A stretch of 64,000 bases of DNA from a virus, in IMG/VR virus record IMGVR_UViG_3300005329_000002, positions 2,670 through 66,669 of that record. One strand, 5' to 3'. Position numbers and translations under genes: made by a program. The number at the start of each line of letters is the position of its first letter. Within the stretch, counting starts at the first letter, position 1. The notes below the pieces were generated by a model, which did no database searches, was not told the DNA's origin, and was given only the letters and a program-made list of their open reading frames with translations. Shown piece by piece: positions 1 through 64,000 of this stretch.

Positions 1-291
1 CGCTCGACGCACGGACATATCGAACGCCGCCTGATTGACCGGAACGCCCATTTGCTCTTCCCACTCATCGATGAAATCGACTGTGGTATCTGCGAACCGC
101 TCTTTATAAATTACGTCAAGCTGGTCGATTGCGTCTTGAACCACGTCCGAAAAGACTTTCCTCTTGAAGCCCCAATTGCTTTCATGGTTTTCAGGGAAGA
201 GATTCGGTGGAGTCTCATCGAGGAAATTCTTTTCGGCGTCCGTGTAAACGTCGCCTGCGTCAATTGCTGGCTGAAATGGTGTTGTCGGCAT
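1..291 (-). CDS. baseplate protein, YmfQ/DUF2313 (gpI-like), truncated by window edge
   Basis: Hand translation MPTTPFQPAIDAGDVYTDAEKNFLDETPPNLFPE...FIDEWEEQMGVP...VRR; ATG overlaps the baseplate J stop (TAATG); typical position after gpJ. Confidence 0.65.
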   Translation of the reverse strand, partial: MPTTPFQPAIDAGDVYTDAEKNFLDETPPNLFPENHESNWGFKRKVFSDVVQDAIDQLDVIYKERFADTTVDFIDEWEEQMGVPVNQAAFDMSVRRA

Positions 292-1712
292 TACGTCACC
301 GTGATCGTGCCGGGAGTCCTCTTGGAAGTTGAGCCTGTGGTTTGGTTTCCAACCGGGCTTGTAATTGACACGTCCGCGATCCCTGGCAAACCGAACACTG
401 CATCGACAAGTCCAGCAATCATCAGCGTCTCGCCAATTCCAAGCGCGTTAATGTAATCCTGAATTGCTTTCTGCACGTTCGGTGTAACATCGGTCAGCGT
501 GTAGGTGCCGGACGTTGTTACGTCTGCCGTCACGTTTGTTGAAACTGCCGTGAAGGTAGTAACATGAAATGAAATGTTTGCCACGTCGCGATCCGCAAGC
601 GCCTGAGCTACAGCCGCCTGAGTTTCGGGTGTAGGAACGGTTCCTCCTGGGCCTGAAATTCTGACAGTCGTATGCCCGTTCTGCGGAGTTCCAAGGTTGT
701 CATTCGGAAATACAGTTGCCTGATCGACTCCTACCACGTCCTCAGCCCACTCTTTGATATCGGCGGGCGAGCCTGATCCGGGGTTCTGAATGTGCGCTAG
801 CAATTCCTGTCTGTAATCCTCAGTGTCTTGAGGATCGGCACCGCCTGTAAACGGCGCGGCGTTTGTCACTTCAGTCAGTGTGGACGGGCCGTTGGTGATG
901 ATTGTAATTGTTCCCGCCACTGCATTTCCCTCGACGCCTTCCTCTTCCGCCGCTGCCGTCACTGACAATTTGTTTGCCGTGTTGCTCGTCGGCGCAAGAG
1001 GATTTCCGTTCACCGTTGCATCCGTGATGTTGTCCGTATAGGTCGTAGTCGTGTTGTCTGCAATCGTCGTGACAAGCCTGAAATCCCCGGTGCCGTTCTT
1101 GCGTCGGTAAATCTTTCTCGACGTTGTTCCTGCACCGCCGAGCGGGATCGCTGTGAGGTTGGCCTGCTGGTTTACCGGACTGATGGAGTTTGAAATTACT
1201 GAAGGAAGAGTTTCACCGCCCGTGGTTACGAAAGTAACGACGTACTCGTACAGTCCGTTGAGGTTTCCTGCCGTCGCGTTAATTGCTGCGGTCGGTGCAG
1301 TTGGAGTTCCAGGGTTCGGGATCGTCCCGTCAATCGTCGTGAGAAAGTAAATTACGTCAAGTCCGCTGCCAGGGTCGTATCCAACTTCAGTGCCGATGGG
1401 AACGTAAGTGCCACCCGCTCCGGTAAACGTCACTGTCCCTGAAGATTTCACACCAGGATCGATGGGCTTTCCAAATTCATCGCCGTAGCGAATCAGCGAT
1501 TGGAGCGCCGCTGTCTGAATGAACAAGTCCTCAAGCAAAAGCTGGTTGCCGAGGAAGATATTTTCAAACTGACCCGCTTCAATGTCGAGCAGGATACGCA
1601 GGACTCCATCGACGCCTGTGTAAACGTCTGGAATCTCTGCCTGAAATGCAGCCAGCATATCGGCCAGAATTTCATCCCTTGACCGATGGAACGTTTCAGG
1701 TGTAATTGGCAT
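291..1712 (-). CDS. baseplate J-like wedge protein with inserted Fn3/Ig-like domain
   Basis: GTVTFTG..VPIGT, GxxGN, FTGGAD.Q...YR, GSPADIKEWA..V.GV motifs of Baseplate_J; about 110 aa insert (YEYVVTFV...KIYRR...TYTD). Confidence 0.9.
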   Translation of the reverse strand: MPITPETFHRSRDEILADMLAAFQAEIPDVYTGVDGVLRILLDIEAGQFENIFLGNQLLLEDLFIQTAALQSLIRYGDEFGKPIDPGVKSSGTVTFTGAGGTYVPIGTEVGYDPGSGLDVIYFLTTIDGTIPNPGTPTAPTAAINATAGNLNGLYEYVVTFVTTGGETLPSVISNSISPVNQQANLTAIPLGGAGTTSRKIYRRKNGTGDFRLVTTIADNTTTTYTDNITDATVNGNPLAPTSNTANKLSVTAAAEEEGVEGNAVAGTITIITNGPSTLTEVTNAAPFTGGADPQDTEDYRQELLAHIQNPGSGSPADIKEWAEDVVGVDQATVFPNDNLGTPQNGHTTVRISGPGGTVPTPETQAAVAQALADRDVANISFHVTTFTAVSTNVTADVTTSGTYTLTDVTPNVQKAIQDYINALGIGETLMIAGLVDAVFGLPGIADVSITSPVGNQTTGSTSKRTPGTITVT

Positions 1713-1723
1713 TCAACCCTCCC

Positions 1724-2128
1724 TTACAGCGGTAGTGACAAAATGAATTCTTCTTGGTCGGGTGACGCAGACGGTTCACCCGCGCCATCCGGAAGTGTAT
1801 TAACGGAGTAACCGACAATTACACCCCAGCTTCGGCCATCACTCGATATGGTCAACTGAACCTCTCCGATTTCAATTTCGTCCATATCGTCCAGAGCTTC
1901 GCGGACGTACAGAGGAATCTCGATTTCAGCACGAGCGGGGTCATGCTGTAGTACAGCATGAAGGCGGCTCCCTAGCCGCTTGTCAGGATCATAGACCCAT
2001 GAGCCGCGAGGGATTTTCAGCCGGTTACGAATGCATTGCTCGATCCGCGCCGTCCCTGAAATTCCAGAGAGGTCGCGATTAGCGGAGAAGATCAGATCAC
2101 CATACTGGCTAATTGCAAGATCAAACAC
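1724..2128 (-). CDS. baseplate wedge subunit, gp25/GPW-like
   Basis: IEQCIRNRLKIPRGSW.YDP..LGSRL pattern; directly upstream of gpJ. Confidence 0.75.
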   Translation of the reverse strand: MFDLAISQYGDLIFSANRDLSGISGTARIEQCIRNRLKIPRGSWVYDPDKRLGSRLHAVLQHDPARAEIEIPLYVREALDDMDEIEIGEVQLTISSDGRSWGVIVGYSVNTLPDGAGEPSASPDQEEFILSLPL

Positions 2129-2919
2129 TACGAACCTCCCACTCCAATGTGTGCGCCGCCACCACTGCTGCCGTCACTTCCCTGCGGCGGTAGAATTTCA
2201 TTGACGTAATCAAGGCTGTTGATTACACCCAAGCATCGAGGGAGCCTTCTCGTTCCCCGCTCAAACGCGATCAGAATTACATCGCCCACGTCTGGAACTC
2301 CAATCGAGTTACTTGTGAGCTTGCGAGCAAGAGGAACAATTTGCGTAGCGCTTGAAGGCTCAAAACGAATGTCATCGAGAAATTGAAATGATCCAGCGTT
2401 AGTAGCTGCGCCTGTAACCCAACGAACATTTCCACTTGAATCAACGTCAACGCGACCATGAACGTTGGAAGTATTGTCGCCTGCTGCTGTGCCGAACCCT
2501 CTTTGGTTAGCTGGCCTGTAATTCGTCGGAAGTGTGAACATGATTTCGTTGACCGCTGGCGCTGCCACTGAAACCTTCTTAATCAGACCTTTCAATTCAA
2601 TTTGTCCGAACGGGTCGAAACGAAATGCGGGAGCTTCAAACGGCGCTCCAAAGGATTGCCAACTGTTCTGAAATGCTGGCTCGCCTGCTGCGCCAACTGC
2701 ATGCCACGAATCGAACGTTCCATTGGGAACGTAGTAATTTATATCGTCGATGAAATCGACAAGCGGAATGCACTGATCGCCAAGCTCGGCTACCCACACG
2801 AGCCTGCGCGTCGTATCCCTTTTCAGCACCTTGGCCGTCAAGAACGTCTGCCCAACGTCGGACAGCATCGAGCCGACCAATGTTCGAATGCTTGAAAAAT
2901 CTTCGTCTGTCAGTGGCAT
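2128..2919 (-). CDS. putative baseplate spike/assembly protein with inserted fibre-like domain
   Basis: Between hub and gp25; C-terminal PDVGDVILIAFERG..PRCLG resembles the gpV/gp5 OB-fold; central WHAVG...FTLPTNYRP...LDDIRF segment resembles tail-fibre tip domains. Confidence 0.55.
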   Translation of the reverse strand: MPLTDEDFSSIRTLVGSMLSDVGQTFLTAKVLKRDTTRRLVWVAELGDQCIPLVDFIDDINYYVPNGTFDSWHAVGAAGEPAFQNSWQSFGAPFEAPAFRFDPFGQIELKGLIKKVSVAAPAVNEIMFTLPTNYRPANQRGFGTAAGDNTSNVHGRVDVDSSGNVRWVTGAATNAGSFQFLDDIRFEPSSATQIVPLARKLTSNSIGVPDVGDVILIAFERGTRRLPRCLGVINSLDYVNEILPPQGSDGSSGGGAHIGVGGS

Positions 2920-5246
2920 TAGATGTAAGCCCTCATTGCGATTCGGTCGCTTCTGTAATTGATCGGCAAAATGAGCGGGCCAGGATCGCTGCCCATCGAA
3001 ATCACCTTACCGTTACCCGCGTACACTGCCACATGGCCCGGATAGCTCGGTGTTCCCCCATAGAAGATCAGATCGCCAGGGTTCAGTCCGTTGATCGAGT
3101 GAATTGCAGTTCCGTTTGCGACCTGAGTTCTAGTGTTGCCGATCGGATGGTAATTTTGGTTTGAGGGATCGTCAATTCCGCAACTCTTGTAGCACCATTC
3201 AGCGAACGAGCTACAGTCCAAATGCGCCGGAACATTCGGCGGCGGTGAAAAATCAGCGGCTCTCTGCCCTTGGTCGTAATCAATTTCATCGCGCCGATAG
3301 TAGCCGTACATTGCGACGGCACGAACGGCTGCGCGTTGTTCATTTCTTGTCGGATTCGGCCCGAGCCCTCTGAAAATTCGCATGCATTCCTGCGCGGACT
3401 GTGGAAGCTCTCTAGGGACGGGAGAGTCGCCTTGGTTGCCTTCAGAGCCACTACCGTCTCGCTGCGCCTTAGCAGCCTCCTGAGCGGCTTTGAGAGCATC
3501 GTTGACTTGCTGTAGATAGGTGTTCTGAACCTTCGCCTTGACTTCCTTCGCATATCGCGTCGGAACGGTTGTCGGAGTTTCCCCGGCGTAGTGATGCCCG
3601 TAATAGGAAACGCCCGCCCAAATGTCAGCATCGCGGCCAGAATCTCGTACCGCAAGTTGTAATTTATTTCTCAGCGCTCGTGCTGCCGCCCAAATATTCG
3701 AGGGAGGATGCCAGCGCCCACCGCTGTATTGGTTCTGATTTCCAGTCTTGAATTTATCATCGGCCCAATGCTTGTACCCGAGGCTGTAAAGCTGCATGAT
3801 GCCGACAGCAAACGTTTCGCTCGTGTATTGCCCAGGCTCGTTAGCGAAAATTTCTTTCCACTGCTCATGCGTCCTACCGAATCGATCCTTCGGTGTACCG
3901 ACAGGCGGATCGTCCGCGTATTTACGATCACGGTTGACCGCTTTCCACTGATACCAGGGCACACGATCTTCACCCGGCCCGCCAAGCGCTCTGATGTTGT
4001 TGAAAGAAGTTTCCTGATCGCCAATTGCAAGTAGTGTTGCCAGGAAGAGAGGGAAATTCCAAGGGCCATGCCATTCGCGAGCGGCCTTAATGAAATCGTC
4101 AGCGTAAGGAACTTCTAGCTCGACGCCTAGCTGATTACCAACGTCCTTCTTTGGCTCAGCGGTTGTAAACGATGGGTCGGGAGGAATTCTCCGCGACAAC
4201 GCCATCCCGCGCTCACGCAATCGAATTTCCTGCACGAAGCCGTCTGGCCCTGCCGACATTCGTGTTCCGACAACGAAGTAGTCACCGTACAAATTCATTT
4301 CTGGAATTCGCACTCGCGCTACTCGGTTCTGCCGGATTGGGAAACCAGGATCACCAACCGTCAAAGTAATTTCAACCGAACCGACTTTGCCCTCAAAGAT
4401 TTCTTCCCATGCTTCCTTGAGCGCCTGCTTGCGGTTGTGAACTTCCTTGTCGAAAATGATCTTGCGCGGTTTCTTGATCCAGTTCTTGACTGTGGGATCG
4501 TCAGCGGTAACTAGAAATCCGCTGTCACCCTTCTGGCCGTAAACCCAAACCTCGCCAAGCCTTCCCTGCGTCGTCTTTTTCACTTGCACATTTTCAACTT
4601 GCTGGTACAAGTCCTTGATCCGCGAGGGATCGTTAGACTTCGGCTTGCCAAAGAAATAGGACGGAGCAGCCTCGTAATGCAATTTGCCCGCATTGAGTTG
4701 CCCCTGTGGCCCGAACCAAATCCACATTTTCTCTTTGCGATAGAGACGATTCCAGAATTCCCAATACGTCTCCGATCCATCAGTGTATTGAGACTTCTTG
4801 ACTTGAATTCCTTTTGAGAGGTTCAGCCGTCCGCCAATTCCAAGTTCACGCGCCTGTTCCTGCACGAGTTTCCATGCGCGAACATGACGGTACTGCTTCG
4901 GCGGCAAAGTGGAATCAGTCGCGAGTGAGGACAAGTCCCGTCCTGTAATCGTGACGACGCCCATTTCGTTGTATGTAATTTCATCAGCCACGCCCGTCAC
5001 CATGTAGCTCGTTCCGCGCTGGCTGGAATCGACACCGAAAATCTGAACGCGAACCTCGTTGTCTCTTTTCAGCGCTTTGATTAGATCGCCGTCAGGATCG
5101 CCGATGTTAATTGAAAATGGGTCAGAGTCGTTATCGAGCGACGTGTCGATGTAGTATTCCTCGATGGCGCGGATAGTCCTGGGCACATAGCCCTTTCCTC
5201 TCCACGGCATTGTAATTATCGCTCTAACGTTCTCGACCGATGGCAT
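2919..5246 (-). CDS. baseplate hub (gpD/gp44-like) fused to lytic transglycosylase and NlpC/P60 peptidase
   Basis: N-terminal hub (ITGRDLS..ATD); AIGDQETSFN, AVGIMQL, SNIWAAARAL (SLT-like); LDCSSF, PGDLIFY, GHVAVYAG (NlpC/P60). Confidence 0.8.
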   Translation of the reverse strand: MPSVENVRAIITMPWRGKGYVPRTIRAIEEYYIDTSLDNDSDPFSINIGDPDGDLIKALKRDNEVRVQIFGVDSSQRGTSYMVTGVADEITYNEMGVVTITGRDLSSLATDSTLPPKQYRHVRAWKLVQEQARELGIGGRLNLSKGIQVKKSQYTDGSETYWEFWNRLYRKEKMWIWFGPQGQLNAGKLHYEAAPSYFFGKPKSNDPSRIKDLYQQVENVQVKKTTQGRLGEVWVYGQKGDSGFLVTADDPTVKNWIKKPRKIIFDKEVHNRKQALKEAWEEIFEGKVGSVEITLTVGDPGFPIRQNRVARVRIPEMNLYGDYFVVGTRMSAGPDGFVQEIRLRERGMALSRRIPPDPSFTTAEPKKDVGNQLGVELEVPYADDFIKAAREWHGPWNFPLFLATLLAIGDQETSFNNIRALGGPGEDRVPWYQWKAVNRDRKYADDPPVGTPKDRFGRTHEQWKEIFANEPGQYTSETFAVGIMQLYSLGYKHWADDKFKTGNQNQYSGGRWHPPSNIWAAARALRNKLQLAVRDSGRDADIWAGVSYYGHHYAGETPTTVPTRYAKEVKAKVQNTYLQQVNDALKAAQEAAKAQRDGSGSEGNQGDSPVPRELPQSAQECMRIFRGLGPNPTRNEQRAAVRAVAMYGYYRRDEIDYDQGQRAADFSPPPNVPAHLDCSSFAEWCYKSCGIDDPSNQNYHPIGNTRTQVANGTAIHSINGLNPGDLIFYGGTPSYPGHVAVYAGNGKVISMGSDPGPLILPINYRSDRIAMRAYI

Positions 5247-5436
5247 GCTTCTCGCCTAGCCTTTTCAACTCGTCTTGGAATACCGCTGAATCACAGAACG
5301 CATCGAAGGTTGAAATTCTTCTTTGTTTGTCGGCGTCGGGATGCTTGTCGAGCCATGACTGAAATCGCGCCGCGACTTCCCGATGGCGCATTCGTGCCGT
5401 AATTTTCTTTACGACTGGTTTCTTTTTCGCGGTCAT
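5224..5436 (-). CDS. hypothetical protein
   Basis: Fills gap, overlaps both neighbours; basic N-terminus. Confidence 0.5.
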   Translation of the reverse strand: MTAKKKPVVKKITARMRHREVAARFQSWLDKHPDADKQRRISTFDAFCDSAVFQDELKRLGEKHAIGRER

Positions 5437-6191
5437 ACTTCAAATTGTGTTCCAATCGGGAATCGATACTGCGGAAGCTGATGCCGTGGCACGTCCGCAA
5501 TAAGCTTTGAAATTGGCTCTTCGTTCAATTCCAAAACTCGACCCCACAGTTTCGAATCGCCGTAGGCTTGGTGAGCAATCTGTCTGAGCGTCCTGCTCAT
5601 ATCCCGCACAATTACATACCGTCCTGCGTGTCGAGCGCGCTTTTTCTTTTTCACGCTCGGGTTTGGCTTGGGCGGCGTTCCGTGCGGGTCACGAATCCTA
5701 CGACCGATCCCCGTCCTGAGAAACGAAAGCACATATGAAATTGAATGCGTTCGATCCTCAGCGTCATGTACGAAATCGTAGTTCTCCACGTTGACGTACT
5801 GAATGCGTTCGAAAATTCCAGGCAGATAGAGAATCTTTCCGCGATCCGGGGTCGGTGATGCGAGAAGGTTCGTCAATTCCACCATGTTGTCCACCGCTGT
5901 AATTCCAGGGAACGTCCCACTAAGCTCGATCCGAGCTTCATCGAAATGAACCACTTGCACGTCAACATCGTTGTCACCGATGTAATAGTGGCGACCGAGA
6001 AGCGCTTGACCACTTCTCCGGAATCCCTCGACTCCAATCGGGAAAATGAAAACAGCGTTGCCCGACTGAATGCTTGGACGCTTGTGAAATAAATTCGAAT
6101 CGGGAATCAGATACCGAGCGGGGTCTTGTCCGGTATTCCCTTTCCAAATTTGTGTTTCGTTCGCTGTAGGTGGCCTGTGTCCGAGTGCCAT
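5433..6191 (-). CDS. tail tube initiator-like protein with C-terminal LysM-like domain
   Basis: TLRQIAHQAYGDSKLWGRVLELN...PIGT; immediately downstream of tape measure. Confidence 0.7.
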   Translation of the reverse strand: MALGHRPPTANETQIWKGNTGQDPARYLIPDSNLFHKRPSIQSGNAVFIFPIGVEGFRRSGQALLGRHYYIGDNDVDVQVVHFDEARIELSGTFPGITAVDNMVELTNLLASPTPDRGKILYLPGIFERIQYVNVENYDFVHDAEDRTHSISYVLSFLRTGIGRRIRDPHGTPPKPNPSVKKKKRARHAGRYVIVRDMSRTLRQIAHQAYGDSKLWGRVLELNEEPISKLIADVPRHQLPQYRFPIGTQFEV

Positions 6192-8308
6192 TAGTTCGGC
6201 CCTCCCCTATGTCCGGCACCGCGTCGTCCTCTGTGCGACGGAGTGCGACCGCCTGACCACATTTGAACCGGAACGTGAACCTTCTTGCGCGTCTTTGTTC
6301 CGTCCGGCTGAACTAGATCGACATTGATTGTCACGTCAGCGCTTCCATGAATTTCAGAAGTGTGAGAAAGCGAGCTATAGGCAAACGAGTCAGTTGGTCG
6401 AAGCCCGACGGATCGTGCCCAAGCGTTGACGGCTGATGCTGTTCGTGGGTTTGTCTGATCGCCCAAGCCAAACAAATCCTTGAAGGCTGAAATATCTCTC
6501 TTGCCCGCTCGTCCAACTGCGCCGGAAATACCAAACGTTCCTTCGTTTAGCAATTCACCCCAACCATGCCTGCGCCCGGAAGAGTCACGCATCATCGCAT
6601 TTTTGAAGCCACGATCATGAATGTCACTTCCGACCATTGCGCCAGCCATCAGCCATCCCCCAGCACCCACCATTGGAATTCCAAAGCGTCCCATTCTTCC
6701 TCGACCGCCGCCTGCTGCTGCCGCTGCGCCTGCGGTTGAAATTGCTCCCTTAGCGCCACCGCCGAACAATTGCCCGACAACCATGACGTAGAGAGGATGG
6801 GTTGGAGTCATTCCCTGTTGCGTTCCGCCTCTCAGTGCATCTTCGGCGGCTGTTACTCCAATTGCCCCGCGACTACCAAATTTCAGAAGTCCTCCAACGC
6901 CCATTCCACGAGCTAGCCCGAGCGCGGCTAGAACACCGCCTGCGCCCAATGCAACCTCTTGTGATCGACGCTGGTGCGTTGAAACGTAACCTCCGACGCC
7001 TGCAATTCCACGCGCTCCGAGATTGAGTGCTGGTTCAAAAGCGCTGATGATGCTGCGACGAATTACATCGACTGAAACGGCTGCGGCCTGTAGAGGCTGA
7101 CGACGCGAGAAGTCCGCCCATCGGTTTGCGAAATCATCCTGCGCCTGTTGCGTGTTGGCCATAGCCATTGCAATTGTTTCTTGATCCTTTGACATTTGCC
7201 GCGTAGCTCTCTCCTGAGCCATGAGCGCGACCAATGCACGGACTCCGTGAATTCTCCCGATTGCGCGACTGAGGAAATCGATTCCCTGTCCTGAAATTCC
7301 AAGGCCACGCTGAACGTCACCGGGATTGCCTGTATCCATTAGGTCAAGCTGATCGTCGGAGACAGTTGAAGCCTTGCGCAAATTTCCGGTCACTCCAAGA
7401 GCTTCAGCCCTCTTCATTAGCTGACGGATCGCCCAAAGCCCCCCGTGCTGCTGAACAGTGGTCGGTGTAATTCCAGCGGTTTTCAGAGCATCCCTGTGAA
7501 CCTTGGAAGTCGGAGCGGCAATCGACTGAAGAAGGAATTGCAATCCACGTCCTGCCGTGGACGGCGTAGCGCCGATCCTCGTCTCAGTCAAATACAGCCC
7601 ATACATTTCCTGTGGTGTAATTGCTGCGAACCGCGAGACAGCGGCAAGTGGAGCAAGCTGCTGAATAAATTGCGGGCCGTAGGCTGCACCGCCAGGAGCC
7701 TGATAGACAAGCTCGGTAAATCCACGGATGCCCTGCTGAATGTTGCGGAGGTTTTGCTTCTGACCGAACGCCTGATTCAGACCTGTAATTGATCGCGTCA
7801 AGTCGTCCACGGGCACCGTTGCCAACTGTGCGCCCTGTGAAAGAGCCGTGGTCAATGCAATTGCCTGATCCGGCGAAACGTTCTGAACCGTCGAGTAGAG
7901 GTTGACGAGTGCGTCGTTGAAATCGTTGACGGGTGTAATTGCGTCGAGTGAAGCTCGCTGCGCGTTTTGATAGAGGCTTTGCAGAGCTTGATCGGCTGCT
8001 GTGGTTCCACGAATTTGCGAATCAAATACGCCGCCACCGATAGCACCGATGAGAGCGTATTGCCGCTGAGTGTCCCGAAGGACGCTGAGCATTCTCGTAG
8101 CCCCGAAAATTACAGAACCCGCGAATGCGTACCTCAGCGTTGTGCCGAATGCCCGCCACTGTGCATTGAGCCTTTCGGACATTCGGCTCGTGTTGTACGT
8201 CGCGCGACCGATGTTGGTCATGCCGCCCGACACTTGATTCATCACTGCGAGCGCATTGCCCGCCGATGAGCTAAATGTCGTGACGATTCTGTTATTGATC
8301 TGGCTCAA
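6191..8308 (-). CDS. tape measure protein
   Basis: 705 aa, A/G/Q-rich helical; follows tail chaperones. Confidence 0.85.
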   Translation of the reverse strand: MSQINNRIVTTFSSSAGNALAVMNQVSGGMTNIGRATYNTSRMSERLNAQWRAFGTTLRYAFAGSVIFGATRMLSVLRDTQRQYALIGAIGGGVFDSQIRGTTAADQALQSLYQNAQRASLDAITPVNDFNDALVNLYSTVQNVSPDQAIALTTALSQGAQLATVPVDDLTRSITGLNQAFGQKQNLRNIQQGIRGFTELVYQAPGGAAYGPQFIQQLAPLAAVSRFAAITPQEMYGLYLTETRIGATPSTAGRGLQFLLQSIAAPTSKVHRDALKTAGITPTTVQQHGGLWAIRQLMKRAEALGVTGNLRKASTVSDDQLDLMDTGNPGDVQRGLGISGQGIDFLSRAIGRIHGVRALVALMAQERATRQMSKDQETIAMAMANTQQAQDDFANRWADFSRRQPLQAAAVSVDVIRRSIISAFEPALNLGARGIAGVGGYVSTHQRRSQEVALGAGGVLAALGLARGMGVGGLLKFGSRGAIGVTAAEDALRGGTQQGMTPTHPLYVMVVGQLFGGGAKGAISTAGAAAAAGGGRGRMGRFGIPMVGAGGWLMAGAMVGSDIHDRGFKNAMMRDSSGRRHGWGELLNEGTFGISGAVGRAGKRDISAFKDLFGLGDQTNPRTASAVNAWARSVGLRPTDSFAYSSLSHTSEIHGSADVTINVDLVQPDGTKTRKKVHVPVQMWSGGRTPSHRGRRGAGHRGGPN

Positions 8309-8663
8309 TTTCAGGTTCCTCTATTTCTTCTTCACCGAATGAGTCGTTCTGCTCAACGTGAACTTCTACGTCGTACTCTTCACCCTTGCTCGGTCGGTAG
8401 AGCTTTTCACGAATTTCAGGTGGTAGCTTGGTTTCATCGATAACCGCCTCCCCACACACTTCGCAAACATCGCGATGAAATTTCGGCAGACAATGTGTGT
8501 GAATTTTCCTTATTCGTTCGTCGTAGTCGATGAGTTGGTTGAGATAGACCCACGACCATTGGCCAGGAGTAGCTCGGGAGGCAGTTTCCCAAGGAAACGT
8601 TTGGCTGCGTACCATGCACTGCCAGATAGTACGTTCCAATCCATTTCCTGCAAGACTTTTTTT
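8292..8663 (-). CDS. tail assembly chaperone, -1 frameshift extension (GT-like)
   Basis: Open -1 frame entered at the A AAA AAA heptamer (8657-8663); ends overlapping the TMP start. Confidence 0.75.
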   Translation of the reverse strand, partial: KKSLAGNGLERTIWQCMVRSQTFPWETASRATPGQWSWVYLNQLIDYDERIRKIHTHCLPKFHRDVCEVCGEAVIDETKLPPEIREKLYRPSKGEEYDVEVHVEQNDSFGEEEIEEPEIEPDQ

Positions 8664-9070
8664 AGTCTGTCGAATTCCTCTTCTGGAATTCCATCCAATT
8701 TCGGATTCGACTGTTCAGTCATTTCGTTGTATTCATCGATCAGTTGGTCGATATCAACGGATTCCAAGTCCTCCATCATTTCCTCGATGGTGTCATAGAC
8801 CCGCTGAGTCAAATCGTCCTCTTCACGAATCGCACGAACGAGAATTTCCTGAGCCTGCCTTCGATCCCTCAATCCGAAGCCCGCGATGTTGTCCTGCGCC
8901 TCCATCATTGCGACAATTTCAAGGCACTGTTCGAACTCCGCTTCAGTGAGCGGAACAATCGCAATGCGGATTTCAGGATCGCTCACGAGAGGCACGAACG
9001 AGCAAGCAGCCTGCCCGAGCCTCATTCTTTCCAACCGACGCTGCTTGATTCGGGACTTAGTGTTGGCCAT
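8510..9070 (-). CDS. tail assembly chaperone (G-like)
   Basis: Between tube and TMP; acidic helical; contains slippery CTA AAA AAA G. Confidence 0.75.
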   Translation of the reverse strand: MANTKSRIKQRRLERMRLGQAACSFVPLVSDPEIRIAIVPLTEAEFEQCLEIVAMMEAQDNIAGFGLRDRRQAQEILVRAIREEDDLTQRVYDTIEEMMEDLESVDIDQLIDEYNEMTEQSNPKLDGIPEEEFDRLKKVLQEMDWNVLSGSAWYAAKRFLGKLPPELLLANGRGSISTNSSTTTNE

Positions 9071-9368
9071 TCTGAATTTCCGCCCTTTCCTTTAGTTCCT
9101 CTCTGACCGTTTGCATTTCCTGGTGCATGTGCCAAGTCACAGGCATTGCGTAGAACGCCTGATTGCAATTCTGGCATTGGCAGTAGAGGACGCATTCGCT
9201 GAGCGGCCCATCCGATCCCTCCGTGACAATCACGATAGGGTTGAAATTCCCACAATGCGGACACATTGGGGGAGCCGCCTCAATTTCAAGAACCGGGTCT
9301 TGAGCGAGACGTTCAACGGCTTCAACGCCCCGCTCAAGAAGTTGCTCCTGCTTCTTTGTTAGTGCCAT
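9057..9368 (-). CDS. Zn-ribbon hypothetical protein
   Basis: CPHC...CQNC; upstream purine-rich RBS. Confidence 0.6.
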   Translation of the reverse strand: MALTKKQEQLLERGVEAVERLAQDPVLEIEAAPPMCPHCGNFNPIVIVTEGSDGPLSECVLYCQCQNCNQAFYAMPVTWHMHQEMQTVREELKERAEIQNGQH

Positions 9369-9385
9369 GCCCGCCCTTCTTTCTT

Positions 9386-9778
9386 TTACGGAGCCGCGTA
9401 GCCCGGAATTGTAATGTCACAATCGAGCGTCACTGTATCGAGAGTTGATCGAATTGAAATCCTCGACCAGTTGCACCCTCGGTAAGTGACTACTCGCGTA
9501 CCACGAACGCACTGCACGTCGAAGTCACGCATCTGACGCAAGAGGGATTCATCGTTCATGTTTGCCCCCGCGCCTTCAGCGAGCAGAACGGCGGTGAATG
9601 TCACCGTGCCTTCGTCAGCCGTTCGAACACGACGAAGGACAGGGCCATCCGTACCGAATGCTCCCTGATAGGTAACTTCCTGCCGGAATTCCTCAGACAT
9701 TTCATTGACAGCGGCAAAGTGCTTGCCGTTTTCAAAAGCAATGTTGAGGTCAACGGCGGTTAGTCCCTTGAGCCACAT
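9386..9778 (-). CDS. tail tube protein
   Basis: 130 aa beta-rich protein directly downstream of sheath; GGAGG RBS. Confidence 0.75.
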   Translation of the reverse strand: MWLKGLTAVDLNIAFENGKHFAAVNEMSEEFRQEVTYQGAFGTDGPVLRRVRTADEGTVTFTAVLLAEGAGANMNDESLLRQMRDFDVQCVRGTRVVTYRGCNWSRISIRSTLDTVTLDCDITIPGYAAP

Positions 9779-9796
9779 ATGAATTTACCTCCCTTC

Positions 9797-10975
9797 TTAC
9801 GCCGGGATCGTGAGGTTCGCTGCGACCTGAACAGTCGAAATTCCGCGAACAACCGTGCCCTGGTACGAAATTGTGATTTGCCTGTTGTCTGGCGAGGACG
9901 TGACAGCCACGTTGTAGCCGAGCGTTCCGTCGCCCTGAAGAATTGGAGTGATCCACGAACGACGCTCGTTGAGCAGTGCAGTAACACCACTTGCAATTCG
10001 CGTCCGAGTCTCCAATGTGTTTCCGGCCTGAAGGAATCCGCCGCCGACAACGTAATTTTTCACGTCGAGGAACACCTGATCGACAATGATCCTCGTCATG
10101 AGCGCGTCGAACGTCGTATCCGTGATGTAAACGGTGCGCAAATGTGAAATTTGCACTCCGCTCTGAGCAGTTGGAGTTCCGAACGGCACCGAGGTTGGCA
10201 TGAGCGGAGAAACGCCGCCCTGTAGCAAGTCCTCGAAATCGTTGACCGCCGCGCCTGTAACAACCTTGCGCCTGAAAAGCCCAAGACCGTCTGCGCCTTT
10301 TTCAATTCCGGTCAAATTCGGAACAACCCCAAGGTCAAGGTCAGTGGACGGATCGGAGTGCTTCGCCATTTCAGCCGCGACACACGCTGCCGCGTAGCTT
10401 CCCGAGCGAAGAGTTCCAGCCGAGTCGTACACACCCGGAGCAATGAGCGCTGCCCGCTTAGGCCCGGTTCCCGTTGCCCCTGCAATTGCAGTTGCGGCTG
10501 TGAGTAGTGCGGCCTTCGTTGTACCGCTCGCCATGCCCATCAGTGCAAGCTGCTTGTTGTTGAGTAGATCAGCGTTGTTCATCGAAGTTGCGAGCGCGAC
10601 AAGATCGCTCTGCACCGTGGAATCTGTCAGACGAAGCCGGATAAATTCGTCGGACTCCATCAGTGCCCAAATGACCTGACGCTGAACTAGCGTAGGCGTT
10701 GTTCCCTTTGCGGAAGCTCCCGCAATTACAGGGCCAGCGCCAGCATCGAGAATTGCATGAATCTGTCGCGTAAGCTCGGACAGTGCTGCCGTACCGAACT
10801 GCGTAACAGCTTCGTCCCGCCGATTGATCTGATACAGAATTCCAGTCGTAGCCGCTCCACCGGAGTCAGCCTGACCTTCAATTCCAATCGGCAGAAATAC
10901 ATTCTGCCCAAGTCGCTGACCGAGTACGCTTTGGTCAGTGACTTCGGGGTACAACTGCGTAGTTGGTGTTGGCAC
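9797..10975 (-). CDS. contractile tail sheath protein
   Basis: C-terminal DLLQGGVSPL...HLRTVY...RIIVDQV...ITISYQ resembles sheath C-domain; synteny. Confidence 0.8.
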   Translation of the reverse strand: MPTPTTQLYPEVTDQSVLGQRLGQNVFLPIGIEGQADSGGAATTGILYQINRRDEAVTQFGTAALSELTRQIHAILDAGAGPVIAGASAKGTTPTLVQRQVIWALMESDEFIRLRLTDSTVQSDLVALATSMNNADLLNNKQLALMGMASGTTKAALLTAATAIAGATGTGPKRAALIAPGVYDSAGTLRSGSYAAACVAAEMAKHSDPSTDLDLGVVPNLTGIEKGADGLGLFRRKVVTGAAVNDFEDLLQGGVSPLMPTSVPFGTPTAQSGVQISHLRTVYITDTTFDALMTRIIVDQVFLDVKNYVVGGGFLQAGNTLETRTRIASGVTALLNERRSWITPILQGDGTLGYNVAVTSSPDNRQITISYQGTVVRGISTVQVAANLTIPA

Positions 10976-10991
10976 GTCTTTAACCTCCTAT

Positions 10992-11627
10992 CTATGGGCC
11001 AATGGTCAGACCCGGCTGCTGACCAATTTCAGTGATTGCTGGTTCCGGCACACCCATCGGAGTTCGACTGAACACTCTAATTTCAAGCTGCCCGTCAACT
11101 GATCGGTACATCGGAACATCGTCCACTCGTTCAGTCAAGAACCTACCTCCCGTGAATTGAAGAATTTCCAACCCGCCATCGCCTGAAGTGCTGTAGTTCC
11201 ATAGCGCTGTGCGGGCACGAGAGCCATGAAACAAATTTGTGAGAACTTGATACGCCCGCATTCGTTGAGTAGTTCCGCCCGCCCGGTCACTCGTCCAAAT
11301 TCCAACATCGAAGTTGATCCGATGCTTGCGAGCTTCCTGCGGTTTGACACTTCCTGTTCCCGCGTCGTAGTTGTCTCTGAAAATGTTCGGGCCAAAGCCA
11401 AGTTCGTCGTCGTTTATGTCGTCAATTTCAAAGTGAACCAACGTCTTGTCGAACGGAGCCTTGAACGGTTCATTCTCGGTGCCTGGAAATTCCATGATTA
11501 CCTCATAGGCTTCCAAGCCCACCGGATTCCCGAGGTTGTCTAGCACTGCACTGTCGAATCCGGCTTCGGCGTAAGATTTCAAAGTGCGCACCGTAGTAAC
11601 GAGCCATTGTTCAGGATCGTAGGTCAC
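10992..11627 (-). CDS. putative tail terminator/completion protein
   Basis: Position upstream of sheath; INFDVGIW strand pattern. Confidence 0.5.
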   Translation of the reverse strand: MTYDPEQWLVTTVRTLKSYAEAGFDSAVLDNLGNPVGLEAYEVIMEFPGTENEPFKAPFDKTLVHFEIDDINDDELGFGPNIFRDNYDAGTGSVKPQEARKHRINFDVGIWTSDRAGGTTQRMRAYQVLTNLFHGSRARTALWNYSTSGDGGLEILQFTGGRFLTERVDDVPMYRSVDGQLEIRVFSRTPMGVPEPAITEIGQQPGLTIGP

Positions 11628-12193
11628 GGCAAGAACCTCCCCATGATCGGCCCACTGAATCCGCCCTTACCCGGCGACTGAACGTACTGAATGAAATTTC
11701 TCGACTTTGGCTTCCCCTTTCGTGGGTTTGCGTAAATTTCACACCAGCATCGGTGGTATGCCTGAGTCCTCATCATGAATTCCATCGTTCTGCGCAACGA
11801 TAGCTTCCGGATAGGACGGCGTACCCTTCGTCCGCTCTGATGAATTCCAAACTCAATGAAAAACGCTTCTCGCGAGTCGTTGTAAAGCTGCCACGTTCCC
11901 AATCCGATTCGCTTGACTTTCCAACCGAGGTAATACTTCTCTGAAATTCGCCTCACAGGGATTTTCCAAGCAAGCTGCGGCTGGTTCTGCGTGGGATCGT
12001 ATGGCCCTGCCGACATTCGCTGAGCAATCCCCTGGTTGGTGTAGGCCATGAAGCGGATCAGAATGTCCATAGCCCTTGGGAAATTTGCTTTTGACGTTTC
12101 CGCCCACCGAATGTATTCCTCGATGGCATTGAAAGTCTCTGGCGAAATCTGAATCGCCCCTCGTCGTGCGGTATATGGTGAAATTTTAGCCAA
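11624..12193 (-). CDS. neck protein, HK97 gp10-like
   Basis: LYNDSREAFFIEFG..RRP motif; basic. Confidence 0.55.
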   Translation of the reverse strand: MAKISPYTARRGAIQISPETFNAIEEYIRWAETSKANFPRAMDILIRFMAYTNQGIAQRMSAGPYDPTQNQPQLAWKIPVRRISEKYYLGWKVKRIGLGTWQLYNDSREAFFIEFGIHQSGRRVRRPIRKLSLRRTMEFMMRTQAYHRCWCEIYANPRKGKPKSRNFIQYVQSPGKGGFSGPIMGRFLP

Positions 12194-12686
12194 TTGGGGT
12201 GTCCGAAATCAGCCTGAGTCCGAGTTCCCAATGGTGATACGGGTTCCCGTCGTCAGGATCAGGGATGAGGTTTGAATTTACAACCGTGAAACGCTGCCCT
12301 GCGTACTCGATGAAGTCCTCACCACTTCTTCCCCAATCTCTGAAATTCAAAGTCGTACCGAGCCAGTCGCAAGGGAAAATTCCAAGGTGATCGTCCATCT
12401 GAATTTCACCAGCAGCGAAAAGCCCTCGCTCTTCAGCGAGTCTTGTAGCTCGCGTTGACTGAATCGGCTGAACGAATGCCTTCACTGTCATATCAACTGA
12501 ATTTGCATCGGGAAGATAGCCCTGTTCGTTGCAAAGAGGCGCGAGCGGGTGTTGAAAATGCCACTCCATATCCCGAAATCCTTCAGGAGTGCGGCAAGGG
12601 CAAGGCACGAGTGAGTCTGACCGAACGTATCTCACGTCCGAAGCCCGGTTATACAGCAAATTCTTAAATTCAGCGATTGTGCTCAT
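12186..12686 (-). CDS. putative head closure/neck protein
   Basis: Synteny; CPC..C motif seen in myophage neck proteins. Confidence 0.5.
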   Translation of the reverse strand: MSTIAEFKNLLYNRASDVRYVRSDSLVPCPCRTPEGFRDMEWHFQHPLAPLCNEQGYLPDANSVDMTVKAFVQPIQSTRATRLAEERGLFAAGEIQMDDHLGIFPCDWLGTTLNFRDWGRSGEDFIEYAGQRFTVVNSNLIPDPDDGNPYHHWELGLRLISDTPIG

Positions 12687-13369
12687 GGAATATCGATTAG
12701 GAGCCTCGACTGATCGACGCTGATGGGCGCTACTGTACCGCCACCGATTTCAATATCCTCGATGAGCAGGATTACAGAAACGTTCAGTCCAAGAATCTTG
12801 TTTGCCTCGTCGATGATCGACTTGATATTTGCAATTCCCTTATCGTTGGAAGCTTGCTTAATTGAAACAAGGCCCGCAGTGAATTGATCGACTGTGCTGG
12901 ACGAAAGTTGGTTGTAAAGAAGCACGCGCGCAAGCGTGAGAAGCGTCATTCCTGAAATTTGTCTAGCTGTTACTTGATCGATAGTGACTGAGAGCGGATC
13001 AGTTGTCCCCATCACCATTTCAATTACAGCTTCAGCTTCCTGCGCGACAACTGTTTCATTTGCTGATGCGTCTCGAATCATGACGTTATTTGTAATTCGT
13101 CCAAGCGCAGTTTCCACTCCACCCTGAATTGGCTGAGACAATCCGAACTTCGCGCCCTTGGAATCTTCCCACTCAATTGCAAACCAATGGTCTGCTGCGC
13201 CTGCAAGCTCAGTCGTGTAGTACGAAATGTAATTTGGGTAGGTTCCAATCGCACTCACTTGCTCGATGGGCGCGAACGTTCCTGTCTTTGTTGGCGACTC
13301 GTAGATATGCAAATACTTCAAGTCAGGAATGTTTGGCGGAACGAAATCCAATCGAACGTCAGCCATCAC
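12683..13369 (-). CDS. putative head-tail adaptor with N-terminal Ig-like domain
   Basis: Synteny; beta-rich N-half, helical C-half. Confidence 0.45.
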   Translation of the reverse strand: MMADVRLDFVPPNIPDLKYLHIYESPTKTGTFAPIEQVSAIGTYPNYISYYTTELAGAADHWFAIEWEDSKGAKFGLSQPIQGGVETALGRITNNVMIRDASANETVVAQEAEAVIEMVMGTTDPLSVTIDQVTARQISGMTLLTLARVLLYNQLSSSTVDQFTAGLVSIKQASNDKGIANIKSIIDEANKILGLNVSVILLIEDIEIGGGTVAPISVDQSRLLIDIP

Positions 13370-14826
13370 TCACTCCCTAGGATTGTGGTTTCTTCTCCGC
13401 TTGAAATTAGCTGACCCGTTTCGTCACCACTGCTGAAAATCTTCGTCTTGCTGCCGCTAGAAATGATCATCACTTGCGCGCCGGTTGGAATTGTCTGTGA
13501 TGAGATTGTTCGAATTTTCGGCTTCGGAAATCTCGCTGTTGCGACTGCCGCAGTTGCATTGAGCGTCCCAACAGGAACGTTCATTACTGCAATTGCTTCT
13601 CCTGCTGGCGAGCCTACAGCAATCTTTGGAATTGGAACAAGAGCCGTAGCGGTTGAAATTGCTGGTGGTGAAGTTACGGTCTTACTCTTACTGATCGTCG
13701 GCGTTGAAATTGCCGCAGTTGCCTGAGCCGCCGTCATAATGACAGTGACCTTTACAACAGGTGTTGAAATTGATCCAGTAGAGTTCGGCGCTGTCGGAGT
13801 CAGCGTTGTAATCGGAACAGGAGGCACCCTGCTCGCGATTGCTGCCATCGCCGCCGGATTAATTACAGCATTGCCAGTTTTGATGATCGTAGGCCCGACT
13901 GCCCCAGCCGTTGCGCTTGAGGCGCTTGGGCCGACAAAAATCTTCGGTACAGGAGGCGCTGAGAGGCCCGTAGAAGCCGCCGCAGGGCTTACAGGCTGAA
14001 CGGTAGGGGTTGCGGCTACAGGAGCGGCAGAAGCGATCCCAGCGCTTTGCGTAATTGTGATTTTTGGCAGAGGGGCTACGGAGGCTGCTGTAGCAACCGG
14101 AGCCGAAGGCGTAATCGTGATTGTTGGAATTCCAGCAACAGCCGAAGCGGTCGCAATTGCTGGTGGAACAGTTATTACATGCGCCCCAGCATTAATGACC
14201 GTCGGTGCAACTGCTGAAGCTGTGGCCGACGCTGCTGGTGAAATTACCGTGATCTTTGGAACTGGCGCAACACTTGAAGCTGTAGCAGCGCACGCGCCTG
14301 CTCCGATTGTGACGTTGGCCGTAAGAGTTGGCCGAGACGCTGTTGCCGCCATTGCTGAAGGCAACAATGTAATTTTCGGTGTCGCTGGTGAAGTGAACCC
14401 ATCAGCGTCAACTTGAGCACCCTGGACGCGCACTTCTGGAATCGGCGTTGAAATAGAAGCCGTCGCAGAAGCCGCTGGTGAAGTAATTACCTTTGGCTTA
14501 AGGATTGTCGGAGCAACAGCCGACGCAGTTGCGCCCATAGCCGAAGGCGGAATTACAACATTTGGAATTGGAGCAACGCTAGAAGCGGTTGCAGCGCAAG
14601 CCGCTGCTCCGATGGTTACATTGGCAGTGAGCGTTGAAGAGCTTGCTGCTGCTCCTGCCGCCGTAAATGTGTCGATTGCAATTTTTACAATCGGCTCAAC
14701 AGCCGATGCTGTAGAAATAGCCGGTGGTGGTGAAATTGTGTCATCGACCTGAGTTACAGGCAGCGTGACAGTCCTTGGAGGTTCAATCCAGAACGGCCAT
14801 GCAGGATTCAGGTTCAAACGAGGCAA
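13366..14826 (-). CDS. Ala/Thr/Pro-rich repetitive virion protein
   Basis: Many degenerate PxAxxATAxxxxP repeats; near-exact duplicate TLTANVTIGAxACAATASSVAP. Confidence 0.7.
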   Translation of the reverse strand: MPRLNLNPAWPFWIEPPRTVTLPVTQVDDTISPPPAISTASAVEPIVKIAIDTFTAAGAAASSSTLTANVTIGAAACAATASSVAPIPNVVIPPSAMGATASAVAPTILKPKVITSPAASATASISTPIPEVRVQGAQVDADGFTSPATPKITLLPSAMAATASRPTLTANVTIGAGACAATASSVAPVPKITVISPAASATASAVAPTVINAGAHVITVPPAIATASAVAGIPTITITPSAPVATAASVAPLPKITITQSAGIASAAPVAATPTVQPVSPAAASTGLSAPPVPKIFVGPSASSATAGAVGPTIIKTGNAVINPAAMAAIASRVPPVPITTLTPTAPNSTGSISTPVVKVTVIMTAAQATAAISTPTISKSKTVTSPPAISTATALVPIPKIAVGSPAGEAIAVMNVPVGTLNATAAVATARFPKPKIRTISSQTIPTGAQVMIISSGSKTKIFSSGDETGQLISSGEETTILGSE

Positions 14827-15546
14827 TTACACTCCTAACGGCATTCGCTTTGCGAGATACGACTGCGGCTTCACAGGGCCAACCCATCCTGCCGCCCCAG
14901 CAACGTAGTCATCGAACCAAATTACCTGATTGACCGCTGCTGTGTAAACGACTCCAAAGTAAAATTGCCCACCACTTGCCAGAGTGTTCAATCCTGTCGC
15001 AGAAAGAGACTCATCCGGGCTAAACCCATCCCAATTGTCTCCGACGCACATGCGAGTTTCAACTACACCAACAGTCGTGCTGTGAATTACATGCCACTCA
15101 AGTCGATTCCACTGTCCAACAGAACATGCGACTGAGCCAGTCGCTTTTGTAGCCAAAGTGCTGTCACGAATTACAAGATGGTTTGATGCATCGAACCCTA
15201 ACTGCACTCCAACAGCCCCGGCTGCTGTATCAACCTCGATGATTTCTTCAAACGCCGCATCAGCGCCGAAGTTGCGAGACGGCATGAAATAAATTCTCCC
15301 GTAATGCTCGGTGAGACTTCCGACCGATGCCTGCCACCACGCAACCGTCAAATTCGGAACCGTAGCGTCAGTGTTCACACGGTAAGACATTTTTCCATGC
15401 GCTGATTTTTCAGCGTCGTACTTGATCGTGCATCCAGTGGCGAATGAAATACTGTCGAAAGGATCGCCTGATGCACCGCCGCTATTTGCGGCGCTCATCG
15501 TCGTCTCGTCCGTCCCACCTTCGGCGCTGTTTGCCCTCATGGTCAT
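14827..15546 (-). CDS. putative carbohydrate-binding (LamG/ConA-like) virion protein
   Basis: GQWNRLEWH, IWFDDY beta-sandwich pattern. Confidence 0.5.
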   Translation of the reverse strand: MTMRANSAEGGTDETTMSAANSGGASGDPFDSISFATGCTIKYDAEKSAHGKMSYRVNTDATVPNLTVAWWQASVGSLTEHYGRIYFMPSRNFGADAAFEEIIEVDTAAGAVGVQLGFDASNHLVIRDSTLATKATGSVACSVGQWNRLEWHVIHSTTVGVVETRMCVGDNWDGFSPDESLSATGLNTLASGGQFYFGVVYTAAVNQVIWFDDYVAGAAGWVGPVKPQSYLAKRMPLGV

Positions 15547-15551
15547 TTCAT

Positions 15552-16316
15552 CTAGTTCCAGTCCATGAAGTGCGGCTGCTCGACGTTATGTGTAATTGTC
15601 GTGACTGTGTGAACTGCGCCAAGCTGGAACGACTGCGCAGTTTCCTGTGTATCGACTGTGACGCCTGTACCACCGAAAAGCAAATTGTGCCCCGTTCCAA
15701 TTGCGGCCGGGCCTGCCAATCCGCCCGTAGTTCCCTGAGTGCTCTCGTAGCGAAACATTCCGACCACTGTGCTCGACGTTCCCGCCGTGCGAATTGTCAG
15801 ATCGCCGATAATGTAGTAAAAGGCATTTGTAATTGAAGCCGTCAGAGCAATGTTTGGGGTTGCGCCCAACGTGCTTCCGCCTGAAACTGCGGTGCCGCCA
15901 GTCGTCCATGTTCCTGTGTTGTTAATTAGCGGGTTGAAGCCAATGTTGGCTGGTGATGTTGAAGTTGTAATTTTGGCAGCAACCATGATCCTGTAAATCT
16001 GTGGAGCCATCACGCCGTTCAAAGGAATTGGTGTGTAAATCAAGTTCGGCCACAAATTTACAGTTCCGCTGAGCGATGTAGTCGTCTTTGTCTGCGCCGA
16101 CGGATAAGCGAGTACACCCGCGTAAGTGCCCTCGGGCATCATGCACGGAAGGCCAGACTCCCTGATCCTCCGCTCTTTTTCCTCCCACGTCAGCCTGTGA
16201 AGCTGCGCGAGCGTGTCAATGTCGTCTTTGATGCAGACAGGAGCAACCGGATCGAAATTTCCTTCCCTCTCCTGCTTTACAGCGAGCTTCGCAAGGCGTT
16301 CAAGTGCAATGCTCAT
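15552..16316 (-). CDS. Thr/Gly-rich virion-associated protein
   Basis: ORF in head-accessory cluster. Confidence 0.55.
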   Translation of the reverse strand: MSIALERLAKLAVKQEREGNFDPVAPVCIKDDIDTLAQLHRLTWEEKERRIRESGLPCMMPEGTYAGVLAYPSAQTKTTTSLSGTVNLWPNLIYTPIPLNGVMAPQIYRIMVAAKITTSTSPANIGFNPLINNTGTWTTGGTAVSGGSTLGATPNIALTASITNAFYYIIGDLTIRTAGTSSTVVGMFRYESTQGTTGGLAGPAAIGTGHNLLFGGTGVTVDTQETAQSFQLGAVHTVTTITHNVEQPHFMDWN

Positions 16317-16747
16317 TCTGCACCTTCTTCTTCCAAACGATCAACGATTGTTCGTTGCCCGTCATTTTCATTTTCAGCAGGAAGCTCTTGCAGGCTTCCA
16401 TCGCCGCGAAGCTGATCTTCTTTTCTGAAATACGGGATCGGCGGATAATCAATGTCGTCAGGGTGATTGAACTGCTCACCATGCTCACTTCGGTTTTCTG
16501 AAATCCACTTATCCACGAATTCATCGCCAGCAAGGTCGCGGGCATTTTGGTCAGCGTTCTTGCGAGCTTCATCGACTTGCGCTCGTGACGGGATTGTCCC
16601 TGAAATTTCATACGGCTCAGGATGCAAGTCACCAGGCAAGCCAAGCGAAGCTGAACGCTCAACTAGCTCCCACTCAGAAAGCCGAAGCCACGCAACGGCG
16701 TTCTTTTCTTCGTCGGTCAATTCGTCCTGAACTTCAATTTCACTCAT
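16313..16747 (-). CDS. acidic hypothetical protein
   Basis: GGAGG RBS, tight packing. Confidence 0.55.
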   Translation of the reverse strand: MSEIEVQDELTDEEKNAVAWLRLSEWELVERSASLGLPGDLHPEPYEISGTIPSRAQVDEARKNADQNARDLAGDEFVDKWISENRSEHGEQFNHPDDIDYPPIPYFRKEDQLRGDGSLQELPAENENDGQRTIVDRLEEEGAE

Positions 16748-18202
16748 TTACCCTCCGATTCTTACGTGCGCCGTGTTTGGAAGAATTGCCGGAACGTATT
16801 CAAGTGCGCCTGCGTCGTAGGCTGCTCGTACAACGCCTTCCAAGTCAAAGGGAGGCGAATAGCTTGTATCTCTGAACGAGCGAGCGGGAGAGCCAGACTG
16901 CAAATGAAAATCGTCCCCAGCCACGTTGACGAACAGAGGATCAGAACCGCTCAAATTTGTTCCGAGCGTCCAACCAGCCGGAGAAGCTGATCTATCCCCG
17001 CCTGTGTTCGTGTAAAACAAATTGTGGTCGATGTTGTTACTGGCACCCGGAGTTCCTGGCGGGTAAAACTCAATTCCGTAAGAGCTAGAACCTCGTCCAG
17101 TGTGATACGCGAAAATGTTGTTGTAAATTTTCACGTTACTGTCAGAGTCATCGATGATCATTCCAGAAGCGTTGGCTTCAACGAACGTGTTGTGAGCGAC
17201 AATTGCGCCGTTCCCTGCGGCCCCACTGAAAAACTGTAAGTTGTAGCCGTTAGGAATGTTGTAGCTCAAATTTCCAACGAATTGCACATTCAACGCCTGA
17301 ATGTACGAACCATGCTCCTGGTTATCCGTCGTCTGTCCTGCTGGCCCGAGCGGATCGCCAATGTCATGAATTTTGTTGTACTGAACAATGAACCCCGTCG
17401 CAGTATTTCCCTCATGCTGAATTGCCTGAGCCGAGGACTGAGTTACACCGTCTGCACCGACTCTGAACCCGTCAATTTCACCGAACACGAATTGAATGTC
17501 GTGGTTGTTGTTGCCCTCGCAGTAAAGGCCGATTGAATTTCCGTTTCCTGGCGCGCCCTTCTGCGTGTTTTCACCATAGAGCCTTAGACCATCGAACATC
17601 ATGAAATTGTTGCCGGTTGTGGTCTGTACTCTGATTGCACCCTTCGCGCCTGTACTGCCGTCGGGATTTTCAAGAATGAACTGCCGACGATTGGCAGCTT
17701 TCCAGATCAACCAGCGACTTGAATTTGGGCTACGAGCACCGCTGACGAAACTCAGATCGAGCGAGTAGGCTGCTGAGCTTGCTGCTTTTGAAGTTCCATT
17801 CAGCAAGTTCACTTGAACGTCGCCGCTTCCTGGCCACGTAATTGTATTTTTCAACGTGTCCGCTGCTTTTTGCGGAGAAGCCCACGGATTTCCAATCGAC
17901 CCGTCTCCGGTCGTGTCATTTCCCAAAACCGGATCAACGTAGTAATTCGCAACTACGTTCGGGACGTGCAGAGGTAGGAGATTTTCACCAGCCACGGGCG
18001 GAGGCGAAGGGGGAGGGGGCGGAGGCGGTGGAGCAGGCGGCGGTGGAGGCGCGGGTGGTGGTGGCGGGGGGTGTTGACAATGGAAATTCGCTGGCGGACA
18101 TTTTTCGGCGGCATAGTGAACGTGGTTTGCCGCCGCTGAAGTGACGAATAGCAGCGTCATAGCTGCTACCGAAGCGGTAAGAACGGCTTTCCACAATTTC
18201 AT
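16748..18202 (-). CDS. secreted-type right-handed beta-helix (pectate lyase-like) protein with signal peptide and polyproline linker
   Basis: Signal peptide MKLWKAVL...SAAA; Pro run; YYVDP..GND...GSI.NPW (DUF1565-like); NNIF/HNTF coils; DPLFV...DFHLQSGSPA...DAGALE C-cap. Confidence 0.75.
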   Translation of the reverse strand: MKLWKAVLTASVAAMTLLFVTSAAANHVHYAAEKCPPANFHCQHPPPPPPAPPPPPAPPPPPPPPSPPPVAGENLLPLHVPNVVANYYVDPVLGNDTTGDGSIGNPWASPQKAADTLKNTITWPGSGDVQVNLLNGTSKAASSAAYSLDLSFVSGARSPNSSRWLIWKAANRRQFILENPDGSTGAKGAIRVQTTTGNNFMMFDGLRLYGENTQKGAPGNGNSIGLYCEGNNNHDIQFVFGEIDGFRVGADGVTQSSAQAIQHEGNTATGFIVQYNKIHDIGDPLGPAGQTTDNQEHGSYIQALNVQFVGNLSYNIPNGYNLQFFSGAAGNGAIVAHNTFVEANASGMIIDDSDSNVKIYNNIFAYHTGRGSSSYGIEFYPPGTPGASNNIDHNLFYTNTGGDRSASPAGWTLGTNLSGSDPLFVNVAGDDFHLQSGSPARSFRDTSYSPPFDLEGVVRAAYDAGALEYVPAILPNTAHVRIGG

Positions 18203-18216
18203 ACACGATCAGTCCT

Positions 18217-18426
18217 CTAGTCCTCTTGGTCAATCGATTTAATGTGATACGGAGGCGTCTGCTTCATTTCACGCTCCGTCAGAATTTCACGAGCAGCTTC
18301 CTCGGACTCAGCCATCACGGTTATGTCTCTGAAAAGCTCGCGCTCGTTCCCATCGGGGTCAGTGAATTTCGTTGCATGACCGTCAGGAGGAACGAGAATT
18401 GCCCTGAATCTCTTTTCCTTTGTCAT
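18217..18426 (-). CDS. hypothetical protein
   Basis: RBS and packing. Confidence 0.55.
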   Translation of the reverse strand: MTKEKRFRAILVPPDGHATKFTDPDGNERELFRDITVMAESEEAAREILTEREMKQTPPYHIKSIDQED

Positions 18427-18435
18427 TCTCTCTCC

Positions 18436-18882
18436 CTACGATGCTGTGATTTTCAGAACGCCTGTAGCGTCCCACTGAAGAGTGAAAGTTCCGGATGCGA
18501 CAGTTTCATCGCCACCGAAATCCACGTAACCCATGAGCGGCGATGTAGTTGACGTACCCGTTGACTTGTAAACAGTTGAAATTCGAGCGGTGAAGGATGC
18601 CGTTGTCCATGATGAATCGTTTGCATCCAGTCGAGTTTCATTCGTTGCCGTGTCATACGTGAGCGTCTTACCGGCAAGTGTATTTCCGCCAGCGGTGTAG
18701 CCAGTGCCGGTAATTTCATTGGTCGCGTCATTGAAAAAGTCATCCGTGTCCTGGTTAGGAACATACGTTGACGTGTGAAGCGCGTTCTTGATCGTGTCTG
18801 TAACCCAATCGATACGGTTGCCCGCAGTAGTGTCGTACTGCATTTTCAGGCTTAGGCCGTACCATTTACTTGTTACCGCCAA
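18436..18882 (-). CDS. conserved virion structural protein
   Basis: IDWVTDTIKNALH..Y.P, EITGTGYTAGG, L.GYVDFG family seen in many phage head/tail clusters. Confidence 0.7.
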   Translation of the reverse strand: MAVTSKWYGLSLKMQYDTTAGNRIDWVTDTIKNALHTSTYVPNQDTDDFFNDATNEITGTGYTAGGNTLAGKTLTYDTATNETRLDANDSSWTTASFTARISTVYKSTGTSTTSPLMGYVDFGGDETVASGTFTLQWDATGVLKITAS

Positions 18883-18888
18883 TTTACT

Positions 18889-19203
18889 TTACCTCCCCTC
18901 AACAACAAATAGGGCAGGAGCGCGATCAACGAGCTTGAGGATCAAATTCTGATCACCGTCCTGGCTGATTTCAATTTTGGTGCCCTTGACACGTTCCATC
19001 ATTTCAAATGGAATTCGCACTTCGTCCTCGGGCGTTCCGTCTTGGTTGTGCAAAAGAACGAGAGCACACAGCGCCGTAGCGAAACTGTCTGTCACGTTCT
19101 TGAGGTTTTGATAGTCCTTGTTAAATTCCCTGACTTCCGCGTCTGTCATTAGAACGCTTCCGTTCGGAGTCATAGGTGGAGCTTCGATCAGAACGTCTTT
19201 CAT
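18889..19203 (-). CDS. hypothetical protein
   Basis: ATG after AGGAGG RBS. Confidence 0.55.
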   Translation of the reverse strand: MKDVLIEAPPMTPNGSVLMTDAEVREFNKDYQNLKNVTDSFATALCALVLLHNQDGTPEDEVRIPFEMMERVKGTKIEISQDGDQNLILKLVDRAPALFVVEGR

Positions 19204-19262
19204 TCTTCCTCCTGAATTCCTAGGGGGCAGACCCACGCCGTCCACCCCCTGAAATTTCCTGA

Positions 19263-20423
19263 TTACGGAAGCGTGAGCTTCTGCACCGAGTTGGCAGGAT
19301 CGCCGTACACGCCGCGTCGAGTGCGCCCCACTTGCTGCCCCTCGATAAGACGCGAAATGTCCGGTGCGCCAATATCAATTCGCAGATCGTGGTGAACGAG
19401 TTCCTTGAACCGCTGCTTCGGGAAAATGAAATAAGCGGTTCCCTGAGTTACGCCCGGATAGACGTAGCTCTTGACCCCGTTCGTAACCGTCGCGCCGTTG
19501 TAGTAAATGATCGTGTCAACCGGGACACGAGCGAGCGGCCTACCGTTCGCATCGAGGACAGGCGAGAGCAGCGCATCCTCAATCTGAAATCGGTCAGCCT
19601 CGTTCGCCAGAATTACAGACGGCGTTCGCTGAGGCGTAGCCGACACAGCCGACTTGTACGCTGACTGGAACGTGAGCAGTGTCTTTTCCTGCGTCGTCGC
19701 GCCTGTTGCGTTTGCTGCCGTGAGGTTTCCACCAGCATACGAAAACGCGATGATTGGGGAAAGGTGAATGTGATTCAAAAGGTAATTGTACGACCTTCCG
19801 AATGCACGGTTGTTCAGAGTGATATCCCACGTCCGGTCGAACTCGATCATGTCCTCCGTCCACTCAAAGCCAGCGGCGTAGGTGGTGATCGGTGCCGTTG
19901 CCGGGACACCCTTCTGAATCGTGCCGAAAACAATTTCGCCACCCTCAAACTTCTCAAGGAAAATTACATTCCCCTGAAGGGTGTTCTCATTGATCTGCAC
20001 GACTCCACCAGGAAACGGCCCAGGGATCGTTTCGTAAATTGGGTTGTAGAGAAGCGGAACGTCTGCAAGCCCAAAGTCCACGTCGATCCGAACCTTCTCA
20101 AGCAAGTCCATCGAACCCTGAGAAGTTGTAATCATTTCCTGAACGGTCTGGCGAAGCTCAATTTCAAGACAGTCATCGAGGAACTTGTCGCGCTGCCCCT
20201 TCATGAGCATTTCACTGACCACGTTCGCGCTCGACATTTCACCCTGAAGCACGCGCTCCGACGACCAGCGCCGATGCGTTAGCTCAGTGTAATCCGAACC
20301 GAGCGGTGGTGATCCAGCCTTAAGCTCGCCGCCCCAAATTGCATCGTATGGAATTCGCATACGACCATCGCGGCTCCGCTTGGCCAGTTTTTCAAGTGTT
20401 GGAGCTTCGGTAATAAGACCCAT
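19263..20423 (-). CDS. major capsid protein
   Basis: True start ATG 20423 with AAAGGAGG RBS (386 aa); EGGEIVFGT, YAAGFEWTE pattern; follows scaffold and cement genes. Confidence 0.85.
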   Translation of the reverse strand: MGLITEAPTLEKLAKRSRDGRMRIPYDAIWGGELKAGSPPLGSDYTELTHRRWSSERVLQGEMSSANVVSEMLMKGQRDKFLDDCLEIELRQTVQEMITTSQGSMDLLEKVRIDVDFGLADVPLLYNPIYETIPGPFPGGVVQINENTLQGNVIFLEKFEGGEIVFGTIQKGVPATAPITTYAAGFEWTEDMIEFDRTWDITLNNRAFGRSYNYLLNHIHLSPIIAFSYAGGNLTAANATGATTQEKTLLTFQSAYKSAVSATPQRTPSVILANEADRFQIEDALLSPVLDANGRPLARVPVDTIIYYNGATVTNGVKSYVYPGVTQGTAYFIFPKQRFKELVHHDLRIDIGAPDISRLIEGQQVGRTRRGVYGDPANSVQKLTLP

Positions 20424-20443
20424 TGAAATTTGCCTCCTTTCTC

Positions 20444-20854
20444 TTACGGGCCAACGTTGAGTACGCGGACAGCCGCGTAGTTGTTTGCATCCTTCGCCTC
20501 TTCGACCTTGCATACAGGCGAGCCTGTAACCGTGGCCGTCAAGTCTGTGTCGCCTCTCTTCAGTCCGGCACCCGCCGTCCAGTAGAGGTAATCGCCCTGG
20601 GCTGCCGTGACGCCTGCTGGAACCTTGACGTACCAAATTCGCTCTGAAGAAATTTCCATATCCGCAACACGAAGCGTATCCGCTGCGGCGATGTTCTTCA
20701 TGCAAATTCCATTCCAGCCGTTCAGTCGGTACAGATCACCGAACGTGAACGTTCCTGCGGGCCAAGTAAACCCGGAAGTAGTTGCGCGACCGTCGCCCTT
20801 AAGCTGGCCCATGAAAACGAGTCCAGCAAGTCGCTCTGAAATTCCACGAAGCAT
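20444..20854 (-). CDS. capsid cement/decoration protein (DUF2190-like)
   Basis: TFGDLYRLNGWNG, AAQGDYLYW, CKVEEAKD; directly upstream of MCP. Confidence 0.7.
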   Translation of the reverse strand: MLRGISERLAGLVFMGQLKGDGRATTSGFTWPAGTFTFGDLYRLNGWNGICMKNIAAADTLRVADMEISSERIWYVKVPAGVTAAQGDYLYWTAGAGLKRGDTDLTATVTGSPVCKVEEAKDANNYAAVRVLNVGP

Positions 20855-20874
20855 ATTGGTTTATCCTCCCTTCG

Positions 20875-21402
20875 TTACTCGTCGTTTGCGTCCGGCCCTG
20901 CGGATGCTCGGGCCTCGTCGTAGGCTTCGTGTGCCTCGACAAGCTCGCTCTTGCTCATGCTTGAGCGGCCTTCAATTTCACGATCCCCTGCAAGAGCAAG
21001 AAGCTCTTCCTTCGTCTGCTCTTCGTAGCTCGCGCTCGCGGAACCCTGCGAGTCAAGATCAACGTCGGCAGGCTCGTTCGGGTGATTCTCCCCTGGCGAA
21101 ACAACAGCGCCCTTCAGATCAGCGCCATAGTCCTCTGAAATTTCAGCGGCGAGGGGATGGCTCTCAATGTCACGAAGGCGACCCATGTTCGTAGCCGGGT
21201 CTGGCGATGCGTAGGCACCCGGCCCAACAATGATCGGCGTCATTTCCATGTTCTGATCCTCCGGTGCGAGATTGGGATTCGGCAAGTCAGAGGGGTTTCC
21301 GAAATTCTCGAAATTTCCGGCTCCCATGACTTCCTCTACCACGTCTGCCGCGCCAGCGTCGTTAACGCCGTGCGTCGGCTGCTTCTTCTTAGCCAATTTC
21401 AT
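20875..21402 (-). CDS. acidic protein with C-terminal Rho-N/HeH-like motif
   Basis: TKEELLALAGDREIEGRSSMSKSELVEA. Confidence 0.65.
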   Translation of the reverse strand: MKLAKKKQPTHGVNDAGAADVVEEVMGAGNFENFGNPSDLPNPNLAPEDQNMEMTPIIVGPGAYASPDPATNMGRLRDIESHPLAAEISEDYGADLKGAVVSPGENHPNEPADVDLDSQGSASASYEEQTKEELLALAGDREIEGRSSMSKSELVEAHEAYDEARASAGPDANDE

Positions 21403-22595
21403 TACCTCCTGGCGGCGCGAACGCGGATGGTCGAGCTTTCGTACCCATCCTTGATTTCACGAGGCTGACGGCGACCGTTATCGCTCTGCGTGGTGCGCCC
21501 CTCGTCCTTCTCTTCGTGCGTGTCCTTCATTTCGCCAACAAGCTCACGAATTTCATCATCGCTGTTGACCATTTCGTTCACGATCCCCTCAACGGCGTCG
21601 CGATCCTTCGTCTCGTCGCCTGCAAGCTCAACGTTGTCCATTTCAGAAGCAAGCAGCCTCTTGATAAGAACGCGGTTGCTCTTGTTCTCGTCGCCCTTGA
21701 ATTTCTTCTCAAGCACCGAGTCGAGGATTGCGTCCTTGGCAGTGCGACCAGCCTTCTTAAGCTCGTCCACAGTCTTGCCAAGAACTGCAAGAACGTCGCC
21801 ATCGTCCTCGATGCTGAAAAGCTTTCGAATTTCAGCGATGAGGTTGACGTTCTCGTTTGCGGCCTCAAGCTCTTCCGTCTGCTTCTCAAGCTTCTCGGTC
21901 AAAGGCTTCGTGGCCGTTGTCTCAATTTCAGAAACGAGTTCAGGATTATGCGCCCTAAGCTCGTTCTGCTGAAGCGCCTTAATTTCTTCGGGCTTCACGT
22001 CGTTCCTCCCTTCGTCCATTTCTGAAGTAAGCCCACCAACCATTACTGCGTTCATACCAGCCTTCCGTGGGCGAGAAAGGTCGATACTTTCCAACTTGAA
22101 ATCCGACATTGCAGAGCCGCCCTTGATCGGCTTCTTCAAAGCGCTACCGCGCCAAGAAACCGAACGGGTAAGACGACGCTTGAGATAGTCACGTCCTTTT
22201 GTGCCGGGAAGAACGTAAGCCTTCGCAAGCAATTTCACCTTATCCTGGGAGACTTCCAACTTGGATTTCAACCACTGAAGCTGAATGTCGGGAAATGCGT
22301 AACCATCTAGTTCAGGCGGGATATGACCTAGATAGCCGACAATCGGCTCAGAGGCTTCGTTGATTTGTTCCTGAACGGACTGAAATACGTCCTGCCCCCA
22401 ATAGTTGCCCTGCTTCGACCAACCGGACTCAATCAGGAACGTTGCGAATTTCGGATCGTCGTCACCTTCCGTGACTTCCTCGATCTGCTCTTTGGACAGC
22501 GGCAACAGAACACCAGCACCGCTCGCCATTTCAGAGACGACGGTGCATTCCAAATCGTCGTTGACGAATTCTCTGTCTGCTGCGTACTCGCTCAT
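21402..22595 (-). CDS. prohead protease/scaffold protein
   Basis: N-terminal SKQGNYW, GYLGH, SVSWRG, LESIDLS (protease-like); C-terminal coiled coil. Confidence 0.7.
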   Translation of the reverse strand: MSEYAADREFVNDDLECTVVSEMASGAGVLLPLSKEQIEEVTEGDDDPKFATFLIESGWSKQGNYWGQDVFQSVQEQINEASEPIVGYLGHIPPELDGYAFPDIQLQWLKSKLEVSQDKVKLLAKAYVLPGTKGRDYLKRRLTRSVSWRGSALKKPIKGGSAMSDFKLESIDLSRPRKAGMNAVMVGGLTSEMDEGRNDVKPEEIKALQQNELRAHNPELVSEIETTATKPLTEKLEKQTEELEAANENVNLIAEIRKLFSIEDDGDVLAVLGKTVDELKKAGRTAKDAILDSVLEKKFKGDENKSNRVLIKRLLASEMDNVELAGDETKDRDAVEGIVNEMVNSDDEIRELVGEMKDTHEEKDEGRTTQSDNGRRQPREIKDGYESSTIRVRAARR

Positions 22596-22599
22596 TGAA

Positions 22600-23016
22600 T
22601 TACCTCTTCTTTGGTGCTGATTTTCTCGGAGTTTTCACAGTGCGCCGAACTCCACGCCCCTGAGCAAAGCTGCCCGGAGGAAGTGGCTGCGCAGTCAGAA
22701 TTTCAGGAGACTGATCGCCCTGGACGTAATCGACCTTGGGATCGCTGTTGAAGTGGACGTGCTGAGCAGCCGATTCAATTTCACGCCCCACTGCCGGATC
22801 ACGAACCATCAGGCGACGAACAGCCGCCTTAGCTGTCTGACTTGTAATTGACTTTCCAAACAGTTTGAAACCGGGACGACCAACTGCGGTCGAATCCTGG
22901 CTTGAAAGAACCTTGACGGACGAACGACCGCCACGAGTTGCAATTGGCTTTACCGCACGAGGCCGTCCGGCCTTAAATCCTCTTGCCCTTGCCATCCTTA
23001 CCTCCCGTTGTTCCAC
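22600..23016 (-). CDS. basic hypothetical protein (possible core/DNA-binding)
   Basis: R/K-rich; likely start at MARARG. Confidence 0.55.
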   Translation of the reverse strand: MEQREVRMARARGFKAGRPRAVKPIATRGGRSSVKVLSSQDSTAVGRPGFKLFGKSITSQTAKAAVRRLMVRDPAVGREIESAAQHVHFNSDPKVDYVQGDQSPEILTAQPLPPGSFAQGRGVRRTVKTPRKSAPKKR

Positions 23017-23434
23017 ATATTGAATTTCTGTCCCTTTGGCCGCGAACCCTTGCGCTTACCGTACAACGTCTGGCGCTCGCGAAACGATTTACGCAAGGTA
23101 CTCGGCTGACGCAAAATTCCTTTGAACGGATATGCTGCCACTATCTCTTCACCAGCCTTTTCCCAAGAATGTGAATTTCACGAATTGCAGAATGAAGCTG
23201 ACGCCTGCTGACGACTCTCTGTGCTGGCCCTCTGTTTCCAGAGCCTCGATCCCCGCCATTACCACTGTTGCCGTTATTTCCACTGTCTGACAATTTATCG
23301 CCTCCTAGTCCTTCTAGCACGCGCCCGCCCAACTGCTGCTGCCATCTGTCGCGGATTTCTTCTGGCTCGCCCCCTTTTGATCGATTTCACTCGACGTAAT
23401 TTCCTTGGTCGCCCTGGCTTGCTACGGACGGCCA

Positions 23435-24988
23435 CTATTCATTCTTCCCTTGCGGCCCTGCTGCAATCGGAATTTTATCTTGGCTGCCCTTGCCATTACT
23501 GCCCGCCGCTGGAATTGCCAATGCTGGTTGAGGTAGCGGCTTGTTCTTTTCGGCATCCTTAGCTTCGTCCTCGGGGTTTTTCATCATTGGGATGAACATG
23601 CGAATCATTTCCTTGTAAGTGCGGTCTGAAATTTGACCACTCTGTAGCGCCACTTCAAGGCCCATGATTAGCTGCTGAAGAGCCTGCATGAGAACCATCT
23701 GATCGTCTGCTCTGACAGGCTCCCATGTAATTCGTGCCCTAACAGGCTGAAAACCGTTGGCCACGAGATACATTTTCAAAACGTTCTGAACCGAACGCTG
23801 AAATTGCTTTCGCTTCCTCGCGATCTTCTTCACGAACGGAACTGTCTGCGCGTTGCGGTCGCTGTTAGCGCTACCCGCGTCCACGCGCATGAATGCCCAT
23901 TCAGGTGTAGAGGACGCAATGCAAATGAAGTCCACAAGAATTTCAACAAGGCTCTTGGTGTCTCCAAGCACGGAACGAGCTTCAAGGAACTCAGCATCCT
24001 CATCCGGCGCAAAGAAGAGCATTTCCTTCCCCTGCCATGAAATTGAAGCTCCTGGCTTAATGTTGCCACTCTCATCGAGTGCGCTTGGGAAGTTGTTCTT
24101 GATAAAGGGCTCGATTTCCTTGATTTTGAATTTCACCTTCGGAACTGAGTGGTACTTGTGAGCCTGCAATCCCTGAGCCATCACGTCATGCAAAGCCCTC
24201 ACGAACGGCACAACGCCTTCTAGGTCGCTCTGACCGCCGCTCAGCGTCGAGTCGTACTCGTTCCAGACTTCCTCAAACGGAACGAAGCCGAGAGTGTTCC
24301 TGTAATTCAGATCAGTTAGCTCTTTCTGATCCGTCCTGTCAAAGAACACAACCTCGTCCTTGGTCACAATTTCAACCACTTCATGCTCGCTCGTCTGCGG
24401 AAGGTTCCCTGACTTGGGATCGCCTTTTTCATCGACCATGAACATGCGATGTTGAACTACAGCCCGGTCAATCACGTTCTTGTTGCGGAGTGATCGCTGA
24501 ATTGTAATTCTCTCGGGGTCGATTGTCTCGATTCGACCATGCTCATTTTCCTCGATGGTCATGAAAGGATCGTCAACCATCGGCTCCTGCCAGTAACGAA
24601 TGACGGTTTTGGAATCGCGAATGGAATTTCGGAACATCTGCTGTAGCTCGTCCGTCCAATACAATTCCAAGCACTCGTTTAGGCGGTCGTTGAGTGCATC
24701 GTCGTCAGTCGAAGCGTGGGGAGTACCCATGAATGCGACTTGCAAGTCAACGATGGGCCTACAGAACGCTGCACCAAGCGCTGAATCTGAACCGTCATTG
24801 CGGTACAACTGTCTCGCGTAATCGAAATTAATGATTGTGTTGTCATACGCAGGCTGTCTCCCCCAAAATGTATTTCCCACTGACCGGAAAACGGAGCGCA
24901 ACCCGCTCCACGTCGATCCCCACAGTGAAAAGATACCCCGCGAGGCATCTTCGACCATTTCTGAAATTGCTGTTCTAACTCTCCCCAT
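23435..24988 (-). CDS. portal protein
   Basis: 517 aa; NTLGFVPF...GQSDL pattern of SPP1 gp6-like portals; position. Confidence 0.85.
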   Translation of the reverse strand: MGRVRTAISEMVEDASRGIFSLWGSTWSGLRSVFRSVGNTFWGRQPAYDNTIINFDYARQLYRNDGSDSALGAAFCRPIVDLQVAFMGTPHASTDDDALNDRLNECLELYWTDELQQMFRNSIRDSKTVIRYWQEPMVDDPFMTIEENEHGRIETIDPERITIQRSLRNKNVIDRAVVQHRMFMVDEKGDPKSGNLPQTSEHEVVEIVTKDEVVFFDRTDQKELTDLNYRNTLGFVPFEEVWNEYDSTLSGGQSDLEGVVPFVRALHDVMAQGLQAHKYHSVPKVKFKIKEIEPFIKNNFPSALDESGNIKPGASISWQGKEMLFFAPDEDAEFLEARSVLGDTKSLVEILVDFICIASSTPEWAFMRVDAGSANSDRNAQTVPFVKKIARKRKQFQRSVQNVLKMYLVANGFQPVRARITWEPVRADDQMVLMQALQQLIMGLEVALQSGQISDRTYKEMIRMFIPMMKNPEDEAKDAEKNKPLPQPALAIPAAGSNGKGSQDKIPIAAGPQGKNE

Positions 24989-25583
24989 CGGGCTCCATTT
25001 CCTTGGCTGCTGCATCGGACAGGAATTGCTCAAATTTCTCCATCATCTGAGCCGCTTCCTCTTGCTTCTCGGGCGGAAGCTGCCGAATTGCATCTACGAT
25101 GCCGTCATTCGTAAATGTGTGCCTCTCTTCGTTGACCTTGTGAACGCTCTGCTCTGTCCGTGAGGCTTTTGCGGCACCGCCACGGTCGAGCAAGTCTCCT
25201 GCCGCCTTCAAACGCATTTCATCGGCGGGAGTCGTTCGCATCACGTCAACAATCGTCTGAACGGCCTCGATCATGTAATTCTGAATGAGTTCCAGAGCCG
25301 CGCCTGGAATTCGTTCGCGCATGAAGTTGATCTGCTCAGCCGATTGCGGGCTTTCCAAAAGCTCTTTGACTTGGTTCTTTGAAATTCCGATGATCTTCGC
25401 CATCTGCGTTCGGCTGTAGCCAGCGAGTTCAAGGATTATGACCATCCTGAAATTGAACTCTTCTTTCCCCAAAGTTACTTTTACTCTCTTTTTGGGGTTG
25501 ACCTTGTAGCGCCGACGAACTTGCTTCTGCAATTTCTTCACGTCAGCGCTGGTCTTTGGAATGCTTGTCTCTTTACGCGGCAT
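24975..25583 (-). CDS. putative terminase small subunit (HTH)
   Basis: GYSRTQMAKIIGISKNQV HTH; RLKAAGDLLDRGG motif. Confidence 0.6.
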   Translation of the reverse strand: MPRKETSIPKTSADVKKLQKQVRRRYKVNPKKRVKVTLGKEEFNFRMVIILELAGYSRTQMAKIIGISKNQVKELLESPQSAEQINFMRERIPGAALELIQNYMIEAVQTIVDVMRTTPADEMRLKAAGDLLDRGGAAKASRTEQSVHKVNEERHTFTNDGIVDAIRQLPPEKQEEAAQMMEKFEQFLSDAAAKEMEPDGES

Positions 25584-27261
25584 CGACAAGGCTCCCTGCT
25601 CTATCGAACGCCTCTGAAATTCCAGTCGGGATAACCAGAGACGGCTGCTGGTACGCGGCAATGCGAGCGAACATTGCAGAGTGATGCCAGTGGTCAGGAT
25701 TTCTATTCTTCTTCCACTTGGCCACGATCCTGCCCTGCAAGTCCTCTTCCTCTACACGCACCATCTGTGTCATATGCGCGTAGTAGCCGTTATAAGGGCG
25801 CTTCGGCATGTGTTCGCCCAATTCCCTCGCGTTTGGCGGCAGAATTACATTTCCATCGAGGAAATCCTTGATTACTTGATCGAAAGCCATCGTCCGATCA
25901 ATTACAACCTTCCCAGCCTCACCGATTTTCTGCGGATGCCACACTGCAATTTCCTGAGTCTGCGGTCTGTCCATTTCGAACCCGAGCCAGAAACGGCCCT
26001 GGTACTTCAGTGACAGATCACGCGCTGCTCTTTTTTCAGGGTGAGCATCGCAAACGCACATGAAATTGGAAAGTCGGCTGAGGTAGTTATCGACTTCGTT
26101 CCATTCTCGCAGGATTTTCATATCCCACAGCTTGAACTGCTCGCGAAACTTCGTGTAAGCGGTCACATGAATCGTCGCGCCCACGTCGATCCCGATGTAA
26201 ATTGCCGAATCCGGAATGCCACCCATCGTGTAGCCGGGAAGAATGCACTTGTCCAGAATTTCAGGCGTAAGCTGATCGCCGTGCGCGACATACGGGATTC
26301 CAAGCGAGTTGTTGTAGAACGAGCGGAGCTTCCTCGCGTTGGACTGTCCCAAAAAGTAACCCTCAACAATTTTTTCCAAAGGCTGCGTTGGAGAATTAAA
26401 TTGTGAGACGTGATAGCCACGCTTCTTGCCGTCCGGATTCTGCGGCACCCACCGACCGTCCTTGTTCAGTCCGCGTCGTTCGCCGTCAACGAAATTGTGA
26501 TGGCAGTGAGCGCACTCAAGAACGCAATCCTCAGCTTTGTCTCCGAGCTTCAAGTTGTCCTCGAAATTCAGAACTTGATAGCGGGAGCAACCGGGGCATG
26601 GAATTTCCCAACGATGCTGGTCGCTTGCCCACCATGCATCCTCAGAATCGACTCCATGCCCCGGTACTGTGGGGGTAGAGAGGATTGTGAGCTTCTGAAT
26701 TTCAGAGCCATCCATGCGGTGTCGAGCGTCCTCAAGGTTGTCCTCAACCATGCGGTCACGCTCATCCCACACTTCACAATCGACCGGAATTTCTTGTAGC
26801 TCGCGGTCGATGTTCGTGCCTCTGATGTAAAGATTGATCCCCTCAGCCTGTTTATGGAGGCGGTTATCGACGGTTTTGAATTTCCCGCGAAGATACGGGC
26901 TTGCGTCGATCATCGGATCAATCCGAGCTTGCACGAACGGGATGGCTCCGGTCTTAAGCGGCAGCAAATACAAATGGTTCCAGCGCCGCTCTGTAATCCA
27001 CTGCAACGTTCGAACGAGGAACGTCACGGTAAAGGCCGTCTGAGCGGCCTTTGGAATTACAATTTCGTCTGAGGTATCTCGGATCACTTGCCTGATGTAT
27101 TCCCGCCCCTCAAGGGTGAATGGACGGCCATCCACTCTCAATTCCATGTTTAGTGCCCATTCATCGGGTCTAGCAAGTGCCCTGATGGGATTGAAATGTC
27201 CTCCCACCGGGGATTGCATTTTCTTGGAAATTGAAAGTGATTTGGCCATTTCAGAAGGCAT
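25573..27261 (-). CDS. terL: terminase large subunit, lambda GpA-like
   Basis: PKAAQTAFT, WDERDR, LSTPT, CPGC..CAHC, GIDVG, NPDHWHHS. Confidence 0.9.
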   Translation of the reverse strand: MPSEMAKSLSISKKMQSPVGGHFNPIRALARPDEWALNMELRVDGRPFTLEGREYIRQVIRDTSDEIVIPKAAQTAFTVTFLVRTLQWITERRWNHLYLLPLKTGAIPFVQARIDPMIDASPYLRGKFKTVDNRLHKQAEGINLYIRGTNIDRELQEIPVDCEVWDERDRMVEDNLEDARHRMDGSEIQKLTILSTPTVPGHGVDSEDAWWASDQHRWEIPCPGCSRYQVLNFEDNLKLGDKAEDCVLECAHCHHNFVDGERRGLNKDGRWVPQNPDGKKRGYHVSQFNSPTQPLEKIVEGYFLGQSNARKLRSFYNNSLGIPYVAHGDQLTPEILDKCILPGYTMGGIPDSAIYIGIDVGATIHVTAYTKFREQFKLWDMKILREWNEVDNYLSRLSNFMCVCDAHPEKRAARDLSLKYQGRFWLGFEMDRPQTQEIAVWHPQKIGEAGKVVIDRTMAFDQVIKDFLDGNVILPPNARELGEHMPKRPYNGYYAHMTQMVRVEEEDLQGRIVAKWKKNRNPDHWHHSAMFARIAAYQQPSLVIPTGISEAFDRAGSLVDAA

Positions 27262-27332
27262 GTGAATTCGGCGTCTCCGAGGACGCATTTCACATAGTAA
27301 TAGAGGGGGCTGATAACACCCTTGAAATAGCC

Positions 27333-27358
27333 GAAGGGCCGAGTCGCCCCGGCCCTTC
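27333..27358. terminator. GC-rich hairpin upstream of terL
   Basis: GAAGGGCCG-AGTCGCCC-CGGCCCTTC. Confidence 0.4.
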
Positions 27359-27426
27359 AGTTGCCCGAATGCCAGCCGTCAGAGGAAGGCGAGCATCGAA
27401 CCATATTACCCCCTCTCGGGGGCCAG

Positions 27427-27663
27427 TCAAACCCGCTTGGTTGAGCGCTTTCCTTTCTTCTTAATTTCAAACGCCGTTTCCTTGTTGAAACATTTGCATT
27501 TCACGTTGGGGTCTGTCGCTAAATGCCCATGTTCACACTCGAATTCGGCCAGTGGAAGCCGCTGATCGCGGTCAGTCAGTCCAGCCAGCGGACTGATATG
27601 AAAATGCGGTTCCAAGTTGACAACTATCTTGTGATGATGGTTGAAGAAGTCACTAGCTGCCAA
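27427..27663 (-). CDS. Cys/His-containing hypothetical protein
   Basis: ECEHGH..CKC; packing. Confidence 0.5.
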   Translation of the reverse strand: MAASDFFNHHHKIVVNLEPHFHISPLAGLTDRDQRLPLAEFECEHGHLATDPNVKCKCFNKETAFEIKKKGKRSTKRV

Positions 27664-27847
27664 CCTTCCCGCCCTTCTTATAGATTGAATTTACCTTTTG
27701 ACGCAATGTTCGACCCCTTCCTTGTTCCTCTGCTTTGGCAAGATAAATTCGGGTGCCCTCTTCCTTCCCGTATTCCTGCACAAATTCCTTGTACGCCTTC
27801 TGAGCGCCTTTGGTTTGTGCTGAAATTTTAAAAGGCAGCTTGGCCAT
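27653..27847 (-). CDS. small basic hypothetical protein
   Basis: FVQEYGKEEGTRIY pattern; packing. Confidence 0.55.
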   Translation of the reverse strand: MAKLPFKISAQTKGAQKAYKEFVQEYGKEEGTRIYLAKAEEQGRGRTLRQKVNSIYKKGGKVGS

Positions 27848-28306
27848 TTAGGTGTAAACGGTTCCCCAATAGTGAATTGAAGTTCCCCACCCGTAAACGT
27901 GCGCCTTGAATTGCGAATAGGCACCGCCGTTGACTTGAGCCGAGTGAAGGTCGCCGCACTGCGTCCAGATAATTCCACCAGCCGGATCGAAATATGCGTC
28001 ACCATAAGCGTGAGCGTTGGGAGCGCACGAGGGGCCAACAAATCCGGAAGTGGACACATAAGCCACTCGCCAATTGTTATATCCGCAAAGCGTCGTCGCG
28101 CCGCCTGTAGGCCCGGTGTACGGAACCCACACGTCAAAATTACAATGCGTTCCGCCGCCCGGATCGCAAGTAACTCCGCAAGTCGTATCCGGAGCTACAG
28201 TTTTCGTTGTAGTTGAATTTGGAGTTGCTGCATGCGCTTCCTGATGATGGCCGATAATTACAGCAAAGGCCAAAAGCGTCAAAACAAGTGCAAGAATTCT
28301 TTTCAT
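27848..28306 (-). CDS. secreted Cys/Gly-rich protein
   Basis: Signal peptide ending AHA-A; AGGAGG RBS; six Cys. Confidence 0.65.
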   Translation of the reverse strand: MKRILALVLTLLAFAVIIGHHQEAHAATPNSTTTKTVAPDTTCGVTCDPGGGTHCNFDVWVPYTGPTGGATTLCGYNNWRVAYVSTSGFVGPSCAPNAHAYGDAYFDPAGGIIWTQCGDLHSAQVNGGAYSQFKAHVYGWGTSIHYWGTVYT

Positions 28307-28315
28307 GCCTTCCTC

Positions 28316-28522
28316 CTATGAAATTAGAGTCCAATGATCCGGCGTTCCGTGATCGCAACGCCAGAAGTGCTGCTGCACGTAGAGCGTGACGCCGTAGTAG
28401 CTCGGGCCGCACTGAGGAAGCTGAACATAGCCGCCTCCATCCCCGCCAATGTTGGAATCCGTACTTGCGTCCGCCGAACAAACGAACGCGAGCGCCACCA
28501 ACAGAATTACAACTAGTTTCAT
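28316..28522 (-). CDS. small secreted peptide
   Basis: Signal peptide ending ADA-S; GGDGGG..C..C. Confidence 0.6.
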   Translation of the reverse strand: MKLVVILLVALAFVCSADASTDSNIGGDGGGYVQLPQCGPSYYGVTLYVQQHFWRCDHGTPDHWTLIS

Positions 28523-28885
28523 TCAGCTACCTCCACTCGTCGTGGTCGCAGAGAGGCTTCCGGGTATTCCTTGCCAGTCTCCGCGTAATTTTTCAAGCGG
28601 AACCAAAGCATTTGATCCTCTCCGTCGAATGCATGCTCTTCAAACACGCGCTGCAATTTGTTTGCTTCCTCCCGTGTCAATTTCATGCTCCACACTTCCC
28701 ACAATAATCGTTGAATGGCTTACCGTGCTGGCAGAGACGAATTTTATTTCCGTCTGCGCCTTTTCCGAAATGATCCTCGATACTTCCTGCCGTATGCCTT
28801 GGCTTTCGCGCTGCCCTGACGCCGCTTAATAGAGAGAAACGCGGCGATGGCTTGTTTTCTGCTTTTCGGTCTTGGCATTTCAATT

Positions 28886-29224
28886 TCACTTTCTCCCGCC
28901 CTTCTTGTCGGGGCTAACTTGAGCGTCAAGCGCCTGCTGTAGCCGCACCATCTCGGCCTCAACAGCATCGATATCAGCCATGCTTCCGCTGAGTTCCTGC
29001 TGCAAGAACGGGTTGTACCTCGGATCTTCTGCTAGGCGCTCCATGAGGTAACCGATAAAGCGGCGCACACGGAGCAGCGGAGTCTTGTCGGGGCTAGCCG
29101 GGATACCACCACCGACCGGGACGTGACGGATACCGCCGCCCGTTGAGCAGGTCGGGCAAGCCGAGCCGACGTAGGAACCGTGGATGCCGCAAGTGTTCGG
29201 CGGAAGCGGTGTCGTGCTGCTCAT
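28886..29224 (-). CDS. hypothetical protein built from repeat-bounded modules
   Basis: CxxH..CxxC N-module; two SPDK repeats. Confidence 0.55.
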   Translation of the reverse strand: MSSTTPLPPNTCGIHGSYVGSACPTCSTGGGIRHVPVGGGIPASPDKTPLLRVRRFIGYLMERLAEDPRYNPFLQQELSGSMADIDAVEAEMVRLQQALDAQVSPDKKGGRK

Positions 29225-29408
29225 GCTGCTCCTTCCGGGGTCTTGTCGGGGCTAGCCAACCCGATCACCTACTCGTAGAGCCAATTTCCGAGCTTCGTCG
29301 TACCAGTAGAGCGCAGTTACTGCGAGGTCGCGGCGGTCTGGCTCGGTCAGGCCATGCTTCGCGTCCACTAGCTCGCGCTCGGTCAGCCTCGGGGTCTTGT
29401 CGGGGTTA
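28903..29408 (-). repeat. four direct repeats TARCCCCGACAAGA at 154-180 bp spacing
   Basis: Plus strand TCTTGTCGGGG(C/T)TA at 28903, 29083, 29241, 29395. Confidence 0.9.
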
Positions 29409-29416
29409 GATTTCAT
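29252..29416 (-). CDS. small hypothetical protein (54 aa)
   Basis: Hand translation MKSNPDKTPRLTERELVDAKHG...; ATG overlaps upstream stop; its TAG lies in the repeat. Confidence 0.5.
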   Translation of the reverse strand: MKSNPDKTPRLTERELVDAKHGLTEPDRRDLAVTALYWYDEARKLALRVGDRVG

Positions 29417-29564
29417 TCTCCTGAGTCCACCGGAAGAGTCCTGAGCCGTTCCTTGGAAAAGACTTCACTTGAAATCTTTCCGTTGCGAATGTGGCTCATG
29501 TGCCGACGATCCCCGGTCGGGATGATGATTCTCCCGTCCTTTGGAATTTCACTCTTGTTGTCGT

Positions 29565-29837
29565 TCAGTGCCGCGAGTTCGTCGGCTCGGTTACGCTTAT
29601 TTCTTGCCACTTCATCACCATCCTTCCGTTGAAATACCCTGTCGGCTCAGTCCGCAAGTGTTCAGGATCACCGAACTTCTTCTCCATTGAAATTACTTCG
29701 TCAGTGCATTCCCAATAGCCAGCGTCACCATCCTTTCTCAGAGCTTTCATGATCGCACCGACCGCTTCCGACATTTCTTCGCCTAGCTCGTCCTTGTCTG
29801 TACCCCGCGCTTCGATCCTGAATCTAGTGATGCCCAT
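29565..29837 (-). CDS. hypothetical protein
   Basis: ORF track, packing. Confidence 0.5.
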   Translation of the reverse strand: MGITRFRIEARGTDKDELGEEMSEAVGAIMKALRKDGDAGYWECTDEVISMEKKFGDPEHLRTEPTGYFNGRMVMKWQEISVTEPTNSRH

Positions 29838-30312
29838 AGAACGCCTGCCTTCGAATTTTCATTAGGAGTCGGCCCAAGTGGTTCTCACCACGATACAAGC
29901 CGTCAACAATTACTTTTCCCCAAAACGTGTCGCCCCAATTGTTCCCCTCGATCAATCGCTCGGGATAAGTGTCGAGAAGCATTTCCAAAAGCGTCTCGTT
30001 TTCCTCCGACTTTCCCAGGAACTTCTTTTTCAAAAGCGATTCCATTACGTCGATCCGCACGTTCTCCCAATCGTGGCGAAGCTCGACCTTTCGGCCCATC
30101 CGTTTTGCTGCGCCAGGAGTTTGAGCCATAGCAATTTCAGACTTCGCACCGAGGTTATGCGTCTTTGCGGCCTGAAAAGCATGTTCGACCGTCGGGAATG
30201 GAATGTTTTCTACCGTGATAGTTACCGGGTAGAAATTGGAGAGAAAGGCGTAATCGCCTGAAAAAGAGGTAATCGAGTTTTGGTAGCCAGGAACAGGAAT
30301 TTCACTACCCAT
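29824..30312 (-). CDS. NADAR (YbiA/DUF1768) family protein
   Basis: FLSNFY, TVEHAFQAAK, AKRMGR, KF, LIEGNNWGDTFWG, GENHLGRLLM.IR. Confidence 0.92.
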   Translation of the reverse strand: MGSEIPVPGYQNSITSFSGDYAFLSNFYPVTITVENIPFPTVEHAFQAAKTHNLGAKSEIAMAQTPGAAKRMGRKVELRHDWENVRIDVMESLLKKKFLGKSEENETLLEMLLDTYPERLIEGNNWGDTFWGKVIVDGLYRGENHLGRLLMKIRRQAFYGHH

Positions 30313-30406
30313 GAAACGGCACCGCCGAGTGGCATACAAAGGTGTCGCCGTCGATCACCCGATCAACTACTGCGTCAAGGTGAGTTGTCAGCAAGGCAAG
30401 TCTCAT
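30305..30406 (-). pseudogene. truncated thermonuclease (SNase) N-terminus, 33 aa
   Basis: GGAGG RBS + MRLALLTTHLDAVVDRVIDGDTFVC...; V.RVIDGDT is the SNase signature; rest absent. Confidence 0.6.
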
Positions 30407-30500
30407 CCGAAACCTCCTAGTCTATTTCCCCATCCGGGGTTGAAATTATTGGGGGCAGGCGTCTTGGAAACCTACCCCCAACGATGAGCGAACTGTGAAA

Positions 30501-30635
30501 TTAGGACTCGGACTGATCGCCGCCCTGTGAACCGCCGTCGGCTGGCGTATCGCCCTCGTCCGTGCCCTCATCGGTTCCGGGCTGCGGAGCGGTGTCCTCC
30601 TGCTCGCCCTCCGGTGGGGTCTGCTCAGTATCCAT
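30501..30635 (-). CDS. 44 aa acidic low-complexity peptide
   Basis: AAAGGGGGTGA RBS; MDTEQTPPEGEQEDTAPQPGTDEG... Confidence 0.5.
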   Translation of the reverse strand: MDTEQTPPEGEQEDTAPQPGTDEGTDEGDTPADGGSQGGDQSES

Positions 30636-30711
30636 GAATCACCCCCTTTGAAATTTTGGGGGTAGCCCTTGCTTGGAGTCGAGGAAGGGGAGTTCCTACG
30701 ATTGACACGAG

Positions 30712-31290
30712 CTACCCCCTTGTGCCGCCGTTAACAATACCACCGTTGTCAAGATTGGTCAACCGGGCACGAGCTTCTGCCGCCCATCGCTCCAAGATTT
30801 CAATTTGTAATCTGAGCGAGGCGTGAGTTTTGATCGGCGAGAAGCGAATCCGAAGAGCTTCTGACCTAGTTCGAAATTCGTATCCACGTTTGCGAAGAAC
30901 GACGTGAAGAGAATTCTGCATGCTCTTGGACGACGCATACCCGAGCGCGCCCCACAGCTTGTCTGAAATTTCCTTAAGGCTTAGCCCTGTCTCGTACAAA
31001 TCGACTATGGCTTGCAGATCGGAATTCTCGATCTTGGCTTTCATCGATTTCCGCGCTGGAATTCCGCGAGCCTCCCTATCCGCGTTTCCGACTTCAAACC
31101 GGACGAGTTCTTGAAATTCCTCAGAAACCCCCGGCGGCGGTGTTTTCAGCCACGGCTCAAAATCGCGGATCGCCCGCTCCGAAAGATTCTTTGATCCCTC
31201 GCGGCGGAGCTTTTCATATTCCCGAGTGTGGTACGCCTTTTCCATCGCGCCGTGCTTCGTCGGCGGGACGTACTTGTTTTTGGTTTTCAC
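30712..31290 (-). CDS. HTH DNA-binding protein
   Basis: IVDLYETGLSLKEISDKL...LRKRGYEFR. Confidence 0.65.
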   Translation of the reverse strand: MKTKNKYVPPTKHGAMEKAYHTREYEKLRREGSKNLSERAIRDFEPWLKTPPPGVSEEFQELVRFEVGNADREARGIPARKSMKAKIENSDLQAIVDLYETGLSLKEISDKLWGALGYASSKSMQNSLHVVLRKRGYEFRTRSEALRIRFSPIKTHASLRLQIEILERWAAEARARLTNLDNGGIVNGGTRG

Positions 31291-31535
31291 GTCACTGACT
31301 CCAAATACGAGATGCCTCGTGCTTCAAGTTCTTTCAAAATTTCTTGCAAGTCGATTTGATATCTGCCGAGCCAAGGAACAGCGACGAGAACAGGCTTGCT
31401 TGGTCGGACGCCGTGAAGGTGCCAACGATCCTTGATATGCCTACAGCGCCGCGCATCTAATTCTTCATTCTGCGCGACAAGTATAAATTGATCCCTGTAC
31501 GCGGCTACGATAAAAGTTGGTTCGGTTTTTTCCAT
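31287..31535 (-). CDS. hypothetical protein
   Basis: GGAGG RBS before ATG 31535. Confidence 0.5.
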   Translation of the reverse strand: MEKTEPTFIVAAYRDQFILVAQNEELDARRCRHIKDRWHLHGVRPSKPVLVAVPWLGRYQIDLQEILKELEARGISYLESVT

Positions 31536-32749
31536 CCCCGCCTCCAAACCATCCGAGTTTTGTAATTGAGCATAAACGGGGAGAACACCATCCCCGCCAA
31601 TAATGCTCTCCCGCTCAAACCGAAAGCATCTACCTCTCGGTTCGTGAAAAAAGATTATCACCGCTGTCAAGGGTAGGACAAGGGTGGGCAAACAGGATAA
31701 AGGATAATTTCAAAAAGCTCCCATTTCGCGGGGTTCCCTCCGTTTCGTTGACCCCTCAGAAAGCCCCCGGCTACATGCGCGTGGGGCACGAGAAGCCTTC
31801 CTGTGCATTCCTAGACCCCATGATCTATCGGGTATGGAGTCCCTTGGCACGAGAGAGAAAGCCCCCGCCTTTTTTGACGAAAAATCCTGTGTATAAGCGC
31901 CCCCGCAGTGTGACGCTGAAAAAGCCCTGCAAATTACAACTTTCCGGTGATAGCAAGATTGAAATTTATTGGGATGGTTGAGCCAAAACTCATATGCTTT
32001 TGAAATTGTATATAGCATCGATATCAAGGTTTCCGAACGACCGTTAGGGTGAGCTTTTCAGAGGGTCGATTTCAGGGAATCTGCGAAGGGATTGAAATGA
32101 AATTCTGCGGGGAGTCCTAGGGTCGAATCCCTGTTCGATCAAGTTTGAAATTCCAGGGTAGCGCTAGGGGTAGTTCTCCCTCTTCGATCCCCTTAGGTTT
32201 TTTCTACTAGTGCAGTGTGTTTGATTGCCCCGAAACAGGAACGACAAGGGTAGGGATACAGTCTGAAATCTAGGCTGCTCTAGCGGGGTTATCTCCCTAC
32301 TGTTCTAGGGGTATTCGGGTGATCCCTCGCGCCGCGAAATTGGGTCTACTTGAAATCCGGATTTTCCCTAGGCCGCATGCGGGATTATGGGTAGTTGTAA
32401 TTGAGCCCTAGCGGGCATGTTTTCGGGGTATCTGAGGGTAGGCCGTTTCTATCGACTCTTGAAATGAAATTAGAGCTTTTCTCCGCGCTATCGGAAGCGC
32501 TTGAAAACGCTCCACCCGAAAGAGGGATTAGGCGGATTTCCCTCGGTGCCGATGGGTCAAGCTCAATGGTTACTTGGCACGAGGATACGAGGATTCCCCT
32601 AGGACGCTCTGAGAGCGTTTCTAAGCCCGCGAAATGGTTCGGCCTAGCTCGACTCTTGCCTAGCCGGAATCGAAGGCTTACGCGCCGAATCAATCGCGAT
32701 TCCCTCGCGCGCGCGGACGTGGCGCGGACGATGCGCAACCCGAACTAAC

Positions 32750-32778
32750 TCGCAACCCTCTTTGAAATTTGCTACTCT
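32750..32778 (+). promoter_or_regulatory. candidate promoter of the plus-strand operon
   Basis: TCGCAA-17 bp-TACTCT with TG extension; predicted start falls at a cUUCGg hairpin. Confidence 0.45.
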
Positions 32779-32783
32779 CTGAT

Positions 32784-33090
32784 TTCCCCTTCGGGGGAAC
32801 GCGCCAGACATAGCAGGAACCGGAGCAGGGATCAACGGCGACCGATTGCTCACTAGGCCGCTAAATAGAGTCTCCGAGCGAATACCGGGAAATGCGCAAG
32901 TGAAGTGAAATTCCCTTCAGGCGGAACGAGGATTCGACCGCGCTGGAAATTGGAATTTCCCCTAGTAGATTCGGGGTAGGCCGTTCAAGTTTGAAGCTTG
33001 CGGAACCGCGCACGGTCGAAGAGGGAGAAACCGAAATCCGTACAGGCGTCTAAGAGCCGAATTCTGCTCGGGGGAGAAAAGTAACTGAAC
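32784..33090 (+). ncRNA. candidate structured leader RNA
   Basis: TTCCCC-TTCG-GGGGAA hairpin; TTCGACCG (32933-40)/CGGTCGAA (33013-20) stem; no convincing ORF; no family recognised. Confidence 0.4.
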
Positions 33091-33132
33091 GATCATTCTC
33101 AGCGTTTCACTAGCCGCTGTTCTCTTCGGCTG

Positions 33133-33470
33133 GACGCTGAGACTCAATAGAGCGATTGACCGAACCATTCCGACAGAAAGGTTCGATCATGACCCAGCGA
33201 GATTTTGAATTCATCGCTTCGATTTTGGCAGAAGCCGAAACCATGATTCACGAAGCTCACGGAGATATCGGCGCTGACCGAATCCGCAATTTCATTCGTC
33301 AGCGTTTCGAAGATGAACTAGCGAAGCGGCATCCCCGTTTCGACCGTGGCCGATTCGACGTAGCCGCTTCACCTATCGCCAATGCCGAACTACGTCAGCG
33401 GATTATCGATTCGCTGAACAAGTAAGCCCAATTCGAAATTCGGTCAATCGTTCTATTGAGTCTCAGCGTT
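33133..33470 (+). repeat. inverted repeat S2 (33133-33164 / 33439-33470), 32 bp, 2 G-U, nested in S1
   Basis: GACGCTGAGACTCAATAGAGCGATTGACCGAA / TTCGGTCAATCGTTCTATTGAGTCTCAGCGTT. Confidence 0.95.
33189..33425 (+). CDS. hypothetical protein (78 aa)
   Basis: CCGACAGAAAGG RBS; MTQRDFEFIA...HPRFDRGRF pattern common in phage early proteins. Confidence 0.75.
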   Translation: MTQRDFEFIASILAEAETMIHEAHGDIGADRIRNFIRQRFEDELAKRHPRFDRGRFDVAASPIANAELRQRIIDSLNK

Positions 33471-33492
33471 TCATCCGACAGAAAGGGAACAA

Positions 33493-34668
33493 GTGTCTAA
33501 GGAATTCCGATACGGAACCAAGCGCTACATGATCGCCGAACTAGTCGAAAACGGGCTCAATCGAATTTCCGTTTTCCAGAAGCTTCGGCCAATGGTAGAG
33601 CAGCAAATTCCGCCAATGGTTTTCAAGCGAAACGTTAAGGGTCAGGGTCGCCAGCCTAAACCGCTTTCGGAGCAATTGATTGAACTCAAAAACGAGATCA
33701 ATCGCGTGTTTGCTCTACTCGGTCATGCCGACGACGGAAGCTTGACCGCTGACGATTCCGAACCAATCGCGGACGTTGAAATTCCGGAAGAGGAAGAGCT
33801 AGAGGAAACGCAAGAGGAAGAAGAAGAAGAGCGGAAGCCCGTAGCGTCAGGGAAGGTCAAGATCAAAAACGAGCTTGAGAAATTCCTTCGGCGCGTCAGA
33901 GAAATTCGGAAGTTCTGCGAAGATAGAGCCGAGCTTTCCGAACCAATCGACTCGATTTCAATTCGTCCCGCGATGGCTGCGGGTCAATTGATTCCAGCGG
34001 GCATTCCTGCCGACGCTCTCTTGGATTCAATGACTATGCATTGGCCAAAAGACGTGCGCAGGGATGCGGGTATCTCAGACTTCGATTTCGTTTCGTTCTC
34101 GCTTGAAATTCTTGCGAAGCGCGGAATTACTGAAGTGATGGGAAAGCCTGTTCACAAGCTCTTCGGTTATGCCTTGATTCTTGCGGAGTGCCGACAACCA
34201 ATCATGTTGATCGGCCCAGCCGGAACGGGGAAGAGTCACCTAGCTAGGCAACTAGCGGATTACCTTGAAATTCCCTACAAAGAAACACCGATGAGTCCTG
34301 GCGCGACGCGCGGAGACTTGCTCGGGCGCCACACTGTAGGCGGATTCATTCCAGCCGCATTTCCTGAAATTTATGCGGGTGGCGGGATCTTCAATTTCGA
34401 GGAAATGGACGCTAGTGATTCCTCGCTTTTGATCGTGCTCAATAACGCTCTTGCGGGAAACAAGCTCTACAATTCCGCGAACGGTGAAGAGTATGAGCGA
34501 AGCGAGGATTTCATCGCAGTATCGACCGCTAACACCTTCGGCCTAGGCGCGAATCGCGACTACACTGCACGAGAGCGATTGGACGCCGCAACAATTGACC
34601 GATGGCGGATGGGTCGAATTTGGATTCCGCTGGACGAGAACGTCGAGGAATCCTTGCTCTACAACTAA
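33493..34668 (+). CDS. MoxR/CbbQ/CobS-like AAA+ ATPase
   Basis: Walker A GPAGTGKS, Walker B FNFEEMD, TANTFG.GA..Y..R..LDAATIDRW. Confidence 0.9.
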   Translation: MSKEFRYGTKRYMIAELVENGLNRISVFQKLRPMVEQQIPPMVFKRNVKGQGRQPKPLSEQLIELKNEINRVFALLGHADDGSLTADDSEPIADVEIPEEEELEETQEEEEEERKPVASGKVKIKNELEKFLRRVREIRKFCEDRAELSEPIDSISIRPAMAAGQLIPAGIPADALLDSMTMHWPKDVRRDAGISDFDFVSFSLEILAKRGITEVMGKPVHKLFGYALILAECRQPIMLIGPAGTGKSHLARQLADYLEIPYKETPMSPGATRGDLLGRHTVGGFIPAAFPEIYAGGGIFNFEEMDASDSSLLIVLNNALAGNKLYNSANGEEYERSEDFIAVSTANTFGLGANRDYTARERLDAATIDRWRMGRIWIPLDENVEESLLYN

Positions 34669-34715
34669 CCAATTAGCCGCTTGAGAACAGCGGCTAGTGA
34701 AGCGCTGAGAATGGA

Positions 34716-35830
34716 CGATTAGTTGAGCTTCACTGAGGGCTAACCTTCGGTCGAATGAAATCCGACAGAGAGGAAATTCTCGTGAAGCGAATCGTCAACA
34801 CCTTCCCTGCTAAGTGTCGCGATTGCGGCGGAATCCTTCCAAAAGGATCGACCGTAAAATGGGCTAAAGGTTTCGGGGTTACTCACCTAACGTGTCGCAA
34901 CCCTGAAATCGTCAATAAGCCAACCAATCCGCCACCTAGCGCTCAGTCAATTTCTAAGCCTGCCAAACAGTATGATCCGAATTGGGTTATCGATTGGCCA
35001 GACTTGAAAGAGACTCTTCGGAACTTCGCTTTTAAGAGTGAATTTCCGAAAGGCATGAATCAGTCACTCAAAAATTACTTTCATGGGAATTTCTCCTTTG
35101 GTAAGGAATGGACGGGTGGCGATATCGAAAACCTCAAGCGCTACATTACTGAGGGTTATCGAACTACTGCAATTCAAGGGTTGGCTGGACTTGTTCCGCC
35201 AATTCGCGAAAAGCGTAGGCTCAAATACGGGGAAGAGGGAGATGAATTCAACTACGATATTGCAATGTCCGGAGACGAAAATTACATGTCTTTTTGGACG
35301 AAAAGAGAGCAGATTCCCGGCGTTAAGCTTTCACTAGAGCTTGACGGTTCAGCGGGATCAACTGACGCTCTAATGAAATATCAACGTTGGATGGCACAAT
35401 CGATTTACGCGCTGGAAGCTGCGGGTGTCGATTGCGAGGTTGAAATCTTCACTCTTTCGCGCAATTTGTTTAGGCCGCAAGCGGCTATTGCGAGAACAGC
35501 GGTTCGAGTGAAAAACAGCGGTGAAATTGCAGACTTCGCGGGAATCTCCGCGATGTTCTCCCCGCTTGCTTTTCGCGGAATCATGTTCGGCTGTTTCTCG
35601 CTTCAAGCTCACGAAATGGGCCTAAGTCAAGTCGGCCACGGTTCAGGCGTCACTAACCGCTGGCGCTGCTATTACAATCCGGAAATTCACGCGATTGTTT
35701 CGGATTGTGATTGGCACGCAACTACGTTCCCCGAAGAGCAACATACGGAGCAATTCAAGCAAGCAATCCGCGATATGAAATCGCAAGTAGGAGACTGAGG
35801 GCTTAGCCCTCAGTAAAGCTCAACTAATCG
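34716..35830 (+). repeat. inverted repeat S3 (34716-34743 / 35803-35830), 28 bp, extendable by 9 bp
   Basis: CGATTAGTTGAGCTTCACTGAGGGCTAA / TTAGCCCTCAGTAAAGCTCAACTAATCG (one C-A); CCTTCGGTC pairs GACTGAGGG after one bulge. Confidence 0.95.
34782..35798 (+). CDS. vWA-like partner of the AAA+ ATPase, with N-terminal Zn ribbon
   Basis: CRDC...HLTC; LSLELDGSAGS (degenerate MIDAS), ALEAAGVDCEVEI, VKNSGE; adjacency to MoxR-like ATPase. Confidence 0.65.
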   Translation: MKRIVNTFPAKCRDCGGILPKGSTVKWAKGFGVTHLTCRNPEIVNKPTNPPPSAQSISKPAKQYDPNWVIDWPDLKETLRNFAFKSEFPKGMNQSLKNYFHGNFSFGKEWTGGDIENLKRYITEGYRTTAIQGLAGLVPPIREKRRLKYGEEGDEFNYDIAMSGDENYMSFWTKREQIPGVKLSLELDGSAGSTDALMKYQRWMAQSIYALEAAGVDCEVEIFTLSRNLFRPQAAIARTAVRVKNSGEIADFAGISAMFSPLAFRGIMFGCFSLQAHEMGLSQVGHGSGVTNRWRCYYNPEIHAIVSDCDWHATTFPEEQHTEQFKQAIRDMKSQVGD

Positions 35831-35880
35831 AGTGAATTTCATTGAGCGCTTCCCTAACTCTGACAGAAGGGAAACGCAAA

Positions 35881-36060
35881 ATGACACGTTCCGAATTCCA
35901 GAATCGTTGTGACGAAATCGCGACTGAGGAAGCGAATGAAAATTGGGATTCCGCTTCCGTACTTCGCAGGATCGCAGGCGAGATTGGAACGGTAGCGCTC
36001 GACTTCGACGCTGACGTTTCAATGCATGCCGATTTCGGAGAGGTTATCGAGAATGCTTAG
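35881..36060 (+). CDS. small acidic hypothetical protein (59 aa)
   Basis: GACAGAAGGGA RBS. Confidence 0.65.
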   Translation: MTRSEFQNRCDEIATEEANENWDSASVLRRIAGEIGTVALDFDADVSMHADFGEVIENA

Positions 36061-36289
36061 GGAACTCGATAGCCGCGAAAACGATCGAATTACGGTTCGG
36101 CTTTTGTGGAACGATTCCGCAAAAATCGATCCGACAGTGAGCGAATTTCAAGTGAAGGTGATCGATGCGAAAGAGGGAGAGCGTTTCTCAATTTCACTCG
36201 ATACCTTCAACGCTGCTAGGGAGGCTTATTTTCATCCCTACGGTGTCCGCGATTCGCTACTGAAAAGCGGGAAAGTAGCAGCAAACTAG
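36053..36289 (+). CDS. hypothetical protein (78 aa)
   Basis: RELDSRENDRITVRLLW...AREAYFHPY; overlaps previous stop. Confidence 0.65.
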   Translation: MLRELDSRENDRITVRLLWNDSAKIDPTVSEFQVKVIDAKEGERFSISLDTFNAAREAYFHPYGVRDSLLKSGKVAAN

Positions 36290-36929
36290 AGCGCTCCAAT
36301 TCCAGGGAAGCGCTCAATGAAATTCATTCGGCAGAAAGGGAATTCCTAACCGGGCTAGGGTAGCTACCGGAGGGTCGCCCCTGCGCGCGTATCGGGGAAT
36401 TCCATTTCAAATTTCAGAAGTATTTACCTAGGATTTCGCTGGTATTTCGCGCCAGTTTAACGTCAGAATTTCAGGATCGGAATGAACGCCGAATTGAATG
36501 CGGCGCGGTGCAAACCAACCATGCATTCGGCCAACTGAAATTCCGGAAGGTGCTGAAGCTCTGAACATGGGCCACTTGCTTTAATTTGAGCCGCAATTGC
36601 GTTCCGGTCTGATCCGCCTGGAAGGGGAAGCTTCCTGCGCTCTGCGGCGGGAGCGCGTGAGGCGATCTAGGCGCAATTGCGGCTCGGGTGAGCTATACCC
36701 CCTCGCGACGGCCTTCAAACCCCTCAGACGGGCTTAGGTGGCCTTGTGCATGCCATCCCTGCCTGCGCATTTCAACGTACAGGCACATAGGAGCCTTTCT
36801 GACGCCCTCCTAGCTCGGCTGCGGGTCAGGAGTCGCACGACTGATCGCGGAGCCTTAGAAGGGCTTACAGGCGCTCGGCGCGGCGCTCGGTTTTTCGGCG
36901 CTCGACGCATACCCCACCCAACGCAAAGA

Positions 36930-36945
36930 GCCGGGTTTCCCCGGC
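36930..36945. terminator. hairpin at convergence of plus- and minus-strand early transcription
   Basis: GCCGGG-TTTC-CCCGGC. Confidence 0.5.
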
Positions 36946-37080
36946 CCCTCGCGTTTCTCCGACAGAAACTTTGAAATTTAGTCGGCTAGCACTCCCAATT
37001 GCCTACATTGAACGCGAGCCAGTCCTGAAATGTGCGCATGTGCTGGAACGTGAACCACAGGCATTCCCACGAGTAGCGGA

Positions 37081-37410
37081 TCATGATTGAACCTCGGGGA
37101 ACTCGGGCAGAATGTAGCTCGCGTCCATTGTGTTCTTGGCCACGATTGTCAGCCCGAATTCCTCATCGAGAATTTCAAGAATCTTCACTAGCTCGGGAGC
37201 GTGAAGGTAGCTCGTCCATGCGTGTCGGCGCTCGTCCCATCGAAAGCTCTCGCCTTTCAGAAATTCCACGACTCCCGGCTCTCTGAGTCCGCCGCCGCGA
37301 ATCATCGCGAGCGGTGCGCCACTTGGAAAGCCGCGAGCGTAGATGATCTTGGTGCTGCGCTTGCCTTTGAAATTCTTTGGTGTGTTGATCTTCGTCATGG
37401 TGGCGAGCAT
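37081..37410 (-). CDS. hypothetical protein
   Basis: FLKGESFRWDERRHAW (HARP-like pattern). Confidence 0.55.
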   Translation of the reverse strand: MLATMTKINTPKNFKGKRSTKIIYARGFPSGAPLAMIRGGGLREPGVVEFLKGESFRWDERRHAWTSYLHAPELVKILEILDEEFGLTIVAKNTMDASYILPEFPEVQS

Positions 37411-37616
37411 CAGTTGAGGCTGAAAAAGAACTTGACGCCGAACTCGCGCCAGCACTCGACGTGATCGGTGCATGCGTTCGTCGGCATAAGGATTCGCATG
37501 TATTCGACATACTCGTCCGTGAGCCTGCACTGAGCGGCAATTCCCATTTCCTGCCCCTCCACTTCGACTGTCTCAAGAATCTCGATCATTGTGTTCCCCT
37601 TTCTGTCGGTAGCGAC

Positions 37617-37645
37617 AGCCTATCAAATTTCTATTCGGCTGTCAA
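37617..37645 (-). promoter_or_regulatory. sigma70-type promoter
   Basis: TTGACA-17-TAGGCT with TG extension; followed by CCGACAGAAAGG RBS. Confidence 0.8.
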
Positions 37646-38089
37646 GGGGGAATTTGAAATCAGCCATTGAAGCGTTTCCCTGAGATAACCAAGGCGAACG
37701 ATCCGCTCTGGAAGCTGGTTCATCCGATCCTTTTCAACGGCCTCTTTCATCTTGCGGATTTCACGGCGCATCGAGCTAACGAGCAGCCGTGCCTGATGAA
37801 ATTCTAGCTCGCTCACGATCCCAACCAAAGTATCACGAGGTAAGCGACCACAAGCCAGAACAGGCAGAGCCAGAGAAGAACTGTCCGCAATTCCATTAGC
37901 CCTCGTCCTTCCGGCACTCGTTCCAATACTGCCAGAGCCAGAGCGCACAAGCGAGAATTGCAATTACACGAACCGTGGTGTTGCTGAAATGCGGCCCGAT
38001 TACGTTGTGCTGCCACCAAGTGTAATTCGGGTGAATGACTTCCACGAGGTTGAAAGCGAACAGGAATGCTGCGAGCCATTTTCCCCACT

Positions 38090-38344
38090 TCATGACTTGG
38101 CCTTTGCCTTCTTCGACTTCTTGACCTTTTTCACGGGCTTGTTCCACGAGCGCGGATTCTCAATGAATCCATCGCCAGCAAGCTCGGTGTATTCGCTCTG
38201 ATCGCGCAAGCGCTGAAGCTCTGAAATCGCGTTGCGGCAAGCGTAGCGAATGATCTTGTCCTTGTTGCGAAGCTTCCACCAGCGCTTTACCTGCCCGCGA
38301 AAGTGCTTTTGCAATTTCGTTTTCCGTGCGCCCTTGACCTTCAT
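38090..38344 (-). CDS. basic hypothetical protein
   Basis: K/R-rich ORF, packing. Confidence 0.55.
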   Translation of the reverse strand: MKVKGARKTKLQKHFRGQVKRWWKLRNKDKIIRYACRNAISELQRLRDQSEYTELAGDGFIENPRSWNKPVKKVKKSKKAKAKS

Positions 38345-38475
38345 GACTCGATCCTTCGAAGCGCTGCGATCAACGTCCTGATTTCACTCGCTCGACGCTC
38401 GCGGTGTGGCCAGAGCGCTGCGATCCTTTCCCTGAAGCTCGTTCCCATGATGATCCTTTCTGTCGGTGTTCCACC

Positions 38476-38504
38476 ACTCTAGCAAATAGAAATTCGTTTG
38501 TCAA
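38476..38504 (-). promoter_or_regulatory. sigma70-type promoter
   Basis: TTGACA-17-TAGAGT. Confidence 0.85.
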
Positions 38505-38641
38505 GTCTTTCCTTTGTTCCTCAGAACCCATCTGCCATTCGTGAATTTGTAAACGCGCCCACACGAACAGCGCTTGACTAGGGGATGATCCGTGTTGAGA
38601 ACGTACCTCGTGACAACGAATTTATGCTTGTGATTCTTCAT
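38501..38641 (-). CDS. leaderless small protein (46 aa)
   Basis: ATG 7 nt from the -10 box; MKNHKHKFVVTRYVLNTDHPLVKRCSCGR... Confidence 0.55.
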   Translation of the reverse strand: MKNHKHKFVVTRYVLNTDHPLVKRCSCGRVYKFTNGRWVLRNKGKT

Positions 38642-38647
38642 GCCGTG

Positions 38648-38676
38648 ATCCTAGCATAATGAAATTCGGTTGTCAA
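38648..38676 (-). promoter_or_regulatory. sigma70-type promoter
   Basis: TTGACA-17-TAGGAT. Confidence 0.85.
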
Positions 38677-38877
38677 GTACCAAAATGAAATGACCCTCCC
38701 GCCGTAGTGAGAGGGCCATTTCTCTGAGCCGCCAGAAAGGTGTAAAGAACGGCTCAGTCTTTCCAATCCACAATTTCATATCATCAATGTTGGTCTTACG
38801 CTACCGGGAACGACCCGGATTTTTCACGTCAGTCCGCGTAGCTGCCATGATCCTAATTTACGCTTCTAAATTCAACT

Positions 38878-39198
38878 CTAACCTCCTGGTGCGCATGCCG
38901 TAGGCGTCACCGTGACCGAGACGTGCGGATTCCATGCCCCGACATAGATCGCCGTGACGTGCGTGTAGTCCGGCGAATCCGCTCGGGTTACATGGTGCCC
39001 GTCAACGACAATCTCCATAATTTCACAAGAGTAGTCTGCCGTGAAATTCGTTGCATTGTCGTTGAACGTGAAGCTGTGAACAGTCTCAGTCGGTGCCGAC
39101 GAAAGAGCGGGCTTGCTCTGCGCGTCATGAATCGCGCTGAAATACAGAGCCACGAAACAGAACGCTGCGAGAATGAGTCCGATCTTCTTCAATTTCAT
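38878..39198 (-). CDS. secreted hypothetical protein
   Basis: AAAGGGGGT RBS; MKLKKIGLILAAFCFVALYFS signal peptide. Confidence 0.6.
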   Translation of the reverse strand: MKLKKIGLILAAFCFVALYFSAIHDAQSKPALSSAPTETVHSFTFNDNATNFTADYSCEIMEIVVDGHHVTRADSPDYTHVTAIYVGAWNPHVSVTVTPTACAPGG

Positions 39199-39364
39199 AC
39201 ACCCCCTTTCGGCTTGTTGTAGTGCGATCCGCCCCAAGCATACCCACGCCCTCGGCGGCACAAGTGCAATCCTCCGTGGCCATACTCGCGTGTGCAAATA
39301 TAACCCTCGGGTGAGCGAGCTAGACAACGCCCACCAAGCAGCATTTCAAGGACGCGACCGAGCA

Positions 39365-39664
39365 TCAGTTGTCCCTCGCAATTTCACTGCGCCTCGCGTC
39401 GAGAAGAGCCTCCACGAGCATTTCAGCGTGCATGGTGTCGCCTGCAATCGAGCCGAGAATCAAGCTGATTGGAATTGGCTGCTGGCCCAACGATCCCATC
39501 ACAACGGCGGATAGAACAATGATGGCCTTCAGTCGCATCGCCACGTCGCCAACCGTGAATTCCTCTTCTCGCTCGGCGGCAAGCTCGTCAACGACCTTCT
39601 TGATTTCGTTGACCGCCTCACCCAAGTTCTTGCCATCCATATCAGGCATTTGAAATTCTGACAT
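39365..39664 (-). CDS. hypothetical protein
   Basis: GACAGAAAGGGG RBS downstream of promoter. Confidence 0.6.
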   Translation of the reverse strand: MSEFQMPDMDGKNLGEAVNEIKKVVDELAAEREEEFTVGDVAMRLKAIIVLSAVVMGSLGQQPIPISLILGSIAGDTMHAEMLVEALLDARRSEIARDN

Positions 39665-39695
39665 TTCGATCCCCTTTCTGTCTGATCGGTAATTC

Positions 39696-39724
39696 ACTCT
39701 AGCATCCCTAGGAGGGATTGTCAA
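39696..39724 (-). promoter_or_regulatory. sigma70-type promoter with ATCCCTAGGAGG spacer motif
   Basis: TTGACA-17-TAGAGT. Confidence 0.85.
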
Positions 39725-39960
39725 GCACGAAAGTTCCGCCTAGCTCAACCACTTCCTCAGCCGTGAGCGGGTGGTGATTACAGTCGCCGCAATTGTCCGG
39801 CTGCTTGCAGACAGGACAAAGCTCAGTGCCCTCGGGCCACTGAATTTCGGAATTCATCTGAGCCTGCTGGCGCTCGGCTGCGCTCCTGTAATCCATTTCA
39901 AGCTGAACATCGTGCTTCTGCTCGTGTTCCTGCTGCGCTCGCCGTGCCCTCTCGATTTCC

Positions 39961-40188
39961 TCACGCATTGCGCACCCCCAACTGAAGATCGCACTCAAGC
40001 TTGAACTGAAATTCGCCTGCGATGAAGCGAAGGTGTTCAAGCTCTTCGATGGCATGCTTCAACTCGTCGCGTGTCGGCTCGTGATCCGGCTCGGAGAAGA
40101 TTTCAGCGACCTCCCCGAATTCCTCCGCGACCTTTGCGAGCCAGACGGACGGCGGGTAATCCTTGGCTGTCCACTTCTTGCGGTTCAT
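39961..40188 (-). CDS. MazG-like NTP pyrophosphohydrolase
   Basis: WLAKVAEEFGEVAE...IEELEHL (EExGE..EELxD-like). Confidence 0.6.
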   Translation of the reverse strand: MNRKKWTAKDYPPSVWLAKVAEEFGEVAEIFSEPDHEPTRDELKHAIEELEHLRFIAGEFQFKLECDLQLGVRNA

Positions 40189-40216
40189 GCTGCCCCCTTT
40201 CTGTCGGTGTCGCCAC

Positions 40217-40245
40217 ACTCTAGCAGAATGAAATTCGCTTGTCAA
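40217..40245 (-). promoter_or_regulatory. sigma70-type promoter
   Basis: TTGACA-17-TAGAGT. Confidence 0.85.
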
Positions 40246-40248
40246 GTC

Positions 40249-40512
40249 TTACCAACCTCGACTGCGAAAGGAATCATCCCGAACGCTGCTCCAACCCTGA
40301 TTTGTAATTGGCTCGATCTGCCCTTCGTCAAGAAGCTCGCTGCCCGCGAACACTGCGTACTTGCCGTCCTTGTGCGCGAGAACGTGAATATGGTGGAATT
40401 TCAGTTTCATCACTTCGCCGTCCTCTAGCTCTTCTAGCTCGCACTCAAGCTCGTCAACGTAACCGCGTGTCCGCTCGACAAGCGCTCTCAGTTGTCCTCT
40501 AGTGATCTTCAT
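40249..40512 (-). CDS. hypothetical protein
   Basis: GGAGG RBS. Confidence 0.55.
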   Translation of the reverse strand: MKITRGQLRALVERTRGYVDELECELEELEDGEVMKLKFHHIHVLAHKDGKYAVFAGSELLDEGQIEPITNQGWSSVRDDSFRSRGW

Positions 40513-40796
40513 TTCCGCCTCCCTATTCGCTTTTCAATTTCAATCACTGCGGGGTAAACCTCCGGTGCTGTGGGATCGCCGTGCTGGTGTTGCTCTGTGA
40601 CGTTGAGATTGTAATTGTGCTGATCCCTGTGGAATGCGTTTGCGATATCCCGCGCTGCTCCGATCATCGCATCCACGAGGAACATCAGAATTCCAATCCC
40701 CATGATCCCGTAAAACGTTTCATGCCAACTCGCTCCGAACCCTTGAAAAAGAACTACCAACACGAGCGTCGTCAATAGAAATTGTCTCATTCGCAA
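40509..40796 (-). CDS. membrane protein (2 TM)
   Basis: Two hydrophobic segments; AGGAGG RBS. Confidence 0.6.
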   Translation of the reverse strand: MRMRQFLLTTLVLVVLFQGFGASWHETFYGIMGIGILMFLVDAMIGAARDIANAFHRDQHNYNLNVTEQHQHGDPTAPEVYPAVIEIEKRIGRRK

Positions 40797-40818
40797 ACCT
40801 CCTAGGGATAGTTCTCTG

Positions 40819-40854
40819 AAAAAAACAGAGGGGAGGGAATTTCACCCTCCCCTC
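40819..40854 (-). terminator. rho-independent terminator
   Basis: GAGGGGAGGG/CCCTCCCCCTC stem followed by TGTTTTTTT on the minus strand. Confidence 0.8.
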
Positions 40855-40868
40855 GACGGAACCCTCAC

Positions 40869-41630
40869 CTAGCGCTTGCGAGCGGCCTTGCGTCCTGCCT
40901 TCTTAGCCGCTGCGCGGCCTCCTGAGCGCTTCGTGGCCTTAGCCTTGGTCGTGCTGCCCTTTGGCCGTCCGCGCCCGCGAGAAGCCTTCTGAGTGCCCTT
41001 GCTGGCCGACTTCCGCGAGCCTGCCCGCTTGAACTTCCCTTCGCCCGTTCCGCCAGTGCCGTACTCGACGCGATTCTTGGACTCGGTGTGCTGTCCAGTC
41101 GCCATCGCGAACGCCCAAGCGTTTCTTGAAATTAGGTAGCGAAGGTAATCCTGCCGCTCGGACTTGTTGCGAGTGCGGCCCTGCCGCGTCCGCTTCGGCA
41201 CGAGCTTGTCGATCTTCGGAAGCAGCGCCTTGTAAGCCTGCTCACGATTTCCCTTCGCCTTGCGAAGAGCCTTGACGATCACGTCCGGCACGGAACCCTC
41301 GCGGGGATTCCAACCGTCCGTCTTGCTGAATTTCACGTTGCCGAGCGTGTTGCGTCCGCCCTTGTTGCCGTTGGACGTGGACGCGCTCGCCTTGCGGGTA
41401 GTCGCCTTGCGCGTGGTCGCCTTCTTTGCTGGCCGTCCGCGCTTCGCAACTGCCTTGCTCGCCTTCGTCGCCTTTTTCACGACGCGCTTGCCGCGAGCCT
41501 TCGTGCCGCTGCCGTTCGATGCCTGAGCGATCAGCTTCTTAAGCTCAGCGCTCGACTCTGCGGCGCGAATTTCCTTTACCGGGACTCCGGCCTGCTTCGC
41601 CTTGTCCCTCAGAGCCTTCATGCCTGCCAT
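40869..41630 (-). CDS. histone-like Lys/Arg/Ala-rich DNA-binding protein
   Basis: KKATTRKATTRKA repeats, KRGRP/RGRGRP AT-hook-like motifs flanking a folded core; own promoter and terminator. Confidence 0.7.
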   Translation of the reverse strand: MAGMKALRDKAKQAGVPVKEIRAAESSAELKKLIAQASNGSGTKARGKRVVKKATKASKAVAKRGRPAKKATTRKATTRKASASTSNGNKGGRNTLGNVKFSKTDGWNPREGSVPDVIVKALRKAKGNREQAYKALLPKIDKLVPKRTRQGRTRNKSERQDYLRYLISRNAWAFAMATGQHTESKNRVEYGTGGTGEGKFKRAGSRKSASKGTQKASRGRGRPKGSTTKAKATKRSGGRAAAKKAGRKAARKR

Positions 41631-41681
41631 TGCTGGCCTCCCTTCGTTGACTTCGGGCTTGCTTGCTCAATCACGCTGGAC

Positions 41682-41710
41682 AATTTATCAGCCCTCGCAG
41701 AATTTGTCAA
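41682..41710 (-). promoter_or_regulatory. sigma70-type promoter
   Basis: TTGACA-17-TAAATT. Confidence 0.75.
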
Positions 41711-41719
41711 GGGGTAAAT

Positions 41720-42112
41720 TTATGGCCCAACCATAAGGGTTTGCTTGTCGCCTGCTACCTCGACTGTCATCTCAGCGATGCCGTCCTCAGTATCAATTGA
41801 CGTGACCCACACATCGCCAAACTGCAATTCGCCTCGATCTATCGGGCCTGCCCAAACCGCTGCAACCTTCGACCGCAAGTAACCCATGTGCATGCCCGCG
41901 TAAGGGTTATCGAAGTGCTTCGCGACGATCACCTTAATTGCATTCTCGTCGTGGAGGTTTTCTGGCTCACGCTCCAATTTCACTTTGAACGGAACGTGAT
42001 GCCTCATCATCCTTCGGGTTGGCTTCGTCACCCGATACTGAATGCCGACAACCGATAGCTCAAGCTTCTTGAATTTCACTTTGCCTTTTTTCTTGGGCTT
42101 CTTAGCTGCCAT
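41720..42112 (-). CDS. HIRAN domain protein
   Basis: VVGIQYR, LEREPENLHDENAIKV, MGYL. Confidence 0.85.
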   Translation of the reverse strand: MAAKKPKKKGKVKFKKLELSVVGIQYRVTKPTRRMMRHHVPFKVKLEREPENLHDENAIKVIVAKHFDNPYAGMHMGYLRSKVAAVWAGPIDRGELQFGDVWVTSIDTEDGIAEMTVEVAGDKQTLMVGP

Positions 42113-42350
42113 CGCTGCTCGGCCTTCCTGGTCGCAAGTCCGCGATGATCGCAAGAATTTCACGCGCCTGATCTGGACTCCAAAGCCTGACCTGATTCTG
42201 GCCGCGCTTCACTCGTGCCGCTTTTGGAATTCGACCTTGCCGCTCAAGCTGCCTGATCCTAGACGGATCACGCTTCACGAATCGAGCTAGCTCAGCGATG
42301 GTGTAATAGTCCCTGAACTTCTTCGGCTTTAGAAATTCTAAGTCCCTCAT
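42102..42350 (-). CDS. MerR-like HTH protein
   Basis: YTIAELARFVKRDPSRIRQLERQGRIP...RLWS. Confidence 0.8.
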   Translation of the reverse strand: MRDLEFLKPKKFRDYYTIAELARFVKRDPSRIRQLERQGRIPKAARVKRGQNQVRLWSPDQAREILAIIADLRPGRPSSDGS

Positions 42351-42859
42351 TCGTTGCTCCCGTAAATGCGAAGGAACGGAGCTTTTTCATCCTCGACAAA
42401 CGCTGCTGCGATTTCTTTTTCAGTTAGCAGCCCTTCGTCAATGCACTCCTGAATACCTTCGGGGTCTGGCACACGCTTTGTGACCCGTTTCCAGACTTGA
42501 ACAAACTTGGGCTTGCTAGGGAATTTCTTTTTGAGGATCGACCGCAAGCTCTTCGTGCCCTTCGGCATGCTTCTTTCAATTTCATTATCGTTCAAGAGCC
42601 AACGCCGATTGTGTCCTGCTCTGACTAGCACTGCATACTGATCCCCTTCCAGTTGAATTTTCTCAATGCCGTTCTCAACCGCGTAACGTGTTGCTGCCCG
42701 CTTAAGCTCGGTTGCGTCCTGCCGCATTTCATCGATCCCTTGCTCTTTCTCAATCGTTGAAATGTCCTCAGCTAGCTCCTGCATCAGCGCCAGCGCTGAT
42801 TTTAGCTGCTTCTGCGATTTCAAAACGTACTCGCCGTTATCCCGCCTTGTCAGCGCCAT
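42347..42859 (-). CDS. hypothetical protein
   Basis: ORF with RBS; coiled-coil N-half. Confidence 0.6.
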   Translation of the reverse strand: MALTRRDNGEYVLKSQKQLKSALALMQELAEDISTIEKEQGIDEMRQDATELKRAATRYAVENGIEKIQLEGDQYAVLVRAGHNRRWLLNDNEIERSMPKGTKSLRSILKKKFPSKPKFVQVWKRVTKRVPDPEGIQECIDEGLLTEKEIAAAFVEDEKAPFLRIYGSNE

Positions 42860-44184
42860 GCCTTCCTCCTAGATCGCTTGATTGAAATTCCATTCTTCTT
42901 GTAAGTCCGCCTGCGCTCGCTCCATTGTCGGCGTAGAACTCGGATGCGCCAGTCAACGAAATCGTAAATTACTGCGTTCCGCTTTTCAGGGTGCTTTCTG
43001 ATTGCTCGTCCGATCTGCTGAATGATGCGCCCCTCATGCTTGCCAGGATGAACGAGAAGAACCCGATTAAGTCGCTGAACGTCGAGCGCTTCATCGGCAA
43101 GCTGTGTTGAAAAGACAATTCGTAGGGTGCCGTCCCGTAGCTCGGAAATGATTCGGCGTCTATCTTGACGTGTCCGTTTGCCGGTGAGAATCTCTCCTGA
43201 GCTTCCGTCAACCAATTCTGCAATTCTTTGAAGGTGTTCGATCCTTCGGGAGAGAACGAGAACTGAATTTCCACCGTTAACCTCGGCATTGATTACCTCC
43301 GCAATCTGTCGGTTTCGCTTTTCATCTGACACAAGCGCATTCAAAAGCCGTGACCAATCGAAGCGGCCTCGATACGGGAAATAGAATTTCGTCTTGACCC
43401 TGACAACCTTCAAGTCAACCGGGCTTGAAAAAGCCTGACGGTGGATGATCGGGCCAATGATGAATTTCATTGTCGGATGCATGCCGTCTGCACGAGACTC
43501 CGACGCTGTAAATCCGAATCGGTATCGAGCAGGGCATGTATTCAGTACCGCCTCAAAGCTTGCCGCGCTCGCATGGTGAGCTTCATCGAGAATTACACAA
43601 CCGAACTGCGCCCACCAACTCTTAGGCTTTTCAGAAATGAATTTCCTAAGCGTCTGCACTGACGCAATCGTTATGTCTCCGACGCGCTCTTTCGTTCCTT
43701 GAATGATCCCCACGCGAGCGTCCGGCACTGCGGCCCTCGTGTAATCGACCCACTGATCTAGAATGTCTTTCGTGTGCGTAATTACAAGCACCTTCGTTTC
43801 TACGTCCGCCGCAAATTTAAGCGCGATCTGAGTCTTGCCCGTGCCCGGTGGACGGATGATTAGCCCCTGCTCGTTTTCAAACATCGCCTCGACCGCTGCG
43901 CTCTGCCCCCGGAAGCGCTGATCCTTCTCTACATCATCCAATTTCAAAACGAACTGTAAGCGATCCCTATGCGGAAACGCTCGGCGGTCGTAATACTCCA
44001 CTGAGGACGGTAGAAGGCTCCACGCGCCACGAGGGAGCTTCGTATAGCCCCTTGTGAGGACGCGCCTGAAGCACTCGACAAGCTCGCCCTTGTCATTCAC
44101 GAACGTCAGTTGCTTTTCAAGCTTCTGCCACTGACGCGCAGTTAGCTCGTCGTTGTCGAGCTTAATGAAATTACTGACGATCAA
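42850..44184 (-). CDS. superfamily 2 (DEAH) helicase, UvsW/XPB-like (start approximate)
   Basis: PPGTGKT, ILDEAHH, FTAS, QQIGRAIR, IYDFVD. Confidence 0.9.
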   Translation of the reverse strand: MIVSNFIKLDNDELTARQWQKLEKQLTFVNDKGELVECFRRVLTRGYTKLPRGAWSLLPSSVEYYDRRAFPHRDRLQFVLKLDDVEKDQRFRGQSAAVEAMFENEQGLIIRPPGTGKTQIALKFAADVETKVLVITHTKDILDQWVDYTRAAVPDARVGIIQGTKERVGDITIASVQTLRKFISEKPKSWWAQFGCVILDEAHHASAASFEAVLNTCPARYRFGFTASESRADGMHPTMKFIIGPIIHRQAFSSPVDLKVVRVKTKFYFPYRGRFDWSRLLNALVSDEKRNRQIAEVINAEVNGGNSVLVLSRRIEHLQRIAELVDGSSGEILTGKRTRQDRRRIISELRDGTLRIVFSTQLADEALDVQRLNRVLLVHPGKHEGRIIQQIGRAIRKHPEKRNAVIYDFVDWRIRVLRRQWSERRRTYKKNGISIKRSRRKAWR

Positions 44185-44398
44185 TGAAGTGTCGCCCGTT
44201 GAAACCGAGCTTCTTGTTGAATTCATCCTGACCGTCTGCCTCGTCAATTCGAAGCGTGTAGATCGGAATGCGCTCGGACTCATCCTTGGTCATTGAAATT
44301 CCATGAACTTGAATCGGCACTTGTTCCTTGCGGCCTGACTTGAGCAAAGCATCGAGATTCTTCTTCCCGATGCGGAGCGTAATTTCAACTAGTTCCAT
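44171..44398 (-). CDS. hypothetical protein
   Basis: First gene after promoter 44428-44455. Confidence 0.6.
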   Translation of the reverse strand: MELVEITLRIGKKNLDALLKSGRKEQVPIQVHGISMTKDESERIPIYTLRIDEADGQDEFNKKLGFNGRHFIDRQ

Positions 44399-44427
44399 TG
44401 CTTCCCCTTTCGTCGCGTGTATTTGAG

Positions 44428-44455
44428 ATTATATCCTCCTAGGGATATTTGTCAA
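44428..44455 (-). promoter_or_regulatory. consensus promoter with ATCCCTAGGAGG spacer motif
   Basis: TTGACA-16-TATAAT. Confidence 0.85.
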
Positions 44456-45216
44456 ACCTCACCCTCGGACTCGACAGGCTGGCCACGGTTTCTCTCCTGA
44501 ACCATCCACTCCATGATCGCGAGCGCGTCGTAGCGGTCGTCCGGCTGCACTGCTTTAGCTTTCGATCCCTCGGGCCTTGGCATCATTGCGCCGCCTCGTG
44601 AAATCAAGTCTGGCCACTCTGGAATTTCATTCGGGTAAGTGTGCTGCCATCCGTAGCCTTGGCACGAGAGCGCCCATTCCTTTGAGCGCATTTTTCCCTC
44701 GACGCCCTTGCCGTATTTGGAATGGTGAATTGTAATTCCCAAATCCTCGGCCACGATCTGCTTCCACTGCCACGCGCCGATCTGGAAAATGTTTTTGAAG
44801 CCACTCTTGAGAAGGCCGCTCAGGAATGCTCCTGAAATTTCCGCCTGCTGCTTGAGCGACTGGCTCCCACCACGAACAATGTTCCTGCCCGGTGGCCACG
44901 GCTCTTCTTGCGCGATGAAAACGTGCTCAGGCTCAACTGTAATTCCAAGCGCCGCTTGAAGTTCCCAGATGAAATTCTGCCCCTGACCGACTTCTGTAAT
45001 TCGATCGAAATAGTGGTCATCCTTGTTCCACCTAACCATTAGAAATTCCGGGCCTTTCCAAGCCCGGAGCGTTTTGTGGTACGCAATGCTGGCTGCTGCC
45101 ACGCTTGATAAGGAAATGTCAAACCCGACGATTTGAACCGATGCTAGGTCTGAAATTTTCTTGCGCTTTTTTCTGACACCCGGCTTGCGTCTCAATTTTG
45201 GGATCGGTTTACTCAT
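44452..45216 (-). CDS. RuvC-like Holliday junction resolvase
   Basis: IVGFDISLSS, FIAQEE, QWKQ, DDRYDALAI acidic tetrad. Confidence 0.7.
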   Translation of the reverse strand: MSKPIPKLRRKPGVRKKRKKISDLASVQIVGFDISLSSVAAASIAYHKTLRAWKGPEFLMVRWNKDDHYFDRITEVGQGQNFIWELQAALGITVEPEHVFIAQEEPWPPGRNIVRGGSQSLKQQAEISGAFLSGLLKSGFKNIFQIGAWQWKQIVAEDLGITIHHSKYGKGVEGKMRSKEWALSCQGYGWQHTYPNEIPEWPDLISRGGAMMPRPEGSKAKAVQPDDRYDALAIMEWMVQERNRGQPVESEGEV

Positions 45217-45580
45217 CGTCGTCGTGCCTCCCACAGTCCGGCACCTGAAATTCGTGATCCCTGATCCTGACGTGTGGAGTGTGGGCGCGTAGCTCGATCA
45301 ACAGCGTCTTGGCTTTGTCCTGCGCATTTGTTCTGTCGATCCGCGTACCGAACTCGTTGTATATGTCTTGAATTTCAACGGCCCACACGTTGATGATTTC
45401 CTTGGTCGGTACTTCGTCGGCCCGCATCGTGCTTCCGCCGTCGCCCTTACGCACTACCGATTGCTTCTTTTCAAACTCCACGAGCGCGTCGGCGTCCTCT
45501 TCGATCCGCGTCTGCCTGACCTTGCCCTTGGCAATTACAGCGCCCTTCTTTTTCTTCTTGACTGGAATCTTCTTAGACAC
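45209..45580 (-). CDS. hypothetical protein with KKIPVKKK N-terminus
   Basis: ORF track. Confidence 0.6.
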   Translation of the reverse strand: MSKKIPVKKKKKGAVIAKGKVRQTRIEEDADALVEFEKKQSVVRKGDGGSTMRADEVPTKEIINVWAVEIQDIYNEFGTRIDRTNAQDKAKTLLIELRAHTPHVRIRDHEFQVPDCGRHDDDE

Positions 45581-45754
45581 GCTCGATTTCCTTCGGCGTC
45601 ACAAGAATTTCTTTTCCAGCCTTGGTCATGATGATGTAAGACTGAGGATCGTCAAGCACAGTTGTAATTGTCCCAATGGCATCAGCGCGGAAACGATCCT
45701 TCTTGCCACCTTCGAACCAGCGCACTTTGTCACCGAGCTTGAAATGGTCGGCCA

Positions 45755-46153
45755 TTAGCTCACCTTCCTTCCGCACAGAGGAACGCCGCATCGGTTAGGG
45801 AATTTCCACTTAGCCACTTGAATGTCCAAGTTCGCCGCTGCGATCAACAAGCGAACGGCGATGTAAATGAAATTGCGCTCCTGAATCATTTCCTCAATGT
45901 TGACAGTCACCCTGCCGTCCGGTGTCTGCACAGTGGCGGACGGACGCCCTGCCATCGCCTTCATCTGAGTCACAAGACGATCTACAGCCTCCCTCGTGCC
46001 CTCGTCCTGCTTCTTCAGAAATTTCATTGCCCAAGCGTAGCGAGCGTCCGTCTCTTCGTCGTATTCGGCCAGCACCTTTTTCAAGTAGCGCTCGTGTTGA
46101 GCGCTGCTGAGCTTCTTCTTGGCCTTCTTCTTGACTGGAATCTTCTTAGCCAT
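45755..46153 (-). CDS. hypothetical protein with KKIPVKKK N-terminus
   Basis: ORF track. Confidence 0.6.
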   Translation of the reverse strand: MAKKIPVKKKAKKKLSSAQHERYLKKVLAEYDEETDARYAWAMKFLKKQDEGTREAVDRLVTQMKAMAGRPSATVQTPDGRVTVNIEEMIQERNFIYIAVRLLIAAANLDIQVAKWKFPNRCGVPLCGRKVS

Positions 46154-46324
46154 CTGTCAGTGGCTTCGCTTTCATTTCGTAAATTTCAAGCATCGCATGG
46201 TCAACACAAGCTTCAATCGGCACTGCGTTGACAACGAAAAGCTCGTTCACTACGGATTCCAAGATCATGCGATACTCGTCAACGTCCACAACTGTAAATT
46301 GCGCCCCTTTCAAGTCTGAAAGTT

Positions 46325-46618
46325 TCATCCGAAGATACCCCCTCCCTGCGGCTTTCCGTCCTCCCAAATCGCGTATCGAATTTCACGGTAGTCGTCCATA
46401 TCGTCACCGTACTGACTACGCCTCACCAATCGGTCGTAAATCACAAATACAACTTCCATCGTCCGATTGAGAATCGAATCTGAAATTGTGTACCGCTGGA
46501 CGGTATGAATACGCACAGGGCCGGTGCCAATGACAATACGCTCTAGGTGATCCTTGATCTTGGCTTGCGTGAGCTTGCTTCGCCGCCTTGGAGAACGAAT
46601 TACATTTACGCTTTTCAT
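46325..46618 (-). CDS. hypothetical protein
   Basis: ORF track, overlap packing. Confidence 0.5.
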   Translation of the reverse strand: MKSVNVIRSPRRRSKLTQAKIKDHLERIVIGTGPVRIHTVQRYTISDSILNRTMEVVFVIYDRLVRRSQYGDDMDDYREIRYAIWEDGKPQGGGIFG

Positions 46619-47279
46619 GGTATGCGGCTTTCAATCCTGCGAACCCACCAGCAGCCCGTACATTTCGCGATGGTGTACGCGGTGTCAGACTGACCGCCTG
46701 TAGCAAGCGCCTTCTGCGGCCACAAAGCATGATCGCACTCACTCTGATACTGCTCGATCAATTTCAGCCACGGAGCATTGCCATTGTTCTCGTTTAGAAA
46801 TTCCTCAATGTCTGAGGTTTCTCGCACAGTCCGCTTCAGCGTTTTCACGAGCGACTTGCTGCCCTTCGGACGGCCTGCTCGTCTGCGCTTCGTTGGCTGC
46901 GCCTTCTGAAATGTGGTCTTGACTGATCGCTGACCCCTAGGCATCTGCGTCCACCACGTTCCTCCGGATTTCAATGTGCAGGAATCCGTCAACATCATTC
47001 GCCTGCCTCAAAAGCGGACGAATTACCTCAAGCAAGTCCTGAACATCTTCAAGCTCGCTCGGATCGTGGTCAACCATCTTGAGAATTTCCAGAGTAGCCA
47101 TTAACCCCTCCCTCCTGAGAATGCATCGACAAGCACGAGGTAGGTAAGCGTCGTGATAACCACCACGGCGCACCAAATCAGGAAGAGTGAAATTACAACG
47201 TAAAGCGTCGATCTGAAAATCGACCCAAACGTTCGGTAGGAGTATGCCTCGATATCGGCCTCGTAGTCGTAGGGTGCCA

Positions 47280-47459
47280 TTACGCGGCCTCGATAGTGAC
47301 TACGATTTCACTCGGGTTGCCGAGCTTCTTGATCGCATCCTTGCTGACGTACACGTTTGAAATTGCTGCATCGTCCGCGTCTGCATCGAATCGGACAACG
47401 TGCTTCTTCTCCTGCGGCTCACTCAGCGTTACCTTCACGCTCTTGCTCTTGCTGGCCAT
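47280..47459 (-). CDS. small protein (59 aa)
   Basis: AAGGGAGG RBS; MASKSKSVKVTLSEPQEKKHVVRFD...YVSKDAIKKLGNP. Confidence 0.6.
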   Translation of the reverse strand: MASKSKSVKVTLSEPQEKKHVVRFDADADDAAISNVYVSKDAIKKLGNPSEIVVTIEAA

Positions 47460-47585
47460 GTGGCCTCCCTTCAGTCGGATTGAAATTAACAGGCGATGCG
47501 GGACTCTATCTCAGCAACCCCCGCTGTTCCTAATTCCAGAAAAGCTACCCCGACTAAGCCGGGACTCTTCATCGCCTGCCCAACC

Positions 47586-47613
47586 ATTGTATCATCCCTA
47601 GGATGGTTGTCAA
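47586..47613 (-). promoter_or_regulatory. sigma70-type promoter with ATCCCTAGGATG spacer motif
   Basis: TTGACA-16-TACAAT. Confidence 0.8.
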
Positions 47614-47616
47614 GGA

Positions 47617-48201
47617 TCAATCCTTGGGAGCTTGCTCAGAGGATCGGCGGAACATTTCACGCGAGGCTGCGTTACGCAAGTCCTCAAAGCTCTGAGCGAG
47701 CGCCTGAAAAACTTCAACCTTCGCCTCTAGCTGAAGAATTTCATCTTCACGCTCGCGGTAGCGCTTGTTGGTTAGGAGCGCGTTGTCAAGCTCGTACTTG
47801 CGCTTGTAATCGTCCTGATGCTTGAAACGAAATTTCGCTCCCTCTACCCTCTGACTCGCTCGTAGGGTAGCCAACCGAAAAGCGTACCGTGCAGTGACGT
47901 AAATTGCGTATGAATGACGCACAGCGAAACGTGAGTGAACTGCCCCCAATTCACTTGAACTGAGCCGAGTGTAGTCGAGCGGTACAGCATCCTCAGTGCT
48001 GCTTATTTCGTCGGGCGCGATCAGACCTTCTTCTTTTAGAAATTGCAATGCGGTGTTTTTTGGTGTCGCGATTGTTAGCCGCTCTCCGCTTTTCAATTTC
48101 TTTGACTTCTTCTTTACAGAACCCTCGGAACGGGCAGCCTTGGAACTTGAGGCTTTTCGTGCTGATGCACTCTGGCGGCGGGATGGAATTTTCTTGCTCA
48201 T
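47617..48201 (-). CDS. coiled-coil hypothetical protein (possible UvsY-like mediator); start uncertain
   Basis: Helical C-half; lies in recombination cluster. Confidence 0.45.
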   Translation of the reverse strand: MSKKIPSRRQSASARKASSSKAARSEGSVKKKSKKLKSGERLTIATPKNTALQFLKEEGLIAPDEISSTEDAVPLDYTRLSSSELGAVHSRFAVRHSYAIYVTARYAFRLATLRASQRVEGAKFRFKHQDDYKRKYELDNALLTNKRYREREDEILQLEAKVEVFQALAQSFEDLRNAASREMFRRSSEQAPKD

Positions 48202-48946
48202 GCTTTCTCAGTACCTCCAATCGCGTTCGAACATCGGGCAAGTTAGTTGAGACTGGAATTTCAGTCTCCGCGAGCGCGATTGGAAAGTCCTCTGTCGGCC
48301 CGCCCTTGTTTTCAATTACAAGCAAGGTGCGCTTGATCTTCCGCGTCTTGCGATCCTTGCTCGCGTTGTAAAGCATTCCGTAGTCCGCGCACTGAATCCG
48401 GTACTTGTGTGGTAGCTCGCCGCGAACGATCCTGTTGAAGTCGTTCACGTTGATCCCTTTGAAATCCACGATCAGCGGCTCACGGTCAACCTCGATCAGA
48501 ACATCGACCGTGCCGCCGTGGTCGCCGCGCTTGGAGACAATCGGATGCTCGACGGCCACGAGTTTGAAATCGTCGTCGTCCATTGCTTGATCCATCTTGT
48601 AAAGCGCAAACTGCCACTTGACGTGAAGGAAGTTACCATTCAAGAAATAGAAATTCGGCTGCGGCCTAGACGAGAACAGCTTCTTTATCTCAAGCTCTTT
48701 GAAATTCTTGCTAAGATAAACCAGCCTAAGACAGTCGGCCAGCGCTGACGGTGAGAACAGCTTTGCGTCCTCGCGTCTGCGCTCTTCGCGCTCGACCATC
48801 TTTTCCAGAAGATCGTTAATGAATTTAACATCTTCCGGCGTCTCGATGTTGACAGGCTTCCTCATGAAATCCTCGATAAGAGGAACGAGGATGCCGCTAC
48901 GTTTGCGACTGTGCCTTATCGACTTCTCTACGGGTAGCCTCGTCAA
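47993..48946 (-). CDS. Cas4-like PD-(D/E)XK exonuclease
   Basis: FSPSALADC, GNFLH, GTVD..IVDFK, Q...Y, C..C..CPF...C. Confidence 0.8.
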   Translation of the reverse strand: MTRLPVEKSIRHSRKRSGILVPLIEDFMRKPVNIETPEDVKFINDLLEKMVEREERRREDAKLFSPSALADCLRLVYLSKNFKELEIKKLFSSRPQPNFYFLNGNFLHVKWQFALYKMDQAMDDDDFKLVAVEHPIVSKRGDHGGTVDVLIEVDREPLIVDFKGINVNDFNRIVRGELPHKYRIQCADYGMLYNASKDRKTRKIKRTLLVIENKGGPTEDFPIALAETEIPVSTNLPDVRTRLEVLRKHEQENSIPPPECISTKSLKFQGCPFRGFCKEEVKEIEKRRAANNRDTKKHRIAISKRRRSDRARRNKQH

Positions 48947-49056
48947 CTTCTCCCCTCACTCTGAAAACTTCAGTGCAATTCGGGCATTCGACTTGCAGTG
49001 TATCACGATCCTCAGACAGCACATACGGATTCACTTGCATCTTGCAACCGGGGCAA

Positions 49057-49434
49057 TCAGTCGTCTGATTCCAGCGCACTCTCTAGCCTCTTTTCAAGCT
49101 CCGCAATTTTCAACTCCCGCTGTTGGTGATCGATCAGTCGTGTCACCACTAGCTGAAGATCGCGAATGTCAATCTGCATGCCGGGTAGATAGCCCGGTGC
49201 CTCCTGCATCGCTTCGCGTTCAAGCTTTTTGAAATCCGCGTAGTCGATTGTGTACGAGCCTTTGTCGGTCGTGCGAGCTTCGATAAGGAAGTCATGCAAT
49301 TTCGCATCACGCTTCCAGCGCCAGAGCCGTCCGCTGTTGACTTGCTTCGAACCGCCCTCCATTTTTCCAATGCGCTCTTCTTGTAATTGTGACTTCGTTT
49401 TCTTAGCTCGCTCCCACGGAGCCTCCATTTTCAA
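49057..49434 (-). CDS. PD-(D/E)XK nuclease/resolvase-like protein
   Basis: QEERI..GG..QVNSG...D....FLIEARTT. Confidence 0.65.
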   Translation of the reverse strand: MKMEAPWERAKKTKSQLQEERIGKMEGGSKQVNSGRLWRWKRDAKLHDFLIEARTTDKGSYTIDYADFKKLEREAMQEAPGYLPGMQIDIRDLQLVVTRLIDHQQRELKIAELEKRLESALESDD

Positions 49435-49706
49435 TCCTCTTCCCTGTCGCGGTCAAGAGCCTTCTGCACCGACGCGAGCATTCCGACCTTGTGCGTCCAA
49501 ATGTGCTCACTCGATCTGTAGTGCGTAGTTGTAAATCCGTACTCCGCTACTTCGCCCGTTTCAATGTCACGCGAAGAATCCACCAGCGCAATTACCATTA
49601 CCTCAATTACTTCTGCGTCGTCGTCATGCTGATAAGACTCTTCAAGAGTCTCCATAAATTCCGCTGTAGTCTTTCCGATCAGAGTGGAATCCATTACCAC
49701 CACCAC
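49431..49706 (-). CDS. hypothetical protein
   Basis: ORF track, packing. Confidence 0.5.
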   Translation of the reverse strand: MVVVMDSTLIGKTTAEFMETLEESYQHDDDAEVIEVMVIALVDSSRDIETGEVAEYGFTTTHYRSSEHIWTHKVGMLASVQKALDRDREED

Positions 49707-49916
49707 GCAACAAGGTGGCCCATGAGGTAAATGAAAAGCGTCGTGAGAATTACACCTGCGACTGTCCTGCCTCCCGTCCTACCCATCGCCATTTCAAGCT
49801 GCTTGATATAGGTCGAGAGAGTGAAGCGTTGATCCTGCCGCCGAGCCAGCGCATAGCCTTCACGCGCCAGAAAGTATCCGACAGTTGCAATTACAAAAGT
49901 TAGCCAATCCGCTGCG

Positions 49917-50147
49917 TCAGGAGTCATGTTGTTCTGCCTTCCTTTTACGCTTGCTGAAATTGAAGAGATTGAGAATCCGATCCCCGCAACAGTCACCAAC
50001 GTCAGCACTGTGAGTGTAATTCGAATGCGCGAATCGGTTTGTGCCTTTGCCTTTGGGAATGTAGGTGAGCTTGGCCACGAAGGTTTCACATGGCCGCTTG
50101 CAAATGTCGCAACGTTTAGTCGTCTCCCTCGCCATCATCCTCCCCAA
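49917..50147 (-). CDS. Zn-finger-like protein (Lsr2 N-domain-like pattern)
   Basis: MARETTKRCDIC...ADVGDCC. Confidence 0.45.
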   Translation of the reverse strand: MGRMMARETTKRCDICKRPCETFVAKLTYIPKGKGTNRFAHSNYTHSADVGDCCGDRILNLFNFSKRKRKAEQHDS

Positions 50148-51210
50148 GCTCTTGTGTAATTGTGTTGTCCTTGATTGCGCTGACTAGCTCTGCTCGCATT
50201 AGGTGTTCATCGCCGCCGTCGTCAGGGCCATTGAGCCACTTCTGAAATTGCTTGTAGGTTCCCTTCCACTCATGATCCTCAACGTCAACGTAGCTGTAGC
50301 CCCGAGCCGTCTGCTCGATCAACCCGTCCTCTAGCCCAAGCTGAATAATTTCAGAAGCTAGATCGATCGAATTCGTCTCCGCACTGAAAATGAAAGAGCC
50401 TTCACGGTAAGGCCGCGTGGACTTATCCTTTTCAGCGCGAACTTGAATCCACCTACCCGTTTGAATTTCGGATTCCACAAGCTTAGCACCACGAGCGACC
50501 TTACGCTTAGCTCGAACTTTAGTGCCCTTGCGCATTTCAATTCGGCCTGTTGCATAGTAGCGAAGCGCTTTTCCACCGCTCGTAGTTTTCGGATTGCCGA
50601 ATTTAATTCCGATATCTGTGCGCTCTTGGTTTGTCCAGAGAAAGAGAGTCTTTCTATTAACCGTTGTAATTCGTCGTAGGGCACGGCTCATCATCCTCGC
50701 TTGTCCGGCAACCCTTGGCTCTTCCCTTGGGTCTTTTGAAGTTTCCTCTAGCGGCACGAGACTCGTCACCGAGTCCATTCCAATTACTTCTATCGAGTGT
50801 TCCTCTGCCGCTTTCGCTAGCAGCATCATGACGGCCACTGCATCATCCCCGTTTTCAGGATGAAGCGTCATGAGAATTTCAGGATCACCGCCAAGCTTTG
50901 CGAACCACTTCGGATCAAAGGAATGTTCAGGATCAACGAGGGCACATAAATTCCCCCGAGCCTGAGACTCCGCAAGAGTGCGATAGAGAATGTATGACTT
51001 GCCCGCCGATTCGTCACCGTAAAGCTCGTAGTGACGCCCAAGTGCCCAACCCCCTCCTGTTACTCGATCTAGGACAAGTGACCCCGTTGGTATCCGTACA
51101 ATTTCAAAGTACGGATCAGAGCCGAGCTTCACCCCTGCGTTCAGCGTTGAGTTAATTTCATGAACGAGGGATGCGGCTGCACTCAGTTTGGCCTTCTTCT
51201 TTTTCACCAA
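50116..51210 (-). CDS. recA: RecA-like recombinase
   Basis: IPTGSLVLD, ELYGDESAGKS, DPEH, DSV, QARMMSRALR, NQER..IG..FGNP.TTSGGKALRYYA. Confidence 0.95.
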   Translation of the reverse strand: MVKKKKAKLSAAASLVHEINSTLNAGVKLGSDPYFEIVRIPTGSLVLDRVTGGGWALGRHYELYGDESAGKSYILYRTLAESQARGNLCALVDPEHSFDPKWFAKLGGDPEILMTLHPENGDDAVAVMMLLAKAAEEHSIEVIGMDSVTSLVPLEETSKDPREEPRVAGQARMMSRALRRITTVNRKTLFLWTNQERTDIGIKFGNPKTTSGGKALRYYATGRIEMRKGTKVRAKRKVARGAKLVESEIQTGRWIQVRAEKDKSTRPYREGSFIFSAETNSIDLASEIIQLGLEDGLIEQTARGYSYVDVEDHEWKGTYKQFQKWLNGPDDGGDEHLMRAELVSAIKDNTITQELGEDDGEGDD

Positions 51211-51438
51211 TTAACCCTCCGAGCTAGGTGCGCTCTTTTGTTTGCCGCTCGATTGCGTCTCTTCTTTTTCCACGTTGGCTCTTTTGTAATTCCTGCTCGC
51301 GCCTTGGAATATCTCATCCTGCGTCGGGACGGAGCTACCGGGGCATCCTCGGGTTTCTGCCTCGGTGCGATCAGCCCACTCTGACGCTTTTCAAAGACAA
51401 GGCTCAGGAGACGATCTAAGCCCGTCTCACGGCCTCCG

Positions 51439-51837
51439 TCACTCATCCTGGCCTCCTGTGGCTTCGTCGTCCTCCGTGCCCTCAGAAGCGCTCTCAGCGC
51501 CTTCGTCCGGCTGTAGCTCTTCAGGCATCTGCGGGTAGTAAATGTCGCCGTTCTCGTAGCCTGGTTCTGAAATTCCGTACTTGGTCGGATTCATCAGGAC
51601 TTCTTCCTCGCCTGTGATCGTCGGGCCTGAATATCCGAACCTCAGTCTCGTATCCGCTTCGCTGAAAATTGCGCTCAGGAGAATCTTGCCGCCGAGTTCA
51701 CTCGACGGAGCTACAGCCTCGTCGTCATGCGGGTGAAAAATTTTCACGTCGCCACTGAGAGTGATGATCCAGTGATCCTCGTTTGTCTCGACTCCCGTTA
51801 CCTCGCGCCCGTAGTAATGTGAAATATCAGGTGGCAT
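51439..51837 (-). CDS. hypothetical protein
   Basis: GGAG RBS; acidic tail. Confidence 0.55.
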   Translation of the reverse strand: MPPDISHYYGREVTGVETNEDHWIITLSGDVKIFHPHDDEAVAPSSELGGKILLSAIFSEADTRLRFGYSGPTITGEEEVLMNPTKYGISEPGYENGDIYYPQMPEELQPDEGAESASEGTEDDEATGGQDE

Positions 51838-52030
51838 TCTTGTCTCCCTTCTTTGCTCGCTTGCCCTCATGAGGATCGTCCTCAGCCTCGACCAACTCAA
51901 TTGAAATATCGTCGCCGCCCAAGTCCATGATCGCCTTACTGATCTTTTCGTAGTGCGTATTTGAAACGCCTGTCGGATCGTCCTGGTCAGTTGGCTCGAC
52001 TGTAAATTGCACTCTTACTCTCTGCACCAT
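51827..52030 (-). CDS. hypothetical protein
   Basis: RBS, packing. Confidence 0.55.
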   Translation of the reverse strand: MVQRVRVQFTVEPTDQDDPTGVSNTHYEKISKAIMDLGGDDISIELVEAEDDPHEGKRAKKGDKNAT

Positions 52031-52038
52031 CCACCCCT

Positions 52039-52281
52039 TCAGTCTGGAATTTTCAGCTTGCCGAGATTCTCATGCTGCCATCTTGCTATCGAACTAATAT
52101 GTTCCTCAAGAGAATTTATAAATTTCTCATCGCACCCAACCATTTGCGCATAAGTGAAATACGCATCGAGCGCCCCCATCGTGATCTTGTCTTGCCCACG
52201 AAGAATGAAAATTGGCTCATCCTCTGGAATCCCGAGCCGTTCCTTAATCAGCGGATACTGCGCTACGTCATGTACCCCCAT
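52039..52281 (-). CDS. hypothetical protein
   Basis: DEPIFILRGQD motif seen in small phage proteins; ATG overlaps dnaE stop. Confidence 0.6.
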   Translation of the reverse strand: MGVHDVAQYPLIKERLGIPEDEPIFILRGQDKITMGALDAYFTYAQMVGCDEKFINSLEEHISSIARWQHENLGKLKIPD

Positions 52282-55200
52282 CAGCCTCCCCTCTTTCTCA
52301 TTTTGAAAATTTCGGTACAAATGATCTTGAACTTCTCTGGCTTTGGCAAGTGCCATCCCTGCGGATCGCCGTTGAATGATCCTGTAATTCCCCAAAAGCG
52401 GAAACCCTGCGGCCCGTCAGTCAAGAAAGGATCGCGGATCGAGCCATCAGCGCATATGACCGCGCCCTGGCACTGCCGTTGCAGGTATTTCAAGAGCTTC
52501 ACGTCCCACTTCTTGTCCTCGTTCACCATTAAGTGAAATGGCAAACCGTTCTCGTCCACCACTGTCAGCAACCACGTCTTGACTTGCGCCCACGGAGACG
52601 CCTTCAATTCCAATTTCGCATCCGGTGGAATCCAGAAGAGTTTGCTGCACGACTGGCGACTCTCTAGCCGTTCGACGTTCTTGGTCAGCCCAATATGATT
52701 CCAACCGGAGTCTGAAATTCGTGGGTTGGCATGCTTCGGCTTACAGCCCTTGAAAACGGCGGGTCGCTTCAGCGTCATGCCAAGTAGCTCAAACTCATCT
52801 TCGTCCGTGTGCTTGCTCCCCAACCCTAGGATTTCGAATGCTCCGATCCTGGCGAGAGATTCCACACGTCCAACATGACCGGCAGCAGTACCTTTCGTCC
52901 TCGCTTTGAAATCTTCAAAGTCAGAGTAAGGCTGTCGGTCGATGATCGCCTTAGCTGCGGCAGGGCCAATGCCATGAATTCGCTGAAGGCCCACCCTAAT
53001 TCCTCCGCTGCTCTTATCGTAAGAGAATCCAAACCCGCTTCGATTAACGCATGGAGGAAGGAATTGAAATCCATTGGCCCTTGCTGAAGCGATGTATTTC
53101 TTTTTCTCAGGGTACACGTCCAGTAGGGCCGAAAAGAACTCGGCGGGATAATGCGTCCTGAGATATTGCATTTGGACAGCGAGAACGCCGTAAGACGTTG
53201 CGTGCCCTTTGTTGAATCCGTAGCCTTCGAATCGCTCGACAAGCTCCCACAACCCCTCTCTCTCGTAGTCCGTCATTTTCAACTTGTCTGCGTAGCGCAT
53301 GAACATGGGCCTGATCTTTTGAAATGCTTCCTTCGCTCCGCGCCCCATGCCCTTCGCTAGTTTGATCGCTCCAAGAAACTCTTCCACCTCACGGTGATCC
53401 ATCCCCATCGCATAACCAATTTCAAGAACCTGCTCCTGAAATACACCGACACCGTATGTCGGGCCAAGGACTTGCTCAGCAATCGGGTGTGGGTAATCTG
53501 GAATTTCTTCGCCACGTTTCCTCGCATAGTAGAGTTTGTCGTAGCCCGTTCGGGTCAGTGCTGGCCTTGCTACTGCGACGGCTGTAATTACATCATGCAC
53601 CGACGCTGCTTCTGCCGCCATTGCCGCCTTGCGGTTTTCCTTGCCCTGCAACGTGTGAACGCCTTCGGTGTGGCCCGCTCGTATCTCTTCGAACGTCTTG
53701 GGATCGTCAAGAGGAATTTCAGTCAGCTTGAGCGTGTCCTTGCCGACCATCCTCAGCGTCCGCTTCACGACTGAGAGAGATTTCAGTCGAAGGAAATCAC
53801 CCTTGACCCAACCAAGGTCGCCAAGCATTTCCATATCGTACTGAGTCACCAGCGCTCCACTCGACGCGATGAGGTACATGGGAACCCATTCTGAAATTGG
53901 ACGATCCCCCGTGCCGATCAACCAACCGCATGCATGCTGGCCGATTGATTTCAGCGAGTCGAAGATTCCAGACGTAAGCGCGTATAACTCGGGGTACTCT
54001 TCCTTGAGCGCCACGAATGCGTCCGCCTCTTCATCGACAACACCGCTGTCAATCATCTGAGGAAGCAGCTTTGAAATCTCATCTTGCCGTTCCTTATCGA
54101 TCCCCAACGCGCTCGCGGCCATGCGGAAGCTAGAGCGGTTTGCCAGTGTGCCGTAATTACAAATTTGCGCTACTTGCCCTTCGCCCTCTAGCTCGGCCAT
54201 CCTCGCTTTGACAAACTCCATGAAATCCTGGTAGCGGTCTGCCTCGATATCGATATCAATGTCCGGCAATTTCTTTCTGCTCGGATTGTAGAACCGTTCG
54301 AACGCTAGACCGTAGGCGATGGAATCGTTGTCATGAATTTTCAGGCAGTAGCAGAGTAGGGAGTTGGCAGCGGAGCCTCGCGTGTTGGTGAGAATTCCTT
54401 GCCGCCGTGCTTCAATGATGAAATCCGATATGAGAAGTAGGTAGTGGGCAAAGCTCCCCATATTTTCAAGCTCATACTCGAAACGCTCTCGGGCGGATTT
54501 TCCGTGCTTAGCGACGAGCGCCGCAAGTCTCGCTTTGCAACGACGCCGAATTGCATCCACGGGGTCTTTGTACCCGGAGAAGGGAATCGAATAGCTGAAA
54601 TTGTCAAATGGTGGGAGTCGAATGTCCGCCTCTTCGACAATTTCACTGATACTTTCAAGGGCTTGACGTGGAACTCCATCGGCCACTACCTCCATATCTC
54701 GCATGTAATTTCCGAAGTAGAAGTAATCCGGAAGGTACTCTGCGATCCGCGATTCCTCTGACTTGCCGTAATGAGCATCGTCCCTGTTGCGCCACGAGGA
54801 CGCCTTCATCGCTACATGCGCCTTCCTCTGCTTAGGCGTTTGAAAATGCGAGTCATTAGTGACGATGAGCGGTACACCCGTCTGCTCTGAAAGAGCGATG
54901 AGCTTGGCACGGACGGCTCGCTCTTTTTCCACCGTCTCTTCGTAGGCTGTATATCCCTTCCCCATGAACTTCGCAATTTCATGATTCTGTACCTCGATGT
55001 AGAAATTCGGGAACACGGATTTCATTGCCTCGACGTAGAGCCAACCTAGGTTCGATCCATTCGCCTCCGCGAGATTGCGGCATAGCTCGCTGCCAAGACA
55101 CCCGCTGAGAATGACGTTGTGCGAGAGCGGGTGAGGCGCAATCTCAACCATTTCTGAAATTGAGATTCGCGGCTTGCGGTAGAAATTCTCTCTCTGATGA

Positions 55201-55523
55201 GAAAAAGTTGACCATGCGACAAGATTCGCATAGCCCTCCGCTGAAAGTGCCAGCACAGTAAGGTGAAAAGATTGGTCAGCAAATTCCTTCGTCCTTTCTG
55301 CGTGATCCGGAGTGATATAAAATTCAATCCCAAGGATCGGCTTAATGCCTTGCTCGCGAGCGGCCTTGTAAAAGGCAGGAGCGCTGCCCATCCAACCATG
55401 CTCGGTCAGACTAGCAGCGCTCCACCCTAGACTCTTCGCCCGCTCGACTACATTTTCAGGAGTACCGAAACCATCCTGAAATGAAAACGTAGAGTGGCAG
55501 TGAAGGTCAACGAAATTCGTCAC
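52281..55523 (-). CDS. dnaE: DNA polymerase III alpha subunit
   Basis: PHP HCHSTFS..DG, TNDSH; RGSAANSL, PDIDID, VKGDFL, FQEQV, YGFNKGHA. Confidence 0.97.
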   Translation of the reverse strand: MTNFVDLHCHSTFSFQDGFGTPENVVERAKSLGWSAASLTEHGWMGSAPAFYKAAREQGIKPILGIEFYITPDHAERTKEFADQSFHLTVLALSAEGYANLVAWSTFSHQRENFYRKPRISISEMVEIAPHPLSHNVILSGCLGSELCRNLAEANGSNLGWLYVEAMKSVFPNFYIEVQNHEIAKFMGKGYTAYEETVEKERAVRAKLIALSEQTGVPLIVTNDSHFQTPKQRKAHVAMKASSWRNRDDAHYGKSEESRIAEYLPDYFYFGNYMRDMEVVADGVPRQALESISEIVEEADIRLPPFDNFSYSIPFSGYKDPVDAIRRRCKARLAALVAKHGKSARERFEYELENMGSFAHYLLLISDFIIEARRQGILTNTRGSAANSLLCYCLKIHDNDSIAYGLAFERFYNPSRKKLPDIDIDIEADRYQDFMEFVKARMAELEGEGQVAQICNYGTLANRSSFRMAASALGIDKERQDEISKLLPQMIDSGVVDEEADAFVALKEEYPELYALTSGIFDSLKSIGQHACGWLIGTGDRPISEWVPMYLIASSGALVTQYDMEMLGDLGWVKGDFLRLKSLSVVKRTLRMVGKDTLKLTEIPLDDPKTFEEIRAGHTEGVHTLQGKENRKAAMAAEAASVHDVITAVAVARPALTRTGYDKLYYARKRGEEIPDYPHPIAEQVLGPTYGVGVFQEQVLEIGYAMGMDHREVEEFLGAIKLAKGMGRGAKEAFQKIRPMFMRYADKLKMTDYEREGLWELVERFEGYGFNKGHATSYGVLAVQMQYLRTHYPAEFFSALLDVYPEKKKYIASARANGFQFLPPCVNRSGFGFSYDKSSGGIRVGLQRIHGIGPAAAKAIIDRQPYSDFEDFKARTKGTAAGHVGRVESLARIGAFEILGLGSKHTDEDEFELLGMTLKRPAVFKGCKPKHANPRISDSGWNHIGLTKNVERLESRQSCSKLFWIPPDAKLELKASPWAQVKTWLLTVVDENGLPFHLMVNEDKKWDVKLLKYLQRQCQGAVICADGSIRDPFLTDGPQGFRFWGITGSFNGDPQGWHLPKPEKFKIICTEIFKMRKRGG

Positions 55524-55855
55524 TACAGATTGTTCTGAAGCTTCTTGACTGACGGTGCCGATTCCTTTGCACCCTTGAGAACGCGAGCCGCTACACGCAC
55601 CGATGCGGGCTTGGCTGAAATCTTCACGTCCTCACCCGTCTTGGGGTTGCGGCCCATGCGAGCCTTCTGCTTCTTCCGCAATTTCGGCTCGATCTGAACG
55701 AGGTTGCCGATCTTCACGCGCTCGCAATTTGCAATGTGATCGCCAACAACCTCACCCAACGTTTCAAAGAAGTGCCGAACGTCAGACTTGGTATAGCCAG
55801 ACGCCTCTGCAATTTCAGCAACAAGCTCAGTCTGCTTCACGAGTGGTAGTGCCAT
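55523..55855 (-). CDS. HU/IHF-family DNA-binding protein
   Basis: KQTELVAEIAE, ARMGRNPKTGEDVKISAK. Confidence 0.92.
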   Translation of the reverse strand: MALPLVKQTELVAEIAEASGYTKSDVRHFFETLGEVVGDHIANCERVKIGNLVQIEPKLRKKQKARMGRNPKTGEDVKISAKPASVRVAARVLKGAKESAPSVKKLQNNL

Positions 55856-55879
55856 GCTTACCTCCTAGCATTCGGGATT

Positions 55880-55938
55880 GAAAATTTCTGAGGGGGAGCC
55901 ACCATGACCGGAACCGTCGGGCTAAACTCCCCCTCAGA
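55880..55938 (-). terminator. 12 bp stem with large loop between SSB and HU genes
   Basis: TCTGAGGGGGAG / CTCCCCCTCAGA, followed by AATTTT on the minus strand. Confidence 0.5.
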
Positions 55939-55946
55939 CTTTGAAA

Positions 55947-57116
55947 TTACTTCTTGCCCTTGCCGCCCTTCTTGCCGCCCTTCGATCCGGAACCCTTCGG
56001 GCGACCGCGCTGCTTCTTGACGGCGACCTTTGTAATTACCCAATCGCCTTCATCGTCAGTAAGAGCCGAGAGCGTGACGTTGACACCCTTCTTAATTTCA
56101 TCCAAGTCAGGATCAACGCCGTCACCGAGCCACATCTTTTCCTTCTTACCGTCATTGAAATCGTCTGCCTTGACGGTGATCGTCTCTTCCTTCTCGTTGG
56201 TGGAGACAACTTCAAAGACAGCGTTTTTCAATTCCTGCTGCTCTTCCTCGTCGTCGTCCTCTTCCTCATCCTCATCGTCGTCCTCGTCGTCGTCCGACTC
56301 TTCATCCTCATCATCGTCGTCGGACTCGTCCTCGTCGTCGTCCTCTTCATCGTCGTCCTCGTCGTCCGACTCTTCATCATCGTCGGAATCGTCGTCGTCC
56401 TCGTCGTCCTCTTCCTCTTCCTCATCATCGTCCTCGTCGTCGTCCTCATCGTCGTCTGAAATTGCCTTGCCCTTGCGAGCCTGCGGCTCGTCGTCCTCAT
56501 CATCGTCGTCGTCGTAGTCCTCATCATCCAGAGCGTCCATTGCCTTCAGCCGCTCCATCTGAATTTTCAACTGACGCTCGACAACGCCCTCCAACCCGTT
56601 CGGGAAAAGCTCTTCCGCTTCCTTGAGAAGCGCTGTAATTTCCTTCTTGGTCAGAGCCTTATCATCGAGGATGCGAACCTTGTAGCTCCCGCGATCATCC
56701 ATGCGCTTGATTCGCACGACGCGGCCCGTCATTCCGTTTTCATCCTCGGCCTCGTCGGACGCATCGTTGATCGTGCCGTAGTTCATGGTGAACAATTTCA
56801 GCTTTTCCTTCGCGTCATTCTGAGGGAAATACCAAAGCGTCAGAGCGCGTGTCGAAGGATTGTCATTCGCTGAACAAAACGGGCACTTGTCGCCCGTGCA
56901 AGGGACATAGGTATTCGCCTTGCGGTCGTAGTGGTCGTAATACTCGTAGTACCAAACGTTCCCGTCAATTTCAGGATCAGGCTCAAACAGCGCGACGGCC
57001 TTGAAAGCCTCGCCTTCCTTGAGCCGCGTAAAAGTTGACGGACGCGAGCGCTCTTCCTTAGAGCGAACTCGGCGGATCATAGACGTACTCTTCTTTTCCT
57101 TCTGCTTCTTCGCCAA
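55947..57116 (-). CDS. T4 gp32-like single-stranded DNA-binding protein with about 100 aa D/E tract
   Basis: FTRLKEGE, H..C...CPFC Zn site, RIKR; acidic tract, then small beta domain and basic tail. Confidence 0.75.
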   Translation of the reverse strand: MAKKQKEKKSTSMIRRVRSKEERSRPSTFTRLKEGEAFKAVALFEPDPEIDGNVWYYEYYDHYDRKANTYVPCTGDKCPFCSANDNPSTRALTLWYFPQNDAKEKLKLFTMNYGTINDASDEAEDENGMTGRVVRIKRMDDRGSYKVRILDDKALTKKEITALLKEAEELFPNGLEGVVERQLKIQMERLKAMDALDDEDYDDDDDEDDEPQARKGKAISDDDEDDDEDDDEEEEEDDEDDDDSDDDEESDDEDDDEEDDDEDESDDDDEDEESDDDEDDDEDEEEDDDEEEQQELKNAVFEVVSTNEKEETITVKADDFNDGKKEKMWLGDGVDPDLDEIKKGVNVTLSALTDDEGDWVITKVAVKKQRGRPKGSGSKGGKKGGKGKK

Positions 57117-57117
57117 T

Positions 57118-58164
57118 TTATGCTACCTCCCTCTGTGGTCTGACATTCGGGTAACGTGCAAAGAACTTTGAAATTGGCATTGCTCTTTCAAGCGCCCGGT
57201 GAACCTCCCTTCTCGTCAAGTCTGTCGGCTGCTCTTTCCCCTTCGGATATCGAACAACGAAGAGGGGATACTTGCGAAGCCTTCTAGCAGCAATTGAAAT
57301 GTTCTTGATACCTGCCGAGTCCTTGTCAAACATGAGGTAAATTCTCGGCGGCCGTAGTCTCGCGACGATACGAGATTGATCCACCGATATTCCGGTGCCC
57401 AAAATGGCCCCCGCTGTTGAAATTCCTTGCTGCCTGAGCCAGATGACACTGAAACTCCCTTCGACTAGGACTAGACCGTGTGATCTTACCATCCCTGGGT
57501 CTATTTGGCAAGCCCCAAATAGCAGGGAAGTCTTGGGAAAACCCTCGGTATAGAGATACTTCGGCCAGTCCTGCTCGCGCACTGCCCTTTTGATTAGAAA
57601 GCGAACGTGGCCATTCTGATCCTCGGCTGGAATTACAATGCGTCGTTCCTCTACGTCCCATCCCATTTTCCAGAACGAGATAGATTCCGATGTAATTCCT
57701 CGACCCTCTAGGTATTCGAGTCCGAGTTGCGGAACGAACGTAGCATATGCCAAGTCTGGAACAGTTGTAATTGGTTCGGATTGGGTATCTCGACGTGCGG
57801 GTGAGCTACCAAGAGCACCGCTCGACGCCGCACGGAGGATAATCTTGCGAGCATCCTTTCGCGCTCGCTGTAATCGTCTCTTGCGTTCGCGTTCATCTGT
57901 TGCATCCTCCACCTTGTATTTCTCATACAGACCGTGAACCACACAAAGAGCATGCTCAAAGTTGCCTGAAATTCCACAGTAAGCAAAGCAGTGAACTAGC
58001 CCTCGTGCGATGTTGATTTGAAAATGCCGCTTGGTGGTGTCATGGTTCGGGTTGGGACACTGCACCTTCGGCAAGAAATGTCCATCGATCTGTAGGTTCG
58101 CCGGGAAGTCAACGTAATTCTCCCACAGACGAACAGGGTCTATTTCCCGCCCTCTGTATTTCAT
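57118..58164 (-). CDS. DNA primase (Zn-binding + TOPRIM)
   Basis: CPNPNH..CFAYC, YLEGRGI, PKYL, LVLVEG, LMFDKDSAG. Confidence 0.85.
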   Translation of the reverse strand: MKYRGREIDPVRLWENYVDFPANLQIDGHFLPKVQCPNPNHDTTKRHFQINIARGLVHCFAYCGISGNFEHALCVVHGLYEKYKVEDATDERERKRRLQRARKDARKIILRAASSGALGSSPARRDTQSEPITTVPDLAYATFVPQLGLEYLEGRGITSESISFWKMGWDVEERRIVIPAEDQNGHVRFLIKRAVREQDWPKYLYTEGFPKTSLLFGACQIDPGMVRSHGLVLVEGSFSVIWLRQQGISTAGAILGTGISVDQSRIVARLRPPRIYLMFDKDSAGIKNISIAARRLRKYPLFVVRYPKGKEQPTDLTRREVHRALERAMPISKFFARYPNVRPQREVA

Positions 58165-58433
58165 TCTTTCTCCAACTGCTCGATCTTGCGTCCGATATAC
58201 CAATGAGCCTTTTTCAAGTCCTCTAGTCTGTCCGTTCCCTTGAGGTCGTTCTGGAAGCGCACCATGTATTTGATCGCGTTCCCCAAGTGAAATCCGAAAT
58301 TCCATGCCTCAATGAACTTGATCGGCTCGTGTGGCACGTCGCCGCCGTAGTGCGCCGGATGGTTAACATTTTCAACTTTGCCATCTAGCTCTTGTTCAAA
58401 CAGCCGAGCCTCGTTCTCGTCAACTACGGGCAT
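58161..58433 (-). CDS. DUF3310 (T7 gp1.7-like) protein
   Basis: VNHPAHY, FHLGNAIKY..R, EDLKKAHWY. Confidence 0.88.
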   Translation of the reverse strand: MPVVDENEARLFEQELDGKVENVNHPAHYGGDVPHEPIKFIEAWNFGFHLGNAIKYMVRFQNDLKGTDRLEDLKKAHWYIGRKIEQLEKE

Positions 58434-59375
58434 TTTCAATCCGCCTTCGGCAACCGCTCTTGTCCTTGCAATGCATTTTGAAATCCAAGTCCTTCTCCGA
58501 AGCTGTCTTGAACCCGCATTTCTTACACATTGAAGGTGCTTCCCTCTACCCGATTTCCGTTCCTGCGCGTAATTGACTCTATCGAGTTCAGCACTGAATC
58601 CAGCGCTGCATGAAAAGAGCAACCCTCTTGCGCCGCAAGCAGCCGCGCAGAAGCAATTGCACCTTCAGGGATCGGCTTGGTTCTCTGATCTGGAATTTCA
58701 GAAGGCTTGGGCTCAGCGTTCATCCATTCCTCGCCAGTCAGCCCACCGTAAGGTCGGATCGTCTGGCCCTTTGAGCCTTTCATTTCACGCGGCAAGAACT
58801 CGGGCCGTCCGCGTCCTGTAATTGGAGGATACGCGGCGTCACCCTCGCTCATCGGTCTGCCCTTCATCGTCCGGCATGAAATAGACCGAGTGATGCCCTT
58901 GCGCGTTGTACGGCGTCGAAACAAACCGCAATTCCCCTTGGCGATCATTTCCCTCGTCGTCCGTAAGTACCAATTTCAGTTTCAGGGGAACCTCGATTGA
59001 TTGCGGCTTAGCCTTCATGGTCGTCCTCTTTGATATGAACGCTCTTGATCTGCGTCTCGCCCTTGACCCCATGCTCGCTGAGAATCGTCGGGCCTTTCTC
59101 GGGCCTAGGTGCGCCCTTGATTTCAACTCCCTTTGGTCGCCCTGGCTTTCCGGTCAACTGCTTGACTACTCTCGATTTGTCGCTTTGGTTAGTCAAAGGA
59201 CATTTCCTCCTTAATTTCAACCTCCGCGCCTGGGAAGCTGTGATAAGCATGGTCAACGAGGTATTGGGCGCTACTCCACCCCTCTTTGCTGGAATCGACA
59301 ATGCGACCTTGAGAGTACGCTCGCCATTGAAATCTTCCAGCGTGATCCTCAAAAATCAGAACACGATCTACAATT

Positions 59376-60719
59376 TCAGTCGTCGCCATCAGCATCAGCC
59401 TCCCTCAAAGCTGCTCGTAGTTCCTTTGCCTTTTCAGGATCGTAGCCATTGAGGTAGTCGCCCTTAACAGGCGTAATGTCCTCCATCTTTCCGACATTAG
59501 GCCAGAAGCTAATTTCAAATTTGAACGTTTCCCCGCTACGGTTCTTGTCGCAGTTGAGCCGCATGAGTCGTTCATCCTTGAAATGCTTGACCCCAATTAC
59601 ACAATCCCCCTCCTGCACGGGGCTGTCACTGCCGAAGCTCGACTCTTTCGACGGTGCCATTCCTCGCGATCCCACCATTGCCCGGTTCGCTTGGTTGCTC
59701 ATTACGAGCGGAATGTTGAAGCCCATTGCAATTTCCTGAAGGCTGTCAACGATATCCCCAAGCTCTTCGTGCCGTAGCTGTCTGCGCCTCGGTGAGCGCA
59801 ACTTGTAGATCGGGTCGATAATTACAAGATCGAGTCCCAAGTCCTCGACCCTCGACTCGATGTAGCTCGGTGACATTTTCTGCCGCCGATACTTCTGAGT
59901 GAACAGAGCAATTTCACCCTCAAGCTCGCGGTCGCAGTATTCCAAGAACCGCTTGTATTTCTTTATGTTGTATCCGTAGCCGTCTTTCAGCGCTCGGTTG
60001 CGGAATGCTCCCGTCAATCCGCAGGCTTCCTGAATTTCTTTATGCGATGAGAGCAACGTCGCAAACCGACAGCGGTGCATGCGCTCGGTCATTTCAGGAC
60101 TGAAAAAGCCGACACGCGCACCTTGAAGCATTGCCTCGACCGCGAACTTCGCATTGAGGAATGACTTGGCATCGCCCGGTCGCCCGAGGACAACGTAGGT
60201 TGTCGCTGGTTGTAGTCCGCCCCAATGGTGATCGAGATTCTTCAGCCCGGTTGAAATTCCAACTGTCTCACCACTGGCACGACGCTCAGCGATTTCCTTC
60301 TGCTCTGCTAAATGGGAACTGAAATCGGCCTTGATAAGAACGTCACTGACAGGCGAGTAGCTACGCACAGCAGCCCCCAACTGCTCGCGCAACTGAATCG
60401 CTTTTGGAATCGCGTTCTCAGTGGAAAGATCGGCAAGCACTTCATCGATCCCTCCTGAAATTGCGAGGAACGCTCTTTCGGCCTTTAGCTCTTCGATCAG
60501 ATCATCGATCTTCTCGGCGGGCATGATGTATTCGAACTCTGGAAAATGCTTCTTGAAAAGTCTCGGTGTGATCGGCTTCCGATTCTCTGCTCGACGCACG
60601 ATCCACTTGAACTCATCATCGTGCATTTCGAAGTCCTCTTCTGAAATTCCTTGTTGGAACGCCTTCTTAGGACTTCCCTCGTCAACGAGCGCGGCGATCA
60701 GAAAAGCTTCAACGCTCAT
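59376..60719 (-). CDS. dnaB: DnaB-like replicative helicase
   Basis: ISTGL..LD...GG, GRPGDAKS, FSPEM, IIDPIY, NQANR, KNRSGE. Confidence 0.92.
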   Translation of the reverse strand: MSVEAFLIAALVDEGSPKKAFQQGISEEDFEMHDDEFKWIVRRAENRKPITPRLFKKHFPEFEYIMPAEKIDDLIEELKAERAFLAISGGIDEVLADLSTENAIPKAIQLREQLGAAVRSYSPVSDVLIKADFSSHLAEQKEIAERRASGETVGISTGLKNLDHHWGGLQPATTYVVLGRPGDAKSFLNAKFAVEAMLQGARVGFFSPEMTERMHRCRFATLLSSHKEIQEACGLTGAFRNRALKDGYGYNIKKYKRFLEYCDRELEGEIALFTQKYRRQKMSPSYIESRVEDLGLDLVIIDPIYKLRSPRRRQLRHEELGDIVDSLQEIAMGFNIPLVMSNQANRAMVGSRGMAPSKESSFGSDSPVQEGDCVIGVKHFKDERLMRLNCDKNRSGETFKFEISFWPNVGKMEDITPVKGDYLNGYDPEKAKELRAALREADADGDD

Positions 60720-61318
60720 GGCGCAATCCCCGGTTGAAATTCGTAGTCGTCCGTGGGAATACTCAGAGCAAAAGCAATCTGTTCAAGATACCATTGCTTG
60801 TGGTGAGCGCCATCAGTCGTTAGCGCGTCCTCGATCAGCTTGTCCAGCTTCTCAACTTCTTGCGAGTTCAATGAAATTCCTGAGTCAACGGACACGGCCA
60901 TGCCTCCGTCGCACTTTGTTACCTCTGCGCACCGCCGCTTTTGCCTCTCGTTTTGAAATCCCTCGGGCCGCTCTTTCTTGTCGCCATTTTGACCGAAGGA
61001 CTTTCTCAATGTCTGACTTCATAAATTACCCCCTTTCTCTCGGACTCTCATACCCCGGTAGCGCTAGCCCTACCCCTAAAGGGGTAGTAGGGCGTTAGAC
61101 CGCTTACCCCAAAAATCAACTGCAAAACTTTTTCTGGCACAGCGTTCCTCCCAATTTTTGAGTGAAATTCCTTTTCTGTCTTTTCAGGCTTTATCTCAGT
61201 GCCCTCTCTGATTAGTGTGGAGGGAATTTCAATTATTACTCTGCTGAGACAAAGCTTGAAATTCCCTCCACTCCGACAGAAAGGGATTCCCTGAACCGGG
61301 AACGCCTGACTTCGCAGG

Positions 61319-61347
61319 ATAGTAGCGTCTCTGTGCGCCTTCGTCAA
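61319..61347 (-). promoter_or_regulatory. promoter of replication operon
   Basis: TTGACG-17-TACTAT. Confidence 0.6.
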
Positions 61348-61441
61348 GCTCCTGAGAGCGTTTCTGACGGCTTTCCAGCACCTACATGAAGAAAGAGCTA
61401 GGATGATCGTCCTCCGGGCTTAGAACGGCTCTGAGAAAGTG

Positions 61442-61489
61442 GACGGGGGAGAGCGACCGAAGGGCGGGCTTGCGGCTCTCTCCCCCGTC
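61442..61489 (-). terminator. hairpin ending lysis cassette
   Basis: GACGGGGGGAGAG / CTCTCTCCCCCGTC. Confidence 0.55.
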
Positions 61490-61522
61490 TGCTAGTCGGA
61501 CGAACCGACTAACCTTTTGAAA

Positions 61523-61654
61523 TTAATGTCTGTGTCCGCCGTCCCACCACGATCCGAGAACGTGATCGCCGAAACCGCCATCGGACATTCCGGCAAGCAG
61601 CGCTGCAATTACAATCATCGCTGCCAGGATCAGCAAGAACGTTTTCAACTTCAT
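61523..61654 (-). CDS. small membrane peptide (43 aa)
   Basis: MKLKTFLLILAAMIVIAALLAG...; ATGA overlap. Confidence 0.5.
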   Translation of the reverse strand: MKLKTFLLILAAMIVIAALLAGMSDGGFGDHVLGSWWDGGHRH

Positions 61655-62082
61655 TGATTCACCCCCTTTACTGGCATCGTCACGGGCACGTCGCCTGTTG
61701 GTGCAGGCAACTCATCCCCCGCGATAAATGCGGGAATTGGCAAACTTGGAACAAGCTCGTGGAGGCTGTTGAGAATCGAGCCGACCATTGCTAGCAAGAA
61801 AATTGAAAATGCTAGTCCGGCAAGCAAACCAAAGTCTGCGCCGGGGATCGGAACGAATTCCTCATTGCCCGCAATCAGGGCCAACGCATAAAGCCCGAAA
61901 TACGGAACCAGCTTCCCGAGAACGTCACGCCGCAAAATGTCTGCGACGTAGCTCATGCGGAAGGACTTCGTTACAAAGACCGCCGCTGAAACTCCAAGAA
62001 TGAAATCGACAACGAAGAGCGCGAGCAAGATATGGCTCTTCGTGTCATGCGCGAATGCGTTCAACCATGCTCCCAATTTCAA
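61651..62082 (-). CDS. holin-like membrane protein
   Basis: 3 TM; LFVVDFILGVSAA..SILNSLHEL (holin-4-like). Confidence 0.7.
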   Translation of the reverse strand: MKLGAWLNAFAHDTKSHILLALFVVDFILGVSAAVFVTKSFRMSYVADILRRDVLGKLVPYFGLYALALIAGNEEFVPIPGADFGLLAGLAFSIFLLAMVGSILNSLHELVPSLPIPAFIAGDELPAPTGDVPVTMPVKGVNQ

Positions 62083-62086
62083 CCTC

Positions 62087-62686
62087 CTAGATTAGACCGC
62101 AATATCGAGCGGTGTTTGGCCAAGGGTAGAAACCTCGACCGCTGTAGTACGCCCTTTCTGCGGCTCGCAACTGCGCCCACACTGGCCAGACATTTGCGTA
62201 GCCGTGAAAAGCGCGAATGAAATCCGAGCCGTAGGAACTCATAAAGCCCCGATCCATCTGAAGTCCTCCCCAAAACGGATCGCCCGCGTCCTGCCAACTG
62301 CCTTCGTAGCTGTGAATGCAGGCCCACTTGGAGTAAGTCCTTGCGTACCACGTCTGAAATTGAGCCTTCGCGATGTGCGCTTTCTTCCTCGATTGCACGG
62401 CCAAGTATGTGAGAAAACCGCACGAGTGCTTCGGCTTCCACTTTGAAAATCGGGTAGGGGAAGTCCCGGCTGCCCAATCCCAATACCATGCGGACGCCCG
62501 GTAGAACCGAATCCCTTTTACGATTTTCCATTTGTTGCACGTCTCTTCTTTTTTCACCTTTGTTGGGACTTGAATTGCAGAAGTGCTAACTGTCTTTTCT
62601 GCGTTCGCTGTCTTTGTCCCGCTTACTGCCACTGAAATTAAGACCCCTGCTAGGCATAGGGCGGTTAGTACGGCAGCTTGTCGCAA
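62087..62686 (-). CDS. secreted Rpf-like transglycosylase
   Basis: Signal/anchor; WACIHSYEGSW...GGLQM...AQLRAAER...WPNTA..C. Confidence 0.8.
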   Translation of the reverse strand: MRQAAVLTALCLAGVLISVAVSGTKTANAEKTVSTSAIQVPTKVKKEETCNKWKIVKGIRFYRASAWYWDWAAGTSPTRFSKWKPKHSCGFLTYLAVQSRKKAHIAKAQFQTWYARTYSKWACIHSYEGSWQDAGDPFWGGLQMDRGFMSSYGSDFIRAFHGYANVWPVWAQLRAAERAYYSGRGFYPWPNTARYCGLI

Positions 62687-62750
62687 TTTGAAATCTCCTT
62701 GGTAGCTTACTAGGCGCGGCTACGATCAGCCGTGGAGCTAGTTGTTAATT

Positions 62751-62993
62751 TCAACCTCCATTCTCTAGGTTTCGTTTCATGCGGCATTCTACTCTAGCAG
62801 CCTGCCAAGCAGCCAACTGTCCGAGCGCCGCCGCCGCTATCGAGATAAAGATGAGGTACGAAACGGAGTCCTTCAAGTTCTGCTTCCAGAGGTACACAAG
62901 TGGAAATTGAAGGAACCATGCGACTGTTGCAACTCCATTCATCCAGAGCCAGAATTCCGGCTCATTGAGAAATTCAAGCTTGAACATGCGCAC
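62751..62993 (-). CDS. membrane protein (2 TM)
   Basis: Hydrophobic ORF in lysis cluster. Confidence 0.55.
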   Translation of the reverse strand: MRMFKLEFLNEPEFWLWMNGVATVAWFLQFPLVYLWKQNLKDSVSYLIFISIAAAALGQLAAWQAARVECRMKRNLENGG

Positions 62994-63029
62994 CGATATC
63001 GGTGAGGTATTGCTTCAACCTCACTAATT

Positions 63030-63437
63030 TCATGGTTGCCTCTCTTCAGCCAGCCTCTTGCGAACGTACCATGCGTAGCACGTTTTCACTACGACGAGCA
63101 AAGAGGCCGTGAGCAGCCCCCACCGTGCAACTGCGTCACGTACCTGATTTCCAAGCCCCACTGATGGAGGCGGATCAGCAAGCGTCATTGAAATAAGGCC
63201 GAGGTAAATGAAAACCAACTGTAAGTACGCTCGACCTGATTCAGTAAGAACCGCGACCTTGGCCAGATACCAAATTCCGTTTGGTTGCCCTCCGGCTTTG
63301 ATTCGATCCTTTTCGAACTTGTAATCGCTGATAACCCCGACAAGATTTGCGATAGCGAAACAAAAACCAATAATCGCTATCATCGTCCAGACAATTTCAA
63401 AGTCGGAGACGGTTCCGTATCCGGCCTCTAGAATCAT
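63030..63437 (-). CDS. membrane protein (3 TM)
   Basis: Hydrophobic ORF; GGAGGGG RBS. Confidence 0.65.
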   Translation of the reverse strand: MILEAGYGTVSDFEIVWTMIAIIGFCFAIANLVGVISDYKFEKDRIKAGGQPNGIWYLAKVAVLTESGRAYLQLVFIYLGLISMTLADPPPSVGLGNQVRDAVARWGLLTASLLVVVKTCYAWYVRKRLAEERQP

Positions 63438-63589
63438 GCGTTAGCCCCTCCTGTCCGTCTTGTAATTAGCTGGTACTGCTTCTTGAGAATCGTAACTCGT
63501 TTTTCAACTTCGAACTGCCGCTTCTTCATTTCTTCAATTTCTTTCTCGTTGTCCGTGACGCGCTTTTCCAAGCCCTTCTTTTCACTCAT
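63434..63589 (-). CDS. small coiled-coil protein (51 aa)
   Basis: MSEKKGLEKRVTDNEKEIEEMKK...; overlaps both neighbours. Confidence 0.55.
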   Translation of the reverse strand: MSEKKGLEKRVTDNEKEIEEMKKRQFEVEKRVTILKKQYQLITRRTGGANA

Positions 63590-63890
63590 GTTGAGCTTCC
63601 TCCCTCAGCACTTTATTGCGATCCGCAAGCCCTTGGTTGCTGCCTGCAAGATGTTCGCCGACAGTGGCGGAAGCCTCTGCTGTACGAATCGACTTCCACG
63701 CAATTTCTTTGAACTCCGCTTCTCGTGCGAGGCAAGCTCGATGTTCGCGTCCGAAAACCCACCACGGGTCTTTCTTCGATCCACCGTAGAGAATTGCAAT
63801 CAGGATCGCGACTACACCTGCTTTTGAAATGTAATCGAGCAGCGTAAGACTATCGTTAGCAGCGGCGAGTATCAATGTGACTCGATCCAT
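63582..63890 (-). CDS. membrane protein, holin-like
   Basis: One TM then WWVFGREH..W, as in actinophage lysis-region proteins. Confidence 0.6.
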   Translation of the reverse strand: MDRVTLILAAANDSLTLLDYISKAGVVAILIAILYGGSKKDPWWVFGREHRACLAREAEFKEIAWKSIRTAEASATVGEHLAGSNQGLADRNKVLREEAQHE

Positions 63891-64000
63891 TTCCCACACG
63901 CATCCCAAAACCACGTCGGCTTAGGTGACGGGCCAGAGAGTCCTGTGAATTGTCCTGAAATCCATTCGCCGCACGCATCCCAAAACCATGCGGGCTTAGG
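63872..64000 (-). CDS. C-terminus of probable endolysin with tandem PKPxWFWDACGxWI repeats (partial)
   Basis: Hand translation PKPAWFWDACGEWISGQFTGLSGPSPKPTWFWDACGKWIESH*; upstream of holin-like genes. Confidence 0.5.
   Translation of the reverse strand, partial: PKPAWFWDACGEWISGQFTGLSGPSPKPTWFWDACGKWIESH

What the first reader, a model, noticed from the sequence alone, without database searches (positions are those of the whole stretch)
33094..36330. Operon in which every gene block is looped out by its own ~30 bp long-range stem (pre-rRNA-like architecture)
Seen: four different inverted repeats. S2 (33133-64/33439-70) encloses the 78 aa gene. S1 (33094-124/34683-713) encloses S2 plus the AAA+ ATPase. 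S3 (34716-43/35803-30, plus 9 bp) encloses the vWA-like gene. S4 (35829-55/36304-30) encloses two small genes. S1, S3 and S4 abut within 2 nt, and the arms fill almost all intergenic space. Each loop contains its own RBS and complete ORF(s). Four of five mismatches in the core arms are G-U on the plus strand, which points to selection on the folded transcript. Known: rRNA precursors use such stems for RNase III release, whereas T7 early RNase III sites are local hairpins. Inference: a possibly undescribed expression system that cuts a polycistronic early RNA into end-paired, nuclease-resistant (possibly circularised) mRNAs. The alternative is a DNA-level system of hairpin-bounded cassettes that excise, invert or are exchanged.
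Basis: partly seen in the sequence, partly recalled or inferred. Interest (0 to 1): 0.93.

Follow-up and report, generated by a model that had tools for sequence, protein, structure and literature searches.

The report
Phage genes looped out by RNA stems
In one operon of an uncultured soil phage and its relatives, each gene block lies between two complementary stretches that have stayed able to pair while their sequences changed, so the message probably folds like a ribosomal RNA precursor and is cut into separate end-paired messages.

Summary
Four long-range inverted repeats (27-31 nt cores, 27-40 bp in the full fold) enclose the gene blocks of one plus-strand operon. They are the only such repeats in the complete 66.7-kb phage genome; 100 shuffles gave none.

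All eight relatives I could fetch (ATPase 46-62% identical where measured) have the same layout, mostly with different arm sequences. That makes 31 stems in 9 phages, with compensatory changes between the closest pair. In two complete relatives these stems are also the only ones in the genome.

G·U mismatches outnumber A·C 36 to 18, and the sense-strand duplex is the more stable in 19 of 31 stems, against 6 for the antisense strand. This favours selection on the plus-strand RNA.

The phage encodes no RNase III, RNA ligase or recombinase.

Best reading: pre-rRNA-like processing helices on an mRNA, cut by host RNase III. Cutting is inferred, not shown. Circular RNA and DNA cassettes are unsupported.

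I found no paper describing this layout. Earlier notes of this scan report the same architecture in other phage genomes.

The parts
32770..32778 (+). Possible extended -10 element (TGC + TACTCT) of the operon's promoter; weak and inferred only
   Evidence: Read from the sequence. It resembles the TGC-TAGAGT of the minus-strand early promoters. No site reached 9 of 12 matches with a good -35 box on the + strand. Relatives have comparable weak or extended -10 sites 20-40 nt before their leaders (read).
33094..33124 (+). S1 5' arm (helix runs 33090-33132 in the full fold)
33134..33164 (+). S2 5' arm
33170..33181 (+). Leader CCGACAGAAAGG (TCCGAC box plus Shine-Dalgarno), 7 nt before the start of the 78-aa gene
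33189..33425 (+). 78-aa gene in loop S2; no family hit and no homologue at this position in the relatives
33439..33469 (+). S2 3' arm. It sits where other relatives have the ATPase 5' arm, and its end repeats 13 nt of the S1 5' arm
   Evidence: sequence read.
33475..33486 (+). Leader CCGACAGAAAGG before the ATPase start codon (GTG 33493)
33493..34668 (+). 391-aa AAA+ ATPase (Pfam AAA_5, PHROG 249 CobS-like) with a family-specific N-terminal half
34683..34713 (+). S1 3' arm (34674-34717 in the full fold)
34716..34743 (+). S3 5' arm (34718-34752 in the full fold)
34755..35798 (+). DUF7192 protein, 347 aa from ATG 34755. The leader at 34762-34773 points to GTG 34783 as the real start. Most orthologues have an N-terminal Cys-rich stretch
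35803..35830 (+). S3 3' arm
35829..35855 (+). S4 5' arm. Its inner end GCGCTTCCCT is complementary to the Shine-Dalgarno region AGGGAAACGC downstream
   Evidence: sequence read.
35881..36060 (+). 59-aa gene, preceded by leader CTGACAGAAGGG at 35860-35871
36026..36289 (+). 87-aa ORF; start at 36026 or, more likely, at the ATG 36053 that overlaps the upstream stop. Conserved in 4 relatives at the same position
36304..36330 (+). S4 3' arm
36331..36410 (+). Trailer: an orphan leader-like GGCAGAAAGGGAA, a conserved ACCGG...ACCGGAGGGT element and a GCCCCT...GGGG hairpin. In relative L197 this hairpin is a clear intrinsic terminator

Best explanation
The four inverted repeats are long-range helices of the plus-strand polycistronic mRNA. 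Each closes a loop that holds one cistron block with its own leader (TCCGAC box, Shine-Dalgarno sequence, start codon), as the leader-trailer helices close 16S and 23S rRNA in an rrn precursor. Proposed course:

1. The operon is transcribed as one RNA from a weak promoter upstream of 33083 to a terminator near 36400. This is inferred: no internal promoters were found, and the arms fill the intergenic space.
2. While a cistron is being transcribed, its free 5' arm tends to pair locally with the ribosome-binding region. This is predicted by folding only, and the effect is modest.
3. When the 3' arm emerges, the 27-47 bp helix forms and frees the ribosome-binding site. The helices are predicted by folding, and their conservation is shown.
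4. Such near-perfect duplexes are substrates of host RNase III, which would cut the precursor into separate mRNAs. This step rests on the published specificity of RNase III and was not observed here.
5. The 5' and 3' ends of each mRNA would stay paired, which should slow exonucleases. This is inferred.

The phage supplies no nuclease of its own.
For: - **Rarity.** The four stems are the only such repeats in the 66.7-kb genome; 100 shuffles gave 0. All four are in the MFE fold of the 3.3-kb transcript.
- **Conservation.** The layout is present in 8 of 8 fetched relatives, whose DUF7192 protein is only about 30-37% identical: L117, L118, L119, L197, L198, L199 and L281, L283. Arm sequences are mostly unalignable (median z 1.4 and -0.2).
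- **Exclusivity in relatives.** In two complete relatives of 70.2 and 74.4 kb, the five operon stems are the only long-range repeats in the genome.
- **Compensatory change.** Between L118 and L197 there are 5 double changes in the ATPase stem and 1 in the last stem. In the DUF7192 stem, 2 C-G pairs became U-G.
- **Strand asymmetry.** Over 31 stems there are 36 G·U mismatches against 18 A·C (binomial p = 0.0099). The sense duplex is more stable in 19 stems, equal in 6 and less stable in 6 (Wilcoxon p = 0.0007). With 12-nt flanks on the first 26 stems it was 22 to 4.
- **Placement.** Arms lie only in intergenic space. In this window the 5' arm ends 4-18 nt before the TCCGAC leader and the 3' arm starts 4-14 nt after the stop codon; the relatives look the same.
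- **Terminators.** Plus-strand intrinsic terminators follow the last stem in L197 and L283.
- **RBS masking.** Predicted unpaired probability of the ribosome-binding window is 0.36 with the native free 5' arm, 0.47 with a shuffled arm and 0.55 with the arm engaged (27 stems; shuffled versus native p = 7e-5).
- **Published precedent.** B. subtilis RNase III cuts long-range intramolecular mRNA duplexes of 10-36 bp with up to 505 nt between the cuts (PMC11780869, section 24 read).
Against: - No RNA data exist. No listed sequencing run is on record as RNA, and only assembled contigs could be laid, so no transcript end or cut was seen.
- The G·U excess is moderate. L197 goes the other way (0 G·U, 3 A·C) and L283 is balanced (6 and 6). 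A strand-biased mutation process or pairing in plus-strand single-stranded DNA could also produce it.
- No convincing promoter was found for the operon in any of the first 7 loci.
- The loops are translated and up to 1.7 kb long, and co-transcriptional formation of such helices on an mRNA has not been demonstrated.
- TTGAG/CTCAA occurs in 13 of 31 stems. This hints at a sequence-specific factor that need not be RNase III.
- Part of the RBS-masking effect is trivial, because removing a pairing partner always raises accessibility. The non-trivial part is small (0.36 versus 0.47).
Confidence: 0.6

Rival explanations
1. The helices form in the RNA but are not cut. They would insulate each cistron structurally: keep each ribosome-binding site in a fixed context, hide intergenic RNA from Rho or RNase E, or bring stop and start codons together so ribosomes re-initiate. 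The message would stay polycistronic.
For: Everything that supports RNA-level pairing supports this equally. The predicted masking of the ribosome-binding site by the free 5' arm needs no cleavage. The arms fill nearly all intergenic space.
Against: Near-perfect duplexes of 27-47 bp lie in or above the 10-36 bp range of duplexes that RNase III was seen to cut in vivo in B. subtilis (PMC11780869). My recollection that E. coli behaves alike was not checked against PMC6212723. Escaping the enzyme would need a special reason. Short local hairpins would suffice for insulation or Rho blocking, so this does not explain why the pairing must span the whole cistron.
Confidence: 0.2
2. The repeats act in DNA as ends of cassettes that invert, excise or are exchanged, or as hairpins in single-stranded DNA.
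For: Cargo differs among relatives: the small genes upstream of the ATPase are not homologous, and the number of stems ranges from 2 to 5. In this window the inserted 78-aa loop is bordered by a 13-nt duplication of the S1 arm. G·T pairs are also tolerated in DNA hairpins.
Against: The complete phage genome has no serine or tyrosine recombinase and no Y1 transposase. All blocks have the same orientation in 9 of 9 loci. No joint or strand switch appeared in the contigs of three DNA runs, though contigs drop rare variants. Each stem has its own sequence, so one site-specific enzyme could not serve them all. The arms are placed exactly around ribosome-binding sites and stop codons of a single transcription unit.
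Confidence: 0.07
3. After cutting, the paired ends are ligated to give circular or permuted mRNAs.
For: Only geometry. The helices abut with no unpaired bases, so cut ends would lie close together.
Against: The phage has no RNA ligase (PF09414) and no RtcB. RNase III products with 2-nt 3' overhangs are not nicks that a ligase can seal. No RNA data exist.
Confidence: 0.03

Closest known systems
Leader-trailer processing helices around 16S and 23S rRNA in bacterial rrn operons, cut by RNase III
   Same: Long-range complementary flanks enclose each product of one precursor. The helices are about 30-45 bp, adjacent helices abut, and pairing is conserved while sequence changes. Seven of 8 relatives also have a short U/A-rich box just before the first 5' arms, recalling boxA. 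The idea that the transcription complex delivers the 5' strand to its distant partner is described for rrn complexes (PMC8632103, passages read).
   Different: The loops hold translated ORFs with ribosome-binding sites, not stable RNAs. The published gamma-proteobacterial boxA consensus is not enriched in the leaders. Cleavage is not shown. The operon belongs to a phage.
Long-range intramolecular mRNA duplexes cut by RNase III in B. subtilis (PMC11780869) and E. coli (PMC6212723)
   Same: These are mRNA duplexes of 10-36 bp formed by segments hundreds of nucleotides apart and cut with a 2-bp stagger (section 24 of PMC11780869 read).
   Different: They are scattered single cases, up to 505 nt apart, with no reported pattern of one helix per cistron. 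Here the spans are 274-1,558 nt (up to 1,702 nt in relatives), and every block of the operon is enclosed.
RNase III sites between the early genes of phage T7 (recalled from memory; Dunn and Studier)
   Same: A phage polycistronic mRNA is cut between cistrons by host RNase III, and the products are stabilised by the remaining structure.
   Different: T7 sites are local hairpins in the intergenic regions. Here the two strands of each helix lie on opposite sides of the gene.
icaR 5'-3' UTR pairing in Staphylococcus aureus (PMC3868564, abstract read)
   Same: [quoted passage not shown]
   Different: In icaR the 3' UTR pairs with the Shine-Dalgarno sequence and represses translation. Here the arms lie upstream of the leader and leave the Shine-Dalgarno sequence outside the helix.

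Membership tests
Pre-rRNA-type RNase III processing helix | Complementary segments flank the whole product and form a helix of about two turns or more | tested here: met
   Helices of 27-40 pairs in the full fold, with loops of 274-1,558 nt.
Pre-rRNA-type RNase III processing helix | Pairing is kept in relatives through changes on both strands | tested here: met
   8 of 8 relatives have the stems, mostly with different sequences. L118 and L197 differ by 6 compensatory double changes.
Pre-rRNA-type RNase III processing helix | Staggered RNase III cuts (2-nt 3' overhang) inside the helix | not testable with these tools
   No RNA run holds the sequence; only contigs could be laid.
Pre-rRNA-type RNase III processing helix | The enclosed product is a stable non-coding RNA | tested here: not met
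   In this window the loops hold ORFs of 59-391 aa with leaders. Some relatives have an additional non-coding loop of about 130-190 nt upstream.
rrn-type antitermination leader (boxA) | A boxA matching the consensus lies in the transcribed leader before the 5' strand | tested here: inconclusive
   A box GRACWTTGAAAAY lies just before 5' arms in the leaders of 7 of 8 relatives. The published consensus GYTCTTTAANA (PMC5725501) gave 4 hits with up to 2 mismatches in 5.85 kb of leaders, against 0.47 per kb elsewhere. The host and its own boxA are unknown. That boxA in other phyla carries G at position 8 is my recollection only.
T7-type intercistronic RNase III site | A local hairpin within one intergenic region | tested here: not met
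   The two arms of each helix are 274-1,558 nt apart, on either side of the genes.
DNA cassettes or invertible segments (integron attC, invertons) | A recombinase, sites shared between cassettes, and alternative orientations or empty sites | tested here: not met
   No resolvase, tyrosine recombinase or Y1 transposase. Each stem has its own sequence. Orientation is the same in 9 of 9 loci.
5'-3' UTR pairing that blocks the Shine-Dalgarno sequence (icaR type) | The 3' segment pairs with the Shine-Dalgarno sequence itself | tested here: not met
   The Shine-Dalgarno sequence lies 10-35 nt downstream of the 5' arm, outside the helix.

The most novel reading that the evidence does not exclude
The closing helices are a modular 'gene socket' for phage mRNA. 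Each helix would license translation only once its cistron has been fully transcribed, because the free 5' arm masks the ribosome-binding site until the 3' arm displaces it. The helix would then be cut by RNase III into an end-clamped message. New genes would enter by duplicating an arm, as the nested 78-aa loop with its 13-nt arm duplication suggests. That would make this a general, so far undescribed way for phages to express and swap genes within one transcript.
Probability: 0.3. Interest if true: 0.85.

Novelty: new variant of a known kind. Interest (0 to 1): 0.7.

Why it matters
If the helices work as proposed, bacterial viruses use the logic of ribosomal RNA maturation for protein-coding genes: one transcript is punctuated by gene-spanning helices into separately stabilised, separately translated messages.

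This would be a new principle of operon organisation. It would also be a natural counterpart of the RNA-processing insulators built in synthetic biology, and it would explain how phages keep expression constant while swapping cargo genes.

It is directly testable. A 3.7-kb fragment expressed in a wild-type and an rnc-mutant host should show whether the cuts occur. Arm and compensatory mutations should show whether pairing controls yield.

Earlier notes of this scan report the same layout in several unrelated phage genomes, so the phenomenon may be widespread.

Tried and rejected
- **RNA families.** An Rfam scan of 28000-40000 at E up to 1 found nothing, and there are no tRNAs in the window. 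I found no ribozyme or known RNA family at the arms.
- **Sequencing runs.** No RNA holder is listed. Laying four runs gave contigs only, with no joints, inversions or informative ends. One 239-nt contig of a run labelled RNA ('probably DNA') crosses the S1/S3 junction uncut and carries no weight.
The best repeat is 21 nt at 76% (I8). The duplex energy of leader against trailer was -196.8, against -182 +/- 7 for 40 shuffled trailers. I judge this not convincing.
- **Close relatives.** A single-protein scan of viral contigs found none, and isolate phages share only the ATPase C-terminal half at 40% identity or less. A genome-contig scan found no relative. The leader pattern scan of viral contigs returned roughly the number of hits I estimated for chance.
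- **More distant ATPase loci.** L120-L196 and L200-L206 lack the stems, so the layout does not simply go with AAA_5 ATPases.
- **A vWA-like nature of DUF7192.** There is no support from Pfam, NCBIfam or the PDB profile search.
- **boxA.** The published consensus is not enriched. In this window the candidate CTCTTTGAAAT (32760) belongs to a motif that is common across the genome and may lie inside the promoter spacer.
- **Formal covariation count with the count of structure pairs.** I abandoned this because MAFFT aligned this window's S2 3' arm with the other phages' ATPase 5' arm. I counted pairs in Python instead.
- **Literature.** Nine searches found no description of per-cistron long-range helices in a phage operon. 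One search was wasted on a poor search term. Supplements were not opened.

Full report
**What is there**

The window is 64,000 of the 66,669 bases of one complete virus record with direct terminal repeats. It is a tailed phage with baseplate, portal, terminase, helicase and a large DNA polymerase. Nearly all long ORFs are on the minus strand.

One island, 33083-36410, is coded on the plus strand. It carries these genes:
- a 78-aa gene;
- a 391-aa AAA+ ATPase (Pfam AAA_5, PHROG 249);
- a 347-aa DUF7192 protein;
- two small genes of 59 and 87 aa.

**The observation**

They are the four best inverted repeats of the window. They are also the only ones of at least 24 nt with at most 2 mismatches and a 60-4000 nt loop in the whole genome; 100 dinucleotide-preserving shuffles produced none.

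The minimum-free-energy fold of the 3,341-nt RNA 33040-36380 contains all four as helices of 40, 29, 34 and 27 pairs. No unpaired base lies between S1 and S3, or between S3 and S4.

The core arms have four mismatches: three are G·U on the plus strand and one is C·A.

**Anatomy of a unit**

After each 5' arm come 3-18 nt, then a conserved leader (CCGACAGAAAGG here, TCCGAC-N-GRAAGG in the relatives), then the start codon 6-9 nt later. In this window the 3' arm begins 4-14 nt after the stop codon.

The same leader follows four of the strong TTGACA-17-TAGAGT or TAGGCT promoters of the small minus-strand early genes at 37645, 38504, 39724 and 40245. So the plus-strand cistrons use the same translation leader as the early genes but have stem arms where those genes have promoters.

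No comparable promoter lies on the plus strand upstream of the operon in this window or in six relatives. A weak extended -10 element at 32770-32778 is the best candidate here.

After S4 comes a trailer whose conserved hairpin is a clear intrinsic terminator in relative L197. In L283 a terminator follows the DUF7192 gene directly. The island therefore looks like one plus-strand transcription unit.

**Relatives**

The ATPase has hundreds of homologues at 50-68% identity on contigs of 65-76 kb. Scans with alignments recovered eight related loci:
- L117, L118 and L119;
- L197, L198 and L199;
- L281 and L283.

All eight have the same layout. The ATPase gene is enclosed by a helix in 8 of 8, and so is the DUF7192 gene (only 17 nt in L283). 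The small genes downstream are enclosed wherever the contig reaches them. Counting this window, that gives 31 stems in 9 phages.

The DUF7192 proteins are only about 30-37% identical to the window's. Nucleotide similarity to the window is confined to coding regions, apart from one trailer match.

In the two complete relatives (70,178 and 74,373 nt), the five operon stems are the only long-range repeats of the whole genome. More distant phages that share only the ATPase domain lack the stems.

**Evidence that pairing is selected**

The closest pair, L118 and L197 (ATPase 85% identical), differ as follows:
- five compensatory double changes in the ATPase stem;
- one compensatory double change in the last stem;
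- two C-G to U-G changes in the DUF7192 stem;
- five broken pairs in all.

Some arms share a core (AGCGTTTCAYTGA in the ATPase 5' arms of this window, L118 and L283). TTGAG/CTCAA occurs in 13 of 31 stems, against a mean of 1.5 in shuffled arms (maximum 7 in 2,000 shuffles). This may reflect common descent, a preference of the nuclease, or another factor. I cannot tell which.

**RNA or DNA**

I defined the stems with a scoring that treats G·U as a mismatch. Over the 31 stems there are 36 G·U, 18 A·C and 22 other mismatches on the plus strand (binomial p = 0.0099). Without L197 the count is 36 to 15.

The sense-strand duplex is more stable than the antisense one in 19 stems, equal in 6 and less stable in 6 (Wilcoxon p = 0.0007). 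With 12-nt flanks on the first 26 stems it was 22 to 4.

L197 is an exception (0 G·U, 3 A·C) and L283 is balanced.

The local base composition has both G over C and A over T slightly positive. It therefore does not predict this bias.

The complete phage genome has none of the following:
- RNase III;
- a dsRNA-binding domain;
- an RNA ligase or RtcB;
- a serine recombinase, a tyrosine recombinase or a Y1 transposase.

All gene blocks have the same orientation in all nine loci.

Together this favours a structure of the sense transcript that relies on host enzymes. It leaves little support for DNA cassettes or for ligation into circles.

**Mechanism**

It is published that RNase III cuts long-range intramolecular mRNA duplexes of 10-36 bp whose strands lie up to 505 nt apart in B. 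subtilis (PMC11780869, section 24 read). Its in vivo rules in E. coli centre on paired stems (PMC6212723, passages read). Near-perfect helices of 27-47 bp should therefore be cut if they form. This step is inferred, not observed.

A second, weaker inference comes from folding the 5' part of each unit. The ribosome-binding window (-15 to +3) has a mean unpaired probability of:
- 0.36 with the native free 5' arm;
- 0.47 with a shuffled arm;
- 0.55 when the arm is engaged elsewhere.

This is over 27 stems, with shuffled above native at p = 7e-5. In S4 the inner end of the 5' arm (GCGCTTCCCT) is complementary to the Shine-Dalgarno region, and the 3' arm begins with a copy of that region. Formation of the closing helix may thus release the ribosome-binding site only when the cistron is complete.

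**Leader**

Upstream of the first coding loop, relatives carry one or two non-coding loops of about 100-190 nt closed by shorter stems. In 7 of 8 relatives a box GRACWTTGAAAAY lies just before 5' arms.

From memory this resembles the boxA of rrn leaders in several phyla. The published gamma-proteobacterial consensus GYTCTTTAANA (PMC5725501) is not enriched in the leaders, and the host is unknown, so this stays open.

The model in which the rrn transcription complex holds the leader and delivers the 5' strand to its distant complement is described in PMC8632103 (passages read).

**Cargo turnover**

The ATPase, DUF7192 and the 87-aa protein are orthologous across the phages. The small genes upstream are not, and the number of stems ranges from 2 to 5.

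In this window and in L119, an extra small-gene loop is nested inside the ATPase helix. Here the S2 3' arm occupies the place of the other phages' ATPase 5' arm, and its end repeats 13 nt of the S1 5' arm. This suggests that new loops arise by arm duplication.

**Comparison and novelty**

The layout works like the processing helices of an rrn precursor, but it encloses translated genes. It differs from three published cases:
- T7's local RNase III hairpins (recalled from memory);
- the scattered long-range RNase III duplexes of cellular mRNAs;
- icaR, where the 3' UTR pairs with the Shine-Dalgarno sequence itself (PMC3868564, abstract read).

Nine full-text searches found no description of per-cistron gene-spanning helices in a phage operon. 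Supplements were closed.

Earlier notes of this scan describe the same architecture in at least eight other phage genomes. These are unchecked AI notes and not independent evidence, but they suggest the layout is recurrent.

**Verdict**

RNA-level selection for pairing is well supported by comparative evidence. Cleavage, stabilisation and translational gating are reasoned inferences awaiting RNA data.

Noticed in passing
window 33170-33181, 33475-33486, 34762-34773, 35860-35871 (+); 37598-37609, 38455-38466, 39673-39682, 40196-40207 (-); orphans at 36328-36339 and 61273-61284 (+): A leader CCGACAGAAAGG (8 exact matches to the degenerate pattern, 0.18 expected) sits 6-9 nt before start codons. 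It follows sigma-70 promoters on the minus strand and stem arms on the plus strand. The TCCGAC part is kept in most relatives (not seen before L281's starts), so it is more than a Shine-Dalgarno sequence. It may be a site for a translational regulator or nuclease.
   Followed up: partly
window 37617-47613 (-): Near-consensus promoters TTGACA-16/17-TAnnnT with a TG extension lie before small minus-strand genes. Several carry the spacer CGAATTTCATT, a near-palindrome GAAT-N3-ATTC that also occurs in the S4 arms. It may be an operator.
   Followed up: partly
L117 5435-5602; L118 about 5647-5800; L197 about 2842-2990; L198 about 1894-2050; L199 about 520-720: Non-coding loops of about 100-190 nt closed by their own stems lie upstream of the first coding loop. 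L118 and L197 share two hairpins with compensatory changes and a box TAGYGGCC. This may be a small RNA or an antitermination element released from the same precursor.
   Followed up: partly
L117 5429 and 5610; L118 5638 and 5810; L197 2832 and 2994; L198 1883; L199 511 and 733; L283 3401: A box GRACWTTGAAAAY lies immediately before 5' arms in the leaders. By my tally from the lists, that is about 2.7 per kb in leaders against about 0.2 per kb elsewhere on the + strand of these loci. It looks like boxA by recollection, but the published consensus did not confirm this.
   Followed up: partly
L117 7236-7249, 8179-8192, 8886-8899; L199 2443-2456, 3513-3526, 3873-3886: The outer 14 nt of two neighbouring helices share one strand (an X, X', X arrangement). 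The bases of adjacent stems are therefore mutually exclusive, which would impose an order of folding or cutting.
   Followed up: no
whole window: TTGAAAT/TGAAATT-type words are far more frequent than expected: a 10-mer pattern with 1 mismatch gave 52 matches against 22.5 in shuffles. They occur on both strands and inside genes. The meaning is unknown.
   Followed up: no
window 31700-33080: About 1.4 kb without a convincing ORF lies between the minus-strand structural genes and the operon. It is not conserved at the nucleotide level in relatives, which have a similar gap. It presumably holds divergent promoters and the structured leader.
   Followed up: partly
window 36053-36060: The ATG at 36053 overlaps the stop of the 59-aa gene and follows a GGAGAGG box. 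The last two genes are therefore probably translationally coupled inside one loop.
   Followed up: no

Follow-up and report, generated by a model that had tools for sequence, protein, structure and literature searches.

The four long-range inverted repeats of this phage bracket, one after another, the cistrons of its sole plus-strand operon (orf78, an AAA_5 ATPase gene, a DUF7192 gene, and orf59 with orf87). We consider it somewhat more probable than an even chance that they are mRNA processing and stability stems, which a double-strand endonuclease, most likely the RNase III of the host, would cut at a shared sequence core to yield monocistronic mRNAs with protected ends. The window, that is, the whole 64-kb stretch of DNA analysed here, is part of a complete 66,669-bp (66.7-kb) soil phage genome of the lytic type. 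The common orientation of the operon genes suggests that they are co-transcribed from the plus strand as a single unit. The stem arms, genes and leaders are the following:

33083..33124, plus strand: S1 5' arm, 42 nt, 88% complementary to its 3' arm; core TTCACTAGCC at 33106-33115.
33134..33164, plus strand: S2 5' arm, 31 nt, 97% complementary to its 3' arm, nested in S1; core-like CTCAATAGAG at 33143-33152.
33169..33181, plus strand: leader TCCGACAGAAAGG, with a Shine-Dalgarno, 7 nt 5' of the orf78 ATG.
33189..33425, plus strand: orf78, a small protein without family.
33439..33469, plus strand: S2 3' arm; its end plus the next 4 nt match a 13-mer in the S1 5' arm, TCTCAGCGTTTCA.
33474-33486, 34761-34773, 35859-35871 and 36327-36339, plus strand: other leader copies.
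33493..34668, plus strand: AAA_5 ATPase, 391 aa.
34683..34724, plus strand: S1 3' arm, starting 14 nt past the AAA_5 stop; its outer 9 nt are shared with the S3 5' arm.
34716..34743, plus strand: S3 5' arm, 28 nt, 96% complementary to its 3' arm; core TTCACTGAGG at 34729-34738.
34782..35798, plus strand: DUF7192 protein, 338 aa, with GTG 34782 chosen as start, as in database cluster P0001.
35803..35830, plus strand: S3 3' arm, starting 4 nt past the DUF7192 stop.
35829..35855, plus strand: S4 5' arm, 27 nt, 96% complementary to its 3' arm and abutting the S3 3' arm; core TTCATTGAGC at 35838-35847.
35881-36060, plus strand: orf59, a conserved small protein.
36026-36289, plus strand: orf87, a conserved small protein, overlapping orf59.
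36304..36330, plus strand: S4 3' arm, continuing directly into the leader-like GGCAGAAAGG.
36341..36375, plus strand: conserved non-coding element 3' of the last stem, ATTCCTnACCGG-(small hairpin, GGGT loop)-TACCGGAGG, with no ORF after it.

S1 to S4 are the four longest and best inverted repeats of the window, with arms of 27-42 nt that are 88-97% complementary. Their scores of 24.5-32 compare with 16 for the fifth-best real pair and 19 for the best of 20 dinucleotide shuffles, and the MFE fold of the 3.36-kb operon RNA contains all four stems. Each arm matches its own partner alone in the genome, each repeat pair is unique in sequence, and where an arm overlaps an ORF at all, the overlap is confined to the stop codon; S1 encloses both orf78 and the AAA_5 gene. 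The motifs from which the original prediction aligned the 5' arms are exactly where it placed them (TTTCACTAGCCGCT at 33105, CTTCACTGAGGGCT at 34728, TTTCATTGAGCGCT at 35837 and CTCAATAGAGCGAT at 33143), and TCTCAGCGTTTCA occurs, as it claimed, in both the S1 5' arm (33097) and the S2 3' arm (33461), with no other copy in the window.

The sigma-70-like host promoters used by the phage have the form TTGACA-17-TAGAGT. On the minus strand, every early gene has a promoter of its own leading to the same leader as that of the operon cistrons, whose upstream part is often (A)ATTTCATT; for the plus-strand operon itself, no promoter was identified. One promoter per early gene with the same leader suggests that, in the operon, the stems take the place of such promoters in producing monocistronic messages. 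Neither RNase, RNA polymerase nor RNA ligase Pfam domains were found in the 82 phage ORFs scanned, and the phage does not encode RNase III, as judged by a family search that found this enzyme in 8-10 of 14 control genomes, including all the bacteria named among them; processing would thus fall to host enzymes. The C-terminal half of the AAA_5 protein resembles phrog_249, a CobS-like family labelled 'porphyrin biosynthesis'. Searches of the region for known elements gave no tRNA or tmRNA in the 64-kb window, no Rfam match at E <= 1 in 30000-42000, no blastn match of 32000-37000 in the GenBank phage collection, and no convincing RNAalifold consensus fold for the conserved element after S4. The contigs of four sequencing runs showed no differences, joints or ends; one of these runs, labelled RNA-Seq but probably of DNA, contains an identical 239-nt contig over 34571-34807.

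A search with the DUF7192 alignment recovered two distant loci in IMG/VR and seven in metagenomes; the AAA_5 or DUF7192 protein alone, used as an IMG/VR query, recovered none. The architecture recurs, with arms that differ in sequence, in eight of these nine loci, whose protein identity to the window goes from 67% down to 31%. Between the 5' arm and the leader lie 5-38 nt and between the stop and the 3' arm 4-45 nt, and neighbouring arms are -9 to +4 nt apart at all 13 junctions. Altogether, 23 stems of 21-42 bp are available, in which 630 of 674 positions are Watson-Crick pairs and 20 more are G.U (650/674 together). When seven whole DUF7192 cistrons were aligned, RNAalifold predicted the long-range stem de novo, with both sides changed and pairing kept at 18 of 23 pairs, a figure to be read knowing that MAFFT misaligned the 3' arm of one relative (L010), which inflates the count of 'broken' pairs. 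The pairing also carries a strand signature: outside the core described below, G.U exceeds A.C by 14 to 3 (p = 0.013), a pattern that plus-strand RNA, but not DNA, would be expected to show, with the reservation that the core/non-core split was chosen after the data had been seen and that significance is reached only with the core set aside (20 to 11 over all positions, p = 0.15). One relative, L014 (43% identity), has the same AAA_5-DUF7192 pair with short spacers and without bracket stems, so the stems are dispensable for these two genes.

It is important to consider whether the repeats could be DNA relics or tools of cassette exchange, arising by hairpin insertion or by recombination at short shared sequences and having no RNA function, or else invertible segments. 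Several observations point in that direction: copies of the inner arm stand as direct repeats beside several modules, the phage encodes RecA, the 13-mer common to S1 and S2 resembles a duplication, and module order differs between relatives, where the orf78 family stands before AAA_5 in the window and is found, as weak relatives within stems, after DUF7192 in L015 and L017, and where orf59 and orf87 occur together or singly. However, complementarity is pair-specific and kept by compensatory change at 31-50% protein identity, which relics would not keep, and arms that lie 0.2-1.6 kb apart cannot pair in duplex DNA. The uniqueness of each repeat pair in the genome and the excess of G.U over A.C outside the core argue in the same sense, as do the lack of a tyrosine or serine recombinase in the complete genome and, weakly and for contigs only, the lack of any joint or inverted form in the contigs of four runs. 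We therefore judge a purely DNA-level origin very improbable. An invertible segment of the inverton or shufflon kind was rejected because there is no serine or tyrosine recombinase and the repeat pairs each have their own sequence; transposon or MITE terminal repeats were rejected because the arms match their own partner alone and the direct repeat lies inside, not outside, the repeat pair.

Special attention was given to the sequence core. TTCAYT has 65 plus-strand occurrences in the 64 kb and is present in three of the four stem 5' arms. An unsupervised motif search on 23 5' arms from the window and its relatives returned TTCAYTGAG(G/C) at 7.52 bits, compared with 5.51 bits on average and 5.89 at most for 30 arm shuffles in the same search; the core shared by the stems thus exceeds chance, even though orthologous stems are non-independent samples, so that these statistics count more observations than there really are. 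Its distance from the outer end of the stem is about one helical turn (6-17 bp, but 23 in the S1 of the window, where the outer 12 bp are imperfect). Over offsets 0-5 of 22 core-anchored stems, T is found in 17, T in 22, C in 18 and A in 18, followed by a free position and by T in 18, while in the flanking columns pairing holds in 19-22 of the 22 stems, with 3-5 different pair types. Mismatches are concentrated here as well: the core makes up 138 of the 674 positions and holds 16 of the 44 non-canonical pairs and 8 of the 11 A.C or C.A pairs. In S3 the C.A mismatch falls at 34731, and a C.A mismatch stands at this position in four of seven S3 orthologues.

The original prediction had proposed TTCAYT as a common recognition or cleavage determinant. 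A motif built from homologous stems recovers that core (TTCAYTGAG), and TTCAnT is kept in homologous and paralogous stems of relatives at 31-67% protein identity; the outcome that the prediction had named as refuting it, loss of the core in homologous stems, was not observed. The proposal is supported insofar as a conserved, mismatch-rich core with covarying flanks is what a determinant of this kind would be expected to look like in sequence. We know of no sequence requirement like UUCAYU for bacterial RNase III; the conserved core could point to a factor other than this enzyme, or to descent of the arms from the leader region with its (A)ATTTCATT word. In the first case, a sequence-specific dsRNA-binding protein or nuclease, of host or phage origin, would recognise the helix by its UUCAYU core and C.A mismatch and would process, regulate or package the modules. 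The conservation of the core amid covarying surroundings, the mismatch hotspot at fixed positions and the roughly constant distance to the outer end would all suit such a factor, and orf59, orf87 and orf78 are conserved small operon proteins without assigned function. Against this, the 82 phage ORFs scanned hold no nuclease or RNA-binding domain, the core is degenerate (TTCAnT alone is kept, at 17-22 of 22), and the similarity may partly be inherited from the leader-proximal ATTTCATT word. On balance, we find a dedicated factor doubtful. The core was rejected as a promoter -35 element: it lies 16, 21 and 27 nt from the leader (S4, S2 and S3) where real promoters keep a fixed 32 nt, and no -10 follows. 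The leader pattern CATTCCGACAGAAAGG gave five loci in IMG/VR, one of them the L009 contig; the other four, without TGAAATT excess or operon stems, were judged to be chance matches.

Several arms can alternatively fold locally. The corresponding features are:

33097..33142, plus strand: local 5' hairpin of part of the S1 5' arm and the outer S2 5' arm, -25.2 kcal/mol, competing with S1 and S2.
34674..34696, plus strand: local hairpin TAGCCGCT/AGCGGCTA on the S1 3' side, -14.7 kcal/mol.
35794..35814, plus strand: local hairpin ACTGAGGGC/GCCCTCAGT on the S3 3' side, -16.1 kcal/mol, including the DUF7192 TGA at 35796-35798.
36289..36315, plus strand: local hairpin GAGCGCT/AGCGCTC on the S4 3' side, -15.1 kcal/mol, overlapping the last base of the orf87 stop codon.

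These are the four places at which competing hairpins had been predicted, and the pairs are present at all of them, with energies of -14.7 to -25.2 kcal/mol that none of 200 shuffles equalled in any case. The pair 33097-33106/33133-33142 is Watson-Crick at nine of ten positions, and the 5' half of the hairpin at 34674-34696 is a direct repeat of the inner S1 5' arm. The S2 3' side has no local hairpin (159 of 200 shuffles fold equally well). Among all 23 stems, a perfect-stem test found local hairpins of at least 7 bp at eight, over a background of 2.2%, and a noisier comparison of duplex energies with random 40-nt windows found five at the 0.05 level. Since local hairpins are missing at 15 of the 23 stems, including every stem of L011 and L017, they are not essential to the architecture. 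The suggested switching from local hairpins to long-range stems is plausible; more likely, however, the hairpins would serve as 3'-terminal structures after cleavage. They were rejected as intrinsic terminators, which are G+C-rich hairpins with a U tract behind them: a terminator scan over 31500-41000 lists none of them, and the sequences that follow are GTGAAGCG, AAAGCTCA and AATGAAAT. The likeness to cassette recombination sites, also raised in the original prediction, was not supported: the genome lacks both tyrosine and serine recombinases, the hairpins span 21-27 nt and take their sequence from the stem core, with no R-box-like consensus, and the repeat topology differs.

Under the processing explanation that we favour, the four inverted repeats would be paired stems of a plus-strand polycistronic mRNA, in each of which the 5' UTR of one cistron, or of two together, is joined to what directly follows the stop codon. 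The transcript would become a row of stem-closed loops with abutting stems, like those around 16S and 23S rRNA. With 21-42 bp, all 23 stems offer the helix of about two turns (~20 bp or more) in one transcript that an RNase III site requires. Host RNase III would be the most likely enzyme, cutting the stems in the A/U-rich, often mismatched UUCAYU core. The products would be monocistronic mRNAs that start a few tens of nucleotides 5' of the CCGACAGAAAGG leader, which is the same as on the promoter-driven early genes of the phage. Their ends would be protected by the leftover G/C-rich inner stem, in the form of a 5'-3' panhandle; where there is a direct-repeat copy, a local hairpin at the 3' terminus, ending at the cut, would do so instead. 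A precedent is found in Bacillus subtilis, where, according to PMC11780869, RNase III cuts long-range intramolecular mRNA duplexes of 10-36 bp whose strands are up to 505 nt apart.

The same structural evidence would fit stems that form in the mRNA and stay uncut, closing each cistron into a 5'-3' loop that is insulated from the folding of its neighbours and shielded from 5'-end-dependent and 3' exonucleolytic decay. With a 5' arm ending 5-38 nt before the leader and a 3' arm starting 4-45 nt past the stop, the stop codon would be brought next to the cistron's own RBS, favouring re-initiation. However, helices of 21-42 bp with hardly a mismatch should be cut by RNase III in nearly all bacteria, and simple closure needs no conserved central core with a conserved mismatch. 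We regard uncut stems as possible, though rather unlikely. Pairing of this kind is documented for icaR of Staphylococcus aureus, where 5'-3' UTR pairing is reported to control translation (PMC3868564); as RNase III reportedly cuts that pairing, the cut and uncut readings are not exclusive.

A more far-reaching idea, which we hold to be quite improbable, is that the operon consists of self-contained RNA modules (5' arm, common leader, gene and 3' arm) whose helices bear the UUCAYU core with its C.A mismatch as a dedicated address for a specific factor other than generic RNase III. This factor would excise the modules as panhandle or even ligated circular mRNAs, and the shared sequences would allow modules to be shuffled between phages; if true, the operon would be the equivalent, at the RNA level, of a gene-cassette system. 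Returning to processing by host RNase III, the design combines abutting arms and a common central motif with a mismatch that recurs and, as an option, an alternative 3' hairpin. Should cleavage be confirmed, this design would provide compact natural rules by which a single transcript yields several stable monocistronic messages whose ends are paired, of use in synthetic operon design, and the 23 stems would serve as natural variants in which to examine the influence of sequence and mismatches on RNase III positioning. It would also allow a comparison, within one phage, of a promoter per gene and a stem per gene, with the same leader reached by both.

Among known systems, integron attC cassettes likewise form a row of promoter-less ORFs, each with a hairpin-forming site after it, in variable module order. 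An attC site, which follows each ORF, is an imperfect local hairpin 57-141 nt long that carries conserved R''/R' boxes, and in integron arrays the upstream copy repeats the distal half of the hairpin. In the phage operon, by contrast, the upstream copy repeats the proximal half, the hairpins measure 21-27 nt instead of 57-141 nt, there are no RYYYAAC/GTTRRRY boxes, the repeat topology is different, and there is no integrase (the complete 66,669-bp genome has no PF00589 match at E <= 0.1 and hence no tyrosine recombinase of the integron type). The long-range arms are complementary in a pair-specific, covarying manner, which points to RNA rather than to a recombination site.

Cutting of phage operons by host RNase III is textbook knowledge. 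In the early region of T7 and T3, the host polymerase makes a transcript that host RNase III cuts between the genes into monocistronic mRNAs, leaving the upstream RNA with a protective terminal hairpin, and internal mismatches or loops mark the scissile position. The T7 sites are local intergenic hairpins, whereas the strands described here lie 0.2-1.6 kb apart and enclose a gene, so that, after a cut, the two ends of one mRNA would still be paired with each other. The rRNA operons are closer in this respect: there as here, a long-range helix is formed from both sides of a functional unit, the units stand in a row with their stems close together, and the helices have a length suited to RNase III. 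The phage operon differs in that the units are protein-coding cistrons with RBSs, that its stems have the UUCAYU core in common and frequently compete with a local hairpin, and that cleavage is inferred; for rRNA, PMC6212723 gives RNase III sites on both sides of 16S and on the 3' side of 23S.

Long-range RNase III duplexes in cellular mRNAs have been mapped only recently. In full-text keyword searches, which were not exhaustive, we found no description of protein-coding genes with their own long-range stem for each cistron unit. The closest parallels are the cellular targets of B. subtilis (PMC11780869), which, like the stems of this phage, are duplexes across hundreds of nucleotides within one mRNA and are cut with a 2-nt offset, those of E. 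coli (PMC6212723), and icaR (PMC3868564). The cellular targets are scattered single cases with spans of up to 505 nt, whereas the phage arrangement is systematic and conserved, with every cistron unit bracketed, spans reaching ~1.56 kb, abutting arms and a common core.

Our study identified four long-range inverted repeats, S1 to S4, as the four best in the entire window, each with a 5' arm and a 3' arm placed around cistrons of a plus-strand operon. Their scores in a simple pairing scheme are 24.5-32, compared with 16 for the next-best (fifth) real pair and a top score of 19 in 20 dinucleotide-preserving shuffles. All the motifs and coordinates quoted in the original prediction were exact when checked against the window.

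Stems of the operon and annotated genes (window coordinates)
33083-33124 / 34683-34724, plus strand, S1 (42 nt, 88% complementary)
33134-33164 / 33439-33469, plus strand, S2 (31 nt, 97% complementary)
34716-34743 / 35803-35830, plus strand, S3 (28 nt, 96% complementary)
35829-35855 / 36304-36330, plus strand, S4 (27 nt, 96% complementary)
33189-33425, plus strand, orf78
33493-34668, plus strand, AAA_5 ATPase
34782-35798, plus strand, DUF7192 protein (GTG start, as in database cluster P0001)
35881-36060, plus strand, orf59
36026-36289, plus strand, orf87 (overlaps orf59)
29824-30336, minus strand, NADAR-domain protein
41720-42160, minus strand, HIRAN-domain protein
50116-51207, minus strand, RecA
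55523-55852, minus strand, HU-like DNA-binding protein

All four stems (34, 29, 34 and 27 pairs) are present when the 3,361-nt operon RNA is folded at minimum free energy, and their duplex energies of -45 to -68 kcal/mol make them far more stable than the local hairpins that compete with them. S2, around orf78, sits within S1, which additionally surrounds the AAA_5 gene. The 5' arms end 5-38 nt upstream of a conserved leader, the 3' arms begin 4-14 nt past a stop codon, and successive stems abut, the 3' arm running straight into the next 5' arm with overlaps of 9 nt (S1/S3) and 2 nt (S3/S4). Stems folded in this manner might simply close the cistron loops, with no cleavage, an alternative that we consider unlikely.

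The source is an IMG/VR virus record of 66,669 bases that is rated complete and carries direct terminal repeats; the window covers 64,000 bases of it. Pfam and PHROG matches identify it as a tailed phage with virion and packaging genes (terminase large subunit, portal, capsid, baseplate hub, Baseplate_J) and its own replication genes (DnaE-type polymerase, DnaB-like helicase, primase, RecA, HU). Since no integrase or resolvase was found in the phage genome, it is probably strictly lytic. The minus strand carries nearly all genes, and the sole plus-strand island (33.1-36.35 kb) lies between stretches free of ORFs, about 1.1 kb long on one side (32028-33083) and 0.7 kb on the other (36340-37080). 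An ORF-poor region of 1.1-1.4 kb precedes the operon in three phages (window 32028-33083, L009 ~2336-3678, L010 ~2100-3511), and may serve as an origin or regulatory region or specify a large non-coding RNA. The window's version is dense in short words that recur (TTGAAATGAAATT in three copies, GGGTAGGCCGTT in two, and CTAGGGGTA-like words) and holds long-range complementary pairs (32121-32136/32924-32939, and the perfect 14-nt pair 32174-32187/33016-33029).

The DUF7192 protein has 40 relatives in the database, and an alignment of 26 of them, used as query, led to two viral and seven metagenomic loci (L009-L017), with DUF7192 identities to the window of 67% (L011), 43-48% (L012-L014) and 31-32% (L015, L009, L010); in L016 and L017 the gene is represented by its 3' end alone. 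The same bracket architecture occurs in eight of the nine loci: inverted repeats of 21-35 nt bracket ORFs and are placed alike relative to leader and stop codon, neighbouring arms lie -9 to +4 nt apart at all 13 junctions (two of them the window's), and DUF7192 is bracketed in seven of the eight loci having both gene flanks. The exception is L014 (1-5648; 43% identity), where the AAA_5-DUF7192 pair has no bracket stems, spacers are short, the 31-nt gap between the two genes holds the leader alone, and an ordinary local hairpin (GGCCGACTG/CAGTCGGCC) lies downstream of DUF7192. The bracket stems are therefore old and conserved, yet dispensable. L014 also has a perfect 19-nt inverted repeat (1859-1877/5343-5361) that might enclose the whole operon. 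Separately, an identical 239-nt contig over window 34571-34807, covering the S1 3' arm, the S3 5' arm and the DUF7192 leader, comes from a wastewater run labelled metagenomic RNA-Seq ('probably DNA'); the remaining runs containing window sequence are rhizosphere DNA runs.

The arms are largely unrelated in sequence between loci, and complementarity is retained within each pair: the 674 positions of 23 stems comprise 630 Watson-Crick, 20 G.U, 11 A.C and 13 other pairs. RNAalifold on seven complete S3-bracketed cistrons (1,227 columns) found the long-range stem unaided, pairing columns 5-28 with 1200-1223, and at 18 of the 23 consensus pairs both sides are changed and the pair kept in at least one sequence; many 'broken' cells of this alignment are due to a 3'-end misalignment of L010. 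These results show a conserved RNA architecture. That the arms are relics of DNA-level cassettes or products of inversion is highly improbable, because recombinase sites or decaying relics cannot yield covarying, pair-specific arms; the covariation requires selection on pairing. The suggested likeness of the local hairpins to cassette recombination sites was not borne out, as the defining features of integrons are absent. Invertons, terminators and transposons were likewise rejected on their defining features. Because the arms are 0.2-1.6 kb apart, they must pair in the single-stranded transcript. In plus-strand reading, G.U exceeds A.C by 14 to 3 outside the shared core (two-sided p = 0.013), a core/non-core split chosen after the data were seen, and by 20 to 11 over all stem positions (p = 0.15); the excess outside the core favours plus-strand RNA.

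An unsupervised one-site-per-sequence motif search over 23 5' arms returned TTCAYTGAG(G/C) at 7.52 bits, whereas 30 shuffled-arm sets averaged 5.51 and did not exceed 5.89 bits, values to be read with the common ancestry of orthologous stems in mind. The shared core that had been predicted, TTCAYT, was thus recovered at the same four window sites, the looser S2 site CTCAATAGAG included, and a motif built from homologous stems keeps TTCAnT across 22 core-anchored stems (L015 S5 excluded, the L010 S1 anchor placed by eye at TTCAAT), with 5'-strand counts at offsets 0-5 of T 17, T 22, C 18, A 18, n and T 18. In the flanking columns 19-22 of the 22 stems keep a pair, with 3-5 pair types per column. 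The motif begins 6-17 bp inward of the outer helix end in 21 of the 23 arms; the outliers are window S1 (23 bp, its outer 12 bp imperfect) and the weak L015 S5 (1 bp). Non-canonical pairs cluster in the core, which takes 16 of 44 with 138 of the 674 positions; it also holds 8 of the 11 A.C/C.A pairs, 7 of these on the C or A of TTCA, and an identical C.A mismatch recurs in S3 of the window, L011, L013 and L010 (four of seven orthologues). TTCAYT has just 65 plus-strand occurrences in the window, so its presence in three of the four 5' arms is very unlikely by chance. However, the similarity may be partly inherited or compositional, given the shared ancestry, the abundance of AATTTCA/TGAAATT and the stretch immediately 5' of many leaders, which is also ATTTCATT. 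A dedicated factor that reads the core, which is what its conservation would reflect on that account, seems to us rather improbable. TGAAATT/AATTTCA is by a wide margin the most frequent 7-mer of the genome and the most over-represented one of the window (103 plus-strand and 98 minus-strand copies, 201 in all, about 8 expected on both strands together); its copies are evenly distributed without extended context, relatives appear similarly rich in GAAATT words, and it may be bound or recognised by a protein of the phage or of the host.

The local alternatives to the long-range stems that had been proposed are real and stable, with none of 200 shuffles folding as well in each of four cases; the same test gave no comparable local hairpin on the S2 3' side.

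Local hairpins of the window
33097-33142, plus strand, -25.2 kcal/mol
34674-34696, plus strand, -14.7 kcal/mol
35794-35814, plus strand, -16.1 kcal/mol
36289-36315, plus strand, -15.1 kcal/mol

Of 23 stems, 8 have a perfect hairpin (at least 7 bp, loop 3-15 nt) into which the 3' arm enters with its first bases (window S1, S3 and S4; L012 S3; L013 S1 and S3; L015 S3; L009 S3), with a background of 2.2% of 6,534 sampled positions. In seven of the eight its 5' half directly repeats the inner 5' arm; that of L009 S3 differs from the arm by one base and pairs perfectly where the distal arm has a C.A mismatch. This half covers core offsets 3-6 to 10-12 in seven of eight (in L013 S1, the inner end of the arm), and in four cases it contains the stop codon of the gene (window S3, L012 S3, L015 S3) or touches it (window S4). 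Since this search found none in L011, L017 a-c and most S4 stems, the local hairpin is an optional add-on. Because a 13-mer is duplicated, four window segments are mutually pairable in four pairings: 33097-33109 (S1 5'), 33133-33142 (S2 5' outer), 33461-33473 (the S2 3' outer part plus TTCA) and 34697-34709 (S1 3'). One alternative pairing would enclose the AAA_5 gene alone, like S1 of L009, L010 and L013, which suggests that the orf78 module was inserted with partial duplication of an S1 arm.

The small conserved proteins orf78, orf59 and orf87, three families without Pfam or PHROG match, travel with the operon as separate stem-enclosed modules whose order and combination vary between phages (window 33189-33425 and 35881-36289; L011, L013, L015, L016, L017, L009, L010). 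Relatives of orf59 lie within stems in L011, L017c, L013 and L010, and those of orf87 in L011, L016 and L009; the two share one stem in the window and L011 and occur singly elsewhere. Weak relatives of orf78, which precedes AAA_5 in the window, lie in stems downstream of DUF7192 in L015 (E = 4e-5) and L017 (E = 2e-3). Each module has its own pair-specific stem, the core being the sole shared part.

The conserved leader, (T)CCGACAGAAAGG, contains a Shine-Dalgarno sequence 6-9 nt upstream of the start codon and precedes every plus-strand cistron without a promoter; the promoter scan found none for this operon. The same leader follows sigma-70-like promoters on the minus strand in a fixed layout: TTGACA, 17 nt, TAGAGT, 7-13 nt, (C)CGACAGAAAGG, and a start codon 6-8 nt on.

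Early promoters with leader
40245-40196, minus strand, TTGACA-17-TAGAGT
39724-39673, minus strand, TTGACA-17-TAGAGT
38504-38455, minus strand, TTGACA-17-TAGAGT
~37650-37598, minus strand, TTGACA-17-TAGGCT (identified by eye)

There are therefore two routes to one leader: a promoter for each gene on the minus strand, a stem for each on the plus strand. Past the last stem, behind a leader-like sequence and with no ORF following, lies a conserved non-coding element: ATTCCTnACCGG, a small hairpin (3-4 bp, GGGT loop) with a stem that varies by locus (CTA/TAG, CAT/ATG, ATAT/ATAT, ACAA/TTGT), then TACCGGAGG.

Post-stem element
Window 36341-36375
L011 1737-1772
L009 6603-6637
L015 2048-2082
L017 1407-1441

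RNAalifold gave no convincing consensus fold for it and Rfam no match; downstream of it, L009 and L017 carry a hairpin plus T run resembling a terminator.

In our judgment, with somewhat better than even chances, the most likely reading is that the stems are putative cleavage sites of host RNase III. The helices span 21-42 bp, the layout is like that of rRNA operons, and host RNase III is the classical processing enzyme of phages that rely on the host polymerase, such as T7 and T3. The genome search found no phage-encoded RNase III, and the scan of 82 phage ORFs no other RNA-processing domain, which also points to the host enzyme. Long-range mRNA duplexes of 10-36 bp are documented RNase III targets (PMC11780869; PMC6212723). 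The core is A/U-rich, frequently mismatched and about one turn from the outer end, with a G/C-rich segment inward, and for these reasons the RNase III cut would be placed there. Such a cut would leave the released mRNA 3' end at the 3' edge of the local hairpin, where present. The hairpin would then protect the 3' terminus, as happens in T7 messages, and 20-45 nt would separate the freed 5' end from the common leader downstream.

Keyword searches of open-access full text, with combinations of phage, RNase III and inverted repeat and with DUF7192, returned no description of such an operon, and the finding, should cleavage be confirmed, would be of real interest to workers on RNA processing and on phages. 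Cellular mRNAs likewise contain long-range RNase III duplexes, but scattered ones. The stems have their geometry in common with rRNA processing stems, although the cargo differs, and their presumed purpose in common with the intercistronic RNase III sites of the T7 type, which are local hairpins.
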